From assembly GCA_004298335.1 (NCBI GenBank), contig SCTG01000009.1:12134-76133 (forward strand): a stretch of DNA of 64,000 nt, written 5' to 3'. Under the pieces are notes generated by a model, which was not told the origin of the DNA, did no database searches, and saw nothing but the letters and a program-made list of their open reading frames with translations. Shown here in pieces: positions 1 to 64,000 of the stretch. How positions within the stretch are numbered: position 1 is the first letter of the stretch; each line of letters begins with the position of its first letter. The position numbers and the translations under genes are program-made. Source of the stretch: Nitrospirota bacterium. GTDB lineage: Bacteria; Nitrospirota; Nitrospiria; Nitrospirales; NS-4.

Positions 1-36
1 AGGGGAGAGATCACCGACCCGCGCGAGTTCCTGTAA
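1..36 (+). CDS. 3' end of an upstream gene (partial), possibly the isopropylmalate dehydratase large subunit
   Basis: In-frame tail RGEITDPREFL ending at TAA 34-36. Its position just upstream of leuD/leuB suggests leuC, but 11 aa is not enough to prove it. Confidence 0.3.
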   Translation, partial: RGEITDPREFL

Positions 37-50
37 GCGACGGGTCCCGC

Positions 51-410
51 GTGCTCACCAAGCCACTTTCAGCCTGCAGGGAAATCCTCGCCGGGGACCG
101 GACGGTCCTCCGCGAGCTGCTCCACCCGTCGCGCGATCCGGCCGCCATCGGCTACAGCCTGGCCCACGCGAAGCTGGCCCGTGGCACGGCGTCCCTGCCG
201 CACCGGCTGAAGACCTCGGAGGTCTATTACTTCGTCAGCGGGCAGGGCCGGATGCACGTGGACGGCGAAACGACCACGGTCGCCGGGGAGCAGGCCCTGT
301 ACGTCCCGCCCGGCGCGATGCAGCATTTGGAGAACACCGGGCCGGACGAACTTGTGTTCCTGTGCATCGTGGACCCGGCCTGGAAACTGGAAGACGAAGA
401 AGTGTTATGA
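51..410 (+). CDS. Cupin domain protein
   Basis: 119-aa ORF with a GTG start. Cupin-like core: SLPHRLKTSEVYYFVSGQGRMHVDGE ... YVPPGAMQHLENTG. Confidence 0.6.
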   Translation: MLTKPLSACREILAGDRTVLRELLHPSRDPAAIGYSLAHAKLARGTASLPHRLKTSEVYYFVSGQGRMHVDGETTTVAGEQALYVPPGAMQHLENTGPDELVFLCIVDPAWKLEDEEVL

Positions 411-416
411 GGGAGC

Positions 417-980
417 ATGCAAGACATCATTAAAGGCAAGGCCTACGTGCTGGGCGACAACATCGACACGGATCAAATCATCCCGGCGAAGCACCTCGTC
501 TACAGTTTGAGCGATCCGGAGGAGCGCAAGCTCTACGGACGGTACGCGCTGTCGGGCGTGCCCGACGCCGCGGCGGGCCTCCCGAAGGGCAACGTCCGGT
601 TCGTCCCCGAGAACGACCACCGCTCGCCGTTTCAGATCGTGATCGGCGGGAAGAACTTCGGCTCCGGCTCCTCGCGCGAGCACGCGCCGGAGGCCATGCA
701 GATCGCGGGCGTCACGGCGGTCGTTGCCGAGTCCTACGCGCGGATCTTCTACCGCAACAGCGTGGACGGCGGGTTCTTCATCCCCTTCGAGGCCGTCCAG
801 CGGCTGGTCGGCGAGATCGCCACCGGCGACGACCTGGAGATCGACCTGCCGAAAGGGACGCTGACGAACCGGACGTCCGGCAAGACCTACGGCCTGCGCC
901 CGCTCGGCGATGTGCTGGAGATCATCAAGGCCGGCGGCGTCTTCGCCTATGCCCGCCAGGCGGGGTTCCTCAAATCATGA
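417..980 (+). CDS. leuD: 3-isopropylmalate dehydratase small subunit (short type)
   Basis: 187 aa. Motifs [21 protein letters not shown] and [14 protein letters not shown]. Its stop overlaps the leuB start (ATGA at 977-980). Confidence 0.9.
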
Positions 981-2065
981 AGGCGCGGATCGCAGTCCTG
1001 CCCGGCGACGGGATCGGGCCCGAGGTCATGCCGCAGGCCCTCCAGGCGCTGGAGACCATTGCCAAGCAATTCGGCCACAGCTTCACGTTCACCCACGCCG
1101 ACGTCGGCGGCGCCGCCATCGACAAGACCGGCCGGCCCCTGCCCGACGAGACGTTGAAACTCGCCAGGGAGAGCGACGCGATCCTCCTGGGCGCCGTCGG
1201 CGGCTATAAATGGGAAGGCCTGGCCTACGACGTCCGGCCGGAGCGGGCGCTGCTGGGCCTGCGCGAGCAGCTCGGCCTGTTCGCCAACCTCCGCCCAGCG
1301 AAGCTCTACCCGATGCTGGCGGACGCCTCCACGCTCAAGGCCGAGGTCATCACCGGCACCGACCTGCTGGTCGTCCGCGAGCTCACCGGCGGCATCTACT
1401 TCGGCAAGCCCAAGGGCATCGAGAAGACCGCCGACGGCGAGCGCGGCGTCAACACCGAGGTCTACACGACGCCGGAGATCGTCCGCATCGCCAAGGTCGC
1501 CTTCGAGGCCGCGCGCAAGCGCCGCAAGAAGGTCATGTCCGTGGACAAGGCCAACGTGCTGGAGTCCTCGGAGCTCTGGCGCCGGGTCGTCATCGGCGTC
1601 GCGAAGGACTATCCGGACGTCGAGCTCTCGCACCTGTACGTGGACAACTGCGCCATGCAGCTCATCCGCAACCCCAGGCAGTTCGACGTGCTCGTCACCA
1701 CGAACCTCTTCGGCGACATCCTGAGCGACGAGGCCGCGATGCTGACCGGCTCGATCGGCATGCTCCCCTCCGCCAGCATCGGGAGCACAGTCGGCATGTA
1801 CGAGCCGATCCACGGCAGCGCCCCGGACATCGCCGGGAAGGACCTCGCCAACCCGATCGCCACCATCGCCTCGGCGGCCATGATGCTGAGCTACTCCTTC
1901 AACCTCGACAAGGAGGCGGCGGCCATCGACCGGGCGATCCTGCGCGTGCTCGAGCAGGGCTATAGGACAAAAGACATCGCATCGTCCAAAACATCCCCTC
2001 CCGAAAGAATGGTCGGCACGAAAGAGATGGGCCGCCTGATCTGCCAGGAACTCGGCAAGGCCTGA
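977..2065 (+). CDS. leuB: 3-isopropylmalate dehydrogenase
   Basis: 362 aa. N-terminus [13 protein letters not shown] and the [25 protein letters not shown] signature of isocitrate/isopropylmalate dehydrogenases. Confidence 0.95.
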
Positions 2066-2140
2066 AGCGGGTGGCATGGTGAAGACATCCGCGCTGCCCG
2101 CAGCGTAAGGGACGGGGCGCCCGTTGCTCTACAATATGCA

Positions 2141-3388
2141 ATGGGCCATGGGGATGGGTGGAGCGAGGACAGCGAGGATGTCGAACCAATGACAGGACCC
2201 GCCCTCGGCTGCATCACCACGATTGCCGGCACCGGCGAGCCCGGCTGCTCCGGGGACGGCGGGCCCGCGACCAAGGCCGCGCTCAACGAGCCGAAGAGCG
2301 TGACCGTCGCCGGCAACTGTCTCTACATCGCCGATTCCGAAAACCACCGCATCCGCAAAGTGGACCTCGCGACCGGCGTGATTACCACCGTCGCCGGCCA
2401 GGACATGCTGGACGCGCCGGCTCCCGCCGCCGGGTTTCCTCCCCCGGCTCCGGAACATGACGAGCTCGACCCGCTGGCCGATCCCGTCAAGACGAAGGAC
2501 GACAAAGTCGTGCAGCTCGCCGACCAGAGCGGCACGGTGCGGTTCCTCGTCGGAGCGACCGAGAAGGGACGCTTCAAGGGGGACGGCGGGCCGGCCCTGT
2601 CGGCCCTGCTCAACTTCCCCTCCGCCGCAGCGGTGGACGGCCAGGGCACGCTCTACATCGCCGACACGTTCAATCACCGGGTCAGGGTCGTGGAGGGCCC
2701 CGCCGGCCTCATCCGCACGCTGGCCGGCACGGGCGCCGCGCGCTTCTCCGGAGACGGCTGGCCGCCCGACAAATATGCGCTCAACGAGCCGGTCGCGCTC
2801 GCGCTCGACGAACATCGCGGGCGGCTCTACATCGCCGACCTCGCGAACTTCCGCGTCCGCATGGTGGAGTTGAAGACCGGCATCCTCTCGACCTACGCGG
2901 GCAGCGGCGCGCAGGACTACGACGGCGACGGGCAGCCGGCGAAGCAAGCGGGCCTGACGGGCCCCAGCGGGCTGGCGCTGGACGCCGAGGGCAATCTCTA
3001 CATCGCCGACACGTTCTCCGGACGCATCCGCAAGGTGGACGCCGCGACGGGGCTGATCAGTACCGTCGCAGGCGACGGCACCGAGTACCGCTATCAGGGC
3101 GTGCCCAACGAGTTCTCGACCGGCCTCGCGCGCCCGGCCGCTATCGCGCTCGCGACCGACGGGACGCTCTACATCACGGACTCGGACAACCACCTGATCC
3201 GCAAGTGGAACCCGAAGACCAAGATCATCACCGCGGTCGCGGGCAACGGCGCGGCGCAGTTCGCGGGCGACGGCGGGCCGGCGACGGCCGCCGGCCTGAA
3301 CTATCCCTTCGGCGTGGCCCTCGACTCCGCCGGCAACCTCTACATCGCCGACACCTTCAACCACCGCATCCGGATGATCGCCGCCTGA
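2141..3388 (+). CDS. NHL-repeat beta-propeller protein
   Basis: 415 aa with about six repeats of G.GGPA..A.LN.P.GVA.D..GNLYIAD..NHRIR. No obvious signal peptide. The start could instead be the internal Met at 2189. Confidence 0.8.
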   Translation: MGHGDGWSEDSEDVEPMTGPALGCITTIAGTGEPGCSGDGGPATKAALNEPKSVTVAGNCLYIADSENHRIRKVDLATGVITTVAGQDMLDAPAPAAGFPPPAPEHDELDPLADPVKTKDDKVVQLADQSGTVRFLVGATEKGRFKGDGGPALSALLNFPSAAAVDGQGTLYIADTFNHRVRVVEGPAGLIRTLAGTGAARFSGDGWPPDKYALNEPVALALDEHRGRLYIADLANFRVRMVELKTGILSTYAGSGAQDYDGDGQPAKQAGLTGPSGLALDAEGNLYIADTFSGRIRKVDAATGLISTVAGDGTEYRYQGVPNEFSTGLARPAAIALATDGTLYITDSDNHLIRKWNPKTKIITAVAGNGAAQFAGDGGPATAAGLNYPFGVALDSAGNLYIADTFNHRIRMIAA

Positions 3389-3391
3389 GCG

Positions 3392-4654
3392 ATGCGCCGC
3401 TTCCTGTCCTGGCTCGCCGGCCTGACCGGACACCGCCCCCCGCCAGACGCCCCGCCCGAAGCCGCGACTCCGGAACGGGGCCACACCCGGTTCGCGCTCG
3501 GCCTGTACCTACGACTGAAAGAGACCGTCGGGCCCTATGAAAACGCGCTCTGCTCGCCCTTCGCGATCGCCCTGTCACTGGCGATCGCCCAGGCCGGCGC
3601 CCGCGGCCCCACCGCCGATCAACTCACGCGCGTGCTCGAAGACATGTTGGGCGAGGAGGACTGGCAGGCGGGATTGCGCGCCCTGCGGGACTGGCTGATC
3701 GCCGGCGCCCGCAACGACGAGTACCTGTTGGAACTCGCCAATGGGCTGTGGGTCCCGGCCGGCCGGCCTCTACGAAACGAATTCCGCGAAGCTGCGGAAC
3801 GGTCCCAGGGCGCGGACGTCACGCAGACCGACTTCTCGCAAGAGGAACCCGCCCGCGTTCTGATCAACCGGTGGATGGAGGAGCGCACCCGGCAACTCTT
3901 TCACGCCGTCATCGCGCGGGGCGAGCTCACGCCGGAGACGCAACTGGTCCTGGTCACGGCCCTCTGCTTCAAGGGGTTCTGGGCCAGGCCGTTTGACGCG
4001 CAGCAAACGCTGGACGAACCGTTCTGGGTCAACCCGCACGCAAAAATCGCCGTCTCTCTGATGTGGCAGAGGGGCACGTTCCCCTACCACCAGGGCCCGT
4101 TCCATTTCGCCGACCGCGTCCAGGTGCTCGAACTCCCGTACGCCGGCGGCGAGCTGTCCATGGTCCTTCTCCTGCCGGAGGGCATCGAGGGCATCATCGA
4201 GCTGGAACATACGCTGGGAAGGCAGAAGGGGAAGCTGGACGCGTGGCTCGCCGCGCTGGAGCCGCGGGACGTGGATGTCGCGCTGCCGAAGTTTGCCGCC
4301 GGGTCACGGTTTCACTGCAACGACGCCCTCCTCGAGATGGCCCTCGGGGACGCGTTTTCGCGGGAGGCGGCGGACTTCACGGGCATGAGGCCGGAACGGG
4401 ACCTGTTTCTGTCGCACGTGTTCCATCAGGCCATGGTGGCGATCGACGAGTACGGACCGGACGGCGACGCGGTCCCCGGCGGGGGCGACGCCGGGCGGGC
4501 CGGGACCGGGGACGCGCCGCCCCGCCCCGTTCCCATGTTCAGGGCCGACCACCCGTTCCTGTTTCTCATCCGCACGAGAGCGTCCGGACGGATCCTCTTC
4601 ATGGGCCGCGTGATGGTGCCGACCGTCGCGCAAAAGTTCACGCCCGTGCTGTGA
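3392..4654 (+). CDS. Serpin family protein
   Basis: 420 aa. N-terminal SPFAIALSLAIAQAGARGPTADQL and C-terminal FRADHPFLFLIR..SGRILFMGRV serpin signatures. Starts 4 nt after the NHL gene stop. Confidence 0.85.
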   Translation: MRRFLSWLAGLTGHRPPPDAPPEAATPERGHTRFALGLYLRLKETVGPYENALCSPFAIALSLAIAQAGARGPTADQLTRVLEDMLGEEDWQAGLRALRDWLIAGARNDEYLLELANGLWVPAGRPLRNEFREAAERSQGADVTQTDFSQEEPARVLINRWMEERTRQLFHAVIARGELTPETQLVLVTALCFKGFWARPFDAQQTLDEPFWVNPHAKIAVSLMWQRGTFPYHQGPFHFADRVQVLELPYAGGELSMVLLLPEGIEGIIELEHTLGRQKGKLDAWLAALEPRDVDVALPKFAAGSRFHCNDALLEMALGDAFSREAADFTGMRPERDLFLSHVFHQAMVAIDEYGPDGDAVPGGGDAGRAGTGDAPPRPVPMFRADHPFLFLIRTRASGRILFMGRVMVPTVAQKFTPVL

Positions 4655-4721
4655 GCGCGCTTGCCTTCCCGTAGATGGAACAGGCACAATCGCAGGGCTG
4701 TCTGATCGGAGGGGCCTCCGC

Positions 4722-5942
4722 ATGACGCCACGCACGCATCTGGTCCGGGCGCTTCGCGAGGCCCGCGCGCGCACCGATGAGTTGTTCGCCATGGTGCGGC
4801 CGGACGCGCTGTACGACCGCCCGATCCCCGAACGCCACCGCATCATCTTCTACCTCGGCCACCTCGAAGCGTTCGACTGGAACCAGATCGGCGGCGGCGC
4901 ACTGGGCCTCCGGCCGTTCCACGCGTCGTTCGACAAGCTGTTTGCGTTCGGCATCGATCCGCCGGTCGGACAGCTGCCGGACGACAAGGCCTCGGACTGG
5001 CCGGCGGTGGAGGAGGTCGTCACGTACAACCAGCAAGTCCGCCTGTCCCTCAATGCCGTGCTGGACCGGGCGCCGGAGCCGATGCTCCACGTCGCCGTCG
5101 AGCACCGCCTGATGCACGCCGAGACGTTCGCGTACATCCTGCACAACGCGCCGCCGGACCGGAAGGCGCTTCCCCCGACCGCGCACCACGTCGATGGCCC
5201 CGAGCCGGTTCACAGCATGATCGAGGTCCCGGCCGGAGCGGCCACGTTGGGGCGGCCGCGTCCGAACGGCGACGGCGCATTTGGATGGGACAACGAATTC
5301 GACGCGCATGCGGTGCGCGTCCCCTCGTTCGCCATCGGCAAGCACAAAGTCACCAACGGGCAATACCTCGAGTTCGTGCAGGACGGAGCCGAGCCCCCGC
5401 CGTTCTGGACGAAGCGCGGCGATCAGTGGTACTGGCGCGCGATGGGCGGAGACATTCCGCTCCCGCTCGATTGGCCGGTCTACGTGACCTGGATGCGGGC
5501 CCTGCGCTACGCGCAGTGGGCGGGCAAGGCCCTGCCGACCGAGGCCCAGTTCCACCGCGCGGCCTACGGCACGCCGGACGGCGGGGAGCGCGCCCATCCG
5601 TGGGGCGAGGAGCCGCCCGATGAACGGCGCGGCAACTTCGATTTTCGCCGGTGGGACCCCCTGCCCGTCACGGCGACCCCGTCGGGGGACAGCGCCTTCG
5701 GCGTCTCCCAGCTCGTCGGCAACGGCTGGGAATGGACCGCGACGGCCTTCCACCCGTTCCCCGGCTTCCAGCCGTTTTCGTTCTATCCCGGCTACTCGGC
5801 CCCGTTTTTCGACGGCGCGCATTACCTCCTGAAGGGCGCCTCGCCGCAGACGGCGGCCCGGCTGCTGCGTCGCTCCTTCCGCAACTGGTACCGGCCGAAC
5901 TATCCCTACGTCTACGCCGGATTCCGGGTGGTGGAGAACTGA
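4722..5942 (+). CDS. egtB: EgtB-like sulfoxide synthase (DinB_2 + FGE-sulfatase/SUMF1 fold)
   Basis: 406 aa. N-terminal DinB-like HRIIFYLGHLEAFDW. C-terminal FGE-type GNGWEWTAT...FRNWY...YAGFRVV. Shares one nucleotide with the egtD start. Confidence 0.7.
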   Translation: MTPRTHLVRALREARARTDELFAMVRPDALYDRPIPERHRIIFYLGHLEAFDWNQIGGGALGLRPFHASFDKLFAFGIDPPVGQLPDDKASDWPAVEEVVTYNQQVRLSLNAVLDRAPEPMLHVAVEHRLMHAETFAYILHNAPPDRKALPPTAHHVDGPEPVHSMIEVPAGAATLGRPRPNGDGAFGWDNEFDAHAVRVPSFAIGKHKVTNGQYLEFVQDGAEPPPFWTKRGDQWYWRAMGGDIPLPLDWPVYVTWMRALRYAQWAGKALPTEAQFHRAAYGTPDGGERAHPWGEEPPDERRGNFDFRRWDPLPVTATPSGDSAFGVSQLVGNGWEWTATAFHPFPGFQPFSFYPGYSAPFFDGAHYLLKGASPQTAARLLRRSFRNWYRPNYPYVYAGFRVVEN

Positions 5943-6895
5943 TGCCGGCCCTTCTCGATTTCGCCCGCGACGTGCGCGACGGGCTCGGCAAAGCCGGCCA
6001 GAAGGAACTGCCGTCCAAGTATCTCTACGACGAGATCGGCACAGCGCTGTTCGAGGCCATCACCCTGCTGCCGGAGTACGGCCTCACCCGCGCGGACGAG
6101 CGCCTCCTGCGGCGGTACGCGCCGGCCATCCTCGAGCACCTGCCCCCGCCGGTGGTCGTGGCCGAACTGGGCAGTGGCAGCGGCCGCAAGACCCGCTGGC
6201 TCCTGGAAGCCCTCGCCCACCGCGAACCCGTCGCCTACTTTCCCGTCGATACCTCGCCCGCCGCCCTGGCGAACTGCCGGAAGGAACTGTCGGGTATGGG
6301 CGCGCTCAGCATCGTGGGCCTGGAAACGTCGTACCTGGACGGCCTGCGCGAGGTCGCGTCCCGGCGCCGGACCGGCCAGGCGCTGCTGGTGCTGTTCCTG
6401 GGGAGCACCGTGGGCAACTTCGAGCGCCCGGCGGCCGAACAGTTTCTGCGCGAGATCCGGCAAGGCCTGGCGCCCGGCGACGCGCTCCTGCTGGGCACCG
6501 ACCTGGAGAAGCCGGTGGCCGACCTGTTGCAGGCCTACGACGATCCCGCCGGCGTCACCGCGGCCTTCAACCTGAATCTCCTGGCCCGCATCAACCGCGA
6601 ACTCGGAGGCGACTTCTCGCTGCGGGACTTCGCGCACGAGGCCCGGTACAACGACCGCGAGCGCCGGATCGAGATGCACCTGCGCTCGAGGAAGAAGCAG
6701 ACCATCACGGTTCGAGCCGCCGGCTTCGCCGGCACGCTGGAGGAGGGCGAGACGATCTGGACCGAAGCCTGCCACAAGTACCGGACCGACGAGATTCCCG
6801 GCATGGCCCGGCGCGCCGGCTACCTGTGCGAGTCGCAGTGGGTGGACGGCGAGTGGCCCTTCGCCGAGAACCTGTGGATCGCCGCGCCGCCGTGA
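5942..6895 (+). CDS. egtD: L-histidine N-alpha-methyltransferase (EgtD family)
   Basis: The track ORF (5651..) was trimmed to ATG 5942, which overlaps the egtB TGA. N-terminus LPSKYLYDEIGTALFEAITLLPEYGLTRADERLL and ELGSGSGRKT SAM motif are typical of EgtD. Confidence 0.75.
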   Translation: MPALLDFARDVRDGLGKAGQKELPSKYLYDEIGTALFEAITLLPEYGLTRADERLLRRYAPAILEHLPPPVVVAELGSGSGRKTRWLLEALAHREPVAYFPVDTSPAALANCRKELSGMGALSIVGLETSYLDGLREVASRRRTGQALLVLFLGSTVGNFERPAAEQFLREIRQGLAPGDALLLGTDLEKPVADLLQAYDDPAGVTAAFNLNLLARINRELGGDFSLRDFAHEARYNDRERRIEMHLRSRKKQTITVRAAGFAGTLEEGETIWTEACHKYRTDEIPGMARRAGYLCESQWVDGEWPFAENLWIAAPP

Positions 6896-7638
6896 CCCCG
6901 CCCGTCTCCTTCCGGAACGTCTCCTACCGCGTCGGCGGCAAAGACATCCTGCGCGACTTCAGCCTGGACGTCGCAGCCGGCGAGACCATCGTGCTGCTGG
7001 GGCGCAGCGGCTCCGGCAAGACGACCGCGCTCAAGATGGTCAACGCCCTCCTCCGCCCCAGCGCGGGCGAGGTGATGGTGGACGGCCGGCCGACGACGAG
7101 CTGGGACCCGATCCGGCTCCGGCGCCGGATCGGCTACGTGATCCAGGAGGCGGGCCTGTTCCCACACGTCACCGTGGAGGGCAACGTCGGCCTGGTGCCG
7201 AGGCTGGAGGGGACGCCGGCGGCGGCGATCCGGACCCGCGTGCATGCCCTGCTCGACCAGGTCGGGCTGCCGCCGGCGCAGTTCGCCGCCCGCTATCCCC
7301 GCGAGCTCTCCGGCGGCCAGCGCCAGCGCGTGGGCGTCGCCCGCGCGCTCGCCGCCGACCCGCCGCTGCTGCTCTTCGACGAGCCGTTCGGCGCGCTGGA
7401 CCCGGTCACGCGCGTCGAGCTGCAGCGCCAGTTCCTGGAATTGCGCCGCCGCCTCGGCAAGACCGCGATCTTCGTGACGCACGACGTGCGGGAAGCACTG
7501 CTCGTGGCCACGCGCATCGCGCTGCTGCACGAGGGCCGGCTGGCGGTCCTGGCCGCCCCAGCGGACTTCCTCCGGGCCCGTGGCGAGGAAGCGCGCGCGT
7601 TCCTCGCCTGCCTCGATCCGCAGGCGGCGCCCCCATGA
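6892..7638 (+). CDS. ABC transporter ATP-binding protein, quaternary-amine (OpuC/ProU-like) type
   Basis: Walker A GRSGSGKTT, signature LSGGQRQRV, Walker B LLLFDEP. The proposed GTG start at 6892 overlaps the egtD stop (GTGA). The track start at 6826 would overlap egtD by 70 nt. Confidence 0.85.
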   Translation: MTPPVSFRNVSYRVGGKDILRDFSLDVAAGETIVLLGRSGSGKTTALKMVNALLRPSAGEVMVDGRPTTSWDPIRLRRRIGYVIQEAGLFPHVTVEGNVGLVPRLEGTPAAAIRTRVHALLDQVGLPPAQFAARYPRELSGGQRQRVGVARALAADPPLLLFDEPFGALDPVTRVELQRQFLELRRRLGKTAIFVTHDVREALLVATRIALLHEGRLAVLAAPADFLRARGEEARAFLACLDPQAAPP

Positions 7639-8252
7639 CGCCCGACCTCGCGCGCGAGATCCTGGACCTGACCGCGGAGCATCTCGTGCTGGTCGGCGTG
7701 GCCATGGCCATTGCCGTCGCGGTCGCCATCCCGGCCGGCATCCTGCTCACGCGGCGCGCGCCCCTGCAGCGGTGGGTGATCGGCTTCGCCAACGTCATGC
7801 AGACCGTCCCCAGCCTCGCGCTGTTCGGGTTCCTGATCCCGCTCCCGTTCATCGGCGGCATCGGGAAGCACACGGCGATCGTCGCGCTGGTGCTGTACGC
7901 GCTGCTGCCCGTGCTGCGCAACACGCTGACGGGCATCCTGGGCGTAGACCCGGCGGTCCGCGAATCGGCGGTCGCCATGGGCATGACGGGGCGGCAGCTC
8001 CTCTTCGAGGTGGAACTGCCGCTGGCGGCGCGCACGATCCTGGCCGGCGTGCGGGTGGCGACCGTGACGACGATCGGCACGGCCACGATCGCGGCGGCCA
8101 TCGGCGGCGGCGGCCTGGGCGTGTTCATCTTCCGCGGCCTGGCCTCCGTGGACTCGACGTTGATCCTCGCGGGGGCCCTGCCCGCCGCGCTCATCGCCCT
8201 GGCGGCCGACGGAGGACTCGGATGGGTGGAGAAAAAATTCTCGCCGGCCTGA
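7635..8252 (+). CDS. ABC transporter permease (BPD_transp_1, OpuCB-like)
   Basis: 205 aa polytopic membrane protein. ATGA overlap with the upstream ATPase gene. Conserved cytoplasmic loop ESAVAMGMTGRQLLFEVELPLA. Confidence 0.85.
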   Translation: MTPDLAREILDLTAEHLVLVGVAMAIAVAVAIPAGILLTRRAPLQRWVIGFANVMQTVPSLALFGFLIPLPFIGGIGKHTAIVALVLYALLPVLRNTLTGILGVDPAVRESAVAMGMTGRQLLFEVELPLAARTILAGVRVATVTTIGTATIAAAIGGGGLGVFIFRGLASVDSTLILAGALPAALIALAADGGLGWVEKKFSPA

Positions 8253-9112
8253 TCGCGGCCGCGGGACTCAACGCGATCATCGGCTGCGCCCGGGGCACGC
8301 CGCTCACCGTCGGCTCCAAGAACTTCACGGAGCAGGTGATCCTCGGCGAGATCGTCGCCCAGCACGTGAGCCACCGGCTGTCCCGGCGCGTGGACCGCAA
8401 GCTGAACCTAGGCGGCACGCTGCTCGCGCACCAGGCGATGCTGCAGGGCGGGCTCGATCTCTATCCCGAATACACCGGCACGGCGCTCACGGCGATCCTG
8501 AAACGGCCTCTCTCCTCGGACCCCAATGACGTGCTGGCCCGCGTGCGGAGCGAATATCAGCAGCGCTTCAACATCGTGTGGCTGGAGCCGCTGGGGTTCA
8601 ACAACACCTTCGCCATGGTGATCCGCGGCGAGGACGCGCGCCGGCACGGGATCGGATCGTTGAGCGAGGCGGCCCGGCGTGACGGCGGCTGGACGCTCGG
8701 AGTCGGCTACGAATTCCAGCAGCGTCCGGACGGCCTGCCCGGCCTGCTGAAGACCTACAAGCTGCCCGTCAAGGGGTCGCCGAAGACCATGGACCTCGGG
8801 CTGCTCTACAAGGCGCTCGAGCAGAAGCAGGTGGACATGGTGGCGGCCAACGCGACGGACGGCCTGCTGTCGGTGATGGACGTGAAAATTCTCACGGACG
8901 ACAAGCGGTACTTCCCCCCGTACCAGGCGGCCCTGACGGTGCGGGCCGAGGCGCTGGCGGCGCATCCCGGACTGAAAGACGCGCTCGATCTGCTGTCGGG
9001 GAAATTCTCGGACGAGATCATGCGGGCGCTGAACCACCAGGTGGACGGCAAGCACCGGCCGGTCAACGAAGTGGCGCTCACGTTCTTGCGGGCGAGCGGG
9101 TTCCTGGCGTGA
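8222..9112 (+). CDS. Glycine-betaine/quaternary-amine type substrate-binding lipoprotein (OpuCC-like)
   Basis: The track ORF (7580..) was trimmed to ATG 8222, preceded by a GGAGG RBS. Signal peptide with lipobox IIGC, then GSKNFTEQVILGEI...YPEYTGTAL, typical of OpuBC-type binding proteins. Confidence 0.85.
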   Translation: MGGEKILAGLIAAAGLNAIIGCARGTPLTVGSKNFTEQVILGEIVAQHVSHRLSRRVDRKLNLGGTLLAHQAMLQGGLDLYPEYTGTALTAILKRPLSSDPNDVLARVRSEYQQRFNIVWLEPLGFNNTFAMVIRGEDARRHGIGSLSEAARRDGGWTLGVGYEFQQRPDGLPGLLKTYKLPVKGSPKTMDLGLLYKALEQKQVDMVAANATDGLLSVMDVKILTDDKRYFPPYQAALTVRAEALAAHPGLKDALDLLSGKFSDEIMRALNHQVDGKHRPVNEVALTFLRASGFLA

Positions 9113-9127
9113 GGCTCGTGAGGGAAA

Positions 9128-9925
9128 TTAGAACCGCCAGCTCAGGCCCCCGGTGATACCGTACTCCGGGGCACCGTTAGATAATCCTGTCTCTATCGCG
9201 AAATTCAGTCGCAGGGCAGATGTCGCCTTGTAATTCACCGCGAAGAGAAGGTCCCGCGGATTCACCTGGCCCGGGACGAGCGTCCGCCACTCCTCGTAAT
9301 ACACGCTGCCCATCAGCGCTTCCGTGAAGTTATAGCCCAGGCCCAGATCGTAGTTCCATCGGTTCTGCAGGGTCACGCCCGCCGGCTGTCCGATGATCGT
9401 ATAGCCCAGATCGAAGAAGCCCGTCCATTTCTCGGCAAACTTCTTCGAGATTTCCGTCCCAATGCCTTCATCCCACTCACCGGTGCCCAAGCCCTTATCC
9501 GCATCGGCCGTCGGGGCCTTCAAGCGGGCGACCAGGGCGACGGTGGGGAGGAACGTACGCTCATCGAGAATATAGTAGCGCCCCTGCATGATGACATCGC
9601 CGATCCCCTCATTGGTGACCCGTGCCGGCGTCCGCTGGACTCTTCTGGCAAAGGCCGGAACGCCCCCCACGAGCGTCACGCGGCCGTCGCTGGCGACACT
9701 GATATACGGAACGATGAGCGTCAGATCCCCGTCCCGGAAAAGCCGCCGGAGCGAGAACGGCATATAGAGGATGTCCGTCCGGGTGTTCGTACCGTAATCC
9801 CCGCTCGTGTATGTGGCCGACAGGCCCACCTGCCAGGTTTCCTCGGCCGCTTCGCTGGGCAGGGGACTCCCCGCCAGCAAGAAGGCGCCAAGCCCCGCGG
9901 CGGCGGCAATCGCGAGCAGCCGCAT
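9128..9925 (-). CDS. Outer-membrane beta-barrel protein (MetA-pathway/transporter-like family)
   Basis: Start trimmed to ATG 9925 (GGAGG RBS, signal peptide MRLLAIAAAAGLGAFLLAG). Alternating beta-strand pattern and a C-terminal ...GGLSWRF aromatic terminus. Confidence 0.6.
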   Translation of the reverse strand: MRLLAIAAAAGLGAFLLAGSPLPSEAAEETWQVGLSATYTSGDYGTNTRTDILYMPFSLRRLFRDGDLTLIVPYISVASDGRVTLVGGVPAFARRVQRTPARVTNEGIGDVIMQGRYYILDERTFLPTVALVARLKAPTADADKGLGTGEWDEGIGTEISKKFAEKWTGFFDLGYTIIGQPAGVTLQNRWNYDLGLGYNFTEALMGSVYYEEWRTLVPGQVNPRDLLFAVNYKATSALRLNFAIETGLSNGAPEYGITGGLSWRF

Positions 9926-10285
9926 CTTCGTCCTCCCGGTCAGGCCAGTCGATGGGAGCATGTCCGTTCCTCCTGCCATCCTCGTGCAAAGATAATTCTA
10001 GTAGACAAAAAACCTTGAGTAAAATCAAGCAAAATGTTTTCACGCTCTGTCATTTTCTGCGCTAAGTTGTCCCGGAAGCGCCGGACTTCGTCCTGTGTCT
10101 CATCGCATGACGCGCCCTCCACGTTGTATGGGTACGCCTACAGTTCCAAGTATGAGAAAAACAACGCGCGCCTGTTGATGTGAGTCTAAACCCTGAATGC
10201 GGATGCCTTCAGTTTTCTGCGCCGTGCGCGCGACCCGGCGAGTCAGCTTTTCCCATCTTGTGCGAATACCCGACATTTCCGACGT

Positions 10286-10301
10286 GGCACCATCCTTGCC
10301 C
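10286..10301 (+). promoter_or_regulatory. Candidate sigma54 (-24/-12) promoter
   Basis: TGGCAC-CATCC-TTGC matches the TGGCAC-N5-TTGC consensus exactly. It lies 78 nt upstream of ATG 10379 in an AT-rich intergenic region. Confidence 0.55.
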
Positions 10302-10378
10302 ATATAAGATAAGACGAACGGGCCTGCCTCCCGATAAGGCGAGCGGGCATCACATCAGAGCGAGAAAGGAGAAGAGCC

Positions 10379-10981
10379 ATGAAGACATCGCTTCAGACCG
10401 TTGGCGCGGGCGCGCTTTTCGTATCGGCGTTTCTCGTCACCGGCGCGTTCGCGCAGACCACTCCCCCGGCTCCGCCGACGTCCCCTCCGGCCGTGACGTC
10501 AACGCCGCTGAAGGAAGACATCGCGAAGGACCGCCAGGAAATCAGGGCGGACAAACAGGAGATCAAGGGCGATCTGAAGGAGGTCGCGCAGGACCGCCAG
10601 GCGTTGCGGCAGGATCTCCGGTCCGGCGCCAGCCAGGACAAAATCCAGGCGGATCGACAGAAACTGCGCAACGACGTGCAAGAGCTCCGGAAAGACCGGC
10701 GGGAGCTGCAGCGGGACAAGCAAGACCTCCGGAGCGACCGGCGGGAACTGCGCGAAGACCGTCGGGACGGCCGGGACGACCGCGACAACAAGAGCAATAA
10801 GGGAGGCGCATTGCGCGGCCTTGACCGCGCGGACCAGGTCGCGGGCGAACACGGTCAACAGGGCCGTGACAATGCGCGTGACAAGCAAGACCTGCGCGCC
10901 GACCGGAAGGACCTGAAAGCGGATCGTCCGGAACGGCCCAATCGTCCGGAACGTCCGGAACGCCCCAACCGGTCCCGGTAG
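10379..10981 (+). CDS. Secreted charged-repeat protein (hypothetical)
   Basis: GAAAGGAG RBS. Signal peptide ...FLVTGAFAQ. Degenerate D-[RK]-Q-x-[LI]-R-x-D repeats, a GLDRADQVAGEHGQQGRDNAR motif, and a C-terminal RPERPNRPERPERPNR repeat. Confidence 0.7.
   Translation: MKTSLQTVGAGALFVSAFLVTGAFAQTTPPAPPTSPPAVTSTPLKEDIAKDRQEIRADKQEIKGDLKEVAQDRQALRQDLRSGASQDKIQADRQKLRNDVQELRKDRRELQRDKQDLRSDRRELREDRRDGRDDRDNKSNKGGALRGLDRADQVAGEHGQQGRDNARDKQDLRADRKDLKADRPERPNRPERPERPNRSR
10520..10790 (+). repeat. Intragenic degenerate repeats encoding DRQxLRxD-type charged heptad-like units
   Basis: Recurring gaccgccagg / gaccggcggga(a/g)ctgc blocks in the DNA and repeated KQEI, DRQAL, DRQKL, DRRELQ, KQDLRSDRRELREDRRD units in the protein. 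Confidence 0.6.
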
Positions 10982-10994
10982 GGAGTCGTGGCAC

Positions 10995-11020
10995 GAGGCG
11001 GGAGCGAACGCTCCCGCCTC
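10995..11020 (+). terminator. Putative terminator hairpin
   Basis: Perfect GC-rich palindrome gaggcgggagcg-aa-cgctcccgcctc, 14 nt after the stop codon. No following T-tract. Confidence 0.45.
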
Positions 11021-11066
11021 GCAGCTCTCTCATTTCCAGCCTAGACCGCGGGTCCTGCCGGACCCC

Positions 11067-11094
11067 TTGCCTGGAAGCAGGAATTGTCTATAAT
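11067..11094 (+). promoter_or_regulatory. Candidate sigma70 promoter (TTGCCT-16 nt-TATAAT)
   Basis: Perfect -10 TATAAT at 11089-11094 and -35 TTGCCT at 11067-11072. ATG 11102 lies 7 nt after the -10 hexamer with no SD sequence, which would make the mRNA leaderless. Confidence 0.35.
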
Positions 11095-11101
11095 GGGCCG
11101 T

Positions 11102-11521
11102 ATGAAAGTCCTGGTATGGGTGATGGCGAGTCTGTTCTTCATCGCGGGGTGCTCGGCGGGGCCGCCCCTGTACTATCACGAGCGGTCCGACGGCACCCGC
11201 TACTATCAGACCGTCACGGAACAACTGGTGCGCGTGGACAAGGACGGCTGGGTCGTCGAGGCGCCCGTCATGTACGGCGGCTACAGGAAACAGCTGCAGA
11301 AGAAGGGCGATGATTGGGACTTGTCGGGGTACGACATCGTGGCGCCGCCCGGCCACTGCGTGGAGCTCCTGAGCCGGCGTCCGGAGTCCTGCCTGAACCG
11401 GGTGTGGGAACCCGTCGCGCTGGTCCTGATGGCGCCGATCCTGAGCCTGCCTGGCATGCCCCTGCTGGGAGACCCTCCGCCGGAGACGTACGGCCCGGGC
11501 GTCGCCAGGGGCAACCGCTAG
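11102..11521 (+). CDS. Lipoprotein (hypothetical)
   Basis: Start set at ATG 11102: MKVLVWVMASLFFIAGC is a textbook lipoprotein signal with lipobox IAGC. The track's TTG 11084 would lie inside the predicted promoter. Confidence 0.6.
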   Translation: MKVLVWVMASLFFIAGCSAGPPLYYHERSDGTRYYQTVTEQLVRVDKDGWVVEAPVMYGGYRKQLQKKGDDWDLSGYDIVAPPGHCVELLSRRPESCLNRVWEPVALVLMAPILSLPGMPLLGDPPPETYGPGVARGNR

Positions 11522-11556
11522 ACAGAACGCACTTCGACAAGGACCGCCGCTGCCGC

Positions 11557-13251
11557 TTATTCCTGCTGGGCCTTCTCGACCTTGGCCCAGGAGTCCCGCA
11601 ACGCGACCGTCCGGTTGAAGACGAGCCGGCCTTTCGCCGAGTCGGGATCCACGCAGAAGTACCCCTGCCGCTCGAACTGGTACCGGAGCCCCGGCTTCGC
11701 GCCCGCGAGGCTCGGCTCCACCTTGCATCCCTCCAATCGTTCCAGCGAATGGGGATTCAGGTTCGCGCTGTAGTCCTGACCCTCCGGCACGTCGTCCGGG
11801 TCGGCCTTGGCGAAGAGATGCTCGTACAGCCGCGCCTCCGCGTCCTTCGCGTGGGCGGCCGATACCCAATGCAACGTGCCCTTGACCTTGCGGCCCGCCT
11901 GCGGCCCGCCGCTCTTCGTCTCCGGATCGTAGGTGCACCGGACTTCGACCGCCTCGCCGGTGCGCTCGTCCTTGACCACGCTCACGCACTTGACGATGTA
12001 GGCGTAGCGGAGGCGGACCTCCTGCCCCGGCGTCATGCGGAAGAACTTCTTCGGGGGGACCTCGCGAAAGTCGTCCTGCTCGATGTACAGCGTCCGTGAA
12101 AAGGGCACCGTCCGGGTCCCCGCGCCCGGATCTTCCGGATTGTTGACGGCCTCCAGCTCCTCCGTCCGGCCTTCCGGGTAGTTCTCGATGACCACCTTCA
12201 GCGGCCGCAGCACGGCCATCACGCGCGGCGCGCGGCGGTTCAGGTCCTCGCGGATGAAGTGCTCGAGCAGGGCCATCTCGATGGTCCCGTCGCGCTTCTG
12301 CACCCCGATGTGCTCGCAGAAGGCGCGGATCGCCTCGGGCGTGCAGCCCCGCCGCCGCAGTCCCTGGAGCGTCGGCAGGCGCGGGTCGTCCCACCCGTTC
12401 ACGTGGCCCTTGCCGACCAGGTCCAGCAGGCGCCGCTTGCTCATGACGGTGTGCGTGAGGTTCAACCGCGCGAACTCGATCTGCCGGGGATGGGACGGCA
12501 CGTCCAGGTTGTCCAGGAACCAGTCATACAGCGGGCGATGGTCCTCGAACTCCAGCGTGCAGATGGAATGGGTGATCCCCTCGAGGGCGTCCGAGAGGGG
12601 ATGGGCGTAGTCGTACGTCGGATAGAGGCACCACTCGCCGCCCGTCCGGTGGTGGGCGACGTGCCGGATGCGGTAGAGGGTCGGATCGCGCAGGTTGATG
12701 TTGGGCGCGGCCATGTCGATCTTCGCGCGGAGCACGTGGGTCCCGTCCGGAAACTCGCCCGCCTTCATGCGCGCGAGCAGGTCCAGGTTCTCCTCGACGG
12801 ACCGCGTCCGGTGGGGGCTGTCCCGGCCCGGCTCGGTCAGCGTGCCCCGGTGCTTGCGGATCTCCTCGGCGCTCAGGCTGTCCACGTAGGCCCGGCCCCT
12901 TTTGATCAGTTGCACGGCGTACTCGTAGAGCCGGTCGAAGTAGCCAGAGGCGTAGAACAGCCGGTCGCCCCAGTCGAAGCCCAGCCAGCGCACGTCCGCC
13001 TGAATGGACTCCACGTACTCCACGCTCTCCGTGCTCGGGTTCGTGTCGTCGAACCGCAGGTGGGTGATGCCCTGATGCTCCTGCGCCAGACCGAAGTTGA
13101 GGCAGATGGACTTGGCGTGCCCGATGTGCAGGTAGCCGTTCGGCTCCGGCGGAAAGCGGGTCACGATGCGGCGGTGCTTGCCGGTCGCGAGGTCCTGCTC
13201 GACGATCTCGCGGATGAAGTTCCCGCCGGCGGACGAATCGGGGGTGGCCAT
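11557..13251 (-). CDS. glnS: Glutaminyl-tRNA synthetase
   Basis: 564 aa. Class I HIGH motif ([12 protein letters not shown]), KMSKS variant (VMSKR), and GlnRS-type C-terminal anticodon-binding region. Confidence 0.95.
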
Positions 13252-13352
13252 CAGGCTGTTCGGTCTCCTTGTTCGCCCTCATATCTATCACAGACGGGCA
13301 GGCAGGAGAAACTGGCCGGCCCTTGATTCGCCGGGCCGGCGGAGTAAGATGA

Positions 13353-14804
13353 GTGCCGGCCATGCAATTCACGTCCTACGATCCGGAAAACTTCTACGAC
13401 GAGACGTTCGAGGGCCGGGGCCGGCCGCGACCCGGCTGCACGCTCGTGATGGAGAAGATCGCCGCGCTGACCGACGGGGAGCTCAAGCGGCGCCAGCAGG
13501 CGGCGGAGCGGGTCCTGCTGGACATGGGCGTGACGTTCGGCGTGCAGGGGGAGGGGACCAGCCATGAGCACATCTTCCCCTTCGATATCGTGCCCCGGAT
13601 CGTCGAGGCCGCCGTGTGGGAACGGCTCGAGCGGGGCCTGCGCCAGCGCGTGACGGCGCTGAACTGCTTCCTGCAGGATGTCTATCACGACAAGAAGATC
13701 ATCAAGGACGGGATCATTCCGGGAGACCTCGTTGCCTCCAGCAAGGGCTTTCTCAAAGCCTGCGAAGGGCTGAATCCGCCGAAAGGGATCTGGTGCCACA
13801 TCGCCGGGATCGATCTGGTGCGGGTCGCCGACGGCACGTTCCATGTCCTCGAGGACAACATGCGGTGCCCGTCCGGCGTGGCCTACGTGCTGGAAGCCCG
13901 CCAGGTCATGAAGCGCACCTTTCCGGAGTTGTTCGAGGCCTCCCGCGTGCGGCCGGTGGATGAGTACCCCGGCCGGCTCCTGGATACCCTGCAGTGTCTC
14001 ACCGATCGGCCGGATCCGACGGTCGTCATCCTGACGCCCGGGATCTACAATTCGGCCTACTACGAGCATTCGTTCCTGGCCCAGAAGATGGGCGTGGAGC
14101 TCGTCGAAGGCGCCGATCTGGTCGCCGCGGACGGGTTTGTGCAGATGCGGACCACCCGGGGCCTGAAGCGGGTCGACGTGATCTATCGCCGGGTCAACGA
14201 CGAGTTTCTCGACCCGCTCGTGTTCCGGGAAGAGTCCCTGCTGGGGGTGCCCGGTCTCATGGACGCGTACCGGAAGGGGCGCGTGGCCCTGGCGAACGCC
14301 CCGGGCACGGGCGTGGCGGACGACAAGGCCATTTACGCCTACGTGGAGAAATTCATCCGCTACTACCTCGGAGAGGAGCCCGTGATCCCGAACGTGCCCA
14401 CCTATCTCTGCTCGGATGAGAAGGATCGCGCCTATGTCCTGGACCATCTGGACCAGCTCGTGGTCAAGGCCACCAACGAAGCCGGCGGGCACGGGATGCT
14501 GATCGGCTCGCAGGCCGGCCGGCGTGAGCGCGAGGAGTTTGCCGGCCGCATTCTAGCCGACCCCCGGAACTATATCGCCCAGCCGGTGCTGGCGCTCTCC
14601 CGGGTCCCCACGATTTGCGGGGACCATTTCGAAGGGCGTCATGTTGACCTTCGTCCGTACATTTTGTATGGTCGCGACATTCATGTGATGCCCGGCGGAT
14701 TGACCCGCGTCGCGCTGCGAAAAGGCTCGCTGGTGGTCAATTCGTGCCAGGGCGGCGGCAACAAAGACACCTGGGTGTTGTCCGGAAGGGACAAGCCGTG
14801 CTAA
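13353..14804 (+). CDS. Circularly permuted ATP-grasp type 2 protein
   Basis: 483 aa. FHVLEDNMRCPSGVAYVLE and VALANAPGTGVADDKAIY are characteristic of the cpATP-grasp family that accompanies alpha-E and transglutaminase genes. Confidence 0.85.
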   Translation: MPAMQFTSYDPENFYDETFEGRGRPRPGCTLVMEKIAALTDGELKRRQQAAERVLLDMGVTFGVQGEGTSHEHIFPFDIVPRIVEAAVWERLERGLRQRVTALNCFLQDVYHDKKIIKDGIIPGDLVASSKGFLKACEGLNPPKGIWCHIAGIDLVRVADGTFHVLEDNMRCPSGVAYVLEARQVMKRTFPELFEASRVRPVDEYPGRLLDTLQCLTDRPDPTVVILTPGIYNSAYYEHSFLAQKMGVELVEGADLVAADGFVQMRTTRGLKRVDVIYRRVNDEFLDPLVFREESLLGVPGLMDAYRKGRVALANAPGTGVADDKAIYAYVEKFIRYYLGEEPVIPNVPTYLCSDEKDRAYVLDHLDQLVVKATNEAGGHGMLIGSQAGRREREEFAGRILADPRNYIAQPVLALSRVPTICGDHFEGRHVDLRPYILYGRDIHVMPGGLTRVALRKGSLVVNSCQGGGNKDTWVLSGRDKPC

Positions 14805-15778
14805 GCCGGGTGGCCAACGCAATCTACTGGATGAACCGTTACATCGAGCGGGCCGAAAATTACGCCCGCTTCATCGACGTCAAGCTTGCGCTCACGCTGG
14901 ACATGCCCGAGGGCACGGCCGAGCAGTGGGATCCGCTGGTGCGAACCACCGGGGACGATGCGGTGTTCGCCGAGCGGTTCGGCAAGCCGACGAAGGAGAA
15001 CGTGATCCGCTTTCTGGCCGCCGACACCGACAATCCGAACTCCATCCTGTCCTGCCTCTCGGCCGCCCGGCAGAACGCCCGCTCGGTCCGGGAGATCATT
15101 TCCTCCGAGATGTGGGAGCAGGTCAATCGCTCGTACCTGACGGTCACGGACGCCGTCTCCGGCGGGCGGTTCATGCAGAACCCGCAGGGCTTCTTCGCCG
15201 AGGTCAAAACGGCGAGCCACCTGTTCGGGGGCATCACGGACGCCACGATGTCCCACGGCGAGGGGTGGCACTTCGCGCGCCTCGGCCGTCTCCTGGAACG
15301 CGCCGACAAGACCTCGCGGATTCTCGACGTGAAGTATTTCATCCTCCTGCCGGACGTGTCCGACGTCGGCACGCCCTTCGACAACATCCAATGGTCCGCC
15401 CTGCTGAAGTCGGCCAGCGCGCTGGAGATGTACCGCAAGCATTACGGCCGCATCACGCCTCACCAGGTCGTCGAATTTCTGATCCTCAACCCGAATTTCC
15501 CCCGGGCCATCCGGTACTGTCTCATCAAAGGGGAGGATTCGCTGCACGCGATCTCGGGCTCGGACGGCGGCACCGTCCAGAACCTCGCGGAACGGCGGCT
15601 GGGCCGGCTGCGGGCGGACCTGGACTACGCCGACATCGGGGAGATCACCGCGCAAGGGTTGCACGAATTCCTCGACAACTTCCAGGCCGAGCTCAACCGG
15701 GTCGGCGATGCGATCTTCGAGACCTTCTTCGCGCTGCGCCCCGTCGAGGGCGCCATGACCAAAGGGGACCTCCAATGA
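14798..15778 (+). CDS. Alpha-E domain protein
   Basis: Start trimmed to GTG 14798, a 7-nt overlap with the upstream stop. The N-terminus LSRVANAIYWMNRYIERAENYARF is the hallmark of alpha-E proteins. Confidence 0.8.
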   Translation: MLSRVANAIYWMNRYIERAENYARFIDVKLALTLDMPEGTAEQWDPLVRTTGDDAVFAERFGKPTKENVIRFLAADTDNPNSILSCLSAARQNARSVREIISSEMWEQVNRSYLTVTDAVSGGRFMQNPQGFFAEVKTASHLFGGITDATMSHGEGWHFARLGRLLERADKTSRILDVKYFILLPDVSDVGTPFDNIQWSALLKSASALEMYRKHYGRITPHQVVEFLILNPNFPRAIRYCLIKGEDSLHAISGSDGGTVQNLAERRLGRLRADLDYADIGEITAQGLHEFLDNFQAELNRVGDAIFETFFALRPVEGAMTKGDLQ

Positions 15779-16548
15779 CTTTCTGTCTGGGCATGAAAGT
15801 TCAGGACGGGCTGATCGGCATCGCCGACACGCGGGTGACGACGGGCGTGGAATGCATCACGGCGCGGAAGGTCTCCATCCACCAGCACGGCCGGCACTCG
15901 ATGTTCCTGATGACCTCGGGCCTACGGTCGGTCCGGGACAAGGCGGTCACCTACTTCGAAGAGGTGATCGGCGAGGGCGACCAGACGTTCGACAAGCTGT
16001 ACAAGGCGGTGAACGTGCTCGCGACGCAGATCCGGCGCGTGGCCGAGGAGGACAGGGAGCCCCTCGACAAGGGCGGGCTGCCCTTCAATCTCCACGCGCT
16101 CGTCGGCGGCCAGCTGGAGAACGATCCGGAACACAAGCTGTACCTGCTGTACCCGGCGGGCAACTGGGTCGAGGTCAGCGAGGGCACCCCATACTGCATC
16201 ATCGGCGAATCCGGCTACGGCAAGCCCCTGCTCGACCGGGTGCTCCGCTACGAGTCGTCCATGGATTTGGCCTTGAAGGTCGGGTTTCTCGCCTTTGACG
16301 CCACCCGGACCAGTTCGACGAGCGTCGAGTATCCCCTCGACGTGGTCGCCTACCGGACCGACACCTTCGACATCGTCGAATCCCGTTTTGAGAAGGACGA
16401 CCTCCTGAACAGCTCGGCCTGGTGGCAGGCCCGGATCGCCGAATCGGTCGATCAGCTGCCGGCCAAGTGGACGGAACGCGTGCTCGCCCCGCTCTCCAAC
16501 CACACCACCCGGTCACCACGCCCGGATCGCACCCCGGGTCCCACCTGA
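15775..16548 (+). CDS. Anbu-type proteasome beta-subunit homologue (Ntn hydrolase)
   Basis: ATGA overlap with the alpha-E stop. MTFCLGMKVQDGLIGIADTRVT would expose Thr1 after Met removal, with Asp17 and a Lys near position 31. About 257 aa, as for Anbu. Confidence 0.8.
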   Translation: MTFCLGMKVQDGLIGIADTRVTTGVECITARKVSIHQHGRHSMFLMTSGLRSVRDKAVTYFEEVIGEGDQTFDKLYKAVNVLATQIRRVAEEDREPLDKGGLPFNLHALVGGQLENDPEHKLYLLYPAGNWVEVSEGTPYCIIGESGYGKPLLDRVLRYESSMDLALKVGFLAFDATRTSSTSVEYPLDVVAYRTDTFDIVESRFEKDDLLNSSAWWQARIAESVDQLPAKWTERVLAPLSNHTTRSPRPDRTPGPT

Positions 16549-17402
16549 TGACGTTCGAGGTTCGCCACACGACTCGTTATACCTATAGCAAGCCTGTGTT
16601 CCTGGAACCGCATCTCCTCCGATTGCGGCCGCGCTCCGACGCAGCCCAGCGCCTCGTGAAGTTCGACCTGGCGGTCTTTCCGGAGCCTGCGGGCCGCTCG
16701 GAATGCCTGGACCTGGACGGGAATTGTGTCTGCCAGCTCTGGTTCGACAGCGCCACAGATCGCCTGGAGGTCCGCGCGGCGTCCGTGGTCGAGACCATCC
16801 GGACCAACCCCTTTGATTTCCTGATTGCCCCCGCAACCGGGCAGGTCCTGCCGATGCGATATCCCGCGACGCTGGTCCCGTCCCTGAGACCATACCTGGA
16901 CAGCCCGCCCTCCGTGCCGGACGCCGTGGCGAAGTTCGGAACCGACCTGGCCGAAGCCGTGAAGTGGAAAACGCTCCCGTTTCTTTCGGCCCTGACCACC
17001 CGCCTTCCCCAACAGTGCACGGTGGCCATTCGGGAAGAAGGCGACCCGCTGCAGCCGGACATCGTCCTGGCCCAACGGCAGGGATCCTGCCGGGACCTGA
17101 CCCTCCTCTTTATCACCGCATGCCGTGCCGTGGGGCTCGCCGCCCGCTTTGTGAGCGGCTATCAGGAAGGCGATCCCGACCAGTCCCGAAGAGACCTGCA
17201 CGCCTGGGCCGAGGTCTACCTTCCCAGCGGCGGATGGCGTGGGTACGATCCGACTCTTGGGTTGGTCGTTGGGGATCGGCATATCGCGCTGGCGGCCGGG
17301 CCCACCTTTCGCGACGCCTCGCCGGTGACGGGCACCTTCCGGGGAACCGGCGCCACCGCGACCCTGCAGTCCGACATTACGATCACCGTCACAGTGCCAT
17401 AA
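16548..17402 (+). CDS. Transglutaminase-like cysteine peptidase family protein
   Basis: Its start shares one nucleotide with the Anbu stop. Bact_transglu_N-like start MTFEVRHTTRYTYS. Catalytic core QGSCRDLTLLF ... DLHAWAEVY ... GYDPT (Cys-His-Asp). Confidence 0.85.
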   Translation: MTFEVRHTTRYTYSKPVFLEPHLLRLRPRSDAAQRLVKFDLAVFPEPAGRSECLDLDGNCVCQLWFDSATDRLEVRAASVVETIRTNPFDFLIAPATGQVLPMRYPATLVPSLRPYLDSPPSVPDAVAKFGTDLAEAVKWKTLPFLSALTTRLPQQCTVAIREEGDPLQPDIVLAQRQGSCRDLTLLFITACRAVGLAARFVSGYQEGDPDQSRRDLHAWAEVYLPSGGWRGYDPTLGLVVGDRHIALAAGPTFRDASPVTGTFRGTGATATLQSDITITVTVP

Positions 17403-17404
17403 CT

Positions 17405-18004
17405 ATGTCCGACGTCCTCGCCGCCATCAAAGCCTGCCTGCTCCCCGACGAGGAGAAGGTCCATCCGTTTTACTTCGCCGGGCGGGCGATCGTTTTCCTC
17501 GGGCTGGCCGTCTGGGGCTGGCGGTTCATCACGAACACCTGGCAGTCGAGCTACGTGATGGAGTCCTTCATGCACCACATCAACCTGCCGTTCCACGAAG
17601 CCGGCCACTTCCTCTTCCGCCCTTTCGGCCGGTTCCTGCATGTGCTCGGCGGCAGCCTGGGCCAGCTCCTCATGCCGCTGGTCTGCCTGGGGACGTTCCT
17701 GTACCAGCAGAATCCCTTCGGCGGGACGGTGGCGCTCTGGTGGTTCGCCCAGAACCTGATGGACCTCGCGCCCTATATCGGCGATGCGCGGGCCGGCGAA
17801 CTCCCGCTGCTCGGCGGCGTCACCGGATCCGAGGTGGAGGACTACCACGACTGGGAATACCTGCTGAAGCAGCTCGGCTGGCTGTACTCCGACCACAAGA
17901 TCGCCGCCGGGGCCTACATGGCCGGCCGGTGGCTCATGGTCCTCGCCTTCGCCTGGGGCGCAGTCCTGCTGTACCGCCAATACAAGAACCTGGACCGGAA
18001 CTGA
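17405..18004 (+). CDS. Polytopic membrane protein with HExxH motif (putative membrane metallopeptidase)
   Basis: ATG 2 nt after the transglutaminase stop. 199 aa, about 5 hydrophobic segments, with HEAGH directly before a TM segment (NLPFHEAGHFLFRPFG). Confidence 0.6.
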   Translation: MSDVLAAIKACLLPDEEKVHPFYFAGRAIVFLGLAVWGWRFITNTWQSSYVMESFMHHINLPFHEAGHFLFRPFGRFLHVLGGSLGQLLMPLVCLGTFLYQQNPFGGTVALWWFAQNLMDLAPYIGDARAGELPLLGGVTGSEVEDYHDWEYLLKQLGWLYSDHKIAAGAYMAGRWLMVLAFAWGAVLLYRQYKNLDRN

Positions 18005-18015
18005 GAGGCACCCCC

Positions 18016-19059
18016 ATGCTGCCGACCCGTGGATACGCAACCAAAGGCCCGACCGAACGGCTCGCCCCTTTCACCTTCGAGCGGCGCGACCCCGGGCCGC
18101 GCGACGTGCTCATCGAAATCCTGTACTGCGGCATCTGCCACTCCGACATCCACCAGGCGCGGGACGAGTGGGGCGGCGCGCTCTTCCCGATGGTGCCCGG
18201 GCACGAAATCGTCGGGCGGGTGACGCGCGTCGGACCCCGGGCGACGCGCTTCAAGATCGGCGATCCGGCGGGCGTCGGCTGTTTCGTGGATTCCTGCCGC
18301 GTCTGCGAGAGCTGCAAGGCGGGCCTGGAGCAGTACTGCGAACGGCACATCGTCTTCACGTACAACGGCACCGAGCACGACCTGAAGACGCCGACGTACG
18401 GGGGCTACTCCTCGCAGATCGTCGTGGACGAGCAGTATGTCTTCAAGATTCCCCCGAAGCTGCCGGCGGCGAACGTCGCGCCCCTGCTCTGCGCCGGGAT
18501 CACCACCTACTCGCCCCTCCGGCAGTTCAACGTCGGGCCGGGACAGCGCGTCGGGGTCGTGGGACTGGGCGGGCTGGGCCACATGGGAGTCAAGCTGGCC
18601 GCCGCCATGGGCGCTGAAGTCACGGTCTTCAGCACGTCCAGCTCGAAGGAGCAGGACGCGCGCCGCCTGGGCGCGCATGACTTCGTCGCGACGAAAGACC
18701 CGAAGAACCTGGAGGCCCTCGCCAACCGCTTCCATTGCATTCTCGACACGGTCGCCGCGGACCACGATCTCAACCTGTATCTCAACCTGCTGCGCCGGGG
18801 CGGGGCGCTGGCGCTCGTGGGCGCGCCGCCCAAGCCGATGGCGGTCAATGCCTTCTCGCTCATCATGAAAGGGCGAACACTGTCGGGCTCGCTCATCGGC
18901 GGCATGCGCGAGACGCAGGAGATGCTCGATTACTGCGCGGCCCGGAACATCACGTCGGACGTCGAGGTGATCCCGATCCAGCAGGTCGAGACGGCGTACG
19001 AGCGGACGATCAAGGGCGACGTGCGCTATCGCTTCGTCATCGACATGAAGACACTGTGA
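18016..19059 (+). CDS. Zn-dependent NAD(P) alcohol dehydrogenase (cinnamyl-ADH/YahK-like)
   Basis: The track ORF was trimmed to ATG 18016. GICHSDIH catalytic Zn motif, structural Zn cysteines CRVCESCKAGLEQYC, and Rossmann motif GVVGLGGLGH. Confidence 0.9.
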   Translation: MLPTRGYATKGPTERLAPFTFERRDPGPRDVLIEILYCGICHSDIHQARDEWGGALFPMVPGHEIVGRVTRVGPRATRFKIGDPAGVGCFVDSCRVCESCKAGLEQYCERHIVFTYNGTEHDLKTPTYGGYSSQIVVDEQYVFKIPPKLPAANVAPLLCAGITTYSPLRQFNVGPGQRVGVVGLGGLGHMGVKLAAAMGAEVTVFSTSSSKEQDARRLGAHDFVATKDPKNLEALANRFHCILDTVAADHDLNLYLNLLRRGGALALVGAPPKPMAVNAFSLIMKGRTLSGSLIGGMRETQEMLDYCAARNITSDVEVIPIQQVETAYERTIKGDVRYRFVIDMKTL

Positions 19060-19212
19060 CGCAAGGGGTCTGGCTCCATTTCCGAATGGTGCTCGGGCTC
19101 CCCCTTGCCTTCGGACAAGGATTACCCAGGAGTGCAGGGAAGCGGCGGGGCTTCCTGTTGACAGCTTAAGACAATCCGTCCCAACGGCAGTCACGGGCGC
19201 CATGCACGGGAT

Positions 19213-20349
19213 TTGCTTTCTTTTCACGCTATGGGGCGCTTCCTCTCTCTTCCCGCTCCGGCCGTCGTCGCCGGCCTTGCCGCCGTCTACCTGATCGCGG
19301 GCAAACTCGGGCTGATGCTCGCCTTCGTGAACGCGAGCGCCACGGCGGTATGGCCGCCTGCCGGCATCGCCCTGGCGGCGCTCCTGACGTTCGGCTACCG
19401 GGTCTGGCCGGGCGTCTTCGTCGGCGCCTTCCTGGTGAACGTCACGACGGCAGGAACCGCGGCCACCTCGCTGGGCATCGCGACAGGCAACACGCTGGAA
19501 GGCCTGATGGGGGCCTACCTCGTCAATGAATTCGCCGGCGGCCGCCGCGCCTTCGAGCGGCCGCCGGACATCCTCGCGTTCGCCGTCCTGGCCGGCGCGC
19601 TCGGGACGGTGGTCAGCGCCGCGTTCGGCGTGACCAGCCTCGCGCTGGGCGGTTTTGCCTACTGGGCCGACTACGGCCCCATCTGGATCACCTGGTGGCT
19701 CGGGGACGCGACGGGCATTCTCCTGGTCACCCCGCTGCTCGTGCTGTGGATGGCGGAACCCCGCGTGCAATGGTCGCACGGACAGGCGCTTGAAGCGGCC
19801 TGCCTGCTGCTCTGCCTCGTGGTCGTCGGCCAGGCGGTGTTCGGCGGGCTGCTTCCGTTCAACGCCAAGGACTACCCGCTCGACTACCTCTGCATTCCCA
19901 TCCTCGTGTGGGCGGCGTTCCGGTTCGGCCCGCGCGAAACGGCGACGGCCGCCGCACTGCTGTCGGGGATCGCGCTCTGGGGCACACTGCGGGGGTCCGG
20001 TCCTTTCGTGCGTGACACGCAGAACGAGTCCCTGCTGCTGCTGCAGGCGTTCATGGGCCTCACCGCCCTGCTGGCCCTTGTGTTCGCCGCGGTGGTGGCC
20101 GAGCGCAAGCTGTTTGAAGCGAAACGCGAGTGGCTCTTCCACGAGCTGCAGGACGCCTTCACGCAGATCAAGACCCTGAAGGGCCTGCTGCCCATCTGTG
20201 CCTCATGCAAAAAAATCCGCAACGACCAGGGAACCTGGGATCATCTCGAGACCTACATCGTCATGCATTCCGAAGCGACCCTCACCCACGGCTTCTGCCC
20301 GGACTGCCTGGCCGCGCTCTACCCGGGGCTGACGAAAAAAATCGGCTAG
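19213..20349 (+). CDS. MASE1-domain membrane sensor with a C-terminal 4-Cys module
   Basis: N-terminal MASE1-like region of about 300 aa (LIAGKLGLMLAF..ATAVWPPAGIALAAL...). C-terminus LKGLLPICASCKKIRNDQGTWDHLETYIVMHSEATLTHGFCPDCL. The start may be the Met at 19231. Confidence 0.75.
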   Translation: MLSFHAMGRFLSLPAPAVVAGLAAVYLIAGKLGLMLAFVNASATAVWPPAGIALAALLTFGYRVWPGVFVGAFLVNVTTAGTAATSLGIATGNTLEGLMGAYLVNEFAGGRRAFERPPDILAFAVLAGALGTVVSAAFGVTSLALGGFAYWADYGPIWITWWLGDATGILLVTPLLVLWMAEPRVQWSHGQALEAACLLLCLVVVGQAVFGGLLPFNAKDYPLDYLCIPILVWAAFRFGPRETATAAALLSGIALWGTLRGSGPFVRDTQNESLLLLQAFMGLTALLALVFAAVVAERKLFEAKREWLFHELQDAFTQIKTLKGLLPICASCKKIRNDQGTWDHLETYIVMHSEATLTHGFCPDCLAALYPGLTKKIG

Positions 20350-20659
20350 CCGGACCGCCCTTCCCTCCTGACCGTTTCGACCGAACCATCGAGAAAACCT
20401 TGGATATTTCAGCGCTGCAGGGTTTTGCATACAGGTTGAGTCTATTGAGAATTCGAGCGATCCGACTGGCTACAGTAGAAACCCTGAATCCTATTCCCTG
20501 CAGCGTCCTCCTGCCCCCACCCTGAACCGGTTGTCAAAAGACCGCAACCTGTTCGAACTGCCGACACTGTTCGGCAAGGTACCTCCCTTGCTCAAGCACA
20601 AAGCACGCGCCCGAAAAGCGGCCGATGCCCATGGGTGCGCATGAAAGGAGGGTGCCAAG

Positions 20660-20947
20660 ATGCGAATGACGAAAATCGGAAGTGCGCTGTTGGCGCTTAC
20701 CGTGCTGACCGGCTGCGCCGGCATGACCGACCATCAGCAAAAGGAAGTGAAACAGGAAGCGCAGGAGGGGCTGGCAGGCGGCGCGGTCGGCGCGGCGGGT
20801 GGCGCGACGATCGGAGCGATAGCCGGCGGCAGCGCCGCAATCGGCGCCGCGGTGCTCGGACCGATCGGCATCGTGGGCGGGCTCCTGTACTACGATTACG
20901 AGCAGAGCAAAACGAACTCGAAGAACGGGCAGTCGAAAGAGAAGTAA
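20660..20947 (+). CDS. Glycine-zipper lipoprotein
   Basis: GGAGG RBS. Signal plus lipobox LTGC. G/A-rich zipper GGAVGAAGGATIGAIAGGSAAIGAAVLGPIGIVGG. Confidence 0.6.
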   Translation: MRMTKIGSALLALTVLTGCAGMTDHQQKEVKQEAQEGLAGGAVGAAGGATIGAIAGGSAAIGAAVLGPIGIVGGLLYYDYEQSKTNSKNGQSKEK

Positions 20948-20958
20948 GGAGGCGAGCA

Positions 20959-21357
20959 ATGCTTGACACAACGAGCACATGCCGGTGGCGGGCCGTACGG
21001 TCCGTGATCGTCGGCCTGGCGCTGACCCTGGCCAGCGGCGTCGCCATAGGCCAACTGGCCGGGGAAGACGCCCAATTCGTCGCGGTGGAGAAGGAAGGCT
21101 CGAAAGCCTGGAACGGCGGCGGTCCCCTCGACCTCAAGGGCCGCTCCGCCCCTCTGACGTTGAAGGTGAGCAATCCCCTGGCGGCCGACCATGGATTCTC
21201 CATTGATTCCATGAACGTCAAGGAAGTGATCAAGCCCGGCGAGGAGAAAACCATCTCCGTACCCTTGGAGAATATCGACACGGCGGTGTCGGAGCACAAG
21301 GCGTACTGTCAGCTTCACCCCAAGCACATCGCCGCCGCCTTGACGGTCACCAGGTAA
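20959..21357 (+). CDS. Cupredoxin-like secreted protein (hypothetical)
   Basis: AAGGAGG RBS 7 nt upstream of ATG 20959. TM/signal segment, then a Cupredoxin_1-like pattern (LKVSN..ADHGFSID...KPGEEKTISV...YCQLHPKH). No obvious Met ligand. Confidence 0.45.
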   Translation: MLDTTSTCRWRAVRSVIVGLALTLASGVAIGQLAGEDAQFVAVEKEGSKAWNGGGPLDLKGRSAPLTLKVSNPLAADHGFSIDSMNVKEVIKPGEEKTISVPLENIDTAVSEHKAYCQLHPKHIAAALTVTR

Positions 21358-21383
21358 CAGCCATGCGCCGATACGGCGCGATC

Positions 21384-21420
21384 AAGGGTCCGGTCCCGTT
21401 TTCGAACGGGCCGGACCCTT
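21384..21420 (+). terminator. Putative terminator hairpin
   Basis: aagggtccgg(t)cccg-ttttcgaa-cgggccggaccctt forms a stem of about 14 bp, 27 nt after the stop at 21357. No clear T-tract. Confidence 0.5.
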
Positions 21421-21676
21421 CGAATGTCCGGACCGAGAGATCCGCGGGACAGTGTGCGTCAATTGAGGACACGCGCGCCCGCATACCGTTCCATACCGCG
21501 GGCAGGCGGCTCTCCCCCGCGAAAGGTCGCTCTTGCAAAGAGGCGATCGTCACGGTACGAACAGGCGGAGGGCTCGTTCCGTCGCCCGAATGGAGGGCGC
21601 GCAGGGCAGACGGCCGATCCGACCAGGGCATGACGATTGTCTCTGGTGTTTATCGTTACATTAAGGTACGGAACGG

Positions 21677-21913
21677 ATGACCATGGGGATGAGCACGCTC
21701 CTGGGCAGGGTCGGCAAAAGGTTGCGAGCCTTGCGGGCACGGCGCGGCTGGTCTCAAGAGAAACTGGCTGAACAATCGGACCTCCACCCGACGTACATTG
21801 GGGGGATCGAGCGCGGTCTCCGGAATCCGTCGCTCCTCAGTCTGGTCAAGCTGGCAAGAGCGCTGAACCTTTCCCTGGCGGAGCTGCTTCGCATTCCGGG
21901 CAACCTGGAGTAA
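21677..21913 (+). CDS. XRE-family helix-turn-helix transcriptional regulator
   Basis: 78 aa. LRALRARRGWSQEKLAEQSDLHPTYIGGIERGLRNPSLLSLVKLARAL is a canonical HTH_3/XRE domain. Confidence 0.8.
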   Translation: MTMGMSTLLGRVGKRLRALRARRGWSQEKLAEQSDLHPTYIGGIERGLRNPSLLSLVKLARALNLSLAELLRIPGNLE

Positions 21914-21951
21914 GCGCCGGTACGATCAGGCCATGTTGCGCGCGACACGCT

Positions 21952-22128
21952 GTGAAGTTTAAGGACGCCGCACTCCTGCGGGCGGAGTGGGCGGCCAAAG
22001 GCAACCCCTCGTGCGGCCACCCGCATACCGCGACAGTCCTGTTTCTGGACGGCCGTCCCATGGGGTTTCAGGCCTGCACGATCTGCGGCGCGGAGATAGA
22101 ATGGCCGCCGAAGCCCCCGAAGACATGA
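21952..22128 (+). CDS. Possible small Cys/His-rich protein (58 aa, zinc-ribbon-like)
   Basis: GTG-initiated ORF below the track cutoff, with GC3-rich codons. It encodes ...CGHPH...(22 aa)...CTICG. No recognisable RBS, so weak. Confidence 0.25.
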   Translation: MKFKDAALLRAEWAAKGNPSCGHPHTATVLFLDGRPMGFQACTICGAEIEWPPKPPKT

Positions 22129-22367
22129 ATTAAACCAGCCTGCCGTCTTGTCTGCCTTCCCCGTGCCGTCGGCACTCTTCGGTAAACATCAAACACGGAC
22201 AGCATGCGTCCAATACGGACAATGGCCTCCTGAGAGCGAGGGCCCCCTGGACTTGAGTCGAATTGGCAAACAAGGTCGGAACACGTAATGATCGACTTCG
22301 GTCGAGGCCCCGGCACGGAAAGACATTCCTGGCGGCGGCGCTCCCCTTGAACGGAACGGAGGAATGC

Positions 22368-23186
22368 ATGGCAACGATTCTCCTGGCCGATGACGATGAG
22401 AACTTCTGCAATCTGCTGAAAGTGGTGTTGAGCCACCGTGGGCATGCGGTATTGACCGCGTACAACGGCAGGGAGGCCCTTCGGCTCTTTCGTCAGCATC
22501 GCCCGCAGATCACGCTGTTGGACCTTCGCATGCCGGAGATGGATGGGCTTGAAGTGCTCCGGCGCATTCGGACGACGGACCCACGGGCGGTGGTGATGAT
22601 CCTGACGGCGATGGGGACCGACAAACAGGAACAGGAGGCTCGACAACAGGGCGTCACCGACTTTCTCAACAAGCACCTGCCGTTCGCTTCGCTCGCCGCC
22701 CTGGTGGACAGCGTGGGGACGGAATCGGGCCTATTCATCAAGCCGGGCACGGTCTTGCTGGTCGATAAATCGGACGAGACCCGGGACCTCTTCAAAGCGT
22801 TTTTGCGCACCCACGTGGTGTCGATTCGAACGGCCCGGAACGGCCTCGAGGCCTTGACTCTGATGCGCGATGCGCTCCCACATCTGGTGGTCCTGGATAT
22901 GGATCTGGGCGGGATCGCGGATCCTCGGCAGGCGGCCCCGACCATGACCGCGCCGGAGTTTCTCCACGCATTGCGCCGGATGCGTTATCCGGGCGGGCTC
23001 CTCCTGATGTGCAACACGATCGAGCACGACATGGAGGCGCAGGCCTCGAATCTACAGATACTCGACCTGTTGCAGAAACCGGTTATGCCCGAGCGCCTGC
23101 TGGTCGCGGCCCAGGCAGGGGTGGCCATCATGGAGGAAGCCTCCTATGGGGGGCCAAAGCCAAGGATGGCCTGCAGCCTCCGCTAG
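22368..23186 (+). CDS. Tandem receiver (REC-REC) response regulator without an output domain
   Basis: Start trimmed to ATG 22368 (GGAGG RBS). REC1: LLADDD...LLDLRMPEMDG...ILTAMG...NKH. REC2: LLVDKSDE...VVLDMDLGG (with a loop insertion)...LQKP. Confidence 0.8.
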   Translation: MATILLADDDENFCNLLKVVLSHRGHAVLTAYNGREALRLFRQHRPQITLLDLRMPEMDGLEVLRRIRTTDPRAVVMILTAMGTDKQEQEARQQGVTDFLNKHLPFASLAALVDSVGTESGLFIKPGTVLLVDKSDETRDLFKAFLRTHVVSIRTARNGLEALTLMRDALPHLVVLDMDLGGIADPRQAAPTMTAPEFLHALRRMRYPGGLLLMCNTIEHDMEAQASNLQILDLLQKPVMPERLLVAAQAGVAIMEEASYGGPKPRMACSLR

Positions 23187-23288
23187 AGGGGACCCCGACC
23201 GAGGTCGAATTGTGGCGGGACCGTTCTTGTCGGATAGTACCAGTATGCGGCTTGAGGCAACCCATTCCACTTCCGAAAGGAGTCCGCG

Positions 23289-23384
23289 ATGGAGAGCGCC
23301 ATTAAAATACTGCTAGGGCTGCTGCTCATCATGGGAGCGTTGCTCTACGTCGGCATACAGAAGCTGCTGATCCTTCCCTCGTAA
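23289..23384 (+). CDS. Possible 31-aa single-TM micropeptide
   Basis: GAAAGGAG RBS 6 nt upstream. Encodes MESAIKILLGLLLIMGALLYVGIQKLLILPS. Too short to verify by sequence alone. Confidence 0.25.
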   Translation: MESAIKILLGLLLIMGALLYVGIQKLLILPS

Positions 23385-23578
23385 GGTTGCACGGGCCGTC
23401 CCGGCGCATACTTCCTGTATTTTCCTAGGGGCGCCAGCCCCTTCCCGAGAAAGCACACGCTGTGCCGCGGCGTCATTCGACGAAAGTCGCATTGTCAGTG
23501 TAGCGCAGAACTGATTTCATCATTATTACCGCCCAGACCAAAACCCAAACACTTCACATGGAAAGGAGGGATACGAGT

Positions 23579-23866
23579 ATGAAGCGACTTTTTACAGGCG
23601 CATTGGCCCTGTTGATCGCGCTCGCGTTCAGCACATCCACCTTCGCCCAGGCCACGCCGGCCGTTCCTGCCACGCCGGCCCAAGGGAAGGAGGCGGCGGA
23701 GAAGGAAAAGGAGAAGGCCGAGAGAAAGGCCGAGAAGGAAAAGGAAAAAGCCGAGAGGCATGCCAAGAAGGAAGGGAAAAAGCACGGTCTCGATCGAGCC
23801 GACGAAGCGGCAGGCGAGCACGGCAGGCAGGGACGAGAGAATGCGCGCGCGAAGCAGGGACGGTAA
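23579..23866 (+). CDS. Secreted Lys/Glu-rich small protein (hypothetical), motif paralogue of 10379..10981
   Basis: Start set at MKRLF (GGAAAGGAGGG RBS). Signal peptide ...STFAQA, (EKEKEKAERKA)x2 repeats, and C-terminal GLDRADEAAGEHGRQGRENARAKQ. Confidence 0.6.
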   Translation: MKRLFTGALALLIALAFSTSTFAQATPAVPATPAQGKEAAEKEKEKAERKAEKEKEKAERHAKKEGKKHGLDRADEAAGEHGRQGRENARAKQGR

Positions 23867-23907
23867 GCAACGCGCTTGCATGGAAAGAACGGAGGGAGGA
23901 TAAGAAT

Positions 23908-24345
23908 ATGGGACAACCTGTGACCATAGATCCCTGGAAAACGACGGCGATTGGGCTGCTGGTCGTGGTCGCCGCAGTCGGCATCACGACGATGGTGGTC
24001 GGCCAGAAGAGCGAGGCGCCGTCTTCGAAGAGCTCCGCGATTGAGCACCATCGTACCACGCAAGCGGAGATCCATAAGTGCAATGAGTACGCTGCCGCTC
24101 AGACCGGCGATAAGACCACCACGGTCCTCAAAGACGCGGGAATCGGGGCCGTAGCGGGCGCCGGCACCGGCGCGGCGGGCGGCGCCATCGCCGACGGCGG
24201 ATCGGGCGCCGGCAAGGGCGCGGCGATCGGCGGCATCGTGGGCGTCGTGGGCGGGACGTTGTACGGCTTGAACGAAAACAGGGGCCATGATGAGCGCTAC
24301 CAGAAGGCGTATGCCTCCTGCATGCGCTCCCACGGATACGAATAA
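23908..24345 (+). CDS. Glycine-zipper membrane protein
   Basis: GGAGGGAGG RBS. One TM segment, then GIGAVAGAGTGAAGGAIADGGSGAGKGAAIGGIVGVVGG and C-terminal YQKAYASCMRSHGY, typical of glycine-zipper families. Confidence 0.65.
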   Translation: MGQPVTIDPWKTTAIGLLVVVAAVGITTMVVGQKSEAPSSKSSAIEHHRTTQAEIHKCNEYAAAQTGDKTTTVLKDAGIGAVAGAGTGAAGGAIADGGSGAGKGAAIGGIVGVVGGTLYGLNENRGHDERYQKAYASCMRSHGYE

Positions 24346-24370
24346 GCAGTACGGTCGGACGGATACAGGG

Positions 24371-24409
24371 GACAGGCGCCTCGGAAAAAGGCGCCTGTCT
24401 CTTTTTTTC
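24371..24409 (+). terminator. Rho-independent terminator
   Basis: gacaggcgcc-tcggaaaaa-ggcgcctgtc, a 10-bp perfect stem, followed by a tctttttttct T-run. It lies 26 nt after the stop at 24345. Confidence 0.75.
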
Positions 24410-24554
24410 TGTCCTTCCGGATGGACAGCGGCTCCGCGTCTTCGGAGTTTAGGGGCGGACGGCTGGCCGGAGGGTCAGTCCGCCAGCCGTCCCCTGGCGA
24501 CCTTGCGTGGCTGGTGGGCACAGGGCATGTCCACACACATCAAGGAAGGCCGCC

Positions 24555-24728
24555 TCACTGAATCGCGCCGTCGATGGCCACGCTGAAGAGGAGCGCCACC
24601 AGCAGCGTGCCACCGATGATGACCCACCAGGCGCGCCGCGCCGGCGGAACGGAGGCCGACGCGAGATCGCCCAGGTGCGTGCACAGGAACACATCCAGGT
24701 ACTGCGGTTGCCGTCGTGCGGAGTTCAT
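24555..24728 (-). CDS. Small C-terminally anchored membrane protein (57 aa, hypothetical)
   Basis: AAAGGAG RBS 8 nt upstream of ATG 24728. C-terminal TM segment WWVIIGGTLLVALLFSVAI. Lies 15 nt downstream of the 77-aa gene. Confidence 0.4.
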   Translation of the reverse strand: MNSARRQPQYLDVFLCTHLGDLASASVPPARRAWWVIIGGTLLVALLFSVAIDGAIQ

Positions 24729-24742
24729 GGCCCATGCTCCTT

Positions 24743-24976
24743 TCAGCTGGCACGCCGAATAGCGGCCTCGACCACGTACTCGAACCGGGCGGGTCTCCGG
24801 AGGATCACGGTGCCGTCCCGGCTGAGACGGTCGATGGCGGTGAACACCTGAGTCCATGTGTGCCCAGGAAGCGCTTCAAGAAACTCCTCGAGCCCGCACG
24901 AGCCCAGCCTTTCCAATCTCTGGAGGATTGCCGCTTCGATCTCACTGGTATGTCCGCCGGTGATTTCCTGGCCCAT
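24743..24976 (-). CDS. Small cytoplasmic protein, possibly winged-helix-like (hypothetical)
   Basis: Strong GAGGAGGA RBS. 77 aa. ILQRLERLGSCGLEEFLEAL...VFTAIDRLSRDGTVILRR resembles a wHTH, but no family is recognised. Confidence 0.5.
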   Translation of the reverse strand: MGQEITGGHTSEIEAAILQRLERLGSCGLEEFLEALPGHTWTQVFTAIDRLSRDGTVILRRPARFEYVVEAAIRRAS

Positions 24977-25199
24977 GGTGTCCTCCTCTCTTCATGGCAG
25001 GTATAGTCAGCTTGAAAAATTTACTTTGCACCATGTTTCCCGGCCGCACTATTAGACCTCGGTCGAATGTCCGGACAGATAGAGCCGGAAAGACAATTGG
25101 CGTCAATTTGGGAAACGCGGACCAGTGGCTGGATTAAGAAGACGGTGTAACGTCGGCCTGCTAAAATAGACTCTGCGGCAGGACAAAGGAGCGAAGGCC

Positions 25200-25805
25200 A
25201 TGAAAAATCACTTCTTCCTCGGTGTGCTCGTTGTGAGTCTGCTGGCAACCGGCGCGGTCGGCGCGGCCGATGACGCCAAGCTCGCGAAGGCGACGTTCGC
25301 GGGCGGGTGCTTCTGGTGCATGGAAGAGGCCCTGGACAAGGTGGAGGGCGTGGTCTCGACCACGTCCGGCTATACCGGCGGGCGCAAAGCCAATCCGACC
25401 TACGAGGACGTGTCGGCGGGCGAAACCGGCCACGCGGAGGCGGTCGAGATCCTCTACGATCCGGCCAAGGTCACCTACGCCAGGATCCTGGAGGTCTTCT
25501 GGCGGAACATCGACCCCACGGTGCCGGACCGGCAATTCTGCGACCGGGGCAGCCAGTACCGCGCGGCCATCTTCTACCACGACGAGACGCAGAAGCGGCT
25601 CGCCGAGGACTCGAAGAAGGCGCTGCAGAAATCCAAGCCGTTCAAGGAGCTGATCGTCACGGAGATCGTGCCGGCCGGGGCGTTCTACCCCGCCGAGGAG
25701 TACCACCAGAACTTTTACGAGAAGAACCCGCTCCGCTACCGGGTCTACAAGTACAACTGCGGCCGGGCCCAGCGGCTGCAGGAACTGTGGGGCAAAAAAG
25801 ATTAG
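25200..25805 (+). CDS. msrA: Peptide-methionine (S)-S-oxide reductase, exported
   Basis: AAAGGAG RBS and a signal peptide. Catalytic GGCFWCME and GHAEAVEILYDP motifs. Confidence 0.9.
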   Translation: MKNHFFLGVLVVSLLATGAVGAADDAKLAKATFAGGCFWCMEEALDKVEGVVSTTSGYTGGRKANPTYEDVSAGETGHAEAVEILYDPAKVTYARILEVFWRNIDPTVPDRQFCDRGSQYRAAIFYHDETQKRLAEDSKKALQKSKPFKELIVTEIVPAGAFYPAEEYHQNFYEKNPLRYRVYKYNCGRAQRLQELWGKKD

Positions 25806-26443
25806 GATTTCACGACCGGCTTGATCTCGACCCAGTGCTTGACCTGCTTCACCCCTTCGGTCCCGCGGATGATCTCCAGCACCGTGTTCAGCTCGTCCTG
25901 GCTCCCCGCCCGCCCGATGAGGTAGATGATGTTCCGGACCGAGCGCCACCGGTAGTTGACCGACGTGACCCCGCGCGTGGAGATCAGCTTGGCCGAGATC
26001 TTGGTCTCGACCCAGAAGTCGTTGACCGACTGGCCGATGCCCTCCTTCTTCGACTCATCCTTGTTCTTCGCGGCTTCCCGGCGCTGCTCTTTCTCCGCCT
26101 TGGTCACGATCTGGATCTCGTCGTAGATCTTCCGAATCCGATCATCGGCCTGCGCCAGCCGGACCACGTCCTGCCGCACCTTGGGATCGTCGACGGTGCC
26201 GGTCAGCATCGCCCGCTGCTCCCAGATATCCACGTTCACGTCGAGCAGGAGATTCTTGTCCTTGTCCGCCAGGCTCGACAGCAGGCCGGCGCCGATCTTC
26301 GTATCCGTGACCTGGTCCCCGGTCGTACGGTCCTCCATGGTCTTCTTGGCCGTTTCCATCAGGACCTGGGGGCACCCGGCCAGGCCGAGCACGGCGACCA
26401 GCACCACACCCGCGACGGCAATCCCTTCGTGACGATGTCTCAT
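25802..26443 (-). CDS. BON-domain lipoprotein (OsmY-like)
   Basis: Start trimmed to ATG 26443 (GGAGGGGG RBS). Lipobox LAGC. Two BON-like units (...DVNVDIWEQRAMLTGTV... and ...RNIIYLIGRAGSQDELNTVLEIIRGTEGVKQV). Confidence 0.8.
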   Translation of the reverse strand: MRHRHEGIAVAGVVLVAVLGLAGCPQVLMETAKKTMEDRTTGDQVTDTKIGAGLLSSLADKDKNLLLDVNVDIWEQRAMLTGTVDDPKVRQDVVRLAQADDRIRKIYDEIQIVTKAEKEQRREAAKNKDESKKEGIGQSVNDFWVETKISAKLISTRGVTSVNYRWRSVRNIIYLIGRAGSQDELNTVLEIIRGTEGVKQVKHWVEIKPVVKS

Positions 26444-26538
26444 GGCCCCCTCCGTTGAACTGTGTTGCGCCGGCCCCCCGACTATCGCCAGCGTCGATAG
26501 TTTTGTCAAGAAGCCGCATTTCGGTTAGAATACGCTCC

Positions 26539-27558
26539 ATGAAGCACAAGTCCGCCTATACCGTCGCCGTCGTGGGCGCCACCGGCGCCGTCGGCACCGA
26601 GATGATCGAAATCCTCGCGGAGCGCAAGTTCCCCGTGGGCACGCTGCGCCCGCTGGCGTCGGCCCGGACGGCCGGCGACCGGGTGTCCTTCCACGACCAG
26701 GATCTCGTCGTCCGGGAGCTCACCAGGGACTCGTTCGAGGGCGTGGACATCGCCCTCTTCTCGGCGGGCGCCGATATCAGCCGGGAGTTCGCGCCCATCG
26801 CCGCCAAGGCCGGCGCGGTGGTGATCGACAACAGCGCCGCCTGGCGCATGGGCAAGGACGTCCCGCTCGTGGTCCCGGAAGTCAACCGGGCCGCCATCGC
26901 GACGCACAAGGGCATCATCGCCAACCCGAACTGCTCGACGATCCAGCTGGTGGTGGCGCTCAAGCCCCTGCACGACGCGGCCCGCATCAAGCGGGTCGTC
27001 GTGACCACGTTTCAGTCCGTGTCCGGCACCGGCAAGGACGCGATGGACGAGCTCATGGAGGAGACCCAGGCGCTGCTCTCGTTCAAGGAGCCCGAGCCCA
27101 AGGTCTACCCGCACCAGATCGCGTTCAACTGCCTCCCGCACATCGACGATTTCCTGCCGTCCGGGTACACCAAGGAAGAGATGAAGCTGCTCGAGGAGAC
27201 CCGCAAGATCATGGGCGACGATTCGATCCTGGTGACGGCCACCACCGTGCGGGTGCCGGTGTACGTCGGCCACTCGGAATCGGTGAACATCGAGACCGAG
27301 CAGAAGCTGTCGGCCAACGAGGCGCGGGCGCTCCTGTGCGAGGCCCCCGGGGTGCTGCTCTACGACGACCCCGCCCACAAGATCTATCCGACGCCGCTCG
27401 ACGCGGCGGGCAAGGACGAGGTGTACGTCGGCCGCATCCGCGAGGACGCGTCCGTGCCCAACGGCCTGAACCTCTGGATCGTCGCGGACAACCTGCGCAA
27501 GGGGGCGGCCCTGAACGCGGTCCAGATCGCGGAAGAGTTGATCAAGGACGCGCGGTAA
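26539..27558 (+). CDS. asd: Aspartate-semialdehyde dehydrogenase
   Basis: VAVVGATGAVGTEMIEIL NAD(P) motif and the active-site region IANPNCSTIQLV. Confidence 0.95.
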   Translation: MKHKSAYTVAVVGATGAVGTEMIEILAERKFPVGTLRPLASARTAGDRVSFHDQDLVVRELTRDSFEGVDIALFSAGADISREFAPIAAKAGAVVIDNSAAWRMGKDVPLVVPEVNRAAIATHKGIIANPNCSTIQLVVALKPLHDAARIKRVVVTTFQSVSGTGKDAMDELMEETQALLSFKEPEPKVYPHQIAFNCLPHIDDFLPSGYTKEEMKLLEETRKIMGDDSILVTATTVRVPVYVGHSESVNIETEQKLSANEARALLCEAPGVLLYDDPAHKIYPTPLDAAGKDEVYVGRIREDASVPNGLNLWIVADNLRKGAALNAVQIAEELIKDAR

Positions 27559-27566
27559 CCGAGGGC

Positions 27567-27803
27567 GTGCACACGGATATCAGCGGATTCGGCAAGATCC
27601 TGATCGGCCTGGGGCTCGTCATCGCGCTGATGGGCGCCCTGCTGGTCTTCGCCGGACGGCTCCCCGGGCTCGGCCCCATCGGCAAGCTGCCCGGCGACAT
27701 CCTGGTCAAGCGCGACAATTTCACGTTCTACTTCCCCATCACCACGAGCCTTCTGGCCAGCGTCATCCTGAGTCTGTTGGCATGGCTCCTGCTCAGGAAA
27801 TAA
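27567..27803 (+). CDS. DUF2905-like small membrane protein
   Basis: GTG start. 78 aa. GKLPGDILVKRDNFTFYFPITTSLLASVILSLL is the conserved DUF2905 pattern. Confidence 0.7.
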   Translation: MHTDISGFGKILIGLGLVIALMGALLVFAGRLPGLGPIGKLPGDILVKRDNFTFYFPITTSLLASVILSLLAWLLLRK

Positions 27804-28939
27804 TGCTCCGTCTCGCCCAGAACATCGCGGCCCTCGCGCTGCTCCTGCTCCCGGTCCTCGCGCCCGTGCCCGCGCGCGCCGCCGAGACCGTCCGCGTCGC
27901 CCTCGTCCAGAACGCCGACTCGGTCACGCTGGCGGCCGCCGCGGGACTGATCGTCAAGGCCCCAAACGACGACGTCGACGCGAACGGGCGGATCACCGTG
28001 ACGGCCGGCCCGGCCGGCCTGGCCGTGGACGGCCAGCGTCTCCGCTCCGACCGCATCGAGGTGCGCGGGCGCAACGGCGACGTCACCGTGAACAACCTCA
28101 CCGTCGCCGGGCGCGTGACCGTCAAGCGCCAGAACGGCAAGCTGATGGCGATCAACGAGGTCGGCCTCGAGGACTACGTGAAGGGTGTCGTACCGTCCGA
28201 AATGAACGCGTCCTGGCACCCGGAGGCCCTCAAAGCCCAGGCCCTCGCCTCCCGCACCTACGTCCTCTACAAGATCCGGCTGAACGGCAAAAAGGACTTC
28301 GACGTGGCGGCGACGACCAAGGACCAGGTCTACAAGGGACGCGCGGGCGCCGACGGGCCGGGCGGGCGCGCCGCGGACGAGACCAGGGGGCAGGTCCTCG
28401 TGTTCCAGAACGAACCGATCCAAGCGGTCTTCTTTTCCACCTCAGCCGGGCCGACCGAGGACGCGATGAACGTCTGGTCCCTGGACCTGCCCTATCTCAA
28501 GGGCGTCGAGTGCCCGTTCGATATGAACTCCCCGTACTTCCAGCAGTGGCAGACGGTCGTGTGGCTGCCGCTGCTGGAACAGCGGCTCCGGGAGGAGGGC
28601 TTTCCCGTCGGGGTCATCGCCAGCCTCTCGCCGGCCGACTACACCAAGGCCGGCCGGGTCTCCACCGTCCGCATTCTCCATTCGGACGGCGAACTCCGCG
28701 TGAAGGGGGAAGACCTGCGGCGCGTGGTCGGCTACACCCTGTTGGCCAGTACGCAATTCGACTTCGAAGTGGTCGGGTTCCAAATCCAGTTCACCGGACG
28801 CGGCGCGGGCCACAGCGTGGGGATGTGCCAGTGGGGCGCCAAGGAACTGGCCGAAAAGGGCTACAGCGCGGAAGCCATCGTGCGCTACTACTATCCCGGC
28901 GCCGAGATCCGGGACCTCTCCTCGCTCCCCCGGCGATAA
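27803..28939 (+). CDS. SpoIID/LytB domain protein
   Basis: ATG 27803 overlaps the upstream TAA (TAATG). Signal peptide. EMNASWHPEALKAQALASRTYVLY and GHSVGMCQWGA motifs. Confidence 0.8.
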   Translation: MLRLAQNIAALALLLLPVLAPVPARAAETVRVALVQNADSVTLAAAAGLIVKAPNDDVDANGRITVTAGPAGLAVDGQRLRSDRIEVRGRNGDVTVNNLTVAGRVTVKRQNGKLMAINEVGLEDYVKGVVPSEMNASWHPEALKAQALASRTYVLYKIRLNGKKDFDVAATTKDQVYKGRAGADGPGGRAADETRGQVLVFQNEPIQAVFFSTSAGPTEDAMNVWSLDLPYLKGVECPFDMNSPYFQQWQTVVWLPLLEQRLREEGFPVGVIASLSPADYTKAGRVSTVRILHSDGELRVKGEDLRRVVGYTLLASTQFDFEVVGFQIQFTGRGAGHSVGMCQWGAKELAEKGYSAEAIVRYYYPGAEIRDLSSLPRR

Positions 28940-28947
28940 GCTTTCCC

Positions 28948-29970
28948 ATGCGTCTCGAGGATTTCGACTACCCGCTCGACGAGTCCCTGATCGCCCAGCA
29001 GCCGGTCGAGCCGCGCGACCATGCCCGGCTTCTCGTCGTGGACCGCAACACCGGCCCGCCGGCCCATCGCCGCTTCGACGCGCTGCCAGGCCTGCTCCGC
29101 CGCAACGACCTCCTGGTCCTCAACAACACGCAGGTGATCCATGCGCGCCTCCAGGGGCACAAGCGGCCGAGCGGCGGCAAGGTCGAGGTGCTGCTTGTGA
29201 GGGCGACGGCCTCCAGGAACATCTGGCAGGCGCTGGTCAGGGGCGGCGTGCGTCCGGGCCAGCACGTGGAACTGCCTGACGGCGTCCTGGCAGCCGTCGC
29301 GGCGGCCGACGGCGGCGCGGTGCTCGTCGAGTTCCCGCCGGCGCTCGACGTCCCGGCCTACGTGGAGAAAGCGGGCGCCGTGCCCCTGCCGCCCTATATC
29401 CGCCGCGCGCCGACCGAGGAAGACCGCGCCCGCTACCAGACCGTGTTCGCGCGCCGGCCCGGCGCCGTGGCCGCGCCGACGGCCGGGCTGCACTTCACGG
29501 AGCCGCTGCTCGACGCGCTCCGGACGCACGGCGTCCGGACGGCCTGCGTGACGCTCCACGTGGGGCCCGGCACGTTCACGCCGGTCACGTGCGGGGACAT
29601 CCGCGCGCACCGGATGGACCCGGAATGGTTCGAGCTGCCGGCGGACACGGCCGCGGCCGTGAACGAGACGCGAACTGCCGGCGGCCGCGTCATCGCGGTC
29701 GGCAGCACGTCGGTGCGGGTGCTGGAGACCGTCGCCCGGAACGGGCTGCCGCTCCAGGCGGCGACGGGCGAGACGGCGCTGTTCATCTATCCGGGGTACC
29801 GGTTCGCGGCGGTGGACGCGATGCTGACCAACTTCCACCTGCCGAAGAGCACGCTGTTCATGCTGGTCTGCGCCCTGGCCGGGCGCGAGCGGATGCTGGA
29901 GGCCTACCGCGCCGCCGCCGCCGAGCGCTATCGCTTCTATTCCTACGGCGACGCGATGCTGATTCTCTGA
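28948..29970 (+). CDS. queA: S-adenosylmethionine:tRNA ribosyltransferase-isomerase
   Basis: The track ORF was trimmed to ATG 28948. MRLEDFDYPLDESLIAQQPVEPRD..., GAVAAPTAGLHFT and NFHLPKSTL motifs. Confidence 0.9.
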   Translation: MRLEDFDYPLDESLIAQQPVEPRDHARLLVVDRNTGPPAHRRFDALPGLLRRNDLLVLNNTQVIHARLQGHKRPSGGKVEVLLVRATASRNIWQALVRGGVRPGQHVELPDGVLAAVAAADGGAVLVEFPPALDVPAYVEKAGAVPLPPYIRRAPTEEDRARYQTVFARRPGAVAAPTAGLHFTEPLLDALRTHGVRTACVTLHVGPGTFTPVTCGDIRAHRMDPEWFELPADTAAAVNETRTAGGRVIAVGSTSVRVLETVARNGLPLQAATGETALFIYPGYRFAAVDAMLTNFHLPKSTLFMLVCALAGRERMLEAYRAAAAERYRFYSYGDAMLIL

Positions 29971-29972
29971 CC

Positions 29973-30716
29973 TTATTCCCTGATCTGCTTCTCGCGCTTT
30001 TTCAGGTAGGCGTTGCGGACGGCGCTGTAGAGGTCGAGCGTGCCCTCCTCCACAGCTTCGAATGTTTCGACGTTCTGCGCCCGATAGTTGAGTTTGTCCT
30101 CGGCCGTTTTCCCGACACTGGCCCCCAGCGGAATGAAATAATTGATCGGGTCCAGGGCCAGATCGAAGACGTAGCCCACCGTGTCGCGGACCGTTAGCGG
30201 CGACAGCAACGGCACCACGAAGTAGCGGCTCCGGTCCCATCCCCACGTCGCAAAGGTCTGGCCCGTGTCCTCGTCGCTTCTCTCGATGCCGAACTGATAC
30301 TTGGCGACGTCGGTCATGCCGGCGCCTCCCAGCGTGGTGTTGATCAGAAACCGCGCCATTTCCCGGCCGGCTCCCCCGAATTTCCCCTGGAGGAGGCTGT
30401 TGATGAACCGCTTGGGCATGGCGACGTTGTCGAACACGTTGGTGATGACCTGCTTCTCGCCGTCCCCGATGAAGAGGTTGTAGCCCTTGGCGAACGGCTT
30501 GACGACATACTTGTCGAGCTTGTAGTTGAACTTGAAGACCGGCTCATTGTAGGACTCCCAGGGATCGTAATCCCCGGCGCCGTCGTCCGTCCGGAGCTTC
30601 GTGTCGGTGACCACGACCTCTTCCATCTTCTGGGCCGCGGCGGGGGCCGGGAAGCCGCCGATAAGGCTGACGCCGACTGCTCCAATCATCACGCACAGCA
30701 ACAGCCGTGTTGTCAT
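29973..30716 (-). CDS. mlaA: MlaA/VacJ family lipoprotein
   Basis: DPWESYNEPVFKFNYKLDKYVVKPFAKGY...NVFDNVAMPKRFINSLLQGKF. The start is probably ATG 30716 (MTTRLLLC...). The track's alternative is 30758. Confidence 0.8.
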   Translation of the reverse strand: MTTRLLLCVMIGAVGVSLIGGFPAPAAAQKMEEVVVTDTKLRTDDGAGDYDPWESYNEPVFKFNYKLDKYVVKPFAKGYNLFIGDGEKQVITNVFDNVAMPKRFINSLLQGKFGGAGREMARFLINTTLGGAGMTDVAKYQFGIERSDEDTGQTFATWGWDRSRYFVVPLLSPLTVRDTVGYVFDLALDPINYFIPLGASVGKTAEDKLNYRAQNVETFEAVEEGTLDLYSAVRNAYLKKREKQIRE

Positions 30717-30825
30717 CCGATTCTCCACAGTCGCCTCCTTCCAGCCCCTACGGCTCATCCTGCTCGAAGCCCACTGCGGCCACCTGCCCAGGGTGGCAGT
30801 AGAGTGCCTGCCTCAAAAAAAATAG

Positions 30826-32256
30826 TCAAGAGCCGGCCCCGCCCGTTCCGAAAGCCCGTTTCCCCACTTTGCTGTGGCGGAAGCCGTAGCTGGCATAGAG
30901 GATCAGGCCGGCGGCGGCCCAGATCACGAACCCGACCTTGGTGATAACGGGCAGATACCCGATCAAACCCAGGCAGGCCAGCATCCCCAAAATCGGCACG
31001 GCCGGCACGAAGGGCGCCCGGAAAGGGCGCCGCAAGTCCGGCCGCGTCCGACGCAGGACCAGCACGGCGCCACATACCAGCGTGAAGGCGAACAGCGTGC
31101 CGATGTTAGTGAGCTCCGCGGCGACCCCGATCGGGACGAAGCCCGCCAGGACCGCCACCGTGGCGCCCGTGACCAGCGTCGCCCGGTGCGGCGTGCCGTA
31201 CCGGGGATGCACGGCGGAGAGCCACGGCGAGAGCAGCCCGTCCCGGGACATGGCGTAGAACACCCGGATCTGCCCCAGGAGCATCACGATCAGCACGCTG
31301 GTGATCCCGGCCACCGCGCCGACCGCCACCAGCGCGCTCCCCCACCGGTATCCGACCGCGTTCAGGGCCTCGGCAACCGGCGCCTTCACGTGGATCTTCC
31401 CATATGGCACGATGCCCGTCAGGACCGCGGCGACGGCGACGTAGAGGAGGGTGCAGAGGACCAGCGAGACGATGATCCCGATCGGCACGTCGCGCTGGGG
31501 GTTCTGTGCTTCCTCGGCAGTGGTCGAGACCGCGTCGAAGCCGATGTAGGCGAAAAAGATGATGGCGGCGGCGGCCCCGACCCCCGCGAACCCGTTCGGC
31601 ATGAAGGGCGACCAGTTGGCGGGATCCACCGCGAAGACGCCGACCGCGATGAAGAACAGCACGACGGCGATCTTGATCGTCACGATCACACCCGTCACGC
31701 GGGCGCTCTCCTTGATCCCGATCACGAGCAGACAGGTCAGCGCCAGCACGATCAGGACGGCCGGCAGGTTGACGAGGCCCCCCTCGTGGGGCGCATTGAT
31801 CAGCGGCGCCGGCAGGTGGACCCCGATGCGTTCCAGGAGGCTGACGAGATAGCCCGACCAGCCGATGGATACCGCCACGCAGGCGATTCCGTATTCCAGC
31901 ACCAGGCTCCACCCCGTGACCCACGCGAACAGTTCCCCCAGCGTGGCGTAGGAATAGGTGTAGGCCGAGCCCGCCACCGGGATCATGGACGCGAACTCGG
32001 CGTAGCAGAGCGCGGCCAGCAGGCAGGCGGTGCCCGACAGGATGAAGGAGAGGATCAGGCCGGGCCCCGCGCCGGGCCGGTCGCCGTCGCCGACGGCCGC
32101 GGTCCCGACCAGGACGAAGACGCCCGTGCCGATGATCGCGCCGATCCCAAGGGCGGTGAGGTCGAAGGCCGTCAGGGTCCGCTTCAGCTTGTGCGTCTGG
32201 GCTTCGTAGTCGCCGAGGATCTGCTCGATGGATTTGGTGCGAAAGGCCCAGCGCAT
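30826..32256 (-). CDS. APC-superfamily amino acid permease (cationic amino acid transporter-like)
   Basis: About 12 TM segments. N-terminus LKRTLTAFDLTALGIGAIIGTGVFVL. The start was trimmed to ATG 32256 so it no longer overlaps the upstream gene. Confidence 0.85.
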   Translation of the reverse strand: MRWAFRTKSIEQILGDYEAQTHKLKRTLTAFDLTALGIGAIIGTGVFVLVGTAAVGDGDRPGAGPGLILSFILSGTACLLAALCYAEFASMIPVAGSAYTYSYATLGELFAWVTGWSLVLEYGIACVAVSIGWSGYLVSLLERIGVHLPAPLINAPHEGGLVNLPAVLIVLALTCLLVIGIKESARVTGVIVTIKIAVVLFFIAVGVFAVDPANWSPFMPNGFAGVGAAAAIIFFAYIGFDAVSTTAEEAQNPQRDVPIGIIVSLVLCTLLYVAVAAVLTGIVPYGKIHVKAPVAEALNAVGYRWGSALVAVGAVAGITSVLIVMLLGQIRVFYAMSRDGLLSPWLSAVHPRYGTPHRATLVTGATVAVLAGFVPIGVAAELTNIGTLFAFTLVCGAVLVLRRTRPDLRRPFRAPFVPAVPILGMLACLGLIGYLPVITKVGFVIWAAAGLILYASYGFRHSKVGKRAFGTGGAGS

Positions 32257-32260
32257 GCGG

Positions 32261-33013
32261 TTACGCGGGGCGCCTGCGGGTCGCGCGCGCGGCTTTGACG
32301 AGCGCCTCAAAGAGGGCCCGGTGGACGCGATGGCGCGGATAGAGATATTCCGGGTGCCACTGGACCCCGATGAAGAACCGGCGGGATCTGTCCTCGAGCG
32401 CCTCGATCACCCCGTCGGGCGCCACGGCGCTGACCGCCAGCCCGCGGGGGACGGCTTTCACCGCCTGGTGGTGCGAGCTGTTCACCTGGACGGAGCCGCG
32501 CCCGAGCACGTCATGCAGCCGCGAGCGCCGCGCGACCGCGACGGGATGGCAGGTCCCCGTCGCCGGCCCTTTCATGCGATGCGGGAGCGCGCCGGCCACC
32601 TGCCCGCCGATGTCCTGCACGAGCGTGCCACCCAGGGCCACGTTCATGAGCTGCATGCCCCCGCAGATGCCCAGGACCGGCAGGTCCCGCTTGCGCGCCT
32701 CCGCGACCAGCGCGAACTCCGACTCCGTCCGCTCTCTGCTCATGACCTTGAACTTGAAACGCTTGCGCTCGCCGTAGCGGCGGGGATCGATGTCCGGCCC
32801 GCTGCCGGTCAGCAGCAGGCCGTCCAACGTATCGAGCAGGGCCGCGCCGAGCGCGCGGCCGCTGAAGATGGGCAGAATGACCGGGATGCCGCCGGCCGCC
32901 GCAATCGCCGCGACGTACCGGTTCCGGATGAAGACCGTGGCCTCGCCTTCCCCGCCATCCCGGTCGCCTCCGGGATTGAAATCCGGAGCGATCCCAATGA
33001 CAGGTTTACGCAT
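32261..33013 (-). CDS. Class-I glutamine amidotransferase, gamma-glutamyl hydrolase (peptidase C26/PuuD-like)
   Basis: 250 aa. LPVLGICGGMQLMNVALGG nucleophile elbow and FIGVQWHPE motif. Confidence 0.8.
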   Translation of the reverse strand: MRKPVIGIAPDFNPGGDRDGGEGEATVFIRNRYVAAIAAAGGIPVILPIFSGRALGAALLDTLDGLLLTGSGPDIDPRRYGERKRFKFKVMSRERTESEFALVAEARKRDLPVLGICGGMQLMNVALGGTLVQDIGGQVAGALPHRMKGPATGTCHPVAVARRSRLHDVLGRGSVQVNSSHHQAVKAVPRGLAVSAVAPDGVIEALEDRSRRFFIGVQWHPEYLYPRHRVHRALFEALVKAARATRRRPA

Positions 33014-33028
33014 CGGGCGGAGGACGGC

Positions 33029-33388
33029 CTAGCGGCCGCCCTTGGAGGATTCCGGGGGAACGCCGGTGAAGCGGAGGTCTTTCTTCCCTCGGAGATGGTC
33101 CGGCGTCACCACGTAGTCGCCCTCGATCGTCGTGTACCAGACCGAGTCCGCGGCTCTCTTGTCGAAGCCGGACAGGACGTAGGTGAACGCGCCCGTCACG
33201 CCGCCCACGATCGCCAGCGCCACTTTCGCCGCGCCGTACGGGACGGAGCACAGGAAGCTCGCCACGCCGAGCCCGAGGTCGGCACCCGGGCTCTCGTTGC
33301 CGTTCTTTTCAGCCGCCCAGGCGACCGGCGCCACGCACACCGACAGCGCCACCAGCACCGCTATCGTCCGAACCGCGATGGTTTTCAT
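33029..33388 (-). CDS. Exported/membrane hypothetical protein
   Basis: MKTIAVRTIAVLVALSVCVAPVAWA signal, then a second hydrophobic G/A-rich segment. No family recognised. Confidence 0.45.
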   Translation of the reverse strand: MKTIAVRTIAVLVALSVCVAPVAWAAEKNGNESPGADLGLGVASFLCSVPYGAAKVALAIVGGVTGAFTYVLSGFDKRAADSVWYTTIEGDYVVTPDHLRGKKDLRFTGVPPESSKGGR

Positions 33389-33452
33389 TCCAGGCCTCCC
33401 CAATGGTCTAGTTCCCTTATATACAATATGCGCCGGTGATTCAAGGCGCGCG

Positions 33453-34304
33453 TCACTTGATCCCGAGCGCCAGCACCGCCTCGTTGGGAATCCGGAGCTT
33501 CCCGTTGCGTCGAAACTTTTCCAGGGCGCGCAGGACGTCGCCTTTGACGGCCCGCCGGACGGCCGGCGACACCCGGGCGAGCGCCCGCCGGAGCGACGGG
33601 CCTCTCTTCATCGAGTCCCAGAACTCGTCCGGCCCCTTGAAGATCCACTCGACCGTCAGGCGCTCCGCGCGCACCTGCCGGAACCCCGCCGCGCGCAGCG
33701 CCCGCTCGACGGCGCCCGCCTTGCCGAACCGGAAGAAATCGGGCGCGCCGGGCGGAGGATGACAGGCGTCGTAGCGTTCAAGCACGCGACGGACGATGTC
33801 CAGGGTATTCACCTTGGTCCGCGCGCTCCAGACGGCGACGGCGAGACGCCCGCCCGGCACCAGCACGCGACGCATCTCGCGCAGCGCGCGCGCCGCGTCC
33901 GGCATGAGCATCAGGCCGAACCGGCAGAACGCCCGGTCGAACGTCATGTCGGCAAGCCGGAGCTGCTCCGCGTCCATCTCGCGGAAGTGCGCGTGGCCCG
34001 CGCCGGCGCGTTTCGCGCGCCCGCGCGCCAGGCGGATCATCGCCGGAGAGAAATCGACGCCCAGGACCAGCCCGCGCGGGCCCACGCGGCGGGCGATGGT
34101 GAGGGCCGGCTCGCCCGGTCCGGTCGCCACGTCCAATGCCCACATACCTTTCTTCAGCCCGGCCAGCTCGACCAGCCGGCGGCCGAACGGGCGGAACTCC
34201 GGGATCGCCACCTTGACGTAGCGAGCGGAGAACTTGTTCCAGCTCTCCCGCTCATTCCGTTTATACGCCGCTGATTTTGCCGACACGCGCCCTCCCTTAG
34301 ACAT
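33453..34304 (-). CDS. Class I SAM-dependent methyltransferase
   Basis: Start trimmed to ATG 34304 (ATGTCTAA overlap with the upstream stop). Motif I ALDVATGPGEPA. Post-I and motif II regions are present. Confidence 0.75.
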   Translation of the reverse strand: MSKGGRVSAKSAAYKRNERESWNKFSARYVKVAIPEFRPFGRRLVELAGLKKGMWALDVATGPGEPALTIARRVGPRGLVLGVDFSPAMIRLARGRAKRAGAGHAHFREMDAEQLRLADMTFDRAFCRFGLMLMPDAARALREMRRVLVPGGRLAVAVWSARTKVNTLDIVRRVLERYDACHPPPGAPDFFRFGKAGAVERALRAAGFRQVRAERLTVEWIFKGPDEFWDSMKRGPSLRRALARVSPAVRRAVKGDVLRALEKFRRNGKLRIPNEAVLALGIK

Positions 34305-34755
34305 CCAGTTCCGTGAGAATCGCCTGCCGCACCGCATCGGCTCCCGCGAGCACGGCCTGGTCCAGCTCCTGCTGAAAGGCGTCGGCGGGGACGGTCTGGT
34401 TCTCCTGTGCCAGCCCCTTCGCAATCGCCAGATCGAGCTTCGCGCGGCAGACCTGCTGGGTGAAGAGGTCGCGGGCGCGCGGTTCGTACTCGGCGAACGC
34501 CTCGGGCTCGACCCTGGCGCGGATCATCTCCAGCAGCTCCTCCAGCAGGCCGCGATCCCGGAGCCGTTCAAGCTGGGCCCGGGTGAGCTCGACCGCAACC
34601 TGGATGCCGCCCTTCCAGCTTCGCTTTTTGGTGTTGAACACGCACATCAGGACGCCGGGACGTTCGGGAACATCCTCCGGCCCGAAGAAAAACGTGGTGC
34701 GGAACTCGTCGGACATCGGGCCGCAGACTATCATATCGGGAGCCCGTGCGCCCAC
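34297..34755 (-). CDS. Hypothetical protein
   Basis: 152-aa ORF with GC3-rich codons, coupled to the downstream methyltransferase gene. No recognised motif. The true start may be an internal Met. Confidence 0.45.
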   Translation of the reverse strand: MGARAPDMIVCGPMSDEFRTTFFFGPEDVPERPGVLMCVFNTKKRSWKGGIQVAVELTRAQLERLRDRGLLEELLEMIRARVEPEAFAEYEPRARDLFTQQVCRAKLDLAIAKGLAQENQTVPADAFQQELDQAVLAGADAVRQAILTELDV

Positions 34756-34831
34756 TAGACTTGGCGGGGCTTTGTCCGCTGCGCTATACTCAGCCCCTCA
34801 TTTCACTGGCTATTCCAACAAAGGAGCGTCT

Positions 34832-35533
34832 ATGAAGCAGCGCACCGCACTGACCATCAGCCTGAGCCTCAACCTGATTCTTCTGGCCTTCGTCCTGGGC
34901 GGCTGGACGGGGCCCAACGTGCTGACCTCGTTCAACCCGGACATCGAACGCCCGACGATCGCCAAGTCCGCCTTCGTGCACCAGATCGGCGCCGTCACGG
35001 GCCACGTCACGCTGGGCGAGCGCGTGTATGTCGCGCCATCCGCCTCCGTCCGCGGCGACGAGGGACAGTCCATCCATATCGGCGACGAGAGCAACGTCCA
35101 GGACGGCGTGGTGCTCCACGGCCTCGAGACCATCGAAGGCGGCAAGGAGATTCCCAAGAACCAGGTCGAGGCGAACGGCAAAAAGTACTCGGTATACGTG
35201 GGCAAGCGGGTCTCGATGGCCCACCAGTCGCAGGTCCACGGGCCGGCCAAGGTCGGCGACGACTCGTTCATCGGCATGCAGGCGCTGGTCTTCAAGGCCG
35301 AGCTCGGCGACCGGGTCGTGGTCGAGCCCGGCGCGAAGATCCTCGGGGTCAAGATCGAGTCCGGCCGCTACGTGCCGACGGGCGCCATCGTCACCAAGCA
35401 GGCCGATGCCGACGCGCTGCCGAAGATCACGGACGACTACCCGTTCAAGGGCCTCAACGAGGCTGTGGTGCACGTGAACACGCAGCTCGCCGACGGCTAC
35501 AACGGCAAGAAACCGGCGGCGGGGAAACATTGA
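34832..35533 (+). CDS. Gamma-class carbonic anhydrase, Cam type, with N-terminal signal/anchor
   Basis: AAAGGAG RBS. VRGDEGQSIHIGDESNVQDGVVLHGLET...VSMAHQSQVHGPAKVGDDSFIGMQALVFKA closely parallels the Methanosarcina Cam left-handed beta-helix, including the His ligands. Confidence 0.85.
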   Translation: MKQRTALTISLSLNLILLAFVLGGWTGPNVLTSFNPDIERPTIAKSAFVHQIGAVTGHVTLGERVYVAPSASVRGDEGQSIHIGDESNVQDGVVLHGLETIEGGKEIPKNQVEANGKKYSVYVGKRVSMAHQSQVHGPAKVGDDSFIGMQALVFKAELGDRVVVEPGAKILGVKIESGRYVPTGAIVTKQADADALPKITDDYPFKGLNEAVVHVNTQLADGYNGKKPAAGKH

Positions 35534-36804
35534 ATCACATTTCTGCCATCCAGCAGGCCCTGCGAGAAACGGGGCTCGACGGCTGGCTTTTCTACGACTT
35601 CCGCGGCAGCGATCCCCTCGCCGGCCGCATCCTGAAGCTCGACCCCGCGCGCCACATGACCCGGCGCTGGTACTACCTGATCCCCGCGCAGGGGGCCCCG
35701 ACCAAGATCCTGCATAAGATCGAGCCGCATTCCCTGGACGACGTGCCGGGCGAGAGCCGGCTCTACCTCTCCTGGCAGGAACAGCAGGCGCACCTACGCC
35801 AGCTGTTGACATCGCTCGGCAGGCAAAGCGAGGCTCCGGCTGCGCCAGGCCGAGCGCGGGGCGCGGGGGCATCGGAGCACGTTCCGACGGGCGCACGGGC
35901 CCCCGTTCGAATTGCCATGCAGTACTCGCCGATGAACGCCATTCCATACATTTCGCGGGTGGACGCCGGCACGATCGAGCTGGTCCGGTCATTCGGCGTG
36001 GACGTCGTGACGTCGGCCGACCTCGTGCAGCGGTTCGAGGCCGTCTGGACCGATGACCAATACACGTCGCACTGTCGCGCGGCTGCCGCTCTAAGACAAA
36101 TTGTGGACGAGGCCTTCGCACGGGTGCGCCACGAGATCGCCTGCGGCGCCGTCTTCACGGAGCGCGACCTGCAGCAGGACATCCTGGCCCGCATTGCCGC
36201 CCGCGGCCTGCACACCTACGCGCCCCCCATCGCCGCCGTCAACGCGCACGCCGCGGACCCGCACTACTCGCCGTCGGAACAGGGGTCCTCACCGATCCGG
36301 AAAAATGATCTGGTCCTGATCGACCTGTGGGCCAAGAGCACGGCGCCGGGGAGCATGTACGGAGACATCACCTGGACGGGCTACGTGGGCGAGACCGTGC
36401 CTGCCTGCCAGGCCGAGGTCTTCGCGATCGTCGCGGCCGCTCGCGACGCCGCCATCGCCTTCGTCACGCAGGAGGTCGGCGTGGGCCGCTTTCCCTGCGG
36501 CGGGGACGTGGACGACGTGTGCCGCCGCGTGATCCGGGACGCGGGCTACGGCGACCGGTTCATCCACCGGACGGGCCACTCGATCGGCGAGGAGGTCCAC
36601 GGCAACGGCGCCAACATCGACAATCTCGAAACGCAGGACAACCGGCGCCTGCTCCCGCGCACCTGCTTCTCGATCGAGCCCGGCATCTACCTGCCCGGCG
36701 ACTTCGGCATCCGCAGCGAGGTGGACGTGTACGTCACCGAGCGCGAGGCGATTGTCACCGGCGTCCCCATCCAAACCGCCATCGTGCCGATATTGGCAAC
36801 CTAG
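35530..36804 (+). CDS. M24-family metallopeptidase (Xaa-Pro aminopeptidase-like)
   Basis: TTG start overlapping the upstream TGA. C-terminal pita-bread fold motifs DLWAK...YGDITWT, HRTGHSIG.EVHG, SIEPGIY. Confidence 0.85.
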   Translation: MNHISAIQQALRETGLDGWLFYDFRGSDPLAGRILKLDPARHMTRRWYYLIPAQGAPTKILHKIEPHSLDDVPGESRLYLSWQEQQAHLRQLLTSLGRQSEAPAAPGRARGAGASEHVPTGARAPVRIAMQYSPMNAIPYISRVDAGTIELVRSFGVDVVTSADLVQRFEAVWTDDQYTSHCRAAAALRQIVDEAFARVRHEIACGAVFTERDLQQDILARIAARGLHTYAPPIAAVNAHAADPHYSPSEQGSSPIRKNDLVLIDLWAKSTAPGSMYGDITWTGYVGETVPACQAEVFAIVAAARDAAIAFVTQEVGVGRFPCGGDVDDVCRRVIRDAGYGDRFIHRTGHSIGEEVHGNGANIDNLETQDNRRLLPRTCFSIEPGIYLPGDFGIRSEVDVYVTEREAIVTGVPIQTAIVPILAT

Positions 36805-36862
36805 TCACCCCATCGAGGGAAAAAACGAGGGTGAGAAGGCGCCGGCCCTGCGCTGGAGTTTC

Positions 36863-36891
36863 TTGACAAGCCGTCGAAATCAGATGAGAAT
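36863..36891 (+). promoter_or_regulatory. Candidate sigma70 promoter (TTGACA-17 nt-GAGAAT)
   Basis: Perfect -35 TTGACA at 36863-36868 and -10 GAGAAT at 36886-36891, in the AT-richer spacer about 120 nt upstream of the TIR-STAND gene. Confidence 0.25.
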
Positions 36892-37012
36892 CGCACAATC
36901 ACTCTTAATCCTAGCATGAGCGGGATATACCGGTAGTCTACTCATTATTTAGACGCGGAAACTGGGCTTAACGACTGAGGGTCCGCCGAGGCGGACGCAC
37001 CGAGACTTGGTT

Positions 37013-39421
37013 ATGGGTATGAGTGCCAAACGCTTCCGCATCGCGTTCTCCTTCGCGGGCGAGAGGAGAAACTTCGTCGCTCAAGTTGCTACCATTCTCG
37101 CGAAGAAATTCAGCAAGGACGCGATACTCTACGACAAATTCCACGAAGCGGAGTTCGCAAACTGGAAACTCGGCCTCATCCTTCAGGAACTCTATCACGA
37201 TCAATCAGACATGATCGTCGTCGTGGTATGCCCCGACTACAGCAAGAAGGATTGGTGCGGCCTCGAATGGGTTACGATCCACGGGATGCTTATGTCCGGA
37301 ATGGATCGGGAAATCATGCTTTGCCGATTCGCGCACGCGAAGCTCCAGGGCCTCAACGAAAACGCCGGCTTTGTGGAGCTCGACAGCAAAACGCCAGAAC
37401 AAGCCGCCGAGCTCATCCTCCAACGTCTCAAATTGAACGAAAGCAAGGGTAAGAAACGCAAACGATCTAAACCTGCAACAACACAGAGCGACCCAGCTCT
37501 CCCCCTAAACAACCTCCCACGCCTCACTCCCTTTTTCGGGCGCATTAATGAGTTGAAGAACATTGCGGACGCCCTTTCGCCGAAGACACGCACGTGGGGA
37601 GTGCTCATTGATGGTCCCGGCGGAATTGGGAAGACCTCACTGGCCATTCGCGCCGCCGAGTTGGTGCCGGCGGGGCAATTCCTGCACATCTTCTTCATCT
37701 CATCGAAAGAGCGAAAGATGACCGCTGATGGCAAGAGAACACTCTCCGATTTCGTGACCCCCGGCTATCTCGATATGCTCAATGAGATCGCCCGTTTGTT
37801 GAAGCAGCCCGACCTTGCGAAGCAGCCGGAAACCGACCGAGCACGGTGCCTCATCGACGCGCTCAGCGCCATCCAAGTGCTGCTCGTTCTTGATAACCTC
37901 GAATCCCTGCCGAAAGACCAGCAGAGCCGGCTCTTCGAGTTCCTGAGCCAGCTCCCGCCGAGCTGCAAAGCCATCACCACGAGCCGCCGCCGCACCGATG
38001 TCGATGCGCGTATCATCCGGCTTGCAAAGCTCGACCGGGATGCAGCTCTCGCCCTCATTGCCGAACTCGCCACAGACCGACCGCTTCTCGCGAAAGCCAC
38101 TGCTCAAGAGCGCATCCATCTCTACGAGGAGACCGGCGGCAATCCGCTGCTCCTGCGTTGGGTTGCGGGTCAGCTCGGCAAGGGCCGCTGCCGCACCATT
38201 GCCAGCGCGCTGGGCTTCCTCCGCAACGCCCCTGCGGACAATGACCCGCTGGAGTTCATCTTCGGCGACCTGTTGGAGACATTCACCCAAAACGAGACCA
38301 AAGTCCTTGCTGCGCTCACCTACTTCACCCAGCAGGTTGAGGTGAAGCTGATCACCGAGCTCTCAAACATCTCCAAGACCGCCGCGGAGACCGCGCTGGG
38401 CGACCTCTCCGGCCGCGCGCTCGTGGTGCCGGACGAGGAGGAGAAACACTTCGCCCTCGTGCCGATGGTCGCCGACTTCCTGCGGCGCAAACGGCCCGAA
38501 GTCGTCGTGGAAACTGGCAGCCGGCTGGAGCAGCGCGCCTACGCGCTGATCATGGAGAACAGCTACGAACGGCACGACCGTTTCCCGGTGCTCGATGCCG
38601 CCTGGCCAACCGTGACTCCTGCCTTGCCGCTCTTCCTCGCCGGGCCAAATCCGCGGCTCCAGACCGTGTCCAATGCGCTCTCCTATTTCCTGGACTTCAC
38701 GGGCCGCTGGGATGAATTGCTCTCGATCAGCCAGCAGGCGGAAGCCAAGGCCGTGGCGGCCGGCGATTACGACAACGCCGGCTGGCGGGCTTATCAGATG
38801 GGTCGGATTCACTCTCTCCGCGGTCAGGCGGACGCGGTGCTGGCCTGTGCCGACCGCACGGCGGCACACTGGCAGACCGCGCAGGCCGACGCCCCCAAGC
38901 GCGCCATCGCCATCTGTTTGCGCGGGCAAGGTCACCACTTGAAGGAGGACTACCCCGCCGCTATCGCCGCCTACCGCGAGGCACTGGATTTGTCCAGCAC
39001 CGTTTCCGCCGAGAGCAAAGACGTGGCCATCACCATAAACTGTATCGCCAATGCCGAGAATGACTCGGGCGATTTCGCGGCGGCGGAGCGGGATTATCGC
39101 GAGGCGCTGCGGGTGGCCAGTGCGGTGGATTACGCCGAGGGCGTGGCCTACATCACGGGCAATCTTGCTGGGTTGGCACTGGAGCGGAAAGACTGGTCTG
39201 GCGCCGAGACCCTGGCCCGCGAGGCCCTGACTTTGGCCGAAAAGGTGGGCCGCCAGGAATTGATCGCCTCGGACTGTCGCCGCTTCGCCCTGGCTTTGGT
39301 ACGGCAGGGGAAAAAGGCCGAAGCCCTGCCTTACGCCCGGCGCGCGGTAGACATCTACACCTCACTCGGTTCGCCCAACCTCAAATACGCCCGGGCGGTA
39401 TTGCGCGAATGCGAGTCTTGA
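37013..39421 (+). CDS. TIR - NB-ARC (STAND P-loop NTPase) - TPR protein
   Basis: TIR: FRIAFSFAGERR...VVCPDYSKKDWCGLEW. NB-ARC: P-loop GPGGIGKTSLA, Walker B LLVLDNLE, ITTSRR, GGNPLLL. The C-terminal ~240 aa are TPR-like. The start is ambiguous (TTG 37007, ATG 37013 or ATG 37019). Confidence 0.85.
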   Translation: MGMSAKRFRIAFSFAGERRNFVAQVATILAKKFSKDAILYDKFHEAEFANWKLGLILQELYHDQSDMIVVVVCPDYSKKDWCGLEWVTIHGMLMSGMDREIMLCRFAHAKLQGLNENAGFVELDSKTPEQAAELILQRLKLNESKGKKRKRSKPATTQSDPALPLNNLPRLTPFFGRINELKNIADALSPKTRTWGVLIDGPGGIGKTSLAIRAAELVPAGQFLHIFFISSKERKMTADGKRTLSDFVTPGYLDMLNEIARLLKQPDLAKQPETDRARCLIDALSAIQVLLVLDNLESLPKDQQSRLFEFLSQLPPSCKAITTSRRRTDVDARIIRLAKLDRDAALALIAELATDRPLLAKATAQERIHLYEETGGNPLLLRWVAGQLGKGRCRTIASALGFLRNAPADNDPLEFIFGDLLETFTQNETKVLAALTYFTQQVEVKLITELSNISKTAAETALGDLSGRALVVPDEEEKHFALVPMVADFLRRKRPEVVVETGSRLEQRAYALIMENSYERHDRFPVLDAAWPTVTPALPLFLAGPNPRLQTVSNALSYFLDFTGRWDELLSISQQAEAKAVAAGDYDNAGWRAYQMGRIHSLRGQADAVLACADRTAAHWQTAQADAPKRAIAICLRGQGHHLKEDYPAAIAAYREALDLSSTVSAESKDVAITINCIANAENDSGDFAAAERDYREALRVASAVDYAEGVAYITGNLAGLALERKDWSGAETLAREALTLAEKVGRQELIASDCRRFALALVRQGKKAEALPYARRAVDIYTSLGSPNLKYARAVLRECES

Positions 39422-39773
39422 CCGTCCGACGTAGATCGGAAGTTGGAACCCTGCACAGAGTCCAGAATCCGGCTGGCAACGTAGCCCGAGCACCGCAGGC
39501 GCGATTGCAGTGTCGAACCGGCTTCAGGAAGCTAGGGCAGACAGGGCAGGTTCGACGCTGCGGTCCGTTTCGTGGGCGCGAGATTTGGGTCTTTCCACAT
39601 CGACCGTCCTTGTGCGAGAGGCCCACGTCTAACAATGGCATGCGGTTGACGGCGCTGCGCGCCGCCGCTGATGCCGGGCGTTAGGCGGCACTTCTAAGCG
39701 AGTGGCGGGAGTAGCAAACGTTCCCCCTTCACGATCCTCTCGCCCTCTAGGGCGAGGAGAGCCTGATGAATCC

Positions 39774-39803
39774 TTGACACCCATCGGAGCCGGCAGTTAG
39801 AGT
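39774..39803 (+). promoter_or_regulatory. Candidate sigma70 promoter (TTGACA-18 nt-TAGAGT) giving a leaderless tatA mRNA
   Basis: Perfect -35 at 39774-39779 and -10 TAGAGT at 39798-39803. ATG 39810 follows 6 nt later, and no SD sequence is present. Confidence 0.35.
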
Positions 39804-39809
39804 AATTGC

Positions 39810-40628
39810 ATGTTCGGCACCATGGGCATTACAGAGCTGATCCTGATCCTGGCGATCGTGTTGATCGTCTTCGGCGCGGGCAAACTGCCGAAGATCGGCG
39901 AAGGACTCGGGAAGGCCTTGAAGGGCTTCAAGAAGGAAGTCCGCGAGGCGGAACCCATTCCGCAGGCGCCGGAGCAGGCCCAGGCGGTGGACGCCCAGGT
40001 CGTCGGAATCGCGCCCGCCACGGGCGCAGCTCCAACGGCGCCGGCACAGCCGGCCGCGACCGCCGCGCCAGCGGCCCCCGCCGGACCCCCGCCCGTTCCC
40101 CCACAGATGGGCCCGGCCGCCACGCCGGGAACGACCGCGTACATGGTGGCCCAGCAATCCTGGAAACCCGTCACCCCTCCGCCGGTGGCTCCCCCTCCGG
40201 CGCCCGCGACCGCAGGCAATCCAGTGGCGGCGGCCGCTCCGGCCCAGCCGGCCGGATTCAAGGCCGAAGTGAACAAGCCCGCCGTCCAACGCGTCATGGC
40301 CCAGCAGGCCGCGATGAAGGCCAAACAGCAGCAGCCGCAGAACGCTCCCCCCACCATGGATCGGCAGGCCCTGGAAGCAGCCGGCATGCAGCCTCCGCCG
40401 GCCGACCCCGGCTCGAAACCGATGGTGAAGGTCCCCGATCTGCAAAACCTCGGCTCGGGCATCGGCGACGCGCTCCGCACGTTCCGCGAAGCCGCGAACG
40501 ACGTGAAGCGGGCCGTCGATCCTTCGATGCACCAGATCAAGGCCGAAATGGAAGCGGCGCAGAAAGAGATCCAGGGCTCGATCGATTACGTCAAGGAAAG
40601 CCCCAAGGTCGAAGAACCTCCCAAGTAA
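39810..40628 (+). CDS. tatA: TatA/E-family twin-arginine translocase protein with a long Pro/Ala-rich extension
   Basis: N-terminus MGITELILILAIVLIVFGAGKLPKIGEGLGKALKGFKKE is a canonical TatA TM segment plus amphipathic helix. The 272-aa total length is unusual. Confidence 0.8.
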   Translation: MFGTMGITELILILAIVLIVFGAGKLPKIGEGLGKALKGFKKEVREAEPIPQAPEQAQAVDAQVVGIAPATGAAPTAPAQPAATAAPAAPAGPPPVPPQMGPAATPGTTAYMVAQQSWKPVTPPPVAPPPAPATAGNPVAAAAPAQPAGFKAEVNKPAVQRVMAQQAAMKAKQQQPQNAPPTMDRQALEAAGMQPPPADPGSKPMVKVPDLQNLGSGIGDALRTFREAANDVKRAVDPSMHQIKAEMEAAQKEIQGSIDYVKESPKVEEPPK

Positions 40629-41401
40629 TGTCCGCCTTCCCCTGTTTCCGCAGCATGCCCTGGGCGCTCCTTTTCAGCAGTCTCATCCTCACCGCCTGTT
40701 TCGTGTCCACGGACCAGCGCGAGGCCACGCCCGAGCAGGTGCTGCCGCGCCTCCTGGCGGTGCTGAAGGACCCGAACCCGGAGCTGCGCCGCACCGCCGC
40801 GCAGTCTCTCGGCAAGATCGCGCGCAAAGAGGCGGTGCCGGCTCTCCTGGAGGCCTTGCGCGACCCCGATGCGGGCGTGCGCCGTCAGGCCGCGTGGGCC
40901 ATGGGCATGATCGGCGAGGACGCCGTCGGCCCGGACCGCTCGCCGCTCGCCCCGCTCCTGTTCGACGCCGATCCGGACGTGCGCGAGGCCGCGGCCACGG
41001 CGCTCGGGCTCACGGGCGACACGCAGGCGGGCATCGAACTGCTGCTGGAGCGGCTGCGGGAGCCGGGCACGTCGAGCGACAGCAGGCGCCTGGCGGCTGC
41101 GTCGCTGGGCGGCATGGAAGCCCGCTCGGCCGTGACGGCGCTGATCGGGCTGCTGGCCGATCCGGACCTGCGCGTGCGCCGGTGGGCCGCGGCAGCGTTG
41201 GGCGAGATCGCCGACGAGCGCGCCGTCAAGCCGCTCGGCGCGCTGACGATGAAAGATCCCGACCCGGGCGTCCGCCTCGAAGCCGCGTTCCGGCTCGGCA
41301 AGTTCGGCGGCGTCGCGGCGCGGCCGGCGCTGACCGCGGCCCTGAAGGACGCCAACGCGGACGTCCGGCGCGTGGCCGCCGCCGGCTTAAAGGAGCCGTG
41401 A
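40628..41401 (+). CDS. HEAT-repeat lipoprotein
   Basis: ATG shares one nucleotide with the tatA TAA. Lipobox LTAC. Repeated D.(D/N)..VR..AA.ALG.IG....V..L units (PBS-lyase HEAT-like). Confidence 0.7.
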   Translation: MSAFPCFRSMPWALLFSSLILTACFVSTDQREATPEQVLPRLLAVLKDPNPELRRTAAQSLGKIARKEAVPALLEALRDPDAGVRRQAAWAMGMIGEDAVGPDRSPLAPLLFDADPDVREAAATALGLTGDTQAGIELLLERLREPGTSSDSRRLAAASLGGMEARSAVTALIGLLADPDLRVRRWAAAALGEIADERAVKPLGALTMKDPDPGVRLEAAFRLGKFGGVAARPALTAALKDANADVRRVAAAGLKEP

Positions 41402-41952
41402 ACAGCCCCGCGCCGAAACCGATCCTGGGCGTGGACATCGACAACGTCCTGGCCGATTCGGACGTCCAACTACGGGAGATGATTCGGGAGATGTACGGAA
41501 TCGACCTCAAGGCCGAACAGATGACCCGCTACGAGTACGAGGCCTACGGGGTCACCTGGGAGCAGCTCGGCGAGGTCTTCCGGGTCTTCAACACCGACAC
41601 GTGCCGCACCCTGGAACTTGTGCCGGGCGCGAAGGCCGCCATGCAGCTTCTCGCGCCGCGGTACGAGATCGCGCTCGTCACGAGCCGCGACCCGGAGGCC
41701 AAGGCGGGGACGGAATACTGGCTGAAGGCCAATGCCCTTCCCTACGACCAACTCCACTTCAACGACGAAAAGCACGCGCTCGGCATCCCCTACCGGGCCT
41801 TCATCGAGGACCGCCACGAGCACGCGCACCGCATCGCGGGCACCGGCGTCGCCGTCTATCTCCTGCGGCGCCCCTGGAACGCCCGCCCGCTCGCCCACCC
41901 CAACGTCCGCCACGTCGACAACTGGGACGAGATTCTGAAACACCTACTGTAA
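41398..41952 (+). CDS. HAD-superfamily 5'(3')-deoxyribonucleotidase-like protein
   Basis: GTG start after an AAGGAG RBS, overlapping the upstream stop. HAD motif I GVDIDNVLAD. NT5C-like length of 184 aa. Confidence 0.6.
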   Translation: MNSPAPKPILGVDIDNVLADSDVQLREMIREMYGIDLKAEQMTRYEYEAYGVTWEQLGEVFRVFNTDTCRTLELVPGAKAAMQLLAPRYEIALVTSRDPEAKAGTEYWLKANALPYDQLHFNDEKHALGIPYRAFIEDRHEHAHRIAGTGVAVYLLRRPWNARPLAHPNVRHVDNWDEILKHLL

Positions 41953-42058
41953 GATCGGCGGGTGACGCCGGTTGGGGGCCCCCCGCCGCCTGCATCTTTT
42001 CGTGAAGCCGGCGGGGGAAACCGGCGACAGGACCCGCCATACAATGAATGAACGAGTT

Positions 42059-43132
42059 ATGCGCATCGTCGCCCACATCGACATGGACGCGTTCTTCGCG
42101 GCGGTGGAGGAGCGGGACACGCCGCGCTTCCGCGGCCTGCCGATCGCCGTCGGCGCCGACCCGGACGGCGGCCGGGGACGCGGCGTCGTGGCCGCAGCCA
42201 ACTACAAGGCCCGCGCCTACGGCATCCACTCCGCGCTGCCGATCACCCAGGCCTGGCGCCTCTCGGAGGCCGCCCGGCGGGCCGGCAAACCCCCCGTCGT
42301 GTTCCTGAGCGTGGACATGAAAAAGTACGCCGCGGTCTCGGACCGGGTCATGGCGATCATCCGGAGCCACGCGCCGGTCGTGGAGGAAGCCGGCATCGAC
42401 GAGGCCTATGCCGATCTCGGTTTCGCCGACTCTTACGAGAAAGCGGAAGAGGTCTGCAGGGCCATCAAAGACGCCATCCGCGCGAACGAGCGGCTTACTG
42501 CGTCGGTCGGCCTCGGACCCAACAAAATGATCGCCAAGATCGCCTCGAACGAGCACAAGCCGGACGGCCTCACGGTCGTCCGCGAAGAGGAGGCCGCAAC
42601 GTTTCTCGACCCCCTGCCCGTCCGCAAGATGCCCGGCATCGGCCCCAAGACGGAAGCCGAGCTGGCGAAACAGGGGATCGCGCTCGTGCGGGACCTCAAG
42701 CGCTTCTCGCGGGAAGAATTACAGGACCGGTTCGGCAAGCGCGGGCTGGACTTCTACGAGGAGGTCCGCGGACGGGACGACGCGCCGCTCCAGGAGCACT
42801 ACGAACCCAAATCCATCGGCGAGGAGGAGACGTTCGATCGGGACACGCGCGATGCGATGCTGATCGGCGAGCGTCTCAAGGCGCTCTGCCAGGAAGTGAT
42901 GCGGCGGTTCGAACGGGACGGCTTTGAGACGTTCCGCACCGTCGTCGTGAAGGTCCGGTTCGCCGACTTCGAAACCCACTCGCGCGCCCACACGCTGCGG
43001 AACGCCGCCAATTCCGGGGCAGCCCTGGAACGTGAAGCCTTGAAGCTGCTGCTGCCCTTCCTCGACCGCCGCGACAACCCGCAGCACAAAGCGATCCGCC
43101 TCATCGGCGTCCGCGTCGAGAAGCTGGGTTAG
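42059..43132 (+). CDS. dinB: DNA polymerase IV
   Basis: MRIVAHIDMDAFFAAVEERD, SVDEAYADL-like region (GIDEAYADL), SVGLGPNKMIAKIAS. An alternative start at ATG 42044 would add 5 aa. Confidence 0.9.
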   Translation: MRIVAHIDMDAFFAAVEERDTPRFRGLPIAVGADPDGGRGRGVVAAANYKARAYGIHSALPITQAWRLSEAARRAGKPPVVFLSVDMKKYAAVSDRVMAIIRSHAPVVEEAGIDEAYADLGFADSYEKAEEVCRAIKDAIRANERLTASVGLGPNKMIAKIASNEHKPDGLTVVREEEAATFLDPLPVRKMPGIGPKTEAELAKQGIALVRDLKRFSREELQDRFGKRGLDFYEEVRGRDDAPLQEHYEPKSIGEEETFDRDTRDAMLIGERLKALCQEVMRRFERDGFETFRTVVVKVRFADFETHSRAHTLRNAANSGAALEREALKLLLPFLDRRDNPQHKAIRLIGVRVEKLG

Positions 43133-43746
43133 CCGCCCTCTCCCATCCACTTCAGGATCTGCGCCTGGCGCTTCGACAGGTACGGCGTGAGCCGGAGCGG
43201 ATCGTGGCGCCGGGGCGCGGGCAGGATCGCGGCCAGCAGGGCCGCCTCGTCGGCGCTCACGTCCTCGGCGGACTTGCCGAAATGATGGCGCGCGGCCGCC
43301 TCCGCGCCGAAGACGTCGTGCCCCCATTCCGCCGTGTTCAGGTAGAGCTCCAGAATCCGCTTCTTGGGAAGGGTCCGCTCGATCTCCCAGGTGAGCAACA
43401 CTTCATGCGCCTTCCGGAACAGGTTCTTTTCAGACGAGAGATACAAGTTCTTCGCCAACTGCTGCGTGATCGTGCTCCCGCCCCGCCGGAGCTGGCCTTT
43501 TTCCCAGTTGCGGGTCAGCGCCTCTTTGAGACCGTCCCAGTCGAATCCCTGGTGGCGATAGAACGACGCGTCCTCGGCCGCGAGGACGGCCTTCCGCAGG
43601 TGCGGCGAAATGCGCGCCAGCGGCACCCACGTCCACTGCAGCGCGAACGGGCGGCCCTTGCCGGGCGCCTCCGCTTTTCTGGATTCGATGAAGGCGGTGG
43701 TGGTCGGATTGGACTTGGCGAGCCCCGCGACGTCCGGCAGCGTCAC
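43129..43746 (-). CDS. mtgA: Monofunctional peptidoglycan glycosyltransferase
   Basis: GT51 motifs EDASFYRHQGFDW and RGGSTITQQLAKNLYLS. The first canonical start (GTG 43746) lies after the expected N-terminal TM anchor (see findings). Confidence 0.85.
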   Translation of the reverse strand: MTLPDVAGLAKSNPTTTAFIESRKAEAPGKGRPFALQWTWVPLARISPHLRKAVLAAEDASFYRHQGFDWDGLKEALTRNWEKGQLRRGGSTITQQLAKNLYLSSEKNLFRKAHEVLLTWEIERTLPKKRILELYLNTAEWGHDVFGAEAAARHHFGKSAEDVSADEAALLAAILPAPRRHDPLRLTPYLSKRQAQILKWMGEGG

Positions 43747-43845
43747 GAACCAGTAGAGAATGACGCCGCCCGCCGAGAGGGCCAGCAGGAAGAACAGGCC
43801 GGCGATGAAGCGGAGGATACGCGTAGCGGAAAACGGCTCCGGGCG

Positions 43846-45096
<1,251 letters not shown>

Positions 45097-45098
45097 AC

Positions 45099-45752
45099 CT
45101 ACTTTACTATATCATTATTTTTGTCGGATCCATCCTTGGAAATTTTCAGGCTCTTCGGCGCCCGCACGATGACCTCGTCCACGATGCCGTAAGCCCGCGC
45201 CTCCTCGGCGGACATGAAGTAGTCGCGCTCGGAATCGCTGTGGACCTTGTCGACCGGCTGGCCGCAGTGTTTCGCCAGGATCTCGTCCAGCCGCTTGCGG
45301 ATCTTGATGATCTCCTCGGCCTGGATGCTGATGTCGGTCGCCTGGCCCTGGAACCCCCCGCTCGGCTGGTGGATCATGATCCGCGCGTTCGGCAGCGCGT
45401 AGCGCTTGCCCTTCGTCCCGGCCGCCAGCAGCAGCGAGCCCATGCTCGCCGCCTGGCCCACGCAAATGGTGGCGATGGCGGGCTTGATGTACTGCATCGT
45501 GTCGTAGATGGCCAGCCCCGCCGTCACCAGCCCGCCGGGAGAGTGGATGTAGACGTTGACGTCCTTCTCCGGGTCCTCCGCCTCCATGAACAGGAGCTGG
45601 GCGATGATGAGGTTCGCGACCGTGTCGTCGATCGGCTCGCCGATGAAAATGATCCGATCCTTGAGGAGGCGGGAATAGATGTCGTAGGCGCGTTCGCCCC
45701 GGTTGGTTTGTTCGATGACCATCGGAATGAGCATTTGGCCGGACTCCTTCAT
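45099..45752 (-). CDS. clpP: ATP-dependent Clp protease proteolytic subunit
   Basis: Ser-His-Asp context [24 protein letters not shown]-like (DSERD). It has a basic C-terminal tail of about 20 aa. The start may be the Met at 45734. Confidence 0.95.
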
Positions 45753-45791
45753 GACATTATCTCATAATCGTGCCGCGTTTCAGCCTGTCCA

Positions 45792-47075
45792 TCAGACTTG
45801 AATGATGGCTTTTTCATAGACGAACTGCAAGGCCTTCTCCGCCAGGATGCGGGCCCGCAGGTCCTCGATCGCGTCTTCGCCGCTGGCCTTGAGCATCTTT
45901 ATCACTTCCGCGACGTCGACCTGCATCGCCCGCGCCATCTGCCGGCATTCCTCGATGATGTCCGCCTCGGCCACGGCGATCCCTTCCTTCTCCGCGACGG
46001 CCTCGAGGACCAGGCCGAGCTTCACGCGCTGCTGCGCGGTCGGCAGGCTCTCCTCGCGGAACTTCCGGGCGTCGAACGAGGACGGGGCCTCGCCGCCCCC
46101 CTCGCCGTGCGACGCCAGCTGGCGGAGGCGCTGCTGCCGGGACCGCTCCGCGTGGACCATGGCGTCCAGTTCGCGCTGGACCAGCGACTCCGGGACGTCG
46201 AAGTGGTGAATCTCCACCATCCGTTTCATGAGCAGGTCCTTGTACGTTTCCTCGATGTCCCGCTTGAGGCTGTGCTCCAGCTGCGTTTTGACCTTGTCGC
46301 GCAGCTCGGCGAGCGTCTTGTACTCGCCCAGGTCCTTGGCGAACTCGTCGTCCAGCTCGGGCAGGACCTTGTGCTTGAGGGCCTGCACCGTGCCCCGCAC
46401 CGTCAGGGCCGGGCCGCTCGCCTCGAACGCCGCGCCTTTCCTCTTGCCGATGATCGCCTCGTCGAGCACCGCCCCGTAGAGCGGGGTCTTGTCGCCGGCC
46501 CGGATGAGATGGGTCTCGGGCTTGAACCCGCTCGGCGCGCCCGTCCCCTCGACCCGCTCGATCGCCACCTGCACGATGTCCTCCGCGGCGATCTCCCGGT
46601 CCTCCGGGACGGTCTCGATCTGCGCGTGCTGGTGGCGGAGCACCTGCATCGCCTTGTCGAGCTCCTCGTCCGTGATCGCGCGCTTGTCCTGCTTGAGCGT
46701 GACGCCCTTGTACTCCCGGAGCTCGAAGACGGGCTTGATCTCGACGGTGGTCGTGAAGACGAGCGGCGTGCCGTTCTTGATCTTGATGCGCTCGAGCGGC
46801 GGGAGGTCCACGGCGACCGGCTTGAACCCGGTCTCCTTCATCGCCTTGCTGTAATACTCCGGGATCAGCTGGCGGATGACGTCGTCCTCGACGGTTTTCG
46901 CGTACCGCTTCTCCAGCAGGGCCTGGGGGGCCTTCCCGGCGCGGAACCCGGGAATGTGGACCTGGCTCCGGAGCTCCGCGTAGACGTCCTGGAACCGCCT
47001 GGAGACGTCCTCCGCCGACACTTCGATCCTGACGGCCCGCTTCACCGGGCCCAGTTCGGTCACGTCAAGCTTCAT
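45792..47075 (-). CDS. tig: Trigger factor
   Basis: 427 aa. N-terminal ribosome-binding GFRAGKAP motif, central FKBP-like region and C-terminal arms. Canonical tig-clpP-clpX order. Confidence 0.95.
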   Translation of the reverse strand: MKLDVTELGPVKRAVRIEVSAEDVSRRFQDVYAELRSQVHIPGFRAGKAPQALLEKRYAKTVEDDVIRQLIPEYYSKAMKETGFKPVAVDLPPLERIKIKNGTPLVFTTTVEIKPVFELREYKGVTLKQDKRAITDEELDKAMQVLRHQHAQIETVPEDREIAAEDIVQVAIERVEGTGAPSGFKPETHLIRAGDKTPLYGAVLDEAIIGKRKGAAFEASGPALTVRGTVQALKHKVLPELDDEFAKDLGEYKTLAELRDKVKTQLEHSLKRDIEETYKDLLMKRMVEIHHFDVPESLVQRELDAMVHAERSRQQRLRQLASHGEGGGEAPSSFDARKFREESLPTAQQRVKLGLVLEAVAEKEGIAVAEADIIEECRQMARAMQVDVAEVIKMLKASGEDAIEDLRARILAEKALQFVYEKAIIQV

Positions 47076-47104
47076 CGGTCATGCCCTGGTTTGCTGCGAT
47101 CATG

Positions 47105-47187
47105 TGGTGCGAGAGGAGGGACTCGAACCCCCACGGTTTCCCACGAGATCCTAAGTCTCGCGCGTCTGCCAGTTCCGCCACTCTCGC
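47105..47187 (-). tRNA. tRNA-Leu (anticodon TAG)
   Basis: 83-nt cloverleaf read on the minus strand: acceptor GCGAGAG/CTCTCGC, anticodon arm CGAGA-CTTAGGA-TCTCG, long variable arm, T-arm GGGGG-TTCGAGT-CCCTC, encoded CCA. Confidence 0.85.
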
Positions 47188-47248
47188 AGAGAACCTGGAG
47201 AGACACTCTCAGTGTTGTACTGTATCGCCGTCATCGCCGTCAAGTTTG

Positions 47249-47737
47249 CTACAGCACGAAATCCTGTTCGTAGACGCGGTAGGGGGTCATCGTCATTCCC
47301 AACCGGGTGTACGCCTCCTGCGCCGCTTCATTCTCCTTTTCCACGTAGAGACGCAGGCCGCACACGCCGCCGTGCGTGCGGGCGTCTCGCAGGACGCGCG
47401 CGTGGAGGGCGCGGTACACGCCGCGTCCCCGAACTGACGGCTCAACGTACACGCTCTGGATCCACCAGAACACGCCGTTGCGCCAGTCGCTCCATTCATA
47501 GGTGATGAACAATTGGCCGACGACGATCGATCGTATTGCGGCCACCAGATAATACCCGCGCGCGCTTGACGCCAGAACCGCGCGGGTCCCCTTCCGCAGC
47601 CGTTTCATATCGAGCGTGCGGTCCTCGGTCTCCTTCGCAATGGCGGCGTTGAACCGCACCAGTACGTCGAGGTCGGCCGGCGTGGCGGGGCGGACAGTGA
47701 CGGCGGGACGGCGGGCGCGCGGCGGCTTGGACGGCAT
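47249..47737 (-). CDS. GNAT-family N-acetyltransferase
   Basis: 162 aa. Acetyl-CoA binding motif A: VYVEPSVRGRGVYRALHARV. Confidence 0.8.
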   Translation of the reverse strand: MPSKPPRARRPAVTVRPATPADLDVLVRFNAAIAKETEDRTLDMKRLRKGTRAVLASSARGYYLVAAIRSIVVGQLFITYEWSDWRNGVFWWIQSVYVEPSVRGRGVYRALHARVLRDARTHGGVCGLRLYVEKENEAAQEAYTRLGMTMTPYRVYEQDFVL

Positions 47738-47749
47738 CCGGCGGCGCGC

Positions 47750-48310
47750 CTACTTGACGGCCGCAGGAACGACCTTGAAACGGACGAGCGTCAGCAGGCT
47801 GATGTCGGTGACAGCTTCATAGTGGATCTCGACCCGGTAGTGCCCGACGGGAAATCCGCCGGGCGGCTGCCGGATCAACAGATAGCCGCCCGTGTCCTCG
47901 TTCTCGAACTGGGCCTTGTCCGTGTGCAGCAGCATGCCGACGGGCTTGCCCTCCGGGTCCTCCAGAATGAACCGCCCCACCAGCCGGAAAATATCGAAGT
48001 TGGACTGCAGGAACTCGACGACGACATAGATCTCCGGCGTATCCGGCGTGAATTCACTGGTGACCCCGAGAGCCTTCACGCTGTGCAGCCCCGCCCGGCC
48101 GGTGTCGATTTCGAATCCGCGGGCCGTGACGATTCTCCTGAAGAGTCCCTGTGGGCTGGAGCCGCTCTTCTCGCTGAGCGGCTTCACCAGCGGGACGAGA
48201 ACGGGCGCCAGCTGCGCGCCGGCCGCCGGCACAAAGGAGGCGCCCAGGAGTGCCGCAGCCGACACGACGGCCAGCCGCGCGATCCGCCCTGCGCTCGCGC
48301 AGGCCTTCAT
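47750..48310 (-). CDS. Exported hypothetical protein
   Basis: 186 aa with a signal peptide (..LLGASFVPAAGAQ). ATGA overlap with the upstream DsbA-like gene. No recognised family. Confidence 0.5.
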   Translation of the reverse strand: MKACASAGRIARLAVVSAAALLGASFVPAAGAQLAPVLVPLVKPLSEKSGSSPQGLFRRIVTARGFEIDTGRAGLHSVKALGVTSEFTPDTPEIYVVVEFLQSNFDIFRLVGRFILEDPEGKPVGMLLHTDKAQFENEDTGGYLLIRQPPGGFPVGHYRVEIHYEAVTDISLLTLVRFKVVPAAVK

Positions 48311-49380
48311 CGTGAGACGGTTCCCGTGGCCGGGTCCGGCGCGCGCGCGCCGTTCCGCGCGGCCGGGAGCTCGCGGTCGATGTGTTGCCGGAGCGTCTCC
48401 AGCGATTGGAAGCCCGCCAGGTACCGCCCGTTGATGAAAAATGTCGGGGTTCCGCTGAGGCCCAGGCTCTGGGCCTCCGCGAGATCCTTGGCCACCGCGG
48501 CCTTCGGGCGCGCGCTGGCGAGGCAGGCCGTGAACTCCGCCTGATTCAAGCTCAACCGCTCCGCCAGCGCCTCGTAGTCGGAAGGCTTGAGGTCTGGCGC
48601 CTGGGCGAAGAGCGCGTCATGGTAGGCCCAAAATTGCCCCTGTTCGTGGGCACAGTGGGCCGCCTCCGCCGCCGGGCGCGCCTGCGGATGCCCGGACAGG
48701 GGAAAGTCGCGATAGACGAGCCTGACCTGGTCCTTGTAGAGATCGCGCAGCTGCCGCAACACCGGCAGGCTCTCCTTGCAGGCCGGACATTCGAAGTCCG
48801 CGAACTCGATGATGGTGACCGGCGCCGTCGGCGAGCCCCACGCGGGGTCGTCCCCGATCGGGATCGTCATGACGGGAGGGTCGGGGGGCTGGAGGGTCAC
48901 CGACACGCCCGCCTCGCGGGACAACCGCTCGACCAGCTCCTGCAGCGCGCGCGTGGCACGCTCGCGCACCAGCGCGTTGCGCGCGTCCTGCTTCGCCCGC
49001 TCCTCGTCCCCCGGCGGCTGGTCAGGGGTCGCGCGCCAGCGCGCCTCGACTTCCTCCGGCGTGATCGTCGCGATGGGGCCCTGCACCTGCGCCGACACGA
49101 AGGCCGACACCGACTGGCCTTGCGCGGCGGCGGCGCGCGCCAGGAGCCGTTCCACGATCATCTGGTCCAGGCGCCGCCTGGTCAGGCGATACCTCTCCTG
49201 CTCGAGCTCGTACAGCGGGAGCCGGAGCGCCTGCTCGATCTCGGCCTGGGTGATCGGCGCGCCCTCCACCGTGGCCATGACCGGGGAGTCGGCCCGGAGC
49301 GGGAGCGGCAACAGACAGACGGCCGCGACGGCGATCGCCGAAGCGCGCAGGCTGATGGCGGGGAACGGTCGCATGGACAT
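48307..49380 (-). CDS. DsbA-family thiol:disulfide oxidoreductase with an N-terminal chaperone-like domain
   Basis: Signal peptide. Thioredoxin-fold active site FADFECPACKE. C-terminal GTPTFFINGRYL. Confidence 0.8.
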   Translation of the reverse strand: MSMRPFPAISLRASAIAVAAVCLLPLPLRADSPVMATVEGAPITQAEIEQALRLPLYELEQERYRLTRRRLDQMIVERLLARAAAAQGQSVSAFVSAQVQGPIATITPEEVEARWRATPDQPPGDEERAKQDARNALVRERATRALQELVERLSREAGVSVTLQPPDPPVMTIPIGDDPAWGSPTAPVTIIEFADFECPACKESLPVLRQLRDLYKDQVRLVYRDFPLSGHPQARPAAEAAHCAHEQGQFWAYHDALFAQAPDLKPSDYEALAERLSLNQAEFTACLASARPKAAVAKDLAEAQSLGLSGTPTFFINGRYLAGFQSLETLRQHIDRELPAARNGARAPDPATGTVSR

Positions 49381-49441
49381 CGTATGGCTTGATGATACTA
49401 AGCTTCTTCCGTCGGGCGCAACTCTCGGCTAGAATCCCCCC

Positions 49442-50476
49442 ATGCACGCCCTTCGCCGAGGTTCGGCGCTCCCGATGCTGTTCGCGGCCCTGCTCGGCCT
49501 GGCCGCCTGCGGCCGGACCAGCGATGCGATCGTGGTGATCGCGCTGCACCCGAAAAATCCGGACATCCTGTACGTCGCGACGAACGACTACATCTACAAG
49601 TCCCGCGACGAGGGCCGGACCTGGGGAAAAATCTCCGGCGGGATGAGTCATTCGCGGGTGATCTCGATGGCCATCGACCCCGCCTACCCGGCCACCATCT
49701 ATGCCGGCCTGAAGGGCGATGCCGTGTACAAGAGTTATGACGGCGGCCAGCGCTGGGTGCCGCAGAAGACGGGGCTCGACGATGTGACGGTCACGTCGGT
49801 CGTGAATCAATTGCTCGTCGACCCGCTGGAGAACACGCACCTGTGGGCGGCGACTACCATGGGGGTCTTCGAGTCAACGGATGGCGGCGATTCCTGGACG
49901 AAGCGGATGGCGGGCATGAAGGAGATTCTCATGGTGGTCACGCTGGCGATCGACCACACGCGCCCTGACATCATGTATGCGGGCACGAGCGGCGGCGTCT
50001 ACAAATCGGGGGACCGCGCGCGCACGTGGACGAAAGTGCATGACGGCATGATCTCCCCCGCGCTGCTCTCGTCGGGCCGCGCGCTGATGGTGAACACCGT
50101 CCTGGTTGACCCCGGCCAGCCAGACACGGTCTATGCGGCGACGCTCAACGGCTTGTACAAAACCACGAACGGCGCCGCGTCCTGGTTTCGAATCGGGCAG
50201 GCCCTACCCGACCAGATGATGACCGCAATGGATGTGGAGCCTTCGGCGCCGGGGATTCTGTACGTCGCCGGGCGTCAGGGCGTCTTCAAGAGCGTCGATG
50301 GGGGCGCGACCTGGCAGGAGAAAAACGAGGGGCTGGCGAGTCTGAACATCCGGTCGCTGGCCGTCAGCCCGGTCGACCCGAAGACCGTCTACCTCGGCAC
50401 CAACGGCAGCGGGCTCTACCGAAGCCGCGACGGCGGCGCGACCTGGGTATCCCTGCCCCTCGCCCTAAAATTGTGA
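49442..50476 (+). CDS. BNR/Asp-box repeat beta-propeller lipoprotein (Ycf48-like)
   Basis: Lipobox LAAC. Five Asp-box repeats: SRDEGRTW, STDGGDSW, SGDRARTW, SVDGGATW, SRDGGATW. Confidence 0.75.
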   Translation: MHALRRGSALPMLFAALLGLAACGRTSDAIVVIALHPKNPDILYVATNDYIYKSRDEGRTWGKISGGMSHSRVISMAIDPAYPATIYAGLKGDAVYKSYDGGQRWVPQKTGLDDVTVTSVVNQLLVDPLENTHLWAATTMGVFESTDGGDSWTKRMAGMKEILMVVTLAIDHTRPDIMYAGTSGGVYKSGDRARTWTKVHDGMISPALLSSGRALMVNTVLVDPGQPDTVYAATLNGLYKTTNGAASWFRIGQALPDQMMTAMDVEPSAPGILYVAGRQGVFKSVDGGATWQEKNEGLASLNIRSLAVSPVDPKTVYLGTNGSGLYRSRDGGATWVSLPLALKL

Positions 50477-51664
50477 ATAGTGTTTGTTCAGGCAGTCGGG
50501 GCAGATGCCGTGGCTGAAGTCCGCGTCGGTGCGGTCCTTCACGTAGGTTTCCACCGTGTGCCACTGGCCCTGATCGTCGCGGATCTTCTTGCAATGCGAG
50601 CAGATGGGCAGCAGCCCCCGCAACGTCTTGATGTTGTCCAGGGCATGTTGCAGGAGGATAATGTGGCTCTCGCGATCCGCTTCCCCCACCTTGCGGTCGG
50701 TGATGTCCCGTGAAATGACGACGCCCCGGGATTCTCCCTCGGCGGTGGTGTACGCTTTGCCCGTGCTTTCCATCCAGCGCCACTCTCCGTTCTGATGGCG
50801 GTAGCGAAAGACGGTCTGGCCTTGGCCGTCCGGACTGCTGAAGATCGCGGTCGTGGCGGCCAGGTCGTCGGGATGGACCAGTTCGAACGCGTTGCGGCCC
50901 AGCAAGCCGTCCGGCTCATAGCCCAGCACGGCGGCATAATTCTGGCTGACGTACAGATACCGGCCATCCTGGTCCAGTTCACACAGGAGGTCCTGCACGT
51001 TGTCGACCAGGCTCCGATAGCGCTCCCGGCTCTCCCGCAACACCGCCTGCGCCTGCTCGAGCGTCGTGATGGTCTCCAGCAGGCCGGCCTTCTTCCGGCG
51101 CTCCTTGCGCACGGTGTCGACGGCCACCCCGTAGAAGATCGCCATGATCAGGAGGACGGGGATCCGGAGCAGGCGGCTCTCCGTAAACACGCCGGCCTGC
51201 CATTCAACCAGATACTGGATCGCCCCGTAGGCCATGCAGAGCAGGACCGAGAGCACGATGTGGTGGTTCAACGAGGGCGTGACGGCGGCGATCAGGATGA
51301 TCAGGAAATAGATCAGGTAGAGGTCGGTGAACGCGTCGCTGGACCAGTAGATGATGGCGGTGGTCATGGCCGTGTCCACCGAGACCAGGGCGCCGACGAA
51401 CCACCTCGCGCCCATCACCCGCGCCGGCATCAGCATCACGCTGCCGAGCGCCAGCAGCAGGCCGAGGGTGAGGGTCTGCTTGCTCTCCATCGTCAGGAGC
51501 GGGTCCCCGCTGAACAGGACCTGGTAGGAAAGCACGACGGTCACGAGGGTCTGCAGCATCACGAACTGGGCGCGGTTGGGATTCGCGGGCGCGGCCAGGC
51601 GGAGCGGCGCGGGGGACGGCTCGGCGTCCATCGCCGGGGCGGACATTGAGACGGGATCACTCAT
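50465..51664 (-). CDS. Membrane sensor: about 6 TM segments + PAS + C-terminal 4-Cys module
   Basis: PAS: RYRSLVDNVQDLLCELDQDGRYLYVSQNYAAVLGY...GVVISRDITDRK. C-terminus: LRGLLPICSHCKKIRDDQGQWHTVETYVKDRTDADFSHGICPDCL. The start shares a nucleotide with the upstream stop (TGATG). Confidence 0.75.
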   Translation of the reverse strand: MSDPVSMSAPAMDAEPSPAPLRLAAPANPNRAQFVMLQTLVTVVLSYQVLFSGDPLLTMESKQTLTLGLLLALGSVMLMPARVMGARWFVGALVSVDTAMTTAIIYWSSDAFTDLYLIYFLIILIAAVTPSLNHHIVLSVLLCMAYGAIQYLVEWQAGVFTESRLLRIPVLLIMAIFYGVAVDTVRKERRKKAGLLETITTLEQAQAVLRESRERYRSLVDNVQDLLCELDQDGRYLYVSQNYAAVLGYEPDGLLGRNAFELVHPDDLAATTAIFSSPDGQGQTVFRYRHQNGEWRWMESTGKAYTTAEGESRGVVISRDITDRKVGEADRESHIILLQHALDNIKTLRGLLPICSHCKKIRDDQGQWHTVETYVKDRTDADFSHGICPDCLNKHYSQF

Positions 51665-52539
51665 CAGAAACTCCCCAAAATCTCTTTCTTCTTTTCGCGA
51701 TACTCTTCATCCGTAATCAGGTTCTGTTCCCGCAGCCGCTTGAGCATGCGCAAGCGCTCCTCGACGGCCCCGCCCGGGAGCCTGCCCGCATCCGGCGCGG
51801 GCGCGACCTTCTCTCCGGGCATCGCCTTCTCGACGGCTGCCGGCCGGGCGGCTGGCGGCGGCGCGCCCAGGAGCGCCCGATACTCGATCACGATTTCAGG
51901 GCCCGCGCCGGACGACAGCATGGACAGCAGCCCCGTCCCTTTGACCACAGTCTGGCGCTCGTCCTGCACCACCTCGTAAAAGGGCGCGGCGACCGCACGC
52001 AACGGCTCGTTCCACAACCGCTCGCGGACCGCGGTCTTCGTCGTGCCGTGCCGGTAGTTCGCCAGCAGCAGATGGAGGCGCGTCTCCTCCGCGAACCACC
52101 CGCCGGTGGTGACCTCGTTCAGTCCGGACGGGAGCACCCTGCTCATGCCGAACACCACCCACTCATCCGGTTTGGCTCTGGCAAAGGTCTCGCTCAGCGC
52201 CCGGCCAAGGTACGCGATCTCGTCCGGCGCGAACGCCTCGGTCGGCGGTTCCAAGGCCCGGGTAAACAGGATGCTGTCCTTGCGGGGCTGGATGCGGATG
52301 CCGGCCAGGATGCGCATCCAGTCGGCGGGGCTCAGCGCGACGGGATGGGCAAACCGCCCCGCGCCCTCCGTGCGCCCTTCCAGGCGGACGAAGCGTTCCT
52401 GCTCCTCCTGGATGGGACGGGCGCTCCGCTCCGGACCCAGGCAGGCTTGACACAGCACCAACGCCAAGAAGAGAAAGACTGCGCTGGAATGGGCTCGGGG
52501 GGCTGGCAAGAAAGTCGCGGAGCGCACAGGAGCCGTCAA
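51664..52539 (-). CDS. Lipoprotein with a C-terminal SHOCT domain
   Basis: Lipobox-like LCQAC. C-terminal EERLRMLKRLREQNLITDEEYREKKKEIL matches the SHOCT pattern. ATGA overlap with the cyclase gene. Confidence 0.6.
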   Translation of the reverse strand: MTAPVRSATFLPAPRAHSSAVFLFLALVLCQACLGPERSARPIQEEQERFVRLEGRTEGAGRFAHPVALSPADWMRILAGIRIQPRKDSILFTRALEPPTEAFAPDEIAYLGRALSETFARAKPDEWVVFGMSRVLPSGLNEVTTGGWFAEETRLHLLLANYRHGTTKTAVRERLWNEPLRAVAAPFYEVVQDERQTVVKGTGLLSMLSSGAGPEIVIEYRALLGAPPPAARPAAVEKAMPGEKVAPAPDAGRLPGGAVEERLRMLKRLREQNLITDEEYREKKKEILGSF

Positions 52540-54794
52540 CTCATGATCTTGATCAGCGCGTCCACGACTTTCGGATCATAGAGCCCCTTGCCGACTCCCC
52601 TGCCGATTTCGTCCAGCGCGACGTGCCGCTCCCACGGGTCCCGGTAGGGCCGCCACGAGATCAGCGCGTCGTAGGCGTCGGCCACGGCCACGATCCGCGC
52701 CCCGAGCGGAATGTCTTCGCCCTTGAGGCCGCCGGGATAGCCGGTGCCGTTGAAGTTCTCATGGCTGTGGTGGACGATCTTGATCATGGTCTCGTTGTCG
52801 TACCCCAGCTTCCGCAGCGTCCTGGCGCCCTCCACCGGATGCATCCTCACCATGTCCAGTTCCCAGGAACTGAGGCTCCCCATCCGGTTCAGAAGGTGAT
52901 GGGGCACGATCTCCTTGCCGATATCCGCCAGGAACCCGGCGTGGAGGATATCGAGCTTGTCCTTATCCGGGAGGCCGAAATAGCCGGCCAGGGCGTAGGC
53001 GAAGACCGCCACCATCTTGGAGTGGCCGATGCTGCCGTCCAGGGCCTCCACGGGGAGCGTCACGTCGCCGGGGATCTGGATGATGTTCTGCACGTACCGG
53101 TATTCCTGGGCGAACTTCTGGGAGACCTTCTTGGTGTCCTCGAAGGGGTCCTTGATGCCGATCACCTCGTACGCTTCAATGCGCTGCCGCCGCCCCCGGA
53201 TGTTGATCTTCTCGCTCTCCCGGATCTTGAGGCCCGCTTCGGCGTAGGCCAGCTTGACCTTCGTGTCGCCGGGCTCGAGCTGCAGGGCCTTCTCAAAATA
53301 CTGCAACGCTTCCACCGGCTCGTTGAGCTCCAGATGAATCTGTCCGATGTGGAAATGATGGTGGGCGGCGGTGGGTTCGGCCGCCACTTTCTCGTGCAGC
53401 TCTTCCAACTGCCGCTCCTTCTCGGTTTCCATAATTTCTTTCGCCGGCAGGTCGCGCTTTTTGCGGGCGTCGATGAACAGGCTGGCGGTTTCGTAGGTGT
53501 ACCGGTCGATCAGCACTTTGCCCGGGGCGCAGGCCTTCTGCAGCCGGGCGGCGATGTTGACCACGTCCCCGATGGCGGTATAGGACTGGCGCTTGTTCCC
53601 GACGAGGCCCGTAATGGTCGAACCGGAGCAGACGCCGATGCGCATCTCCCACGGGTACTGCTGTTTCGCCATCTTCTCCTGCATCTTGAGCGCCGCCAGC
53701 ACGCTCAGGATGCGGTAGGTCTCATAGTCCAGCGGCGCCCCGAACTCGCACATGATGCCGTCGCCCATGTACCGGTCGATGTGGCCGCGATAGGACATCA
53801 TGATGGGTTCCATGTCGCCGATGTAGCGGTTCAGATCGCGGATCACGATCTCCGGCGGGTTCTGCTCGGAATGGGTGGTGAAGCCGACCAGATCGGAGAA
53901 CAGGATGCTCACGTTGCGCTTTTCGTTCCGCAGCCGCCCCTCGATCATCAGTTTGACCACGGAGGAATCCATGGTGGAGTACAGCGCCTCCTCCACCTTG
54001 GACTTCAGGGATTCGATCGACTGCTTGGATTTTTCCAGCTCATCGGTCCGCTCCGTCACCTTGAGCTCGAGGTTGTCCGCATAGTCCTTCAGGGACGCGG
54101 CGGCCTGCTTGAGCTCTTCGGTGCGCTCCTTGACCTTGTTCTCCAGGTTGTCGCTGTAGTCCTTCAGCGCCGTGTTGGCGCGGTTGAGCTCTTCCTGATG
54201 GTGCTGGAGTTCCCGGTTCAGGTACTCCAGGTTGTCGGCGTTGGCCTTGAGCGCGGTGTTGGCGCGGTTGAGCTCCTCGTGTTCCCCCTGCAATTGCTGG
54301 TTCAGCCGGCGCGTGTTCTCCACTTCGAGCGCCAGCTTCTCGTGCAGGCCTCCGACGACCGCCCCGGCCAGGACGAGAAAGCTGCCCCAGGCGACGATGT
54401 GGCCGTACAGCGCGCCCTCGGTCGCCTCCGTCATGAACGCCGCCGGTTCGTAATACACGTATGCCGTGACCATCAGCACGGCGAAAAACGCCCCCATCAC
54501 CGCTTTGCGGCGGCCCAGGTAGTAGCCGCTTAAAATGATGGGCAGGAAGTAGAAGTTCAGGAACGCGAGCTTGTCGGTGATCAGGGGGTGGTAATTGATA
54601 AGGGCGGTGACGAGCAGCGTGAGGAGGACGAACGTCTGCTCGAAGTACCGGAGAAAATAGGCCTTGAGGCCGTCCATCGTGCTGACCGGCGCCTGCGAAC
54701 CGGGGGGAGCCGCACCGGGCGGCGGGCCGTCCACGTAAGGGGGCGGGCCCGGCTCGACGGAAACGGTTGGAGTGCTGGGGTCGGTATCGCTCAT
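52536..54794 (-). CDS. Membrane-anchored class III adenylate/guanylate cyclase fused to TPR-like and HD-GYP domains
   Basis: 752 aa. N-terminal TM region and coiled coil. Cyclase motifs ILFSDLVGFT, YMGDGIMCEFG, IGDVVNIAARLQ. HD-GYP motifs GHSKMV..., FLADIGK, HHSHENFNGTGYPGGL. Confidence 0.85.
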   Translation of the reverse strand: MSDTDPSTPTVSVEPGPPPYVDGPPPGAAPPGSQAPVSTMDGLKAYFLRYFEQTFVLLTLLVTALINYHPLITDKLAFLNFYFLPIILSGYYLGRRKAVMGAFFAVLMVTAYVYYEPAAFMTEATEGALYGHIVAWGSFLVLAGAVVGGLHEKLALEVENTRRLNQQLQGEHEELNRANTALKANADNLEYLNRELQHHQEELNRANTALKDYSDNLENKVKERTEELKQAAASLKDYADNLELKVTERTDELEKSKQSIESLKSKVEEALYSTMDSSVVKLMIEGRLRNEKRNVSILFSDLVGFTTHSEQNPPEIVIRDLNRYIGDMEPIMMSYRGHIDRYMGDGIMCEFGAPLDYETYRILSVLAALKMQEKMAKQQYPWEMRIGVCSGSTITGLVGNKRQSYTAIGDVVNIAARLQKACAPGKVLIDRYTYETASLFIDARKKRDLPAKEIMETEKERQLEELHEKVAAEPTAAHHHFHIGQIHLELNEPVEALQYFEKALQLEPGDTKVKLAYAEAGLKIRESEKINIRGRRQRIEAYEVIGIKDPFEDTKKVSQKFAQEYRYVQNIIQIPGDVTLPVEALDGSIGHSKMVAVFAYALAGYFGLPDKDKLDILHAGFLADIGKEIVPHHLLNRMGSLSSWELDMVRMHPVEGARTLRKLGYDNETMIKIVHHSHENFNGTGYPGGLKGEDIPLGARIVAVADAYDALISWRPYRDPWERHVALDEIGRGVGKGLYDPKVVDALIKIMS
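54060..54280 (-). repeat. Intragenic duplicated coiled-coil modules in the cyclase gene
   Basis: Plus-strand 54162-54194 and 54246-54278 are 30/33 identical and 84 nt (28 codons) apart; both encode EELNRANTALK. A second pair encodes LKDY(S/A)DNLE.KV.ERT(E/D)EL. Confidence 0.7.
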
Positions 54795-54956
54795 GTATCG
54801 GTAGTTCTAACGCCGCCCTTCAAGAGAAGGACAACCTATCCCATCAGGCAGGGCTTGTCAAGGCAACGCCGGCGTCCTCCGGCGCGCGCGGGAACATGAC
54901 TATCGGCATGGAAATGCCGGGAACAGGGAACGTCCTCGGAGAACCGACGTCCGTCG

Positions 54957-55535
54957 TCAGGCGCTGCCGCCCCCGGCCCTCATCCCAAGAATCTGCCAGT
55001 AGAAATTGGCGATGACGAGCAGGACAGGGAAACGGAGCAGGTCGCCCTCCGATAACGGCTCGGTGCGGCCGCCCAGCACGTACCAGACGATCCCGTAGCC
55101 CAGGCAGAGGCCGAGCGAGAGCGCGAATTGCGCATTCACGGACGGCGCGTACAGAGAGATCGGGATGAGCAGGAAGAGGGCGATGTACAGGCCCGGGTCT
55201 TCCAGCCCCGCCAGGTAGAACACGTTGGCGCAGAGGGCCGTGTCGCCCAGGACGACGGCCCACACGACCAGACGCGTCCTCCACAGATGATGCGGAATCA
55301 CCATCACGACGAGCACGATCGACAGCAGTCCCGCCACGACGAACTCCAGGATCTCCACGGCGAACGCGCTGCTGCGGGTGAAGAGCAGCAGGTAGCTCAG
55401 GGCGATCGTCAGCAGCACCTGCTGCATCGAGAACGTGGAGGCGGTGCCGATGGTGCGCGGCTTGGACGCCGGACTCGCGGGGGGAGCTTCGGGAACGGGG
55501 ACGGGCTGAACGGATTCTCCGTCGGGTGGTACCAT
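54957..55535 (-). CDS. Stand-alone polytopic membrane protein, paralogue of the TM module of 50465..51664
   Basis: Start trimmed to ATG 55535 (AGGAGG RBS). MQQVLLTIALSYLLLF / LGDTALCANVFYL..LYIALFLLIPISLYAPS / LLRFPVLLVIANFY align with the sensor's N-terminal region. Confidence 0.55.
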   Translation of the reverse strand: MVPPDGESVQPVPVPEAPPASPASKPRTIGTASTFSMQQVLLTIALSYLLLFTRSSAFAVEILEFVVAGLLSIVLVVMVIPHHLWRTRLVVWAVVLGDTALCANVFYLAGLEDPGLYIALFLLIPISLYAPSVNAQFALSLGLCLGYGIVWYVLGGRTEPLSEGDLLRFPVLLVIANFYWQILGMRAGGGSA

Positions 55536-55660
55536 GCCTGTACCTCCTAGGATGCAGGGCCGCAGTAGGGGCCGGTTGTACGCAGACCAGAAGAAGCTAT
55601 AAGAAAGCGGCGTACGAGTCAAGCTTTAGAGGAAACCCGTGTGGGGCGGACGAAGGCAGG

Positions 55661-57082
55661 CTACCCGCCGAAGAGATGGTGGAAGAGGAAGCCCAGGGTC
55701 ATGGCGAGCAGTATGGTCGCCGGCAGCGTGGTCACCCACGCGACAAGGATGTTCCGAACCATATCCCGCTGCAGGCTGCCGCCGGCGGCCACCATCGCGC
55801 CGGCGACCCCCGATGACAGCACGTGCGTGGTGCTGACGGGAACGCCGGCAAAATCGCTGAGGCCGATGGTCCCCACGGCCACGAGCTGCGCCGACGCTCC
55901 CTGCGTCGGATTGAGCGGGGTGCTGCCGATTCGCTCGCCGATCGTTTTGACGATCCGCTGCCAGCCGATGACGGTGCCGAGACCCAGGCAGACCGCCGAA
56001 AAGAACATGACCCACGTCGCCGCATGGTCCACGAGCGCGCCGAGCGCCTGCCGGTCGGCCTGAATCTCCGCCCGCTGCGCCGTCGACAGCGCATCGGTTT
56101 GGGCCAGCCGGCCCGCCTCGCGCTTCAATTCCAGGATGTCGGCCCGCAACGCGAGGCGCTTGGCGGCGGGAACCTCGGCGAGCGTCCGGACGGACGAAAG
56201 CTCAACTGCCGCCTGCCGGGCGGCGGCCCGCGTCGGTTCGGAGAGACCCCTCCCGCCTTGATCGTCATGCGGCACGCGCTCCAGCGCGGCGGGCAGACGC
56301 TGCGCCGCGAGCGCGGCGCGTTGCACCGCGTCGTGGCCAAGCGTAGGGCTGAAGGCAAAGATCGCGGGGAACATCCCGATGAGCACCAACATGAGCAGCC
56401 CGATGCTCTTCTGCCCGTCGTTGGAGCCGTGGACAAAGCTCACCCCGGCGCAGGAGGCGATGAGCAGGGCGCGCATCCAGGAGGGCGGCGGCACGGCGCC
56501 GGCGGCCGCCGGCGGGGCGGACGAATCCGGCAGGAAGCGGCGGGCCGCCGTGAACAGCAGCATCGAGAGGCCGCCGCCCAAAAGCGGCGAGAGCAGCAGG
56601 GCCGCGATGACCTCCGCCGCCTTCCCCCAGTTGACGTCGTTCGCAAAGTCGGCGCCCGTCAGAACCGTATGCGCGATCCCGACCCCGATGATGGAGCCGA
56701 TCAGCGTGTGGGACGTGGACACCGGCAGGCCCAGGAACCACGTGCCGAAATTCCAGATGACGGTGGCGAGCAGTAGCGCGAGCAGTAGCGCCACCTCGGC
56801 GGTCGTGTCAATGCCGGCGACGACGCCGACCGGCAGGAGGTTCACCAGCGCGAACGCGATCGCGCTGCCGCCCAGCAACACGCCGAGAAAGTTTCCCACC
56901 CCCGCGAGGAACACCGCCGGCAGGGCCGGCATGGATTTCGTGTAAATCACCGTGGCCACCGCGGTGGCGGTGTCATGGAAGCCGTTGATGACCTCCGAAA
57001 ATGCGACGAGCAAAAAGCAGACGACGAGGATCTCGAGGGTGAGAGTGGCGAAGCTTTCCATCGGCCCTAAGCGGTATTGCAT
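55661..57082 (-). CDS. Inorganic phosphate transporter, PiT family
   Basis: 473 aa. Duplicated PiT signatures GFHDTATAVAT and GSNDGQKSIG flank a large cytoplasmic loop. Confidence 0.9.
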   Translation of the reverse strand: MQYRLGPMESFATLTLEILVVCFLLVAFSEVINGFHDTATAVATVIYTKSMPALPAVFLAGVGNFLGVLLGGSAIAFALVNLLPVGVVAGIDTTAEVALLLALLLATVIWNFGTWFLGLPVSTSHTLIGSIIGVGIAHTVLTGADFANDVNWGKAAEVIAALLLSPLLGGGLSMLLFTAARRFLPDSSAPPAAAGAVPPPSWMRALLIASCAGVSFVHGSNDGQKSIGLLMLVLIGMFPAIFAFSPTLGHDAVQRAALAAQRLPAALERVPHDDQGGRGLSEPTRAAARQAAVELSSVRTLAEVPAAKRLALRADILELKREAGRLAQTDALSTAQRAEIQADRQALGALVDHAATWVMFFSAVCLGLGTVIGWQRIVKTIGERIGSTPLNPTQGASAQLVAVGTIGLSDFAGVPVSTTHVLSSGVAGAMVAAGGSLQRDMVRNILVAWVTTLPATILLAMTLGFLFHHLFGG

Positions 57083-57127
57083 ATCCGAACGCTTTTGATC
57101 GAAGCGTTCGGTCCAGCAAGCTCGGAG

Positions 57128-57203
<76 letters not shown>

Positions 57204-57234
57204 ACCAGGAAGGATGCTTGACCGGAGTGGCGGT

Positions 57235-57310
57235 TGGTGCGCCTGACAGGATTTGAACCTGTGGCCCTCAGCTCCGGAGGCTGATGCTCTATCCACTGAG
57301 CTACAGGCGC
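57235..57310 (-). tRNA. tRNA-Arg (anticodon CCG)
   Basis: 76 nt on the minus strand: GCGCCTG...CAGGCGC acceptor, anticodon arm TCAGC-CTCCGGA-GCTGA, T-arm ACAGG-TTCAAAT-CCTGT, encoded CCA. Confidence 0.85.
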
Positions 57311-57375
57311 GTCCGCCAAGCCAGGGCGAAAGGGACCTTAGCACACCGCGTCGCGCGCTGTCTAGGCTGGCGGAG

Positions 57376-57963
57376 TCAGCTCGGCTGCGGGCTGGGCGTG
57401 GGCGCCGCGGTTTCGGGATCGTCGTCGAGCGGCGGCATTTCAAAGATCAATTCGCCCTCTCCATTATAGAAGCCCTGCCCGTCGATCTGGACCATCCCGT
57501 CGCAGTTCTCCTGGAAGAACTGGAGCACCCACCCGTTGAAATCATAGCCCTCGTCCGTGATGTCGTTCTTGTCCAGGATCGTGGCGATGAAGAACCGGCA
57601 GGCGTGCAGCTGGTCCGCCACGCGCCAGTTGTCGAGCTCGCGATGCGCTTCCACGAAGTTGAGGAGGCCCGCGATGTCCTGCTGGAAGACGTCGTCCTGG
57701 GCGCCGCCTTTCCGGAGGCAAGTCAGCACGATCGGCGTCCGGTCCTTGTCGTAGCCCACCTCCACGCCTACCCAGTTCCAACTGTTCAGCAGCGTCTCGT
57801 TGATCTCCGTGGGAAGGAGCGGCGTGGCGCCCCGCGCCTTGAGGAACTCGATGAGCAGCCCGAGGGGGGGCGGCTCTTTCCGCAGGCAGAAGACCCGCGT
57901 GAAGAACAGCTTCGGCTCCTTTTTCTGGGAGCCCGTGATGGTGATGACGGGAATTTCAGCCAT
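57376..57963 (-). CDS. Hypothetical cytoplasmic protein with an acidic/Pro-rich tail
   Basis: 195-aa ORF with GC3-rich codons, divergent from putA. No motif I recognise. C-terminus PPLDDDPETAAPTPSPQPS. Confidence 0.5.
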   Translation of the reverse strand: MAEIPVITITGSQKKEPKLFFTRVFCLRKEPPPLGLLIEFLKARGATPLLPTEINETLLNSWNWVGVEVGYDKDRTPIVLTCLRKGGAQDDVFQQDIAGLLNFVEAHRELDNWRVADQLHACRFFIATILDKNDITDEGYDFNGWVLQFFQENCDGMVQIDGQGFYNGEGELIFEMPPLDDDPETAAPTPSPQPS

Positions 57964-58068
57964 GGCCGTAATCTAGCCTACCCTTGTGACCCAATTCAAG
58001 GCCGGACCCGCCGATGTATAATTGAGAAAGGGTCGCTGCAGGCGGGGCCCCTGCACGCGGAGGATTCC

Positions 58069-61047
58069 ATGGCGGACCGGCTGGCCACAGACGCCGACAT
58101 CCGGCGGCATGCCGAACGGCTGTACGCGGGCGCCGCGGCGACCCACCCGCGCCTGTTCGACCGCAAGTGGTGGACCGGCCGGCTGCTCGAGTGGGCCATC
58201 CGCGACGACGCCTTCAAGGTCCAACTCTTCCGTTTCATCGACGTGCTGCCCACCTTAAAGACGCCGGCGCAGGTCACACGGCTCGCGGACGAGTATTTCC
58301 GCCAGGAGGCCGGCCCGCGGGACGCCGGCGGGCGCGCGCTCGTGCGCTGGGGCATGCGGGCGCTCTCGTCGGCCGGGTTCGGCGCCGGCGTGACGGCCGA
58401 CACGATCTACGCCCAGGCGATCCAAATGGCGAACCAGTTCATCGTGGGCGCGGAGATGAAGGCGGCGCTGCCGGTCATGGCCGCGCTCTGGACGCGCGGC
58501 CTCGCCCATTCCGTGGATCTCCTGGGCGAAGCGCCGGTCTGTGAACCGGAATGCGACACCTACGCGGCCCGTTATGCCGAAGCCATCACGGCGATGGCGG
58601 ACGCGGCCCGCGAGTGGCGCCCCACGCCTATGCTGGAAGCCGATCACCTGGGCGCGCTCCCCCGCGCGCAGGTCTCCATCAAGCTCTCGGCACTGGACTC
58701 GCAGTTCGACCCGATCGATCCGGACGGCCGCTACGAGGCCGTGGCGAAGCGGCTGCGCCCCCTGATGCGGACCGCCCTGCAGAGGGGGGTCGCCGTCACG
58801 TTCGACATGGAACAGTACGCCTGGAAGGATCTGACGCTCGGGTGCGTCCGCCGCCTGCTTATGGAAGACGAGTTCCGCGATTACGCCCATGCGAGCCTGG
58901 CACTCCAGGCCTACCTCAAGGACACCGAACGCGACGTGCGCGAGCTGATCGCCTGGGCCAGGACGCGCGGCCGGCCCGTGGGGATCCGCCTGGTCAAGGG
59001 CGCCTATTGGGACTACGAAACCATCCTCCACCGGCAGCAGGGCTGGCCCGTGCCGGTCTTCTCCCACAAGGCCGACACCGACGCCTGTTACGAACGGCTT
59101 ATCCCGCTGCTGCTGGAGCATGCCGCGGTGATCCGCCCCGCCTTCGGCACGCACAACCTGCGCCACGTCGCGATGGCCCTTGCCGAAGCCGAGCGGCGGA
59201 ACCTGCCCGCACAGGCCGTGGAGCTCCAGATGCTGTACGGCATGGCGGAGCCCCTGCAGGCGGCCGTCGCGGACGCGGGCTGTCGCCTGCGGGTGTACGC
59301 GCCGGTCGGCGATCTGCTTCCGGGCATGGCCTATCTGGTCAGACGTCTGCTGGAAAACACCGCCAACGAATCGATCCTGCGCAGACAGTTTCTGGGCGAC
59401 CAGAACCTCGATGAATTGCTCCGGCCGCCTACCCCCACGCCTTCGCCGCCGCGCAAGGACCGGGGTCTTCATTTTGCCAACGAACCGCACACGGACTTCT
59501 CGCGCGCGGAGTCCCGCCGGACGATGGCCGCCGCGATCGCGGCCTTCAAGGAACGCCTCGGCAAGGGGCCACGCACGATCGAGCTGGCCTTCCCCGCTGC
59601 TCCCGGCGGCGTGCGTTCGACGCTCACCTCCCGCAACCCCGCGCGCCCCGGCGAGGTGATTGGCCTCGTGACCGCCGCCGCGCCCGAGGACGTGGACCAG
59701 GCGGTCGCCCGCGCCGGGGCCGCAGGCAGGACGTGGGCCGCCATGCCGCCGCGGGACCGTATGGCCGTGCTCTCCACCTGCGCGGGCGTGCTGCGGCGGC
59801 GACGGTTCGAGCTGGCGGCGCTGGAAATATTCGAAGCGGGCAAGGGCTGGCGCGAGGCCGACGCCGACGTGGCCGAAGCCATCGACTTCCTGGAATACTA
59901 CGGCCGGCACATGCGCCGGCTCATGCACCCGCTGCGCCTGGGGCATGAGCCGGGCGAGCTGAATCACCTGGTCTACCGGCCCCGCGGCGTCGCGGCGGTC
60001 CTCTCGCCCTGGAACTTTCCGCTCGCCATCCCGACGGGCATGACGGCGGCGGCGCTGGTCACGGGGAACGCCGTGGTGTTCAAGCCCTCGGAGCGCGCGC
60101 CGGCCACCGGCCATGCGCTGGTGGACGCCTTCCGCGAGGCCGGGCTCCCCGACGGCGTCCTGCAATTCCTGCCCGGCCTGCCGGACGTCGGGCGCCGCCT
60201 CGTCGCCCATCCCGACGTGCCCCTCATCGCCTTCACCGGCTCAAAGGCCGTCGGCCTGCAAATCATCGCCGAGGCCGCGCAGGTCAGGCCGGGGCAGCGG
60301 GAAGTGAAGAAGGTCGTCGCGGAGATGGGCGGCAAGAACGCGATCATCGTGGACGACACGGCCGACCTCGACGAGGCGGTCGCCGGCGTGACGGCCTCGT
60401 TCCTCGGGTATCAGGGCCAGAAGTGCTCCGCCTGCTCGCGCGTGATCGTCCTGGACGCGATCCATGACGTGTTCGTCGAGCGGCTCGTGGAAGCCGCCCG
60501 GAGCGTGCGGATGGGCCCGCCCGAGGAGCCGGGCGCGGGGCTCGGGCCGCTGATCGACGAACGGGCGGTGCAGAACGTGCTCGCGTACCTCGCCCTCGCC
60601 GGCCAGGAAGGGACGCCCGTCCTGCTGCCGGACCTCGACAAGCGGCCGGGGCCGAACTTCGTCGGGCCAGCGATCGTCACCGGCATCCGCCCGGAGCATC
60701 GCCTGGCGCGCGAAGAGATCTTTGGGCCGGTGTTGGCGGTGCTCCGGGCCCGGGACTTCGACGAGGCGCTGACCATGGCCGACGCGTCGGACTACGCGCT
60801 GACCGGCGGCCTGTACTCCCGCAGTCCCCGCCACATCGCCCGGGCCCGCGAGGGGTTCCCGGTCGGCAACCTGTACATCAACCGGGGGATCACCGGCGCG
60901 TTCGTGGGCCGGCAGCCGTTCGGCGGCGGCCGGCTCTCGGGCATCGGCGCCAAGGCGGGCGGGCCCGACTACCTGCTGCAATTCGTCACGGCGTGCGTGG
61001 TCACGGAGAACCAGCTGCGACGAGGGTTCTCGCCCGACATTTCTTGA
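58069..61047 (+). CDS. putA: Bifunctional proline dehydrogenase / L-glutamate-gamma-semialdehyde dehydrogenase
   Basis: The track ORF (57253..) runs through two tRNA genes, so it was trimmed to ATG 58069 (GGAGGA RBS). PRODH barrel (...VDLLGE..., ...YGMAE...) plus ALDH motifs FTGS, EMGGKNA and the QKCSACSR catalytic Cys. Confidence 0.9.
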   Translation: MADRLATDADIRRHAERLYAGAAATHPRLFDRKWWTGRLLEWAIRDDAFKVQLFRFIDVLPTLKTPAQVTRLADEYFRQEAGPRDAGGRALVRWGMRALSSAGFGAGVTADTIYAQAIQMANQFIVGAEMKAALPVMAALWTRGLAHSVDLLGEAPVCEPECDTYAARYAEAITAMADAAREWRPTPMLEADHLGALPRAQVSIKLSALDSQFDPIDPDGRYEAVAKRLRPLMRTALQRGVAVTFDMEQYAWKDLTLGCVRRLLMEDEFRDYAHASLALQAYLKDTERDVRELIAWARTRGRPVGIRLVKGAYWDYETILHRQQGWPVPVFSHKADTDACYERLIPLLLEHAAVIRPAFGTHNLRHVAMALAEAERRNLPAQAVELQMLYGMAEPLQAAVADAGCRLRVYAPVGDLLPGMAYLVRRLLENTANESILRRQFLGDQNLDELLRPPTPTPSPPRKDRGLHFANEPHTDFSRAESRRTMAAAIAAFKERLGKGPRTIELAFPAAPGGVRSTLTSRNPARPGEVIGLVTAAAPEDVDQAVARAGAAGRTWAAMPPRDRMAVLSTCAGVLRRRRFELAALEIFEAGKGWREADADVAEAIDFLEYYGRHMRRLMHPLRLGHEPGELNHLVYRPRGVAAVLSPWNFPLAIPTGMTAAALVTGNAVVFKPSERAPATGHALVDAFREAGLPDGVLQFLPGLPDVGRRLVAHPDVPLIAFTGSKAVGLQIIAEAAQVRPGQREVKKVVAEMGGKNAIIVDDTADLDEAVAGVTASFLGYQGQKCSACSRVIVLDAIHDVFVERLVEAARSVRMGPPEEPGAGLGPLIDERAVQNVLAYLALAGQEGTPVLLPDLDKRPGPNFVGPAIVTGIRPEHRLAREEIFGPVLAVLRARDFDEALTMADASDYALTGGLYSRSPRHIARAREGFPVGNLYINRGITGAFVGRQPFGGGRLSGIGAKAGGPDYLLQFVTACVVTENQLRRGFSPDIS

Positions 61048-61078
61048 TTCACGGGCCCCGCCCCGCTATGCTCCCGCC

Positions 61079-61402
61079 ATGAGAGCCTCCGCGCTGATTC
61101 TGGGCTGCCTCGTCCTCGCCGCCTGCGCCACCGCTCCGCAATACGATGCGACCTGGACATGGGACTCGCCGGTCTTCGACGAGGAGGCGGTGCTGGGCCA
61201 GGCGGGCCTGCTCTCGGCGCAGAAGGACACGCTCTACACGTCGATCTGGACGCTGGGCGGCGGCGCGTTCCAGCGCCGCCAGGAGCACCATCTGCGCGAG
61301 CAGCACGAACTGTGGGTGCGGCGGCAGGTGGAGTTGGGCAAGATGACGGTCGAGGAAGCGCGGGGGCGGATCCGGGACTACGTGCCGGCGAGAGATCGCT
61401 GA
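61079..61402 (+). CDS. Small lipoprotein (hypothetical)
   Basis: Signal with lipobox LAAC (MRASALILGCLVLAACA). 107 aa. No family recognised. Confidence 0.5.
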   Translation: MRASALILGCLVLAACATAPQYDATWTWDSPVFDEEAVLGQAGLLSAQKDTLYTSIWTLGGGAFQRRQEHHLREQHELWVRRQVELGKMTVEEARGRIRDYVPARDR

Positions 61403-61515
61403 CCGATTTTTTTCGAAAAATAAAGTTGCGAGGAAAAAAATCTGTGTTATAGTTCGATTTCAGTGAAGGGTTCGACGTCAACCACCGCACATCAACCAGG
61501 AGGTGATCCGTATCG

Positions 61516-61959
61516 ATGAGTCCACTAGCCAACGCCGAAGGTGCGATCTTGCCAACGACGGCCCCAATTTCCGCTCCCGCAGGCTCGACGGACGAGTTGA
61601 TCGGGGACGGGAAAGCTTGGGGCCTCTCCACTTCAGTTGATCTTCAGGACTGTAGGCCCGAGACCATCCGGGACCGCGACCATATCGAGGCCTACGTCAT
61701 CGCGCTCTGCAACCTGATCGGGATGAAACGGTACGGTGACTGCCAGGTCGTCCATTTCGGAGATGGGCGGGTGGCGGGCTATTCGATGATCCAACTCATC
61801 GAGACGTCCCTGATCAGCGGACACTTCGCCAATGACACCAACCGGGCCTACCTCGACATTTTCAGCTGCAAGGGCTACGACCCGGTCGTGGTGGAGGAGT
61901 TCTCCCGGAAGTTTTTCGGAGCGCGCAGCAGCACCCTCTCCATGACCCTGCGGCACTAA
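61516..61959 (+). CDS. S-adenosylmethionine decarboxylase-related (pyruvoyl-type AdoMet_dc fold) protein
   Basis: GGAGG RBS. The core GLSTSVDLQDC...VHFGDGRVAGYSMIQLIETSLISGHFANDTNRAYLDIFSCK parallels the small SpeH/SpeD proenzymes (..AESHISIHTWPE....DVFTCG). Confidence 0.6.
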   Translation: MSPLANAEGAILPTTAPISAPAGSTDELIGDGKAWGLSTSVDLQDCRPETIRDRDHIEAYVIALCNLIGMKRYGDCQVVHFGDGRVAGYSMIQLIETSLISGHFANDTNRAYLDIFSCKGYDPVVVEEFSRKFFGARSSTLSMTLRH

Positions 61960-61964
61960 CGAGG

Positions 61965-61989
61965 ACCGGGCCGGGGCCGGCCCGGTTTC
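61965..61989. terminator. Bidirectional terminator-like hairpin between convergent genes
   Basis: accgggcc-ggggcc-ggcccggt followed by ttt. It lies between the stops at 61959 (+) and 61991 (-). Confidence 0.45.
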
Positions 61990-61990
61990 G

Positions 61991-63022
61991 CTAGACCGCC
62001 AGGGCATTCACCACATCAATGAGCTGCCGAAGACCGCCGGCGCTGCGCCGGTGGTACGGCACGACCAGCCGGGGAAGCGCGAGGAGCTCGGGCTCGTCCG
62101 CTTCTTCCGGCAGAGCCGGGCGTTGCTCGATTTTGCCGTCCGGGCAGAGGTGCGCGAACCTGAGGTTGAGGTCGTCCACCTGCACGGGCGTCAGCGGATG
62201 CCGCAGGCGGAGCACGAGCCGGGCCTTCACAAACCGGCTGGAATGATAGTTGCGGTAAAACCCGTCGATCTCCGCCACGGCGGCCTCGGCCGAATCCACG
62301 ATCCGGAAAAGCCCCAAGTCCTCCGGTGAGATCAGGTTCAGGGCCAGCATGTCTTCCCGCACGAAACGCTCCCACCGTTTCCAATAGCCGCCGCCCGGCA
62401 GGTCCACAAGAACGACGGGATGGGGATTGTTCTTGCCTGTCTGCAGCAGGGTCAGAATTTCGAAGACTTCGTCGTGCGTCCCGAAACCTCCGGGAAACGC
62501 CACGCTGGCGTGCGACTCCCTGGCGAAAAACAGCTTGCGCGTGAAGAAGTACTTGAAGTGGATGAGCTTGGGATCGTCTGCGATCGCCGCGTTGGGCTCC
62601 TGCTCGAAGGGCAGCAGGATGTTCACGCCGAAGCTGTTCGCCCGCCCGGCTCCCTCGTTCGCCGCCCGCATGATCCCCTCGCCGGCACCCGTGATGACCA
62701 TGTAGCCGCGCTCCGCGACGAGCCGGGCGAACCGGCGCGCCAGATCATACACGGGGTTGTCCGCGGGCATCCGCGCGGACCCGAAAATGGCGACTTTCCG
62801 CCGGTCCCTGTAGGGCTGGAAGGCCCGGAACGCGTAGCGCATCTCCCGCAGGCTGCGGTGCAGGATCTTGAAATCGAGCATGTCCAGCCGCGACTCGTTC
62901 AGCCGGAGGGCCGACCCCAGCAGATCCTTGAGCAGCGCGGCCTGCGGGTCCGCGTCAGGCAGCGCCAGCAGGGCCTCGAACTGCCGTCGAAACTGGTCGT
63001 CCTGAACGGGTGGCTTCGCCAT
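61991..63022 (-). CDS. LOG-family (TIGR00730-type) nucleotide phosphoribohydrolase with an N-terminal extension
   Basis: VAIFGSARMP, VITGAGEGIMRAANEGA and PGGFGTHDEVFEILTLLQTGK motifs. 343 aa, compared with about 190 aa for minimal LOG proteins. Confidence 0.8.
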   Translation of the reverse strand: MAKPPVQDDQFRRQFEALLALPDADPQAALLKDLLGSALRLNESRLDMLDFKILHRSLREMRYAFRAFQPYRDRRKVAIFGSARMPADNPVYDLARRFARLVAERGYMVITGAGEGIMRAANEGAGRANSFGVNILLPFEQEPNAAIADDPKLIHFKYFFTRKLFFARESHASVAFPGGFGTHDEVFEILTLLQTGKNNPHPVVLVDLPGGGYWKRWERFVREDMLALNLISPEDLGLFRIVDSAEAAVAEIDGFYRNYHSSRFVKARLVLRLRHPLTPVQVDDLNLRFAHLCPDGKIEQRPALPEEADEPELLALPRLVVPYHRRSAGGLRQLIDVVNALAV

Positions 63023-63043
63023 GGCGCGGCCCCGCTACAACCC

Positions 63044-63658
63044 TTACCGCTTCGGTTTGAGCCCTCGACCCGACACGGTCACGTCCCCGAGGAACCGGCT
63101 CAGGCTCTCCGCCAGGGCCTCATTGTTCAGCTTCTCCAGGTCGGTGAGGCAGAAACAGAACACCTGCCTGGTCGCGTCGCCTGCCACCGTTGCGCGGACC
63201 GCGCTGCCGTCGCTCGTGTTGGACGCCCGGATCGCCAGCCGGTTCTTGGAGAGCAGTTCGGAGCGGAAGAACCGGCCCACGGCCTCGTTCCAGTACGCCT
63301 CGATCTGGCCCGTGAGCACGACGTCGGCCGCGCCCGCGGCTGCGGCCGACTGCACGCGGGTCACCTGGAAGCCCGCGCGCGTCAGGTAGGCCGCCGCAAA
63401 CGCCGTAACCTGCTCCGCCGCCGATCCCGGCTCGGGGACCAGCTTGTCCACCCTCGTCTCCACGTAATGCTGGTGGCGCCCGATCGCACCCTTGTCGGAC
63501 CGCAGGTCCTCGAAGGGAACCACCGCCACCCGCAGCGCCTGCGGCGCCTTCTCCGGCGCCTGGACTGCCTCCGCCGAAGCCGAAAACTTGAGCGTCTCGC
63601 CGGGCCCGCCGCAGCCCGCGAGCGCCAGCACCAGCACCGCCGCCACCACCGTCAACAT
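63044..63658 (-). CDS. Lipoprotein (hypothetical)
   Basis: Start trimmed to ATG 63658. MLTVVAAVLVLALAGC lipobox. No recognised family. Confidence 0.55.
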   Translation of the reverse strand: MLTVVAAVLVLALAGCGGPGETLKFSASAEAVQAPEKAPQALRVAVVPFEDLRSDKGAIGRHQHYVETRVDKLVPEPGSAAEQVTAFAAAYLTRAGFQVTRVQSAAAAGAADVVLTGQIEAYWNEAVGRFFRSELLSKNRLAIRASNTSDGSAVRATVAGDATRQVFCFCLTDLEKLNNEALAESLSRFLGDVTVSGRGLKPKR

Positions 63659-63776
63659 TCGTTCCTTCACGACCGCATCCCCCCTCGATAAAAAGTTAAT
63701 GCCCAGGGCACGCCACATGAAACACTAATCAGCTTAGCCGATCAAAAAAGTCGGCGCAAGCGCCCGTAGGGGTAGG

Positions 63777-64000
63777 TTACGCCCCCTTCTTGAGGCTGAG
63801 CATGTAGGCAGTGAGGTCGCTGAGTTGCTGCTCGTCCAGCGGGAATTTCGGCATGATCGAGCCCGGCGAGGTGGACTGTGGGTCGCGGAAGTGCTTGATC
63901 AGCCACGCGCGGTCCCGCTGGTCGCCGACGTAGGAGAGGTCCGGCCCGACCGCGCCGCCCGCGCCGTGGATCCGATGACAGGTGCTGCACTGAAATTTCT
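63777..64000 (-). CDS. c-type cytochrome (partial; N-terminus beyond the window end)
   Basis: Minus-strand frame not listed in the track: ...KFQCSTCHRIHGAGGAVGPDLSYVGDQRDRAWLIKHFRDPQSTSPGSIMPKFPL... with haem motif CSTCH and a distal Met (MPKF). Stop TAA at 63779-63777. Confidence 0.7.
   Translation of the reverse strand, partial: KFQCSTCHRIHGAGGAVGPDLSYVGDQRDRAWLIKHFRDPQSTSPGSIMPKFPLDEQQLSDLTAYMLSLKKGA

Follow-up and report, generated by a model that had tools for sequence, protein, structure and literature searches.

Ergothioneine biosynthesis genes overlap and recurrently adjoin genes for a betaine-type ABC importer in Nitrospirota and Acidobacteriota

We have analysed a 64,000-nucleotide stretch of DNA (the window) from a soil Nitrospirota bacterium, in which five consecutive plus-strand genes spanning positions 4722-9112 overlap at all of their junctions. 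In order, their products are an EgtB-like sulfoxide synthase, EgtD, an ABC ATPase, a single permease and a lipoprotein binding protein of the OpuAC type (Table 1). The coordinates and overlaps described in an earlier sequence-only reading of this DNA were all reproduced when we read the sequence directly, and Pfam and NCBIfam matches uphold the gene identities it had proposed. The egtB stop codon and the egtD start codon (TGA 5940-5942 and ATG 5942-5944) have A5942 in common in a TGATG junction, the egtD TGA (6893-6895) overlaps the GTG start of the ATPase gene (6892-6894) as GTGA, the ATPase TGA (7636-7638) overlaps the permease ATG (7635-7637) as ATGA, and the permease and binding-protein genes overlap by 31 nt. 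Starts and overlaps of the five genes are identical in the gene calls of relatives, and the 296-aa binding protein matches public record P0001 exactly. The overlaps suggest that the five genes are co-translated. Overlapping junctions are by themselves normal for operons, and the excess over chance lies in the recurrence of the egt/transporter pairing.

Table 1. Genes and putative ribosome-binding sequences of the five-gene locus, in window coordinates
Feature	Coordinates	Strand	Product length	Remarks
Shine-Dalgarno-like GGAGGGG	4708-4714	+		7 nt 5' of the egtB start; direct sequence reading
egtB-like gene	4722-5942	+	406 aa	DinB_2 and FGE-sulfatase; type IV EgtB-like, OvoA-like branch (predicted)
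egtD	5942-6895	+	317 aa	L-histidine N-alpha-methyltransferase; TIGR03438 and Methyltransf_33
ABC ATPase gene	6892-7638	+	248 aa	GTG start; ABC_tran
Permease gene	7635-8252	+	205 aa	BPD_transp_1
Shine-Dalgarno-like GGAGGA	8211-8216	+		Within the permease gene, 5 nt 5' of the binding-protein start; direct sequence reading
Binding-protein gene	8222-9112	+	296 aa	OpuAC family, ProX/OpuC/EgtU subgroup; lipobox Cys22

EgtD scores above the TIGR03438 equivalog cut-off (300.3 versus 290.9 bits), with residues 7-308 aligned to profile positions 2-297 of 301, and matches Pfam Methyltransf_33 at 4.6e-91. The earlier statement that egtA, egtC and egtE are missing from the window stands as far as our searches reached: Aminotran_5, glutamate-cysteine ligase and amidotransferase domains were absent from a Pfam scan of its ~40 larger ORFs (the small ORFs being scanned in part), and a tblastn search of the window with an EgtE-like query, taken from a related cluster, gave no match.

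The EgtB-like protein has both an N-terminal DinB_2 and a C-terminal FGE-sulfatase domain. Its putative iron ligands, assigned by family resemblance, are H47, H128 and H132, which lie in the sequences FYLGH and EHRLMH, align with the same motifs in EgtB-IV and are at least 90% conserved among 27 relatives. Ranked against solved structures, the protein scores highest with EgtB-IV (8vih, 205 bits, 1.9e-59; 8vig, 183 bits), followed by OvoA (165), OvsA (148), EgtB-I (132) and EgtB-II (64). This ranking, rather than a full phylogeny, places it in the OvoA-like branch nearest to the solved type IV EgtB enzymes, the match to 8vih being one of just 205 bits that is aligned in two stretches. The NCBIfam equivalog cut-offs are missed (EgtB TIGR03440, 179.7 versus 360 bits; OvoA TIGR04344, 210.3 versus 400; SenA NF041186, 191 versus 420), and the top NCBIfam match is the OvoA N-terminal model. 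The motif associated with acceptance of hercynine is Asn followed by a bulky aromatic residue (..N-W-F..), whereas OvoA has (Y/F)-A-F (10.1101/2024.04.10.588772). In the window protein this motif is represented by N388-W389 within FRNWYRP, which lines up with YRNWFRP in EgtB-IV and FRNWDHP in EgtB-I; the pair falls on the N-W of 8vih, 8vig and EgtB-I and on the N-F of SenA. When the C-terminal positions of the type IV composite motif published as RxYH--DxHxHYxNWFx (10.1101/2024.04.10.588772) are mapped, Tyr390 and not Phe follows N-W at position 16, although Phe predominates there when the window protein is aligned with its relatives (27 sequences in all).

The cyanobacterial type IV EgtB enzymes (8VIH/8VIG) thus share the OvoA-like branch, the domain architecture and the Asn-Trp motif with the window protein, features that also separate it from generic SUMF1/FGE enzymes, in agreement with the sequence-only reading. 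The short cysteine-dependent pathway to which type IV EgtB belongs, in which EgtD is adjacent and EgtA and EgtC are not needed, is likewise matched in the window. The window enzyme differs in being ~60 residues shorter (406 versus 463-468 aa), in having Tyr where type IV EgtB has Phe after Asn-Trp, and in that its type is found in Nitrospirota and Acidobacteriota rather than in cyanobacteria.

The remaining three genes appear to make up a complete betaine-type importer, as had been claimed, with ATPase, permease and lipoprotein binding protein all present. ABC_tran is the sole Pfam family above cut-off in the ATPase, whose best NCBIfam match, the proV subfamily TIGR01186, covers profile positions 3-224 of 363 only. 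The protein has no C-terminal CBS module, and the 248-aa gene call is identical in relatives. A C-terminal CBS module defines the osmoregulated OpuA/OpuC/ProV ATPases. The permease belongs to Pfam BPD_transp_1, has choline and ProW permeases as its closest NCBIfam models and, being the single permease, presumably forms a homodimeric membrane domain. The direction of transport is predicted to be uptake.

The binding protein has the lipobox I-I-G-C22, matches Pfam OpuAC at 7.6e-56 and is, like the binding proteins of the Bacillus Opu systems, a lipoprotein. We mapped its pocket onto the SpEgtUC structure 7TXL and compared it across 49 egt-linked homologues. The pocket is formed by K33, N34, F35, G65, T66, Y84, T87, F126, N128, F130, E164, R168, D170, L192, N210 and Y234, a signature kept in 39 of the egt-linked homologues. 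The carboxylate clamp (K33, T87 and R168, equivalent to K242, T296 and R379) and E164 (equivalent to E375) are retained, with the Lys, Thr and Glu invariant in the linked homologues and the Arg replaced by His in one. Equivalents of SpEgtUC T275, N339, D381 and Y443 are also conserved in the window protein. In the ergothioneine complex of SpEgtUC, E375 contacts the imidazole N-H (PMC9732360). However, the clamp and Glu are common to AfProX and so cannot discriminate ergothioneine binders from glycine-betaine binders. Elsewhere in the pocket SpEgtUC G244 is replaced by Phe, I243 by Asn, F293 by Tyr, Y337 and Y341 by Phe, and Y419 by Asn, and F35, Y84 and F126 hold the G244, F293 and Y337 positions in all 49 egt-linked homologues as well as in the window protein. 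The determinants of high-affinity ergothioneine binding in SpEgtUC are the invariant G244, whose replacement by Phe costs ~100-fold, and a Y-to-F switch (F293 with Y337) (PMC9732360). Three residues of the aromatic cage are present (Y84, F130 and Y234), and N210 stands in the place of the fourth, SpEgtUC Y419. Asn or Ser is found at this position in 39 of the 49 linked homologues, and the Nitrospirales egt-linked variant described below has a full four-aromatic cage. By overall score the binding protein is no nearer to the solved ergothioneine binders (130-137 bits against SpEgtUC) than to the choline/betaine binders (145-169 bits against the AfProX/OpuCC/OpuBC type). The clamp, the Glu and the three cage aromatics suit a betaine with an alpha-carboxylate, and not choline or carnitine. 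The candidate ligands are ergothioneine, hercynine, another betaine and histidine. The comparison of pockets suggested in the sequence-only reading has a divided outcome: clamp and Glu are as in ergothioneine and glycine-betaine binders, but the pocket has neither the SpEgtUC hallmarks nor the canonical four-tyrosine glycine-betaine/choline cage.

EgtUV, with its binding domain EgtU (Streptococcus pneumoniae SPD_1642-1643; also Helicobacter pylori), is likewise a type I ABC importer with a binding domain of OpuAC-family subcluster F-III, and it and the window transporter each have one kind of permease. In EgtUV the TMD is fused to a following SBD, whereas in the window the permease (205 aa) and the lipoprotein (296 aa) are products of separate genes. 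The bacteria in which EgtUV was described are unable to make ergothioneine (PMC9732360), whereas the window transporter is encoded inside a biosynthetic operon. The transporter is not of the EgtUV type to which the sequence-only reading had referred: its architecture is unfused, Phe (F35) replaces G244, the Y-to-F switch is missing (Y84, F126) and Asn (N210) replaces a cage Tyr.

The pairing of egt genes and transporter recurs widely. An EgtB profile search gave 80 species-level genomes of Nitrospirota and Acidobacteriota with 69 assessable loci, and in 59 of these, each from a different species, a betaine-type transporter lies within 6 kb of egtB. The transporter genes are on the same strand downstream in 29 loci, divergent in 15, convergent in 3 and on the same strand upstream in 2, while the other 10 have the Nitrospirales variant, in which transporter genes head an operon upstream of the biosynthetic genes (ATPase, SBD-TMD fusion, egtD, egtE-like) and egtB is transcribed divergently. 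The order of this SBD-TMD fusion is the reverse of that in EgtUV. There are thus at least four gene orders, and in a neighbour-joining tree the egt-linked binding proteins form at least two separate clades and one outlier, which would reflect independent recruitment. When the linked loci are compared, no gene around egtBD apart from the transporter is conserved. Conversely, the transporter is missing from the neighbourhood of egtBD in 10 assessable loci, and the binding-protein gene is absent from six Bryobacterales loci. A reverse scan from the binding protein gave 18 egt-linked loci, and 9 unlinked ones that are assessable on both sides. The unlinked copies, of the same transporter clade and with the same pocket signature, are stand-alone three-gene operons amid unrelated housekeeping genes and are nested inside the clade. 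The conserved yet rearranged synteny in two phyla strongly backs a functional link between the transporter and egtBD, and its recurrence in dozens of species suggests that producers also take up ergothioneine-like compounds. The combination of producer and importer, which the sequence-only reading had called unusual, is so relative to the searchable literature, where we found no described cluster of ergothioneine biosynthesis genes with an importer, nor such a pump; within Nitrospirota and Acidobacteriota it is the rule.

Two other systems bear on the likely substrate. Homologues on Rhizobium and Martelella plasmids, the best in a plasmid collection at 43-44% identity to the binding protein, share the K-N-F motif and the carboxylate clamp with the window protein, and their genes lie directly 3' of a hutC-regulated lyase that most resembles ergothionase 6S7J and is devoid of the MIO Ala-Ser-Gly motif. 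This context points to a histidine-betaine substrate for these proteins. Their clusters are catabolic and encode two permeases and an additional binding protein, whereas that of the window is biosynthetic with a single permease; the residue at position 419 varies (Ala or Tyr), and the neighbour-joining tree does not make them a specific sister to the egt-linked clade. The second system is ectoine, for which biosynthetic clusters co-localise with importers across many genomes (EhuABCD, TeaABC/UehABC, EctI; PMC13342039). There too the synthesis genes of a protective solute adjoin its importer genes, although solute, enzymes and transporter families differ from those of the window. Producer-plus-importer clusters are thus already established for ectoine, and the present locus would be an ergothioneine version.

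Among the alternatives to import of ergothioneine or hercynine, the strongest, although in our estimate a doubtful one, is a general importer of compatible solutes (glycine betaine, proline betaine or similar) that is co-regulated with egtBD in desiccation, osmotic or oxidative stress and has no substrate link to ergothioneine. AfProX, OpuCC and OpuBC are of the same fold family as the binding protein and score similarly with it, a choline/betaine-type scaffold, OpuCC and AfProX are among its closest solved relatives, and database sources label it a glycine betaine transporter component. K33, F35, Y84, T87, E164 and R168 resemble the AfProX-type binders of glycine betaine and proline betaine, AfProX likewise having Phe and Tyr at the G244 and F293 positions, and the occurrence of the transporter clade in stand-alone operons would also suit such a function. 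Against this, of the four cage tyrosines of the AfProX, OpuCC and OpuBC proteins one is Asn or Ser throughout the clade and another is Phe in the window, the CBS module of the osmoregulated Opu ATPases is missing from the ATPase, there is one permease gene where OpuB and OpuC have two, and the transporter is linked to egtBD and not to osmotic-stress genes. Co-regulation alone also explains poorly how two or three transporter lineages joined egt genes in differing orders, one of them preceding egtD-egtE.

We regard as distinctly improbable an importer of L-histidine or a partly methylated histidine that couples supply of the EgtD precursor to synthesis. A betaine-type ABC system of Sinorhizobium meliloti, at most a candidate orthologue, reportedly transports histidine, with betaine and proline as further substrates (cited in PMC5596199). 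N210 in place of a cage Tyr, together with Phe in place of Y341, might provide a hydrogen-bond acceptor suited to an ammonium that bears N-H, and the pocket has both the carboxylate clamp and the Glu for the imidazole N-H contact. Against such an importer stand the retention of three cage aromatics, as in betaine binders, the four-aromatic cage of the Nitrospirales variant, as expected for a quaternary ammonium, and the Rhizobiales relatives, which adjoin a MIO-less ergothionase-like lyase and not a true histidase. Very improbable is an OvoA-type 5-histidylcysteine synthase or other maker of a thio-histidine, such that the product is not ergothioneine: the missed equivalog cut-offs, the OvoA N-terminal top match, the Tyr at position 16 and the lack of a C-S lyase in the window would allow it, but the two EgtB-IV structures are the best solved relatives, Asn-Trp stands at the site of the Ala that is conserved in OvoA and OvsA, which accept histidine, the OvoA C-terminal methyltransferase domain is absent, the gene shows translational coupling to that of a genuine EgtD, and related clusters have an EgtE-like gene.

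The reading that we prefer, and to which we give about an even chance, is that the operon links the first two reactions of the ergothioneine pathway to a dedicated importer that recaptures or scavenges ergothioneine and/or hercynine, a ligand and physiological role that we infer from the genes and their context. EgtD would trimethylate histidine to hercynine, the type-IV-like EgtB would use O2 to join cysteine to C2 of hercynine, and the C-S lyase step would fall to a gene elsewhere or to a non-dedicated PLP lyase. The ATPase, the single permease (presumably a homodimer) and the membrane-anchored lipoprotein would form a type I ABC importer for an alpha-amino-acid betaine, taken to be ergothioneine and/or hercynine, by which the cell may recapture leaked or released product and scavenge the leftovers of fungi and other soil microbes. 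This proposal draws on the gene identities, the conserved linkage, the apparent independent recruitment, the clamp, Glu and cage residues, the ergothionase-like neighbours of the Rhizobium and Martelella homologues and the CBS-less ATPase. It also draws on the ectoine precedent and on E. coli, which takes up external hercynine and converts it to ergothioneine more efficiently than internally made hercynine (PMC9516567). The missing SpEgtUC affinity determinants, the undistinguishing overall score, the stand-alone operons, the 10 transporter-less loci and the six Bryobacterales loci count against it.

An unlikely but more specific possibility is that the module is a salvage loop for hercynine. 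Ergothioneine sacrificed as an antioxidant at the envelope or beyond it would decay to hercynine, to which fungi may add more, and the hercynine would be re-imported and re-thiolated by EgtB with cysteine, sparing the cell the histidine and the three equivalents of SAM that are spent by the de novo EgtD route. Were such a loop to operate, the binding protein would represent another structural way, independent of EgtU, of recognising histidine betaines, the second of its kind, with a signature of Phe at the 244 position, Phe at 341, Leu at 401 and Asn at 419, and a stand-alone transporter would be the mark of a scavenger.

The five consecutive plus-strand open reading frames read from the window each overlap the next, so that the five genes and overlapping junctions described in the sequence-only reading are borne out in every coordinate and junction. 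GGAGG-type motifs lie 7 nt 5' of the egtB start and 5 nt 5' of the binding-protein start, and gene calls on related contigs have identical starts and overlaps. The N-terminus of the 296-residue binding protein, MGGEKILAGLIAAAGLNAIIGC, is a lipoprotein signal (Cys22), and the whole protein is identical to a public record (P0001) assigned to the metagenome-assembled genome of a 'Nitrospirae bacterium'. Searches in and around the operon gave no Rfam family, no sigma-70-like promoter and no convincing terminator; the sole terminator-like match lies inside egtB, and the count of such matches is below chance expectation.

Coordinates of the operon genes, of other features of the window and of loci in other genomes
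Feature	Sequence	Position	Strand	Remarks
NHL-repeat gene	window	2141-3388		
Serpin gene	window	3392-4654	+	bacterial, 420 aa
egtB-like gene	window	4722-5942	+	TGA stop and egtD ATG have A at 5942 in common
egtD	window	5942-6895	+	TGA overlaps ATPase GTG start at 6892 (GTGA)
ATPase	window	6892-7638	+	stop overlaps permease ATG at 7635 (ATGA)
Permease	window	7635-8252	+	
Binding protein	window	8222-9112	+	31 nt overlap with permease
Outer-membrane-channel-like gene	window	9128-9979	-	Phenol_MetA_deg family, convergent
ORF without family match	window	10180-10800	+	
Gene trio	window	13353-17402	+	circularly permuted ATP-grasp protein (CP_ATPgrasp_2), Alpha-E domain protein, transglutaminase-like protein
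APC-family amino-acid permease	window	30826-32310	-	
Class I SAM methyltransferase	window	33453-34424	-	
STAND-type NTPase (AAA_16/NACHT)	window	37007-39421	+	804 aa, C-terminal TPR repeats
Trifunctional-type PutA	window	57253-61047	+	proline dehydrogenase + aldehyde dehydrogenase
Variant egt cluster	L033, Nitrospirales MAG chromosome OZ244941.1	5361-11212		
'hutH'	L006, Rhizobium leguminosarum plasmid	5303-6808		
'hutH'	L087, Martelella mediterranea plasmid	4366-5877		

The serpin gene sits between the NHL-repeat gene and the operon, 67 nt upstream of egtB; in the close relative L003 the NHL gene directly adjoins egtB, and the serpin therefore looks like a recent insertion in the window. The GC content falls from ~0.70-0.74 inside the operon to 0.61-0.63 across window positions 8500-11000, a stretch that covers the outer-membrane-channel-like gene and the ORF without a family match. 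For PutA, the APC-family permease and the class I SAM methyltransferase no link to the operon was seen in the window.

The second gene encodes EgtD by the NCBI criterion (TIGR03438, 300.3 bits against a cut-off of 290.9). The EgtB-like protein has DinB_2 and FGE-sulfatase domains (Pfam) and scores under every NCBIfam equivalog cut-off (ovoA_Nterm 210/400, SenA 191/420, EgtB 180/360). Among solved structures it is nearest to type IV EgtB (8vih, 205 bits; 8vig, 183), with OvoA (165 bits), OvsA (148), type I EgtB (132) and type II EgtB (64) more distant and formylglycine-generating enzymes reaching only ~36 bits. A preprint from the Seyedsayamdost laboratory distinguishes two branches in the family, one OvoA-like (with OvoA and EgtB-IV) and one EgtB-like; according to it, hercynine-accepting enzymes have Asn and a bulky aromatic residue where the histidine-accepting OvoA and OvsA have a conserved Ala, the motif at the hercynine site being ..NWF.. 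in EgtB-IV and ..(Y/F)AF.. in OvoA (10.1101/2024.04.10.588772). The window sequence FRN388W389YRP aligns residue for residue with YRNWFRP in both EgtB-IV structures, FRNWDHP in type I EgtB and YRNFFEP in SenA. It differs from the strict published type IV motif in having Tyr, not Phe, after Asn-Trp, and the protein is ~60 residues shorter than cyanobacterial type IV EgtB. By its structural neighbors, its low FGE score and its hercynine-type site the protein is not a generic SUMF1/FGE, an outcome that the sequence-only reading had named as refuting its proposal, and the site is consistent with coupling to EgtD. Neither a class V aminotransferase (EgtE type), a glutamate-cysteine ligase nor an amidotransferase was detected with Pfam among the ~40 larger ORFs of the 64-kb window, and tblastn with the EgtE-like protein of a related cluster gave no match in the window, in agreement with the initial impression that egtA, egtC and egtE are absent from it. 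A cysteine-dependent EgtB requires neither EgtA nor EgtC; the C-S lyase step must be encoded elsewhere or performed by a non-dedicated enzyme. EgtD and the EgtB-like enzyme are new members of known families.

The association of these enzymes with the transporter is widely conserved. Contigs with binding proteins 78-84% identical to that of the window carry the five genes in identical order between differing flanks, and one of them is missing the serpin just upstream. A 27-sequence EgtB alignment, assembled by searching 1.84 billion cluster representatives, was scanned against GTDB with one genome per species, and the best 80 loci (53-75% EgtB identity) come from the Nitrospirota (Nitrospiria, Nitrospirales, Nitrospira) and Acidobacteriota (Bryobacterales, Terriglobia, Acidiferrales and others). 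When the proteins of the five operon genes served as tblastn queries, transporter genes turned up at most 6 kb from egtB in 59 of the 80 and were missing from 10 loci with sufficient flank on both sides; 11 loci were too short to judge. These counts hinge on the tblastn thresholds and on contig ends. The order seen in the window recurs in 29 loci, six of which are without the binding-protein gene. The transporter is upstream of and divergent from egtB in 15, across a short shared intergenic region (~225 nt in locus L025), downstream and convergent in three, and upstream on the same strand in two; the other ten have a Nitrospirales variant. Chance adjacency can be rejected given this multiplicity of gene orders and a linkage of 59 of the 69 assessable loci (86%), set against the ~1% of genomes in which, by estimate rather than computation, a betaine-type ABC system present in a few copies per genome would lie within 6 kb of a given gene by chance. 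ORF clustering across the 80 loci revealed no regulator, lyase or other recurrent neighbor of egtBD beyond the five genes.

The Nitrospirales variant, as seen at L033, has the order ATPase, 520-residue fused binding-domain-permease, a more distant EgtD and a class V aminotransferase resembling EgtE; egtB is divergently transcribed. The transporter genes therefore come before egtD and the egtE-like gene within one operon. The fusion is reversed relative to EgtU, the permease following the binding domain. The variant cluster is also present at L022, L047, L059 and L070; its EgtD is 35-39% identical to that of the window and its binding domain retains the full four-aromatic cage. In six Bryobacterales loci (L023, L031, L032, L034, L039, L041) egtB-egtD-ATPase-permease is not followed by an OpuAC-type gene, the gene after the permease in L041 encoding an unrelated 516-residue protein; the binding protein may here be encoded elsewhere or lost.

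In neighbor-joining trees, calculated without support values, the main linked binding proteins (Nitrospirota and Acidobacteriota, 46-80% identical to that of the window) form one clade, those of the Nitrospirales variant form a separate, more distant clade, and a single Eisenbacteria locus is placed still further out. Since separate clades lie next to egt genes, different members of the family have come to this position at least twice. In the reverse direction, a profile built from the egt-linked binding proteins was run against metagenome contigs; of the 80 best matches, 18 are egt-linked, 9 have no egt gene with at least 4.5 kb available on both sides, 14 can be judged from a single side and the other 39 are too short. 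Judged within the available contig flanks, the transporter clade is therefore adjacent to egtBD mostly, not exclusively. The unlinked binding proteins are 50-57% identical to that of the window with an identical pocket signature, sit among unrelated housekeeping genes and are nested in the main clade as a few subclades. The nine stand-alone ATPase-permease-binding protein operons (metagenome contigs L111, L123, L137, L140, L147, L152, L156, L159 and L164) have no egt genes in the 5-8 kb flanking each side, and their neighbors include PhoH and phosphoglucose isomerase genes.

The 248-residue ATPase exceeds the Pfam cut-off for ABC_tran alone, and its match to the proV subfamily model stops at position 224 of 363, indicating that it is without the C-terminal regulatory module of ProV/OpuA/OpuC ATPases. 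The permease is a single BPD_transp_1 gene product nearest to the choline and ProW permease models. The binding protein belongs to the OpuAC family (7.6e-56). Its top solved relatives are the engineered iAChSnFR/iNicSnFR sensor scaffolds (~210 bits), followed by the 'osmoprotection protein' 8dp6 (172), which we take to be Helicobacter pylori EgtU (HpEgtU), Bacillus subtilis OpuCC (169) and Archaeoglobus fulgidus ProX (AfProX, 147), and then by OpuBC (145), Listeria monocytogenes Lmo1422 (138) and Streptococcus pneumoniae EgtUC (130-137). Structure prediction for the binding protein gave a pLDDT of ~38, both from the single sequence and with 48 close homologues, which is too low for use. Two relatives 77-80% identical to the window protein (P0029, P0040) carry, after about residue 97, 15-25 extra residues rich in Pro/Gly; this insertion is not present in the window protein or in solved homologues.

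We characterized the pocket by mapping the contacts of the ergothioneine complex (PMC9732360; PMC12922746) onto the window protein and 49 egt-linked homologues, using the SpEgtUC sequence (7TXL) recovered by a PDB query with a Ligilactobacillus EgtU homologue; SpEgtUC numbering is given in brackets. The carboxylate clamp is conserved (K33 (K242), T87 (T296), R168 (R379)), as are E164 (E375), which hydrogen-bonds the imidazole N-H, D170 (D381), T66 (T275), N128 (N339) and the cage residues Y84 (F293) and Y234 (Y443). Retention of the Lys/Thr/Arg clamp indicates that the ligand is probably an amino-acid betaine or amino acid, with a carboxylate adjoining the ammonium group. Elsewhere the pocket differs, with N34 for I243, F35 for the invariant G244, G65 for T274, F126 for Y337, F130 for Y341, L192 for P401 and N210 for the cage residue Y419. 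Affinity of SpEgtUC drops ~100-fold with G244F and 30- to 1000-fold with I243 substitutions, and the F293/Y337 'Y-to-F switch' sets EgtU apart from AfProX-type glycine-betaine binders (PMC9732360). At all of these positions the protein of the window resembles AfProX rather than SpEgtU. The F341/L401/N419 combination (Ser in a few) is fixed throughout the main clade and leaves three cage aromatics rather than four, so that, to judge from these residues, the protein does not fit the canonical betaine or choline binders either; the Nitrospirales variant retains Y341 and Y419. A pocket matching choline or glycine-betaine binders, with no affinity for hercynine or ergothioneine, was named in the sequence-only reading as a refutation; the window protein resembles AfProX at the EgtU-determinant positions and, having lost one cage tyrosine, does not match canonical choline or glycine-betaine binders. 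The absence of the bulky Tyr419 side chain may make space for a ligand side chain. Overall, the transporter would work in the manner of EgtUV, yet it does not show the sequence features by which EgtUV is reported to be defined, and it differs from osmoregulated Opu systems in having neither a four-aromatic cage nor a CBS-ATPase.

The best-matching homologues of the binding protein in the plasmid collection (43-44% identity) are found on Rhizobium and Martelella replicons, where they directly follow hutC and a gene whose annotation is histidine ammonia-lyase. This lyase is under the HutH equivalog cut-off (382/539). Its nearest solved structure is ergothionase 6S7J, at 265 bits (true histidases reach ~238), and it has GSIGAADLAPL at the site of Ala-Ser-Gly in MIO-forming lyases. 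The two 'hutH' genes (L006, L087) thus look like ergothionase-type trimethylammonia-lyases; each is followed by genes for an OpuAC-type binding protein, an ornithine-cyclodeaminase-family protein and an ABC transporter. The presence of a related binding protein in a putative histidine-betaine (ergothioneine or hercynine) degradation locus is suggestive only, because the tree shows no specific sisterhood with the egt-linked clade and lower-scoring homologues occur in other contexts. The missing cage tyrosine was considered as a tie to these proteins and rejected, as the Martelella protein has Tyr there and the neighbor-joining tree does not make them specific sisters. No ergothionase-like gene was found in the window or in any egt-linked or stand-alone locus.

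In the best-supported reading, which commands about half of our confidence, EgtD would make hercynine, EgtB would make its cysteine adduct, and an importer from the same transcript, built from the ATPase, the lipid-anchored binding protein and one permease that is presumably homodimeric, would bring back or scavenge ergothioneine and/or hercynine. ABC systems that depend on a binding protein are, as a general rule, importers, which favors import over export. In Escherichia coli with an ergothioneine synthase, more product is formed when hercynine is supplied than when EgtD is co-expressed (PMC9516567), so that external hercynine is a workable feedstock. It is less probable that the transporter is a generic betaine importer co-regulated with egtBD: an ATPase without a CBS module argues weakly against classical osmotic gating, and repeated recruitment argues for a relationship via the substrate over shared regulation alone. 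We consider it unlikely that the transporter imports histidine to supply EgtD. That the product of the cluster is something other than ergothioneine is very improbable.

The arrangement of biosynthesis plus importer has a well-established analogue in ectoine biosynthetic clusters, which are regularly flanked by ectoine importers (PMC13342039). An ergothioneine biosynthetic cluster (egtBD) with its own ABC importer did not come up in our literature search, an absence that is not proof, and ergothioneine retention, recycling or exchange by producers is not addressed in the literature searched. Bacterial ergothioneine uptake has so far been attributed to EgtU-type transporters in species described as non-makers, and the SpEgtU paper mentions neither EgtB nor EgtD (PMC9732360).

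If the ligand is an ordinary betaine, the finding shrinks to a co-regulated stress operon. Otherwise, a module conserved in Nitrospirota and Acidobacteriota, both abundant soil phyla, would give a candidate second family of ergothioneine/hercynine binding proteins that is open to direct test, and the importer and compact cysteine-dependent EgtB would offer parts for engineered production and biosensors. Soil is the ultimate source of ergothioneine in plants and diet, and the module would suggest that ergothioneine and hercynine are traded or recycled there. It could bring to light a second mode in which ergothioneine/hercynine is recognized, and a route by which abundant soil bacteria recycle it.

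Follow-up and report, generated by a model that had tools for sequence, protein, structure and literature searches.

A horizontally acquired TIR-NB-ARC-TPR gene resembling NLR-type STAND receptors in a Nitrospirota bacterium

The gene and its surroundings

Here, we describe a single gene from a Nitrospirota bacterium, lying within a window of 64,000 nucleotides (the whole stretch of DNA that was analysed). It is an intact open reading frame (37019-39421, + strand) of 800 amino acids plus stop, which encodes a TIR domain, then an NB-ARC domain and then a TPR region. This three-domain anatomy, claimed in a preliminary description of the DNA, is borne out by Pfam, by Foldseek searches with a model of the TIR domain and by Foldseek searches with a full-length model. 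We regard 37019 as the likely start because MSxKRFR opens all homologues; the public annotation (P0001, TAL12768.1) starts at 37013 and has 802 amino acids. The flanking genes are identified by Pfam as Peptidase_M24 (1.5e-41) and TatA_B_E (5.3e-19), confirming that the gene sits alone between an M24 peptidase gene and tatA. The features of the locus are as follows, with the coordinates of the five motifs from P-loop to MHD position having been checked.

36792..39769, no strand: window-specific segment of 2,978 bp that carries the gene (blastn against the relative L011; composition)
36863..36891, + strand: candidate sigma-70-type promoter, TTGACA-17-GAGAAT (consensus scan, 10/12 matches)
37019..39421, + strand: TIR-NB-ARC-TPR coding sequence; alternative starts at 37013 (ATG) and 37007 (TTG); 100% identical to P0001
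37019..37453, + strand: TIR domain, residues 1-145 (Pfam TIR_2, 2.7e-5; model pLDDT 84; Foldseek)
37253..37267, + strand: WxxxE motif, W79-C-G-L-E83, with the putative catalytic Glu at the start of helix alpha-C
37454..37513, + strand: basic, disordered and variable linker, residues 146-165 (pLDDT <50)
37514..38038, + strand: nucleotide-binding domain, residues 166-340 (Pfam NACHT, AAA_16, NB-ARC, nSTAND1)
37613-37639, + strand: P-loop, GPGGIGKTS
37880-37903, + strand: Walker B, LLVLDNLE
37976-37990, + strand: sensor-1, TTSRR
38039..38491, + strand: ARC1 helical and winged-helix parts, residues 341-491 (homologue alignment, full-length model, Foldseek)
38135-38155, + strand: GxP motif, GGNPLLL
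38465-38479, + strand: MHD-position motif, MVADF, without His
38492..39418, + strand: all-helical C-terminal sensor, residues 492-800 (pLDDT 89-98; TPR matches)
39422..39769, no strand: non-coding tail of the inserted segment, with an imperfect hairpin at its end
39774..39803, + strand: tatA promoter-like site, TTGACA-18-TAGAGT (consensus scan; within the block homologous to L011)

The motifs quoted in the preliminary description were all found where it had placed them, with WCGLEW at 37253-37270 (given earlier as 37252-37269). The candidate promoter sits about 125 nt 5' of the start codon; the suggestion that the gene has its own promoter retains this sigma-70-like site, but as a match to consensus only, which is weak evidence, and the site shows no conservation in the upstream regions of homologues. 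The non-coding tail is closed by a hairpin at 39729-39766 (inverted repeat I14, arms 78% complementary) and yielded no Rfam match, no Fic or other domain remnant and no conservation in homologues. The tatA promoter-like site just beyond it belongs to the host backbone, outside the insert.

Insertion at a housekeeping junction and spread between phyla

When compared by blastn with its closest syntenic relative (L011), the window is homologous up to 36791 (91%) and again from 39770 (83%), and the segment between stands in place of a 260-nt spacer of that relative. The gene was found at 0 of 80 related loci, and none of the 70 related loci with both flanking genes has the segment at its M24-peptidase/tatA junction. 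The gap between the two genes is at most 350 nt in 67 of the 70, with a median of 122 nt; in the present window it measures 3,005 nt. At the same junction in another Nitrospiraceae genome, we observed an AbiEii-type gene.

With a GC of 0.607, the stretch 36805-39809 is the lowest of all 3-kb windows (mean 0.661, sd 0.024), and it also has the largest tetranucleotide distance among them, in keeping with the compositional deviation proposed earlier. The accompanying claim that the gene and both of its flanks are AT-richer stands for these 3 kb as a whole and for the upstream spacer (0.545; the TIR-coding part, 0.537), but for the downstream spacer the deficit is slight (0.619).

Full-length relatives, 62-75% identical, occur in five phyla, and in 8/8 contexts examined they are lone genes with unrelated neighbours and no conserved partner. 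Their GC is 0.56-0.65 (0.61-0.65 in 7/8 loci) in hosts of 0.51-0.66; that the gene stays near 62% GC while its hosts range from 51 to 66% speaks for repeated horizontal transfer. The horizontal acquisition that had been suggested is thus supported by an empty site in 70 loci, a sharp break at 36791/39770 and a GC of its own in every host: the gene has been inserted into a housekeeping junction and has spread between phyla with its own base composition. Neither defence genes nor a defence island or prophage were found in the 8 homologue neighbourhoods (a small sample, which does not amount to a statistical test) or in the window. A search of 50,697 phage records and of IMG/VR gave no relatives, and 72,556 plasmids contained none of full length.

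Domains, conserved residues and alternative heads

The TIR domain opens with an FSFAGE motif (37046-37063) and scores 25.1 bits with Pfam TIR_2, at an E-value of 2.7e-5 and against a cut-off of 28; of the full-length homologues, P0004 (45.4), P0054 (33.5) and P0027 (32.7) exceed this cut-off and P0022 (26.5) falls below it. The AlphaFold model of the domain (pLDDT 84.3, pTM 0.80) predicts a flavodoxin-like TIR fold (betaA-alphaA ... betaE-alphaE). Its top Foldseek matches in the PDB are overwhelmingly TIR/SEFIR domains, the leading ones with a probability of 1.0 and the target TM-score reaching 0.72, and they include the TIR domains of MyD88, AbTir-3AD, RUN1 and SPARTA. Within the WxxxE motif, W79 is conserved in 95/95 homologues and E83 in 94/95, the latter being profile-aligned with WCVRE (RPS4), WCLNE (SNC1), WTNYE (AbTir) and WCLME (L6). 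Given its WxxxE context and its predicted position at the start of helix alpha-C, E83 qualifies as the putative catalytic glutamate.

Could the TIR instead be a non-enzymatic adaptor, or the gene a decaying, functionless passenger? We consider this very improbable. The TIR_2 score under the curated cut-off and the non-enzymatic MyD88 TIR as best Foldseek match could be cited in its favour, but the ORF is intact, the catalytic residues are kept in 94-95 of the 95 homologues, identity is 63-72% in every domain, and the second-best structural match is AbTir in complex with 3AD, an NAD+ analogue product. The retained WxxxE glutamate also speaks against it; to our knowledge, adaptor TIRs are generally without this residue.

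Beyond a linker with a mean pairwise identity of 0.34 (versus 0.63-0.72 elsewhere in the protein, 95 homologues), the P-loop, Walker B, sensor-1 Arg and GxP motifs are present in STAND order. The conservation of K205 (94/95), D292 (95/95), R323 (95/95) and the GxP proline (95/95) means that the P-loop Lys and Walker B Asp, as well as the catalytic Glu, hold across the 95 homologues, as the preliminary description would lead one to expect. At the MHD position, the protein reads P-M-V-A-D-F and has no His, with V484 conserved in 90/95 and A485 in 94/95 homologues. The MHD motif is characteristic of plant and animal NB-ARC proteins but is no defining trait of the clade as a whole, so the missing His lowers the similarity and does not exclude membership. 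By Pfam, NACHT scores 29.4 bits (above the cut-off of 26.7) and NB-ARC 23.2 (cut-off 23.5; 24.8-41.8 in most relatives checked). Of the Pfam families, NACHT and TPR_12 pass for this sequence, whereas NB-ARC and TIR_2 lie just under their cut-offs.

The full-length AlphaFold model (pLDDT 84.6) matches, by Foldseek, the STAND-TPR protein PH0952, the TIR-NLRs RPP1, WRR4A and Roq1, and Apaf-1, with further NB-ARC matches to Sr35, ZAR1 and NRC1. The family profile matches the nucleotide-binding domains of PH0952 (E 4.1e-10) and AfsR (E 1.3e-5). Profile and structural similarity both place the protein among STAND NTPases of the AP-ATPase / NB-ARC clade.

In the C-terminal sensor, Pfam TPR matches span about residues 634-790 (TPR_12, 3.9e-16), and Foldseek finds a resemblance to the TPRs of LGN/Pins and kinesin light chain. 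Pairwise identity of the sensor across the family is 0.65-0.72, which equals the conservation of the enzyme parts. This is unlike receptors that diversify in an arms race, and we count it against a defence-receptor reading. Uniform purifying selection on the sensor in five phyla would suit an endogenous or environmental cue rather than phage, with the TPR region recognising a cellular molecule that is itself conserved, as a signal of guard or damage type, and the protein acting as a regulated switch for cell death, dormancy or stress, again with NAD+ cleavage as its output. The housekeeping and signalling neighbours in all contexts examined, with no defence islands, and the lack of a PADLOC match agree with such a switch, as do the repeated alternation of STAND clades between defence and non-defence roles and the incorporation of host EF-Tu by Avs7 (PMC13581612). 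We nevertheless find it unlikely: Avs sensors of conserved phage folds are likewise conserved, a patchy distribution driven by horizontal transfer with empty sites in all close relatives better suits an accessory defence gene, and the alternative heads of this family are a classical immune/conflict effector set.

These heads replace the TIR domain on an NB-ARC-TPR part (residues about 155-799) that recurs at 39-67% identity, and comprise SIR2_2, DUF4062, PNP_UDP_1, Metallophos, nucleotide cyclase (P0123), SEFIR, alpha/beta-hydrolase, AAA_35 and nSTAND1; a caspase N-terminal domain is found on the full-length homologue P0038. The SIR2 head matches the PADLOC ThsA/LmuA SIR2 models, the PNP head matches the CBASS PN effector model, and DUF4062 has been shown experimentally to be an NADase effector of Avs2 (bioRxiv 10.64898/2026.09.04.749371). 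On this one sensor chassis, the TIR is interchangeable with other domains of immune effectors, a kind of swapping that is typical of antiviral STAND proteins. The chassis carries three different heads that consume NAD+, which argues that its output is NAD+ depletion. Outside the family, the nearest TIR relatives (41-42% identity) include a plasmid gene adjoining a CBASS JAB/E1-E2/Cap4 module.

TIR domains with the same WxxxE glutamate make signalling nucleotides in Thoeris and in plants (bioRxiv 10.64898/2025.12.03.692087; PMC9806590), and a nucleotide cyclase is among the alternative heads. The TIR might thus generate a signal in the style of Thoeris or plant TNLs, with a cADPR isomer or related nucleotide activating an effector encoded elsewhere. 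We hold this to be quite unlikely. A separate signal-receiving effector is improbable because no conserved partner accompanies the gene in the homologue contexts or the window, and a gene moving alone between phyla cannot depend on a resident partner. In addition, the sibling SIR2 and DUF4062 heads are NAD+ depleters (bioRxiv 10.64898/2026.09.04.749371), and a Thoeris survey leaves aside TIRs that stand alone or are embedded in Avs, regarding them as effectors that probably deplete NAD+ (bioRxiv 10.64898/2025.12.03.692087).

Proposed function and comparison with known systems

In light of this, what might the protein do? Our preferred reading, to which we assign a probability of about 0.6, is that the gene is a horizontally acquired, one-protein NLR-type STAND receptor with an immune role, a ligand-triggered NADase activated by oligomerisation. 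At rest, the NB-ARC would hold ADP, and the helical/TPR C-terminus would keep the protein monomeric and off. Binding of a protein or other ligand, presumably of phage origin, to the TPR region would release autoinhibition, and nucleotide exchange at the P-loop/Walker B would then lead to oligomerisation. Once clustered, the TIRs would hydrolyse NAD+ in composite active sites built around E83, and the resulting cell arrest or death would block replication of the invader (abortive infection).

The putative defence or abortive-infection role put forward in the preliminary description is strengthened by the alternative immune-type heads, with the same chassis carrying SIR2, DUF4062/NIR and PNP, but it gains nothing from PADLOC models, from the 8 contexts, which hold no defence islands, or from phage and viral records, which hold no relatives. 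No PADLOC 2.0 defence model matches the protein, the only hits being a generic TPR (3.8e-5) and a weak PDC-S27 (1.6e-3, on the P-loop stretch); because no PADLOC-DB 2.0 family HMM matches, we do not assign it to a named Avs type.

A bolder proposal, which we offer tentatively and regard as rather doubtful, is that this is a discrete Avs-like family, with a compact NB-ARC-TPR chassis 39-75% identical over at least five phyla and a dozen swappable heads, that enters housekeeping loci as a naked single gene and is invisible to PADLOC. Its unusually invariant sensor would then detect some ligand that is conserved universally, be it a core fold of phages or a guard signal derived from the host, and the family could be the prokaryotic counterpart of plant TNPs.

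If our preferred reading is true, the gene is a minimal bacterial receptor of 800 residues that shares the TIR-NB-ARC logic of plant TNL/TNP receptors and that was cleanly inserted as a single gene at a site whose empty form is documented. It would be a system of a known kind and would not reveal a new principle. The family is nonetheless convenient for tests, being small, with a sensor invariant across phyla and the same sensor wired to TIR, SIR2, DUF4062/NIR, PNP and others. This makes it possible to ask what is recognised by a conserved NB-ARC-TPR sensor and how a single sensor can be coupled to several outputs. As PADLOC 2.0 misses the family, genes of this sort may be undercounted when environmental phyla (Nitrospirota, Acidobacteriota, Cyanobacteriota) are surveyed.

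Among known systems, the antiviral STAND proteins (Avs, or AVAST) are reportedly the subject of Gao et al. 2020 and 2022. They are also covered by Lee et al. 2026 (PMC13581612), and experiments have established effector-STAND-TPR Avs whose effectors are NADases (PMC13581612; bioRxiv 10.64898/2026.09.04.749371). Like them, the present protein joins an effector at the N-terminus, a STAND NTPase and a TPR-like sensor at the C-terminus in a single chain, would work alone, and has swappable effectors, including NADases, on a conserved chassis. It differs in its far smaller size (800 aa, of which the sensor takes up about 310-400 aa), in having an NTPase of NB-ARC/AP-ATPase type, in matching neither the AVAST nor the other defence models of PADLOC 2.0, and in belonging to a family that was found in no defence island or prophage in the 8 contexts and, at full length, on none of the plasmids searched. 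No PADLOC ThsB model of the Thoeris type matched this gene, which is a lone one here and in 8/8 other genomes.

With plant TIR-NLRs (RPP1, Roq1, WRR4A) and TNPs, it shares a TIR followed by an NB-ARC with P-loop, TT(S)R, Walker B and GxP, and the structural match to RPP1 spans TIR plus NB-ARC (Foldseek E 2.4e-9 over 543 columns). Sequence identity to the TIR-NLRs is just 13-17%, however, the MHD histidine is absent, and it has a TPR where TNLs have an LRR. Plant TNPs (TIR-NBARC-TPR, formerly XTNX) end in TPRs, have been studied functionally, with cell death depending on the catalytic Glu, and have been noted in bacteria, where similarity to the plant proteins is confined to the nucleotide-binding domain (PMC9806590). 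For the present protein, the established likeness to them is one of layout.

Among sequence-profile matches for the NOD, the solved STAND-TPR proteins PH0952 (PDB 6mfv) and AfsR (PDB 8k60/8jke) rank highest, and PH0952 also comes first when the NOD-TPR body is compared by structure (Foldseek 1.2e-14). Both are without a TIR and about 15% identical to the present protein, and AfsR carries a DNA-binding domain and activates transcription.

Finally, TIR + AP-ATPase + TPR proteins are known from comparative genomics (Kaur et al. 2020, PMC7159879). The same domain order is found in proteins of NTP-dependent conflict systems, such as FxsC of FxSxx-COOH systems, and the effectors of these systems match the sibling heads described here: TIR, PNP, calcineurin-type phosphoesterase, caspase and cyclase (PMC7159879). 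The protein is not itself FxsC, with the N-terminal model (NCBIfam NF040588) scoring 12.8 bits against a cut-off of 130 and no vWA-MoxR, peptide-processing or other partner genes in the window or the 8 homologue contexts. Thus, to call the layout uncharacterised, as was done earlier, was too strong, since TIR + AP-ATPase + TPR proteins, TNPs and Avs have already been described (PMC7159879, PMC9806590, PMC13581612).

The inserted gene and its junction

The TIR-NB-ARC-TPR gene between the M24 peptidase and tatA genes is well supported as an intact receptor, probably an active one, that was inserted here by horizontal transfer.

Features of the locus
37007..39421, + strand: longest reading of the open reading frame in the ORF listing
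37019-39421, + strand: receptor coding sequence, 800 aa plus stop
36805-39809: lower-GC segment of 3,005 bases

ATG 37019 is the likely start, since homologues uniformly open with MSxKRFRIAFSFAGE. The product is identical to TAL12768.1 (802 aa, from a Nitrospirae MAG), labelled "tetratricopeptide repeat protein" in GenBank, and translation returned each motif that the preliminary description had claimed at its given place (FSFAGE, WCGLEW at 37253-37270, GPGGIGKTS, LLVLDNLE, TTSRR and GGNPLLL). Pfam likewise agreed with the flanking genes named there (M24 peptidase, 1.5e-41; TatA-family protein, 5.3e-19), and because the wider neighbours encode a hexapeptide-repeat protein, a methyltransferase, an NT5C-like nucleotidase and Pol IV, the surroundings are free of defence genes. 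The "tatA" gene (39810-40628) encodes 272 aa, with the TatA_B_E domain confined to residues 6-48; the remainder is a long Pro/Ala-rich tail of conserved length across the Nitrospira lineage, where the matches are about 300 aa long at 40-45% identity.

Horizontal acquisition, suggested earlier as a possibility, gains support from an empty junction in relatives, a sharp homology break and a deviant composition. At a GC of 0.607, the segment is the lowest of all 3-kb windows in the 64-kb window (mean 0.661, sd 0.024), and the tetranucleotide distance peaks there, bearing out the compositional deviation that had been anticipated; the GC3 of the gene is 0.76 versus 0.81-0.88 in the flanking genes. 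For synteny, an M24 peptidase scan with one genome per species yielded 80 loci (mostly of the Nitrospira lineage, 58-86% identity), none of which holds a relative of the TIR gene. A tatA-like gene lies downstream of the peptidase in 70 of the 80, and the gap is at most 350 nt in 67 of these 70 (median 122 nt) versus 3,005 nt in the window. Relative to L011, the locus of the closest relative with both genes, nucleotide homology ends at 36791 and restarts at 39770, and therefore the window-specific segment measures 2,978 bp and replaces a 260-nt spacer; the tatA promoter-like site falls in the block common to both.

The search for mobile-element boundaries gave no account of how the gene moves: flanking repeats in 36500-40100, direct or inverted, do not exceed chance, no tRNA lies within 7 kb, no integrase or transposase is among the neighbours, and the regions flanking the gene in six loci align only around the start and stop codons. 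No Rfam family occurs in 36000-40500. An imperfect hairpin (39729-39766; arms TCACGATCCTCTCGCCCT and AGGGCGAGGAGAGCCTGA, 78% complementary) coincides with the right boundary of the window-specific segment, immediately 5' of the tatA promoter-like site; lacking a T-run, it does not qualify as a canonical terminator.

The same junction occasionally holds other cargo in other Nitrospiraceae genomes, an AbiEii-type nucleotidyltransferase in one (L015 7459-8028; Pfam 7.9e-9) and, in another, a pair of ORFs (412 and 198 aa) that match nothing in Pfam (L078 7273-9432), which may point to a minor hotspot where accessory or defence genes integrate. Elsewhere in the window, a second compositional outlier, by tetranucleotide distance and GC (0.59-0.63), lies at about 19750-23000, with ORFs lacking Pfam matches (20635-21357, 22068-22676 and 23554-24333) and a double-receiver response regulator (22263-23186).

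Domains of the receptor

The Pfam matches foreseen for TIR, NB-ARC and TPR were obtained in part: TPR_12 is strong (E 3.9e-16) and NACHT passes (29.4 bits; cut-off 26.7), whereas in the window protein TIR_2 (25.1 bits; cut-off 28) and, marginally, NB-ARC (23.2 bits; cut-off 23.5) fall below thresholds that several full-length homologues pass. An AlphaFold model of residues 1-160, with 21 homologue fragments as input, reached pLDDT 84, and TIR domains form the overwhelming majority of its top Foldseek matches in the PDB, the leading ones at probability 1.0; the matches include MyD88, AbTir bound to 3AD, RUN1, SPARTA TIR-APAZ, SNC1 and L6. The family profile aligns W79-x-x-x-E83 with WCVRE (RPS4), WCLNE (SNC1), WTNYE (AbTir) and WCLME (L6), which puts E83 where the catalytic glutamate lies.

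Among the structural matches of the full-length model (pLDDT 84.6) are the STAND-TPR protein PH0952 (1.2e-14) and the TIR-NLR RPP1 (2.4e-9 over 543 columns), along with Apaf-1, WRR4A, Roq1, Sr35 and ZAR1, and the sequence matches of the family profile include PH0952 and AfsR. With NACHT slightly ahead in Pfam for the window protein, a NACHT assignment was weighed and rejected, as against it stand the TTSRR and GxP motifs, the AfsR profile match and the structural matches to Apaf-1 and plant NLRs. That the nucleotide-binding module belongs to the AP-ATPase/NB-ARC clade is moderately firm from these motif, profile and structural matches. Unlike plant and animal NB-ARCs, it lacks a histidine at the MHD position (MVADF).

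A conserved body with exchangeable heads

A search of 5.8 billion proteins with the window protein gave 2,541 matches, the best 120 of which are full length at 62-75% identity, with named sources in Nitrospirae, Ignavibacteria, Gammaproteobacteria, several filamentous cyanobacteria and three acidobacterial lineages; the family includes WP_106254685.1 from Stenomitos. Between the window and Pyrinomonadaceae, the TIR protein is 62% identical and the neighbouring housekeeping M24 peptidase 57-58%. Pairwise identity among 95 aligned members is uniform across domains (TIR 0.64, NBD 0.67, WHD 0.68, mid-helical 0.72, TPR 0.65), with linker 146-165 as the sole variable part, and the catalytic residues are all retained in 94-95 of the 95.

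In eight loci from other genomes (L002, L005-L008 and L091-L093), gene GC is 0.61-0.65 in seven and 0.56 in L007, with surrounding DNA at 0.51-0.66. The gene is richer in GC than its surroundings in Ignavibacteria and cyanobacteria, and poorer here; therefore the AT-richness described earlier holds as a lower GC than this host's, and relative to this host only. Such host-independent GC is what one would expect if the gene had spread recently out of a shared pool. The first 800 nt, which encode the TIR domain, have a GC under the whole-gene value in every locus examined (about 0.05 lower in the window, L002 and L006).

The gene stands alone in all eight contexts examined, with its own spacers and unrelated neighbours, and none of the eight, a small sample of neighbourhoods, is a defence island. 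A candidate partner, a 127-aa ORF overlapping the start at the Ignavibacteria locus, was dismissed as Cpn10-like and unique to that locus. Plasmid or phage carriage was likewise discarded, since plasmids gave no full-length match and the phage and IMG/VR searches gave none. Nor did any PADLOC 2.0 defence model match the window protein. These points (the PADLOC result, the lack of relatives in phage or viral collections and of full-length ones on plasmids, the absence of defence association in the small sample) and a sensor that is not diversifying leave room for a protein whose sensor reads a conserved cue, derived from the host or from stress.

Among 1.84 billion cluster representatives searched with HMMER, 606 proteins have E values of up to 1e-30, and many of these match residues about 155-799 only, at 39-67% identity, and have different N-termini. 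At least a dozen different heads occur on the conserved NB-ARC-WHD-TPR body (proteins P0121-P0185, relatives of window 37480-39418).

Heads assigned by Pfam
SEFIR
adenylate/guanylate cyclase domain
alpha/beta-hydrolase
calcineurin-type metallophosphatase (four representatives)
PNP_UDP_1 (two representatives)
SIR2_2
DUF4062 (two representatives)
AAA_35
nSTAND1
caspase (in full-length homologue P0038)

In PADLOC, the ThsA and LmuA models for SIR2 match the SIR2 head, and the CBASS PN effector model matches the PNP head; recent work showed that DUF4062 serves Avs2 as an NADase effector (bioRxiv 10.64898/2026.09.04.749371). At the C-terminus, relatives may gain Fic (at least ten clusters at 90% identity, about 1,050 aa) or an AAA_21/AAA_15 ATPase.

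The recurrent TIR-NB-ARC-TPR-Fic variant (about 1,040-1,110 aa; P0018, P0022, P0023, P0025, P0027-P0029, P0031, P0044 and P0068) has its Fic/Doc domain after the TPR array and is likewise a lone gene in housekeeping contexts (for example L091 7001-10159 and L092 7001-10339); its Fic may act as a second effector, a regulator or a decoy. No Fic remnant lies downstream of the window gene: the idea that the 348-nt tail holds the remains of Fic or of another domain was rejected when tblastn, run with the C-terminal Fic extensions and the N-terminal extensions of longer homologues, recovered just the common TPR end and TIR start.

Probable output and relation to known systems

What might the output of the receptor be? 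The combination seen here, a conserved sensor chassis under swappable immune-type heads, is how Avs proteins and NTP-dependent conflict systems have been characterised (PMC13581612; PMC7159879), and three of the heads are NAD+ consumers. The four points of caution that leave room for the host-cue alternative do so too, though less probably, for a TIR that makes a signal for an effector encoded elsewhere. The swappable heads, their three NAD+ consumers and the absent partner gene together favour NAD+ depletion over signal production as the probable output. The nearest TIR relatives outside the family, at 41-42% identity, sit at the C-terminus of plasmid proteins, among them a 337-aa protein of Bradyrhizobium barranii plasmid pBb323S2b (L090 59-6429; TIR 41% identical), which directly follows a CBASS-like JAB, E1-E2 and Cap4/SAVED-endonuclease cluster and has no PADLOC match itself.

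The preliminary description had taken the layout, as far as known, to be experimentally uncharacterised, which goes too far. Comparative-genomic surveys of conflict systems in bacteria describe TIR + AP-ATPase/NB-ARC + TPR proteins, FxsC among them (PMC7159879), plant TNPs share the TIR + NB-ARC + TPR architecture and are noted to occur in bacteria and fungi as well (PMC9806590), and experiments have established the effector-STAND-TPR logic for Avs families (PMC13581612); the layout is not new. The window protein differs from both FxsC and Avs in failing the FxsC and PADLOC Avs models, and the gene is therefore assigned to no named family. Short of a claim of novelty, what is noteworthy is an unusually invariant sensor common to many effector variants, and a gene that spreads on its own into loci of housekeeping genes. 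Though no surprise to the specialist, the family is a tidy experimental target.
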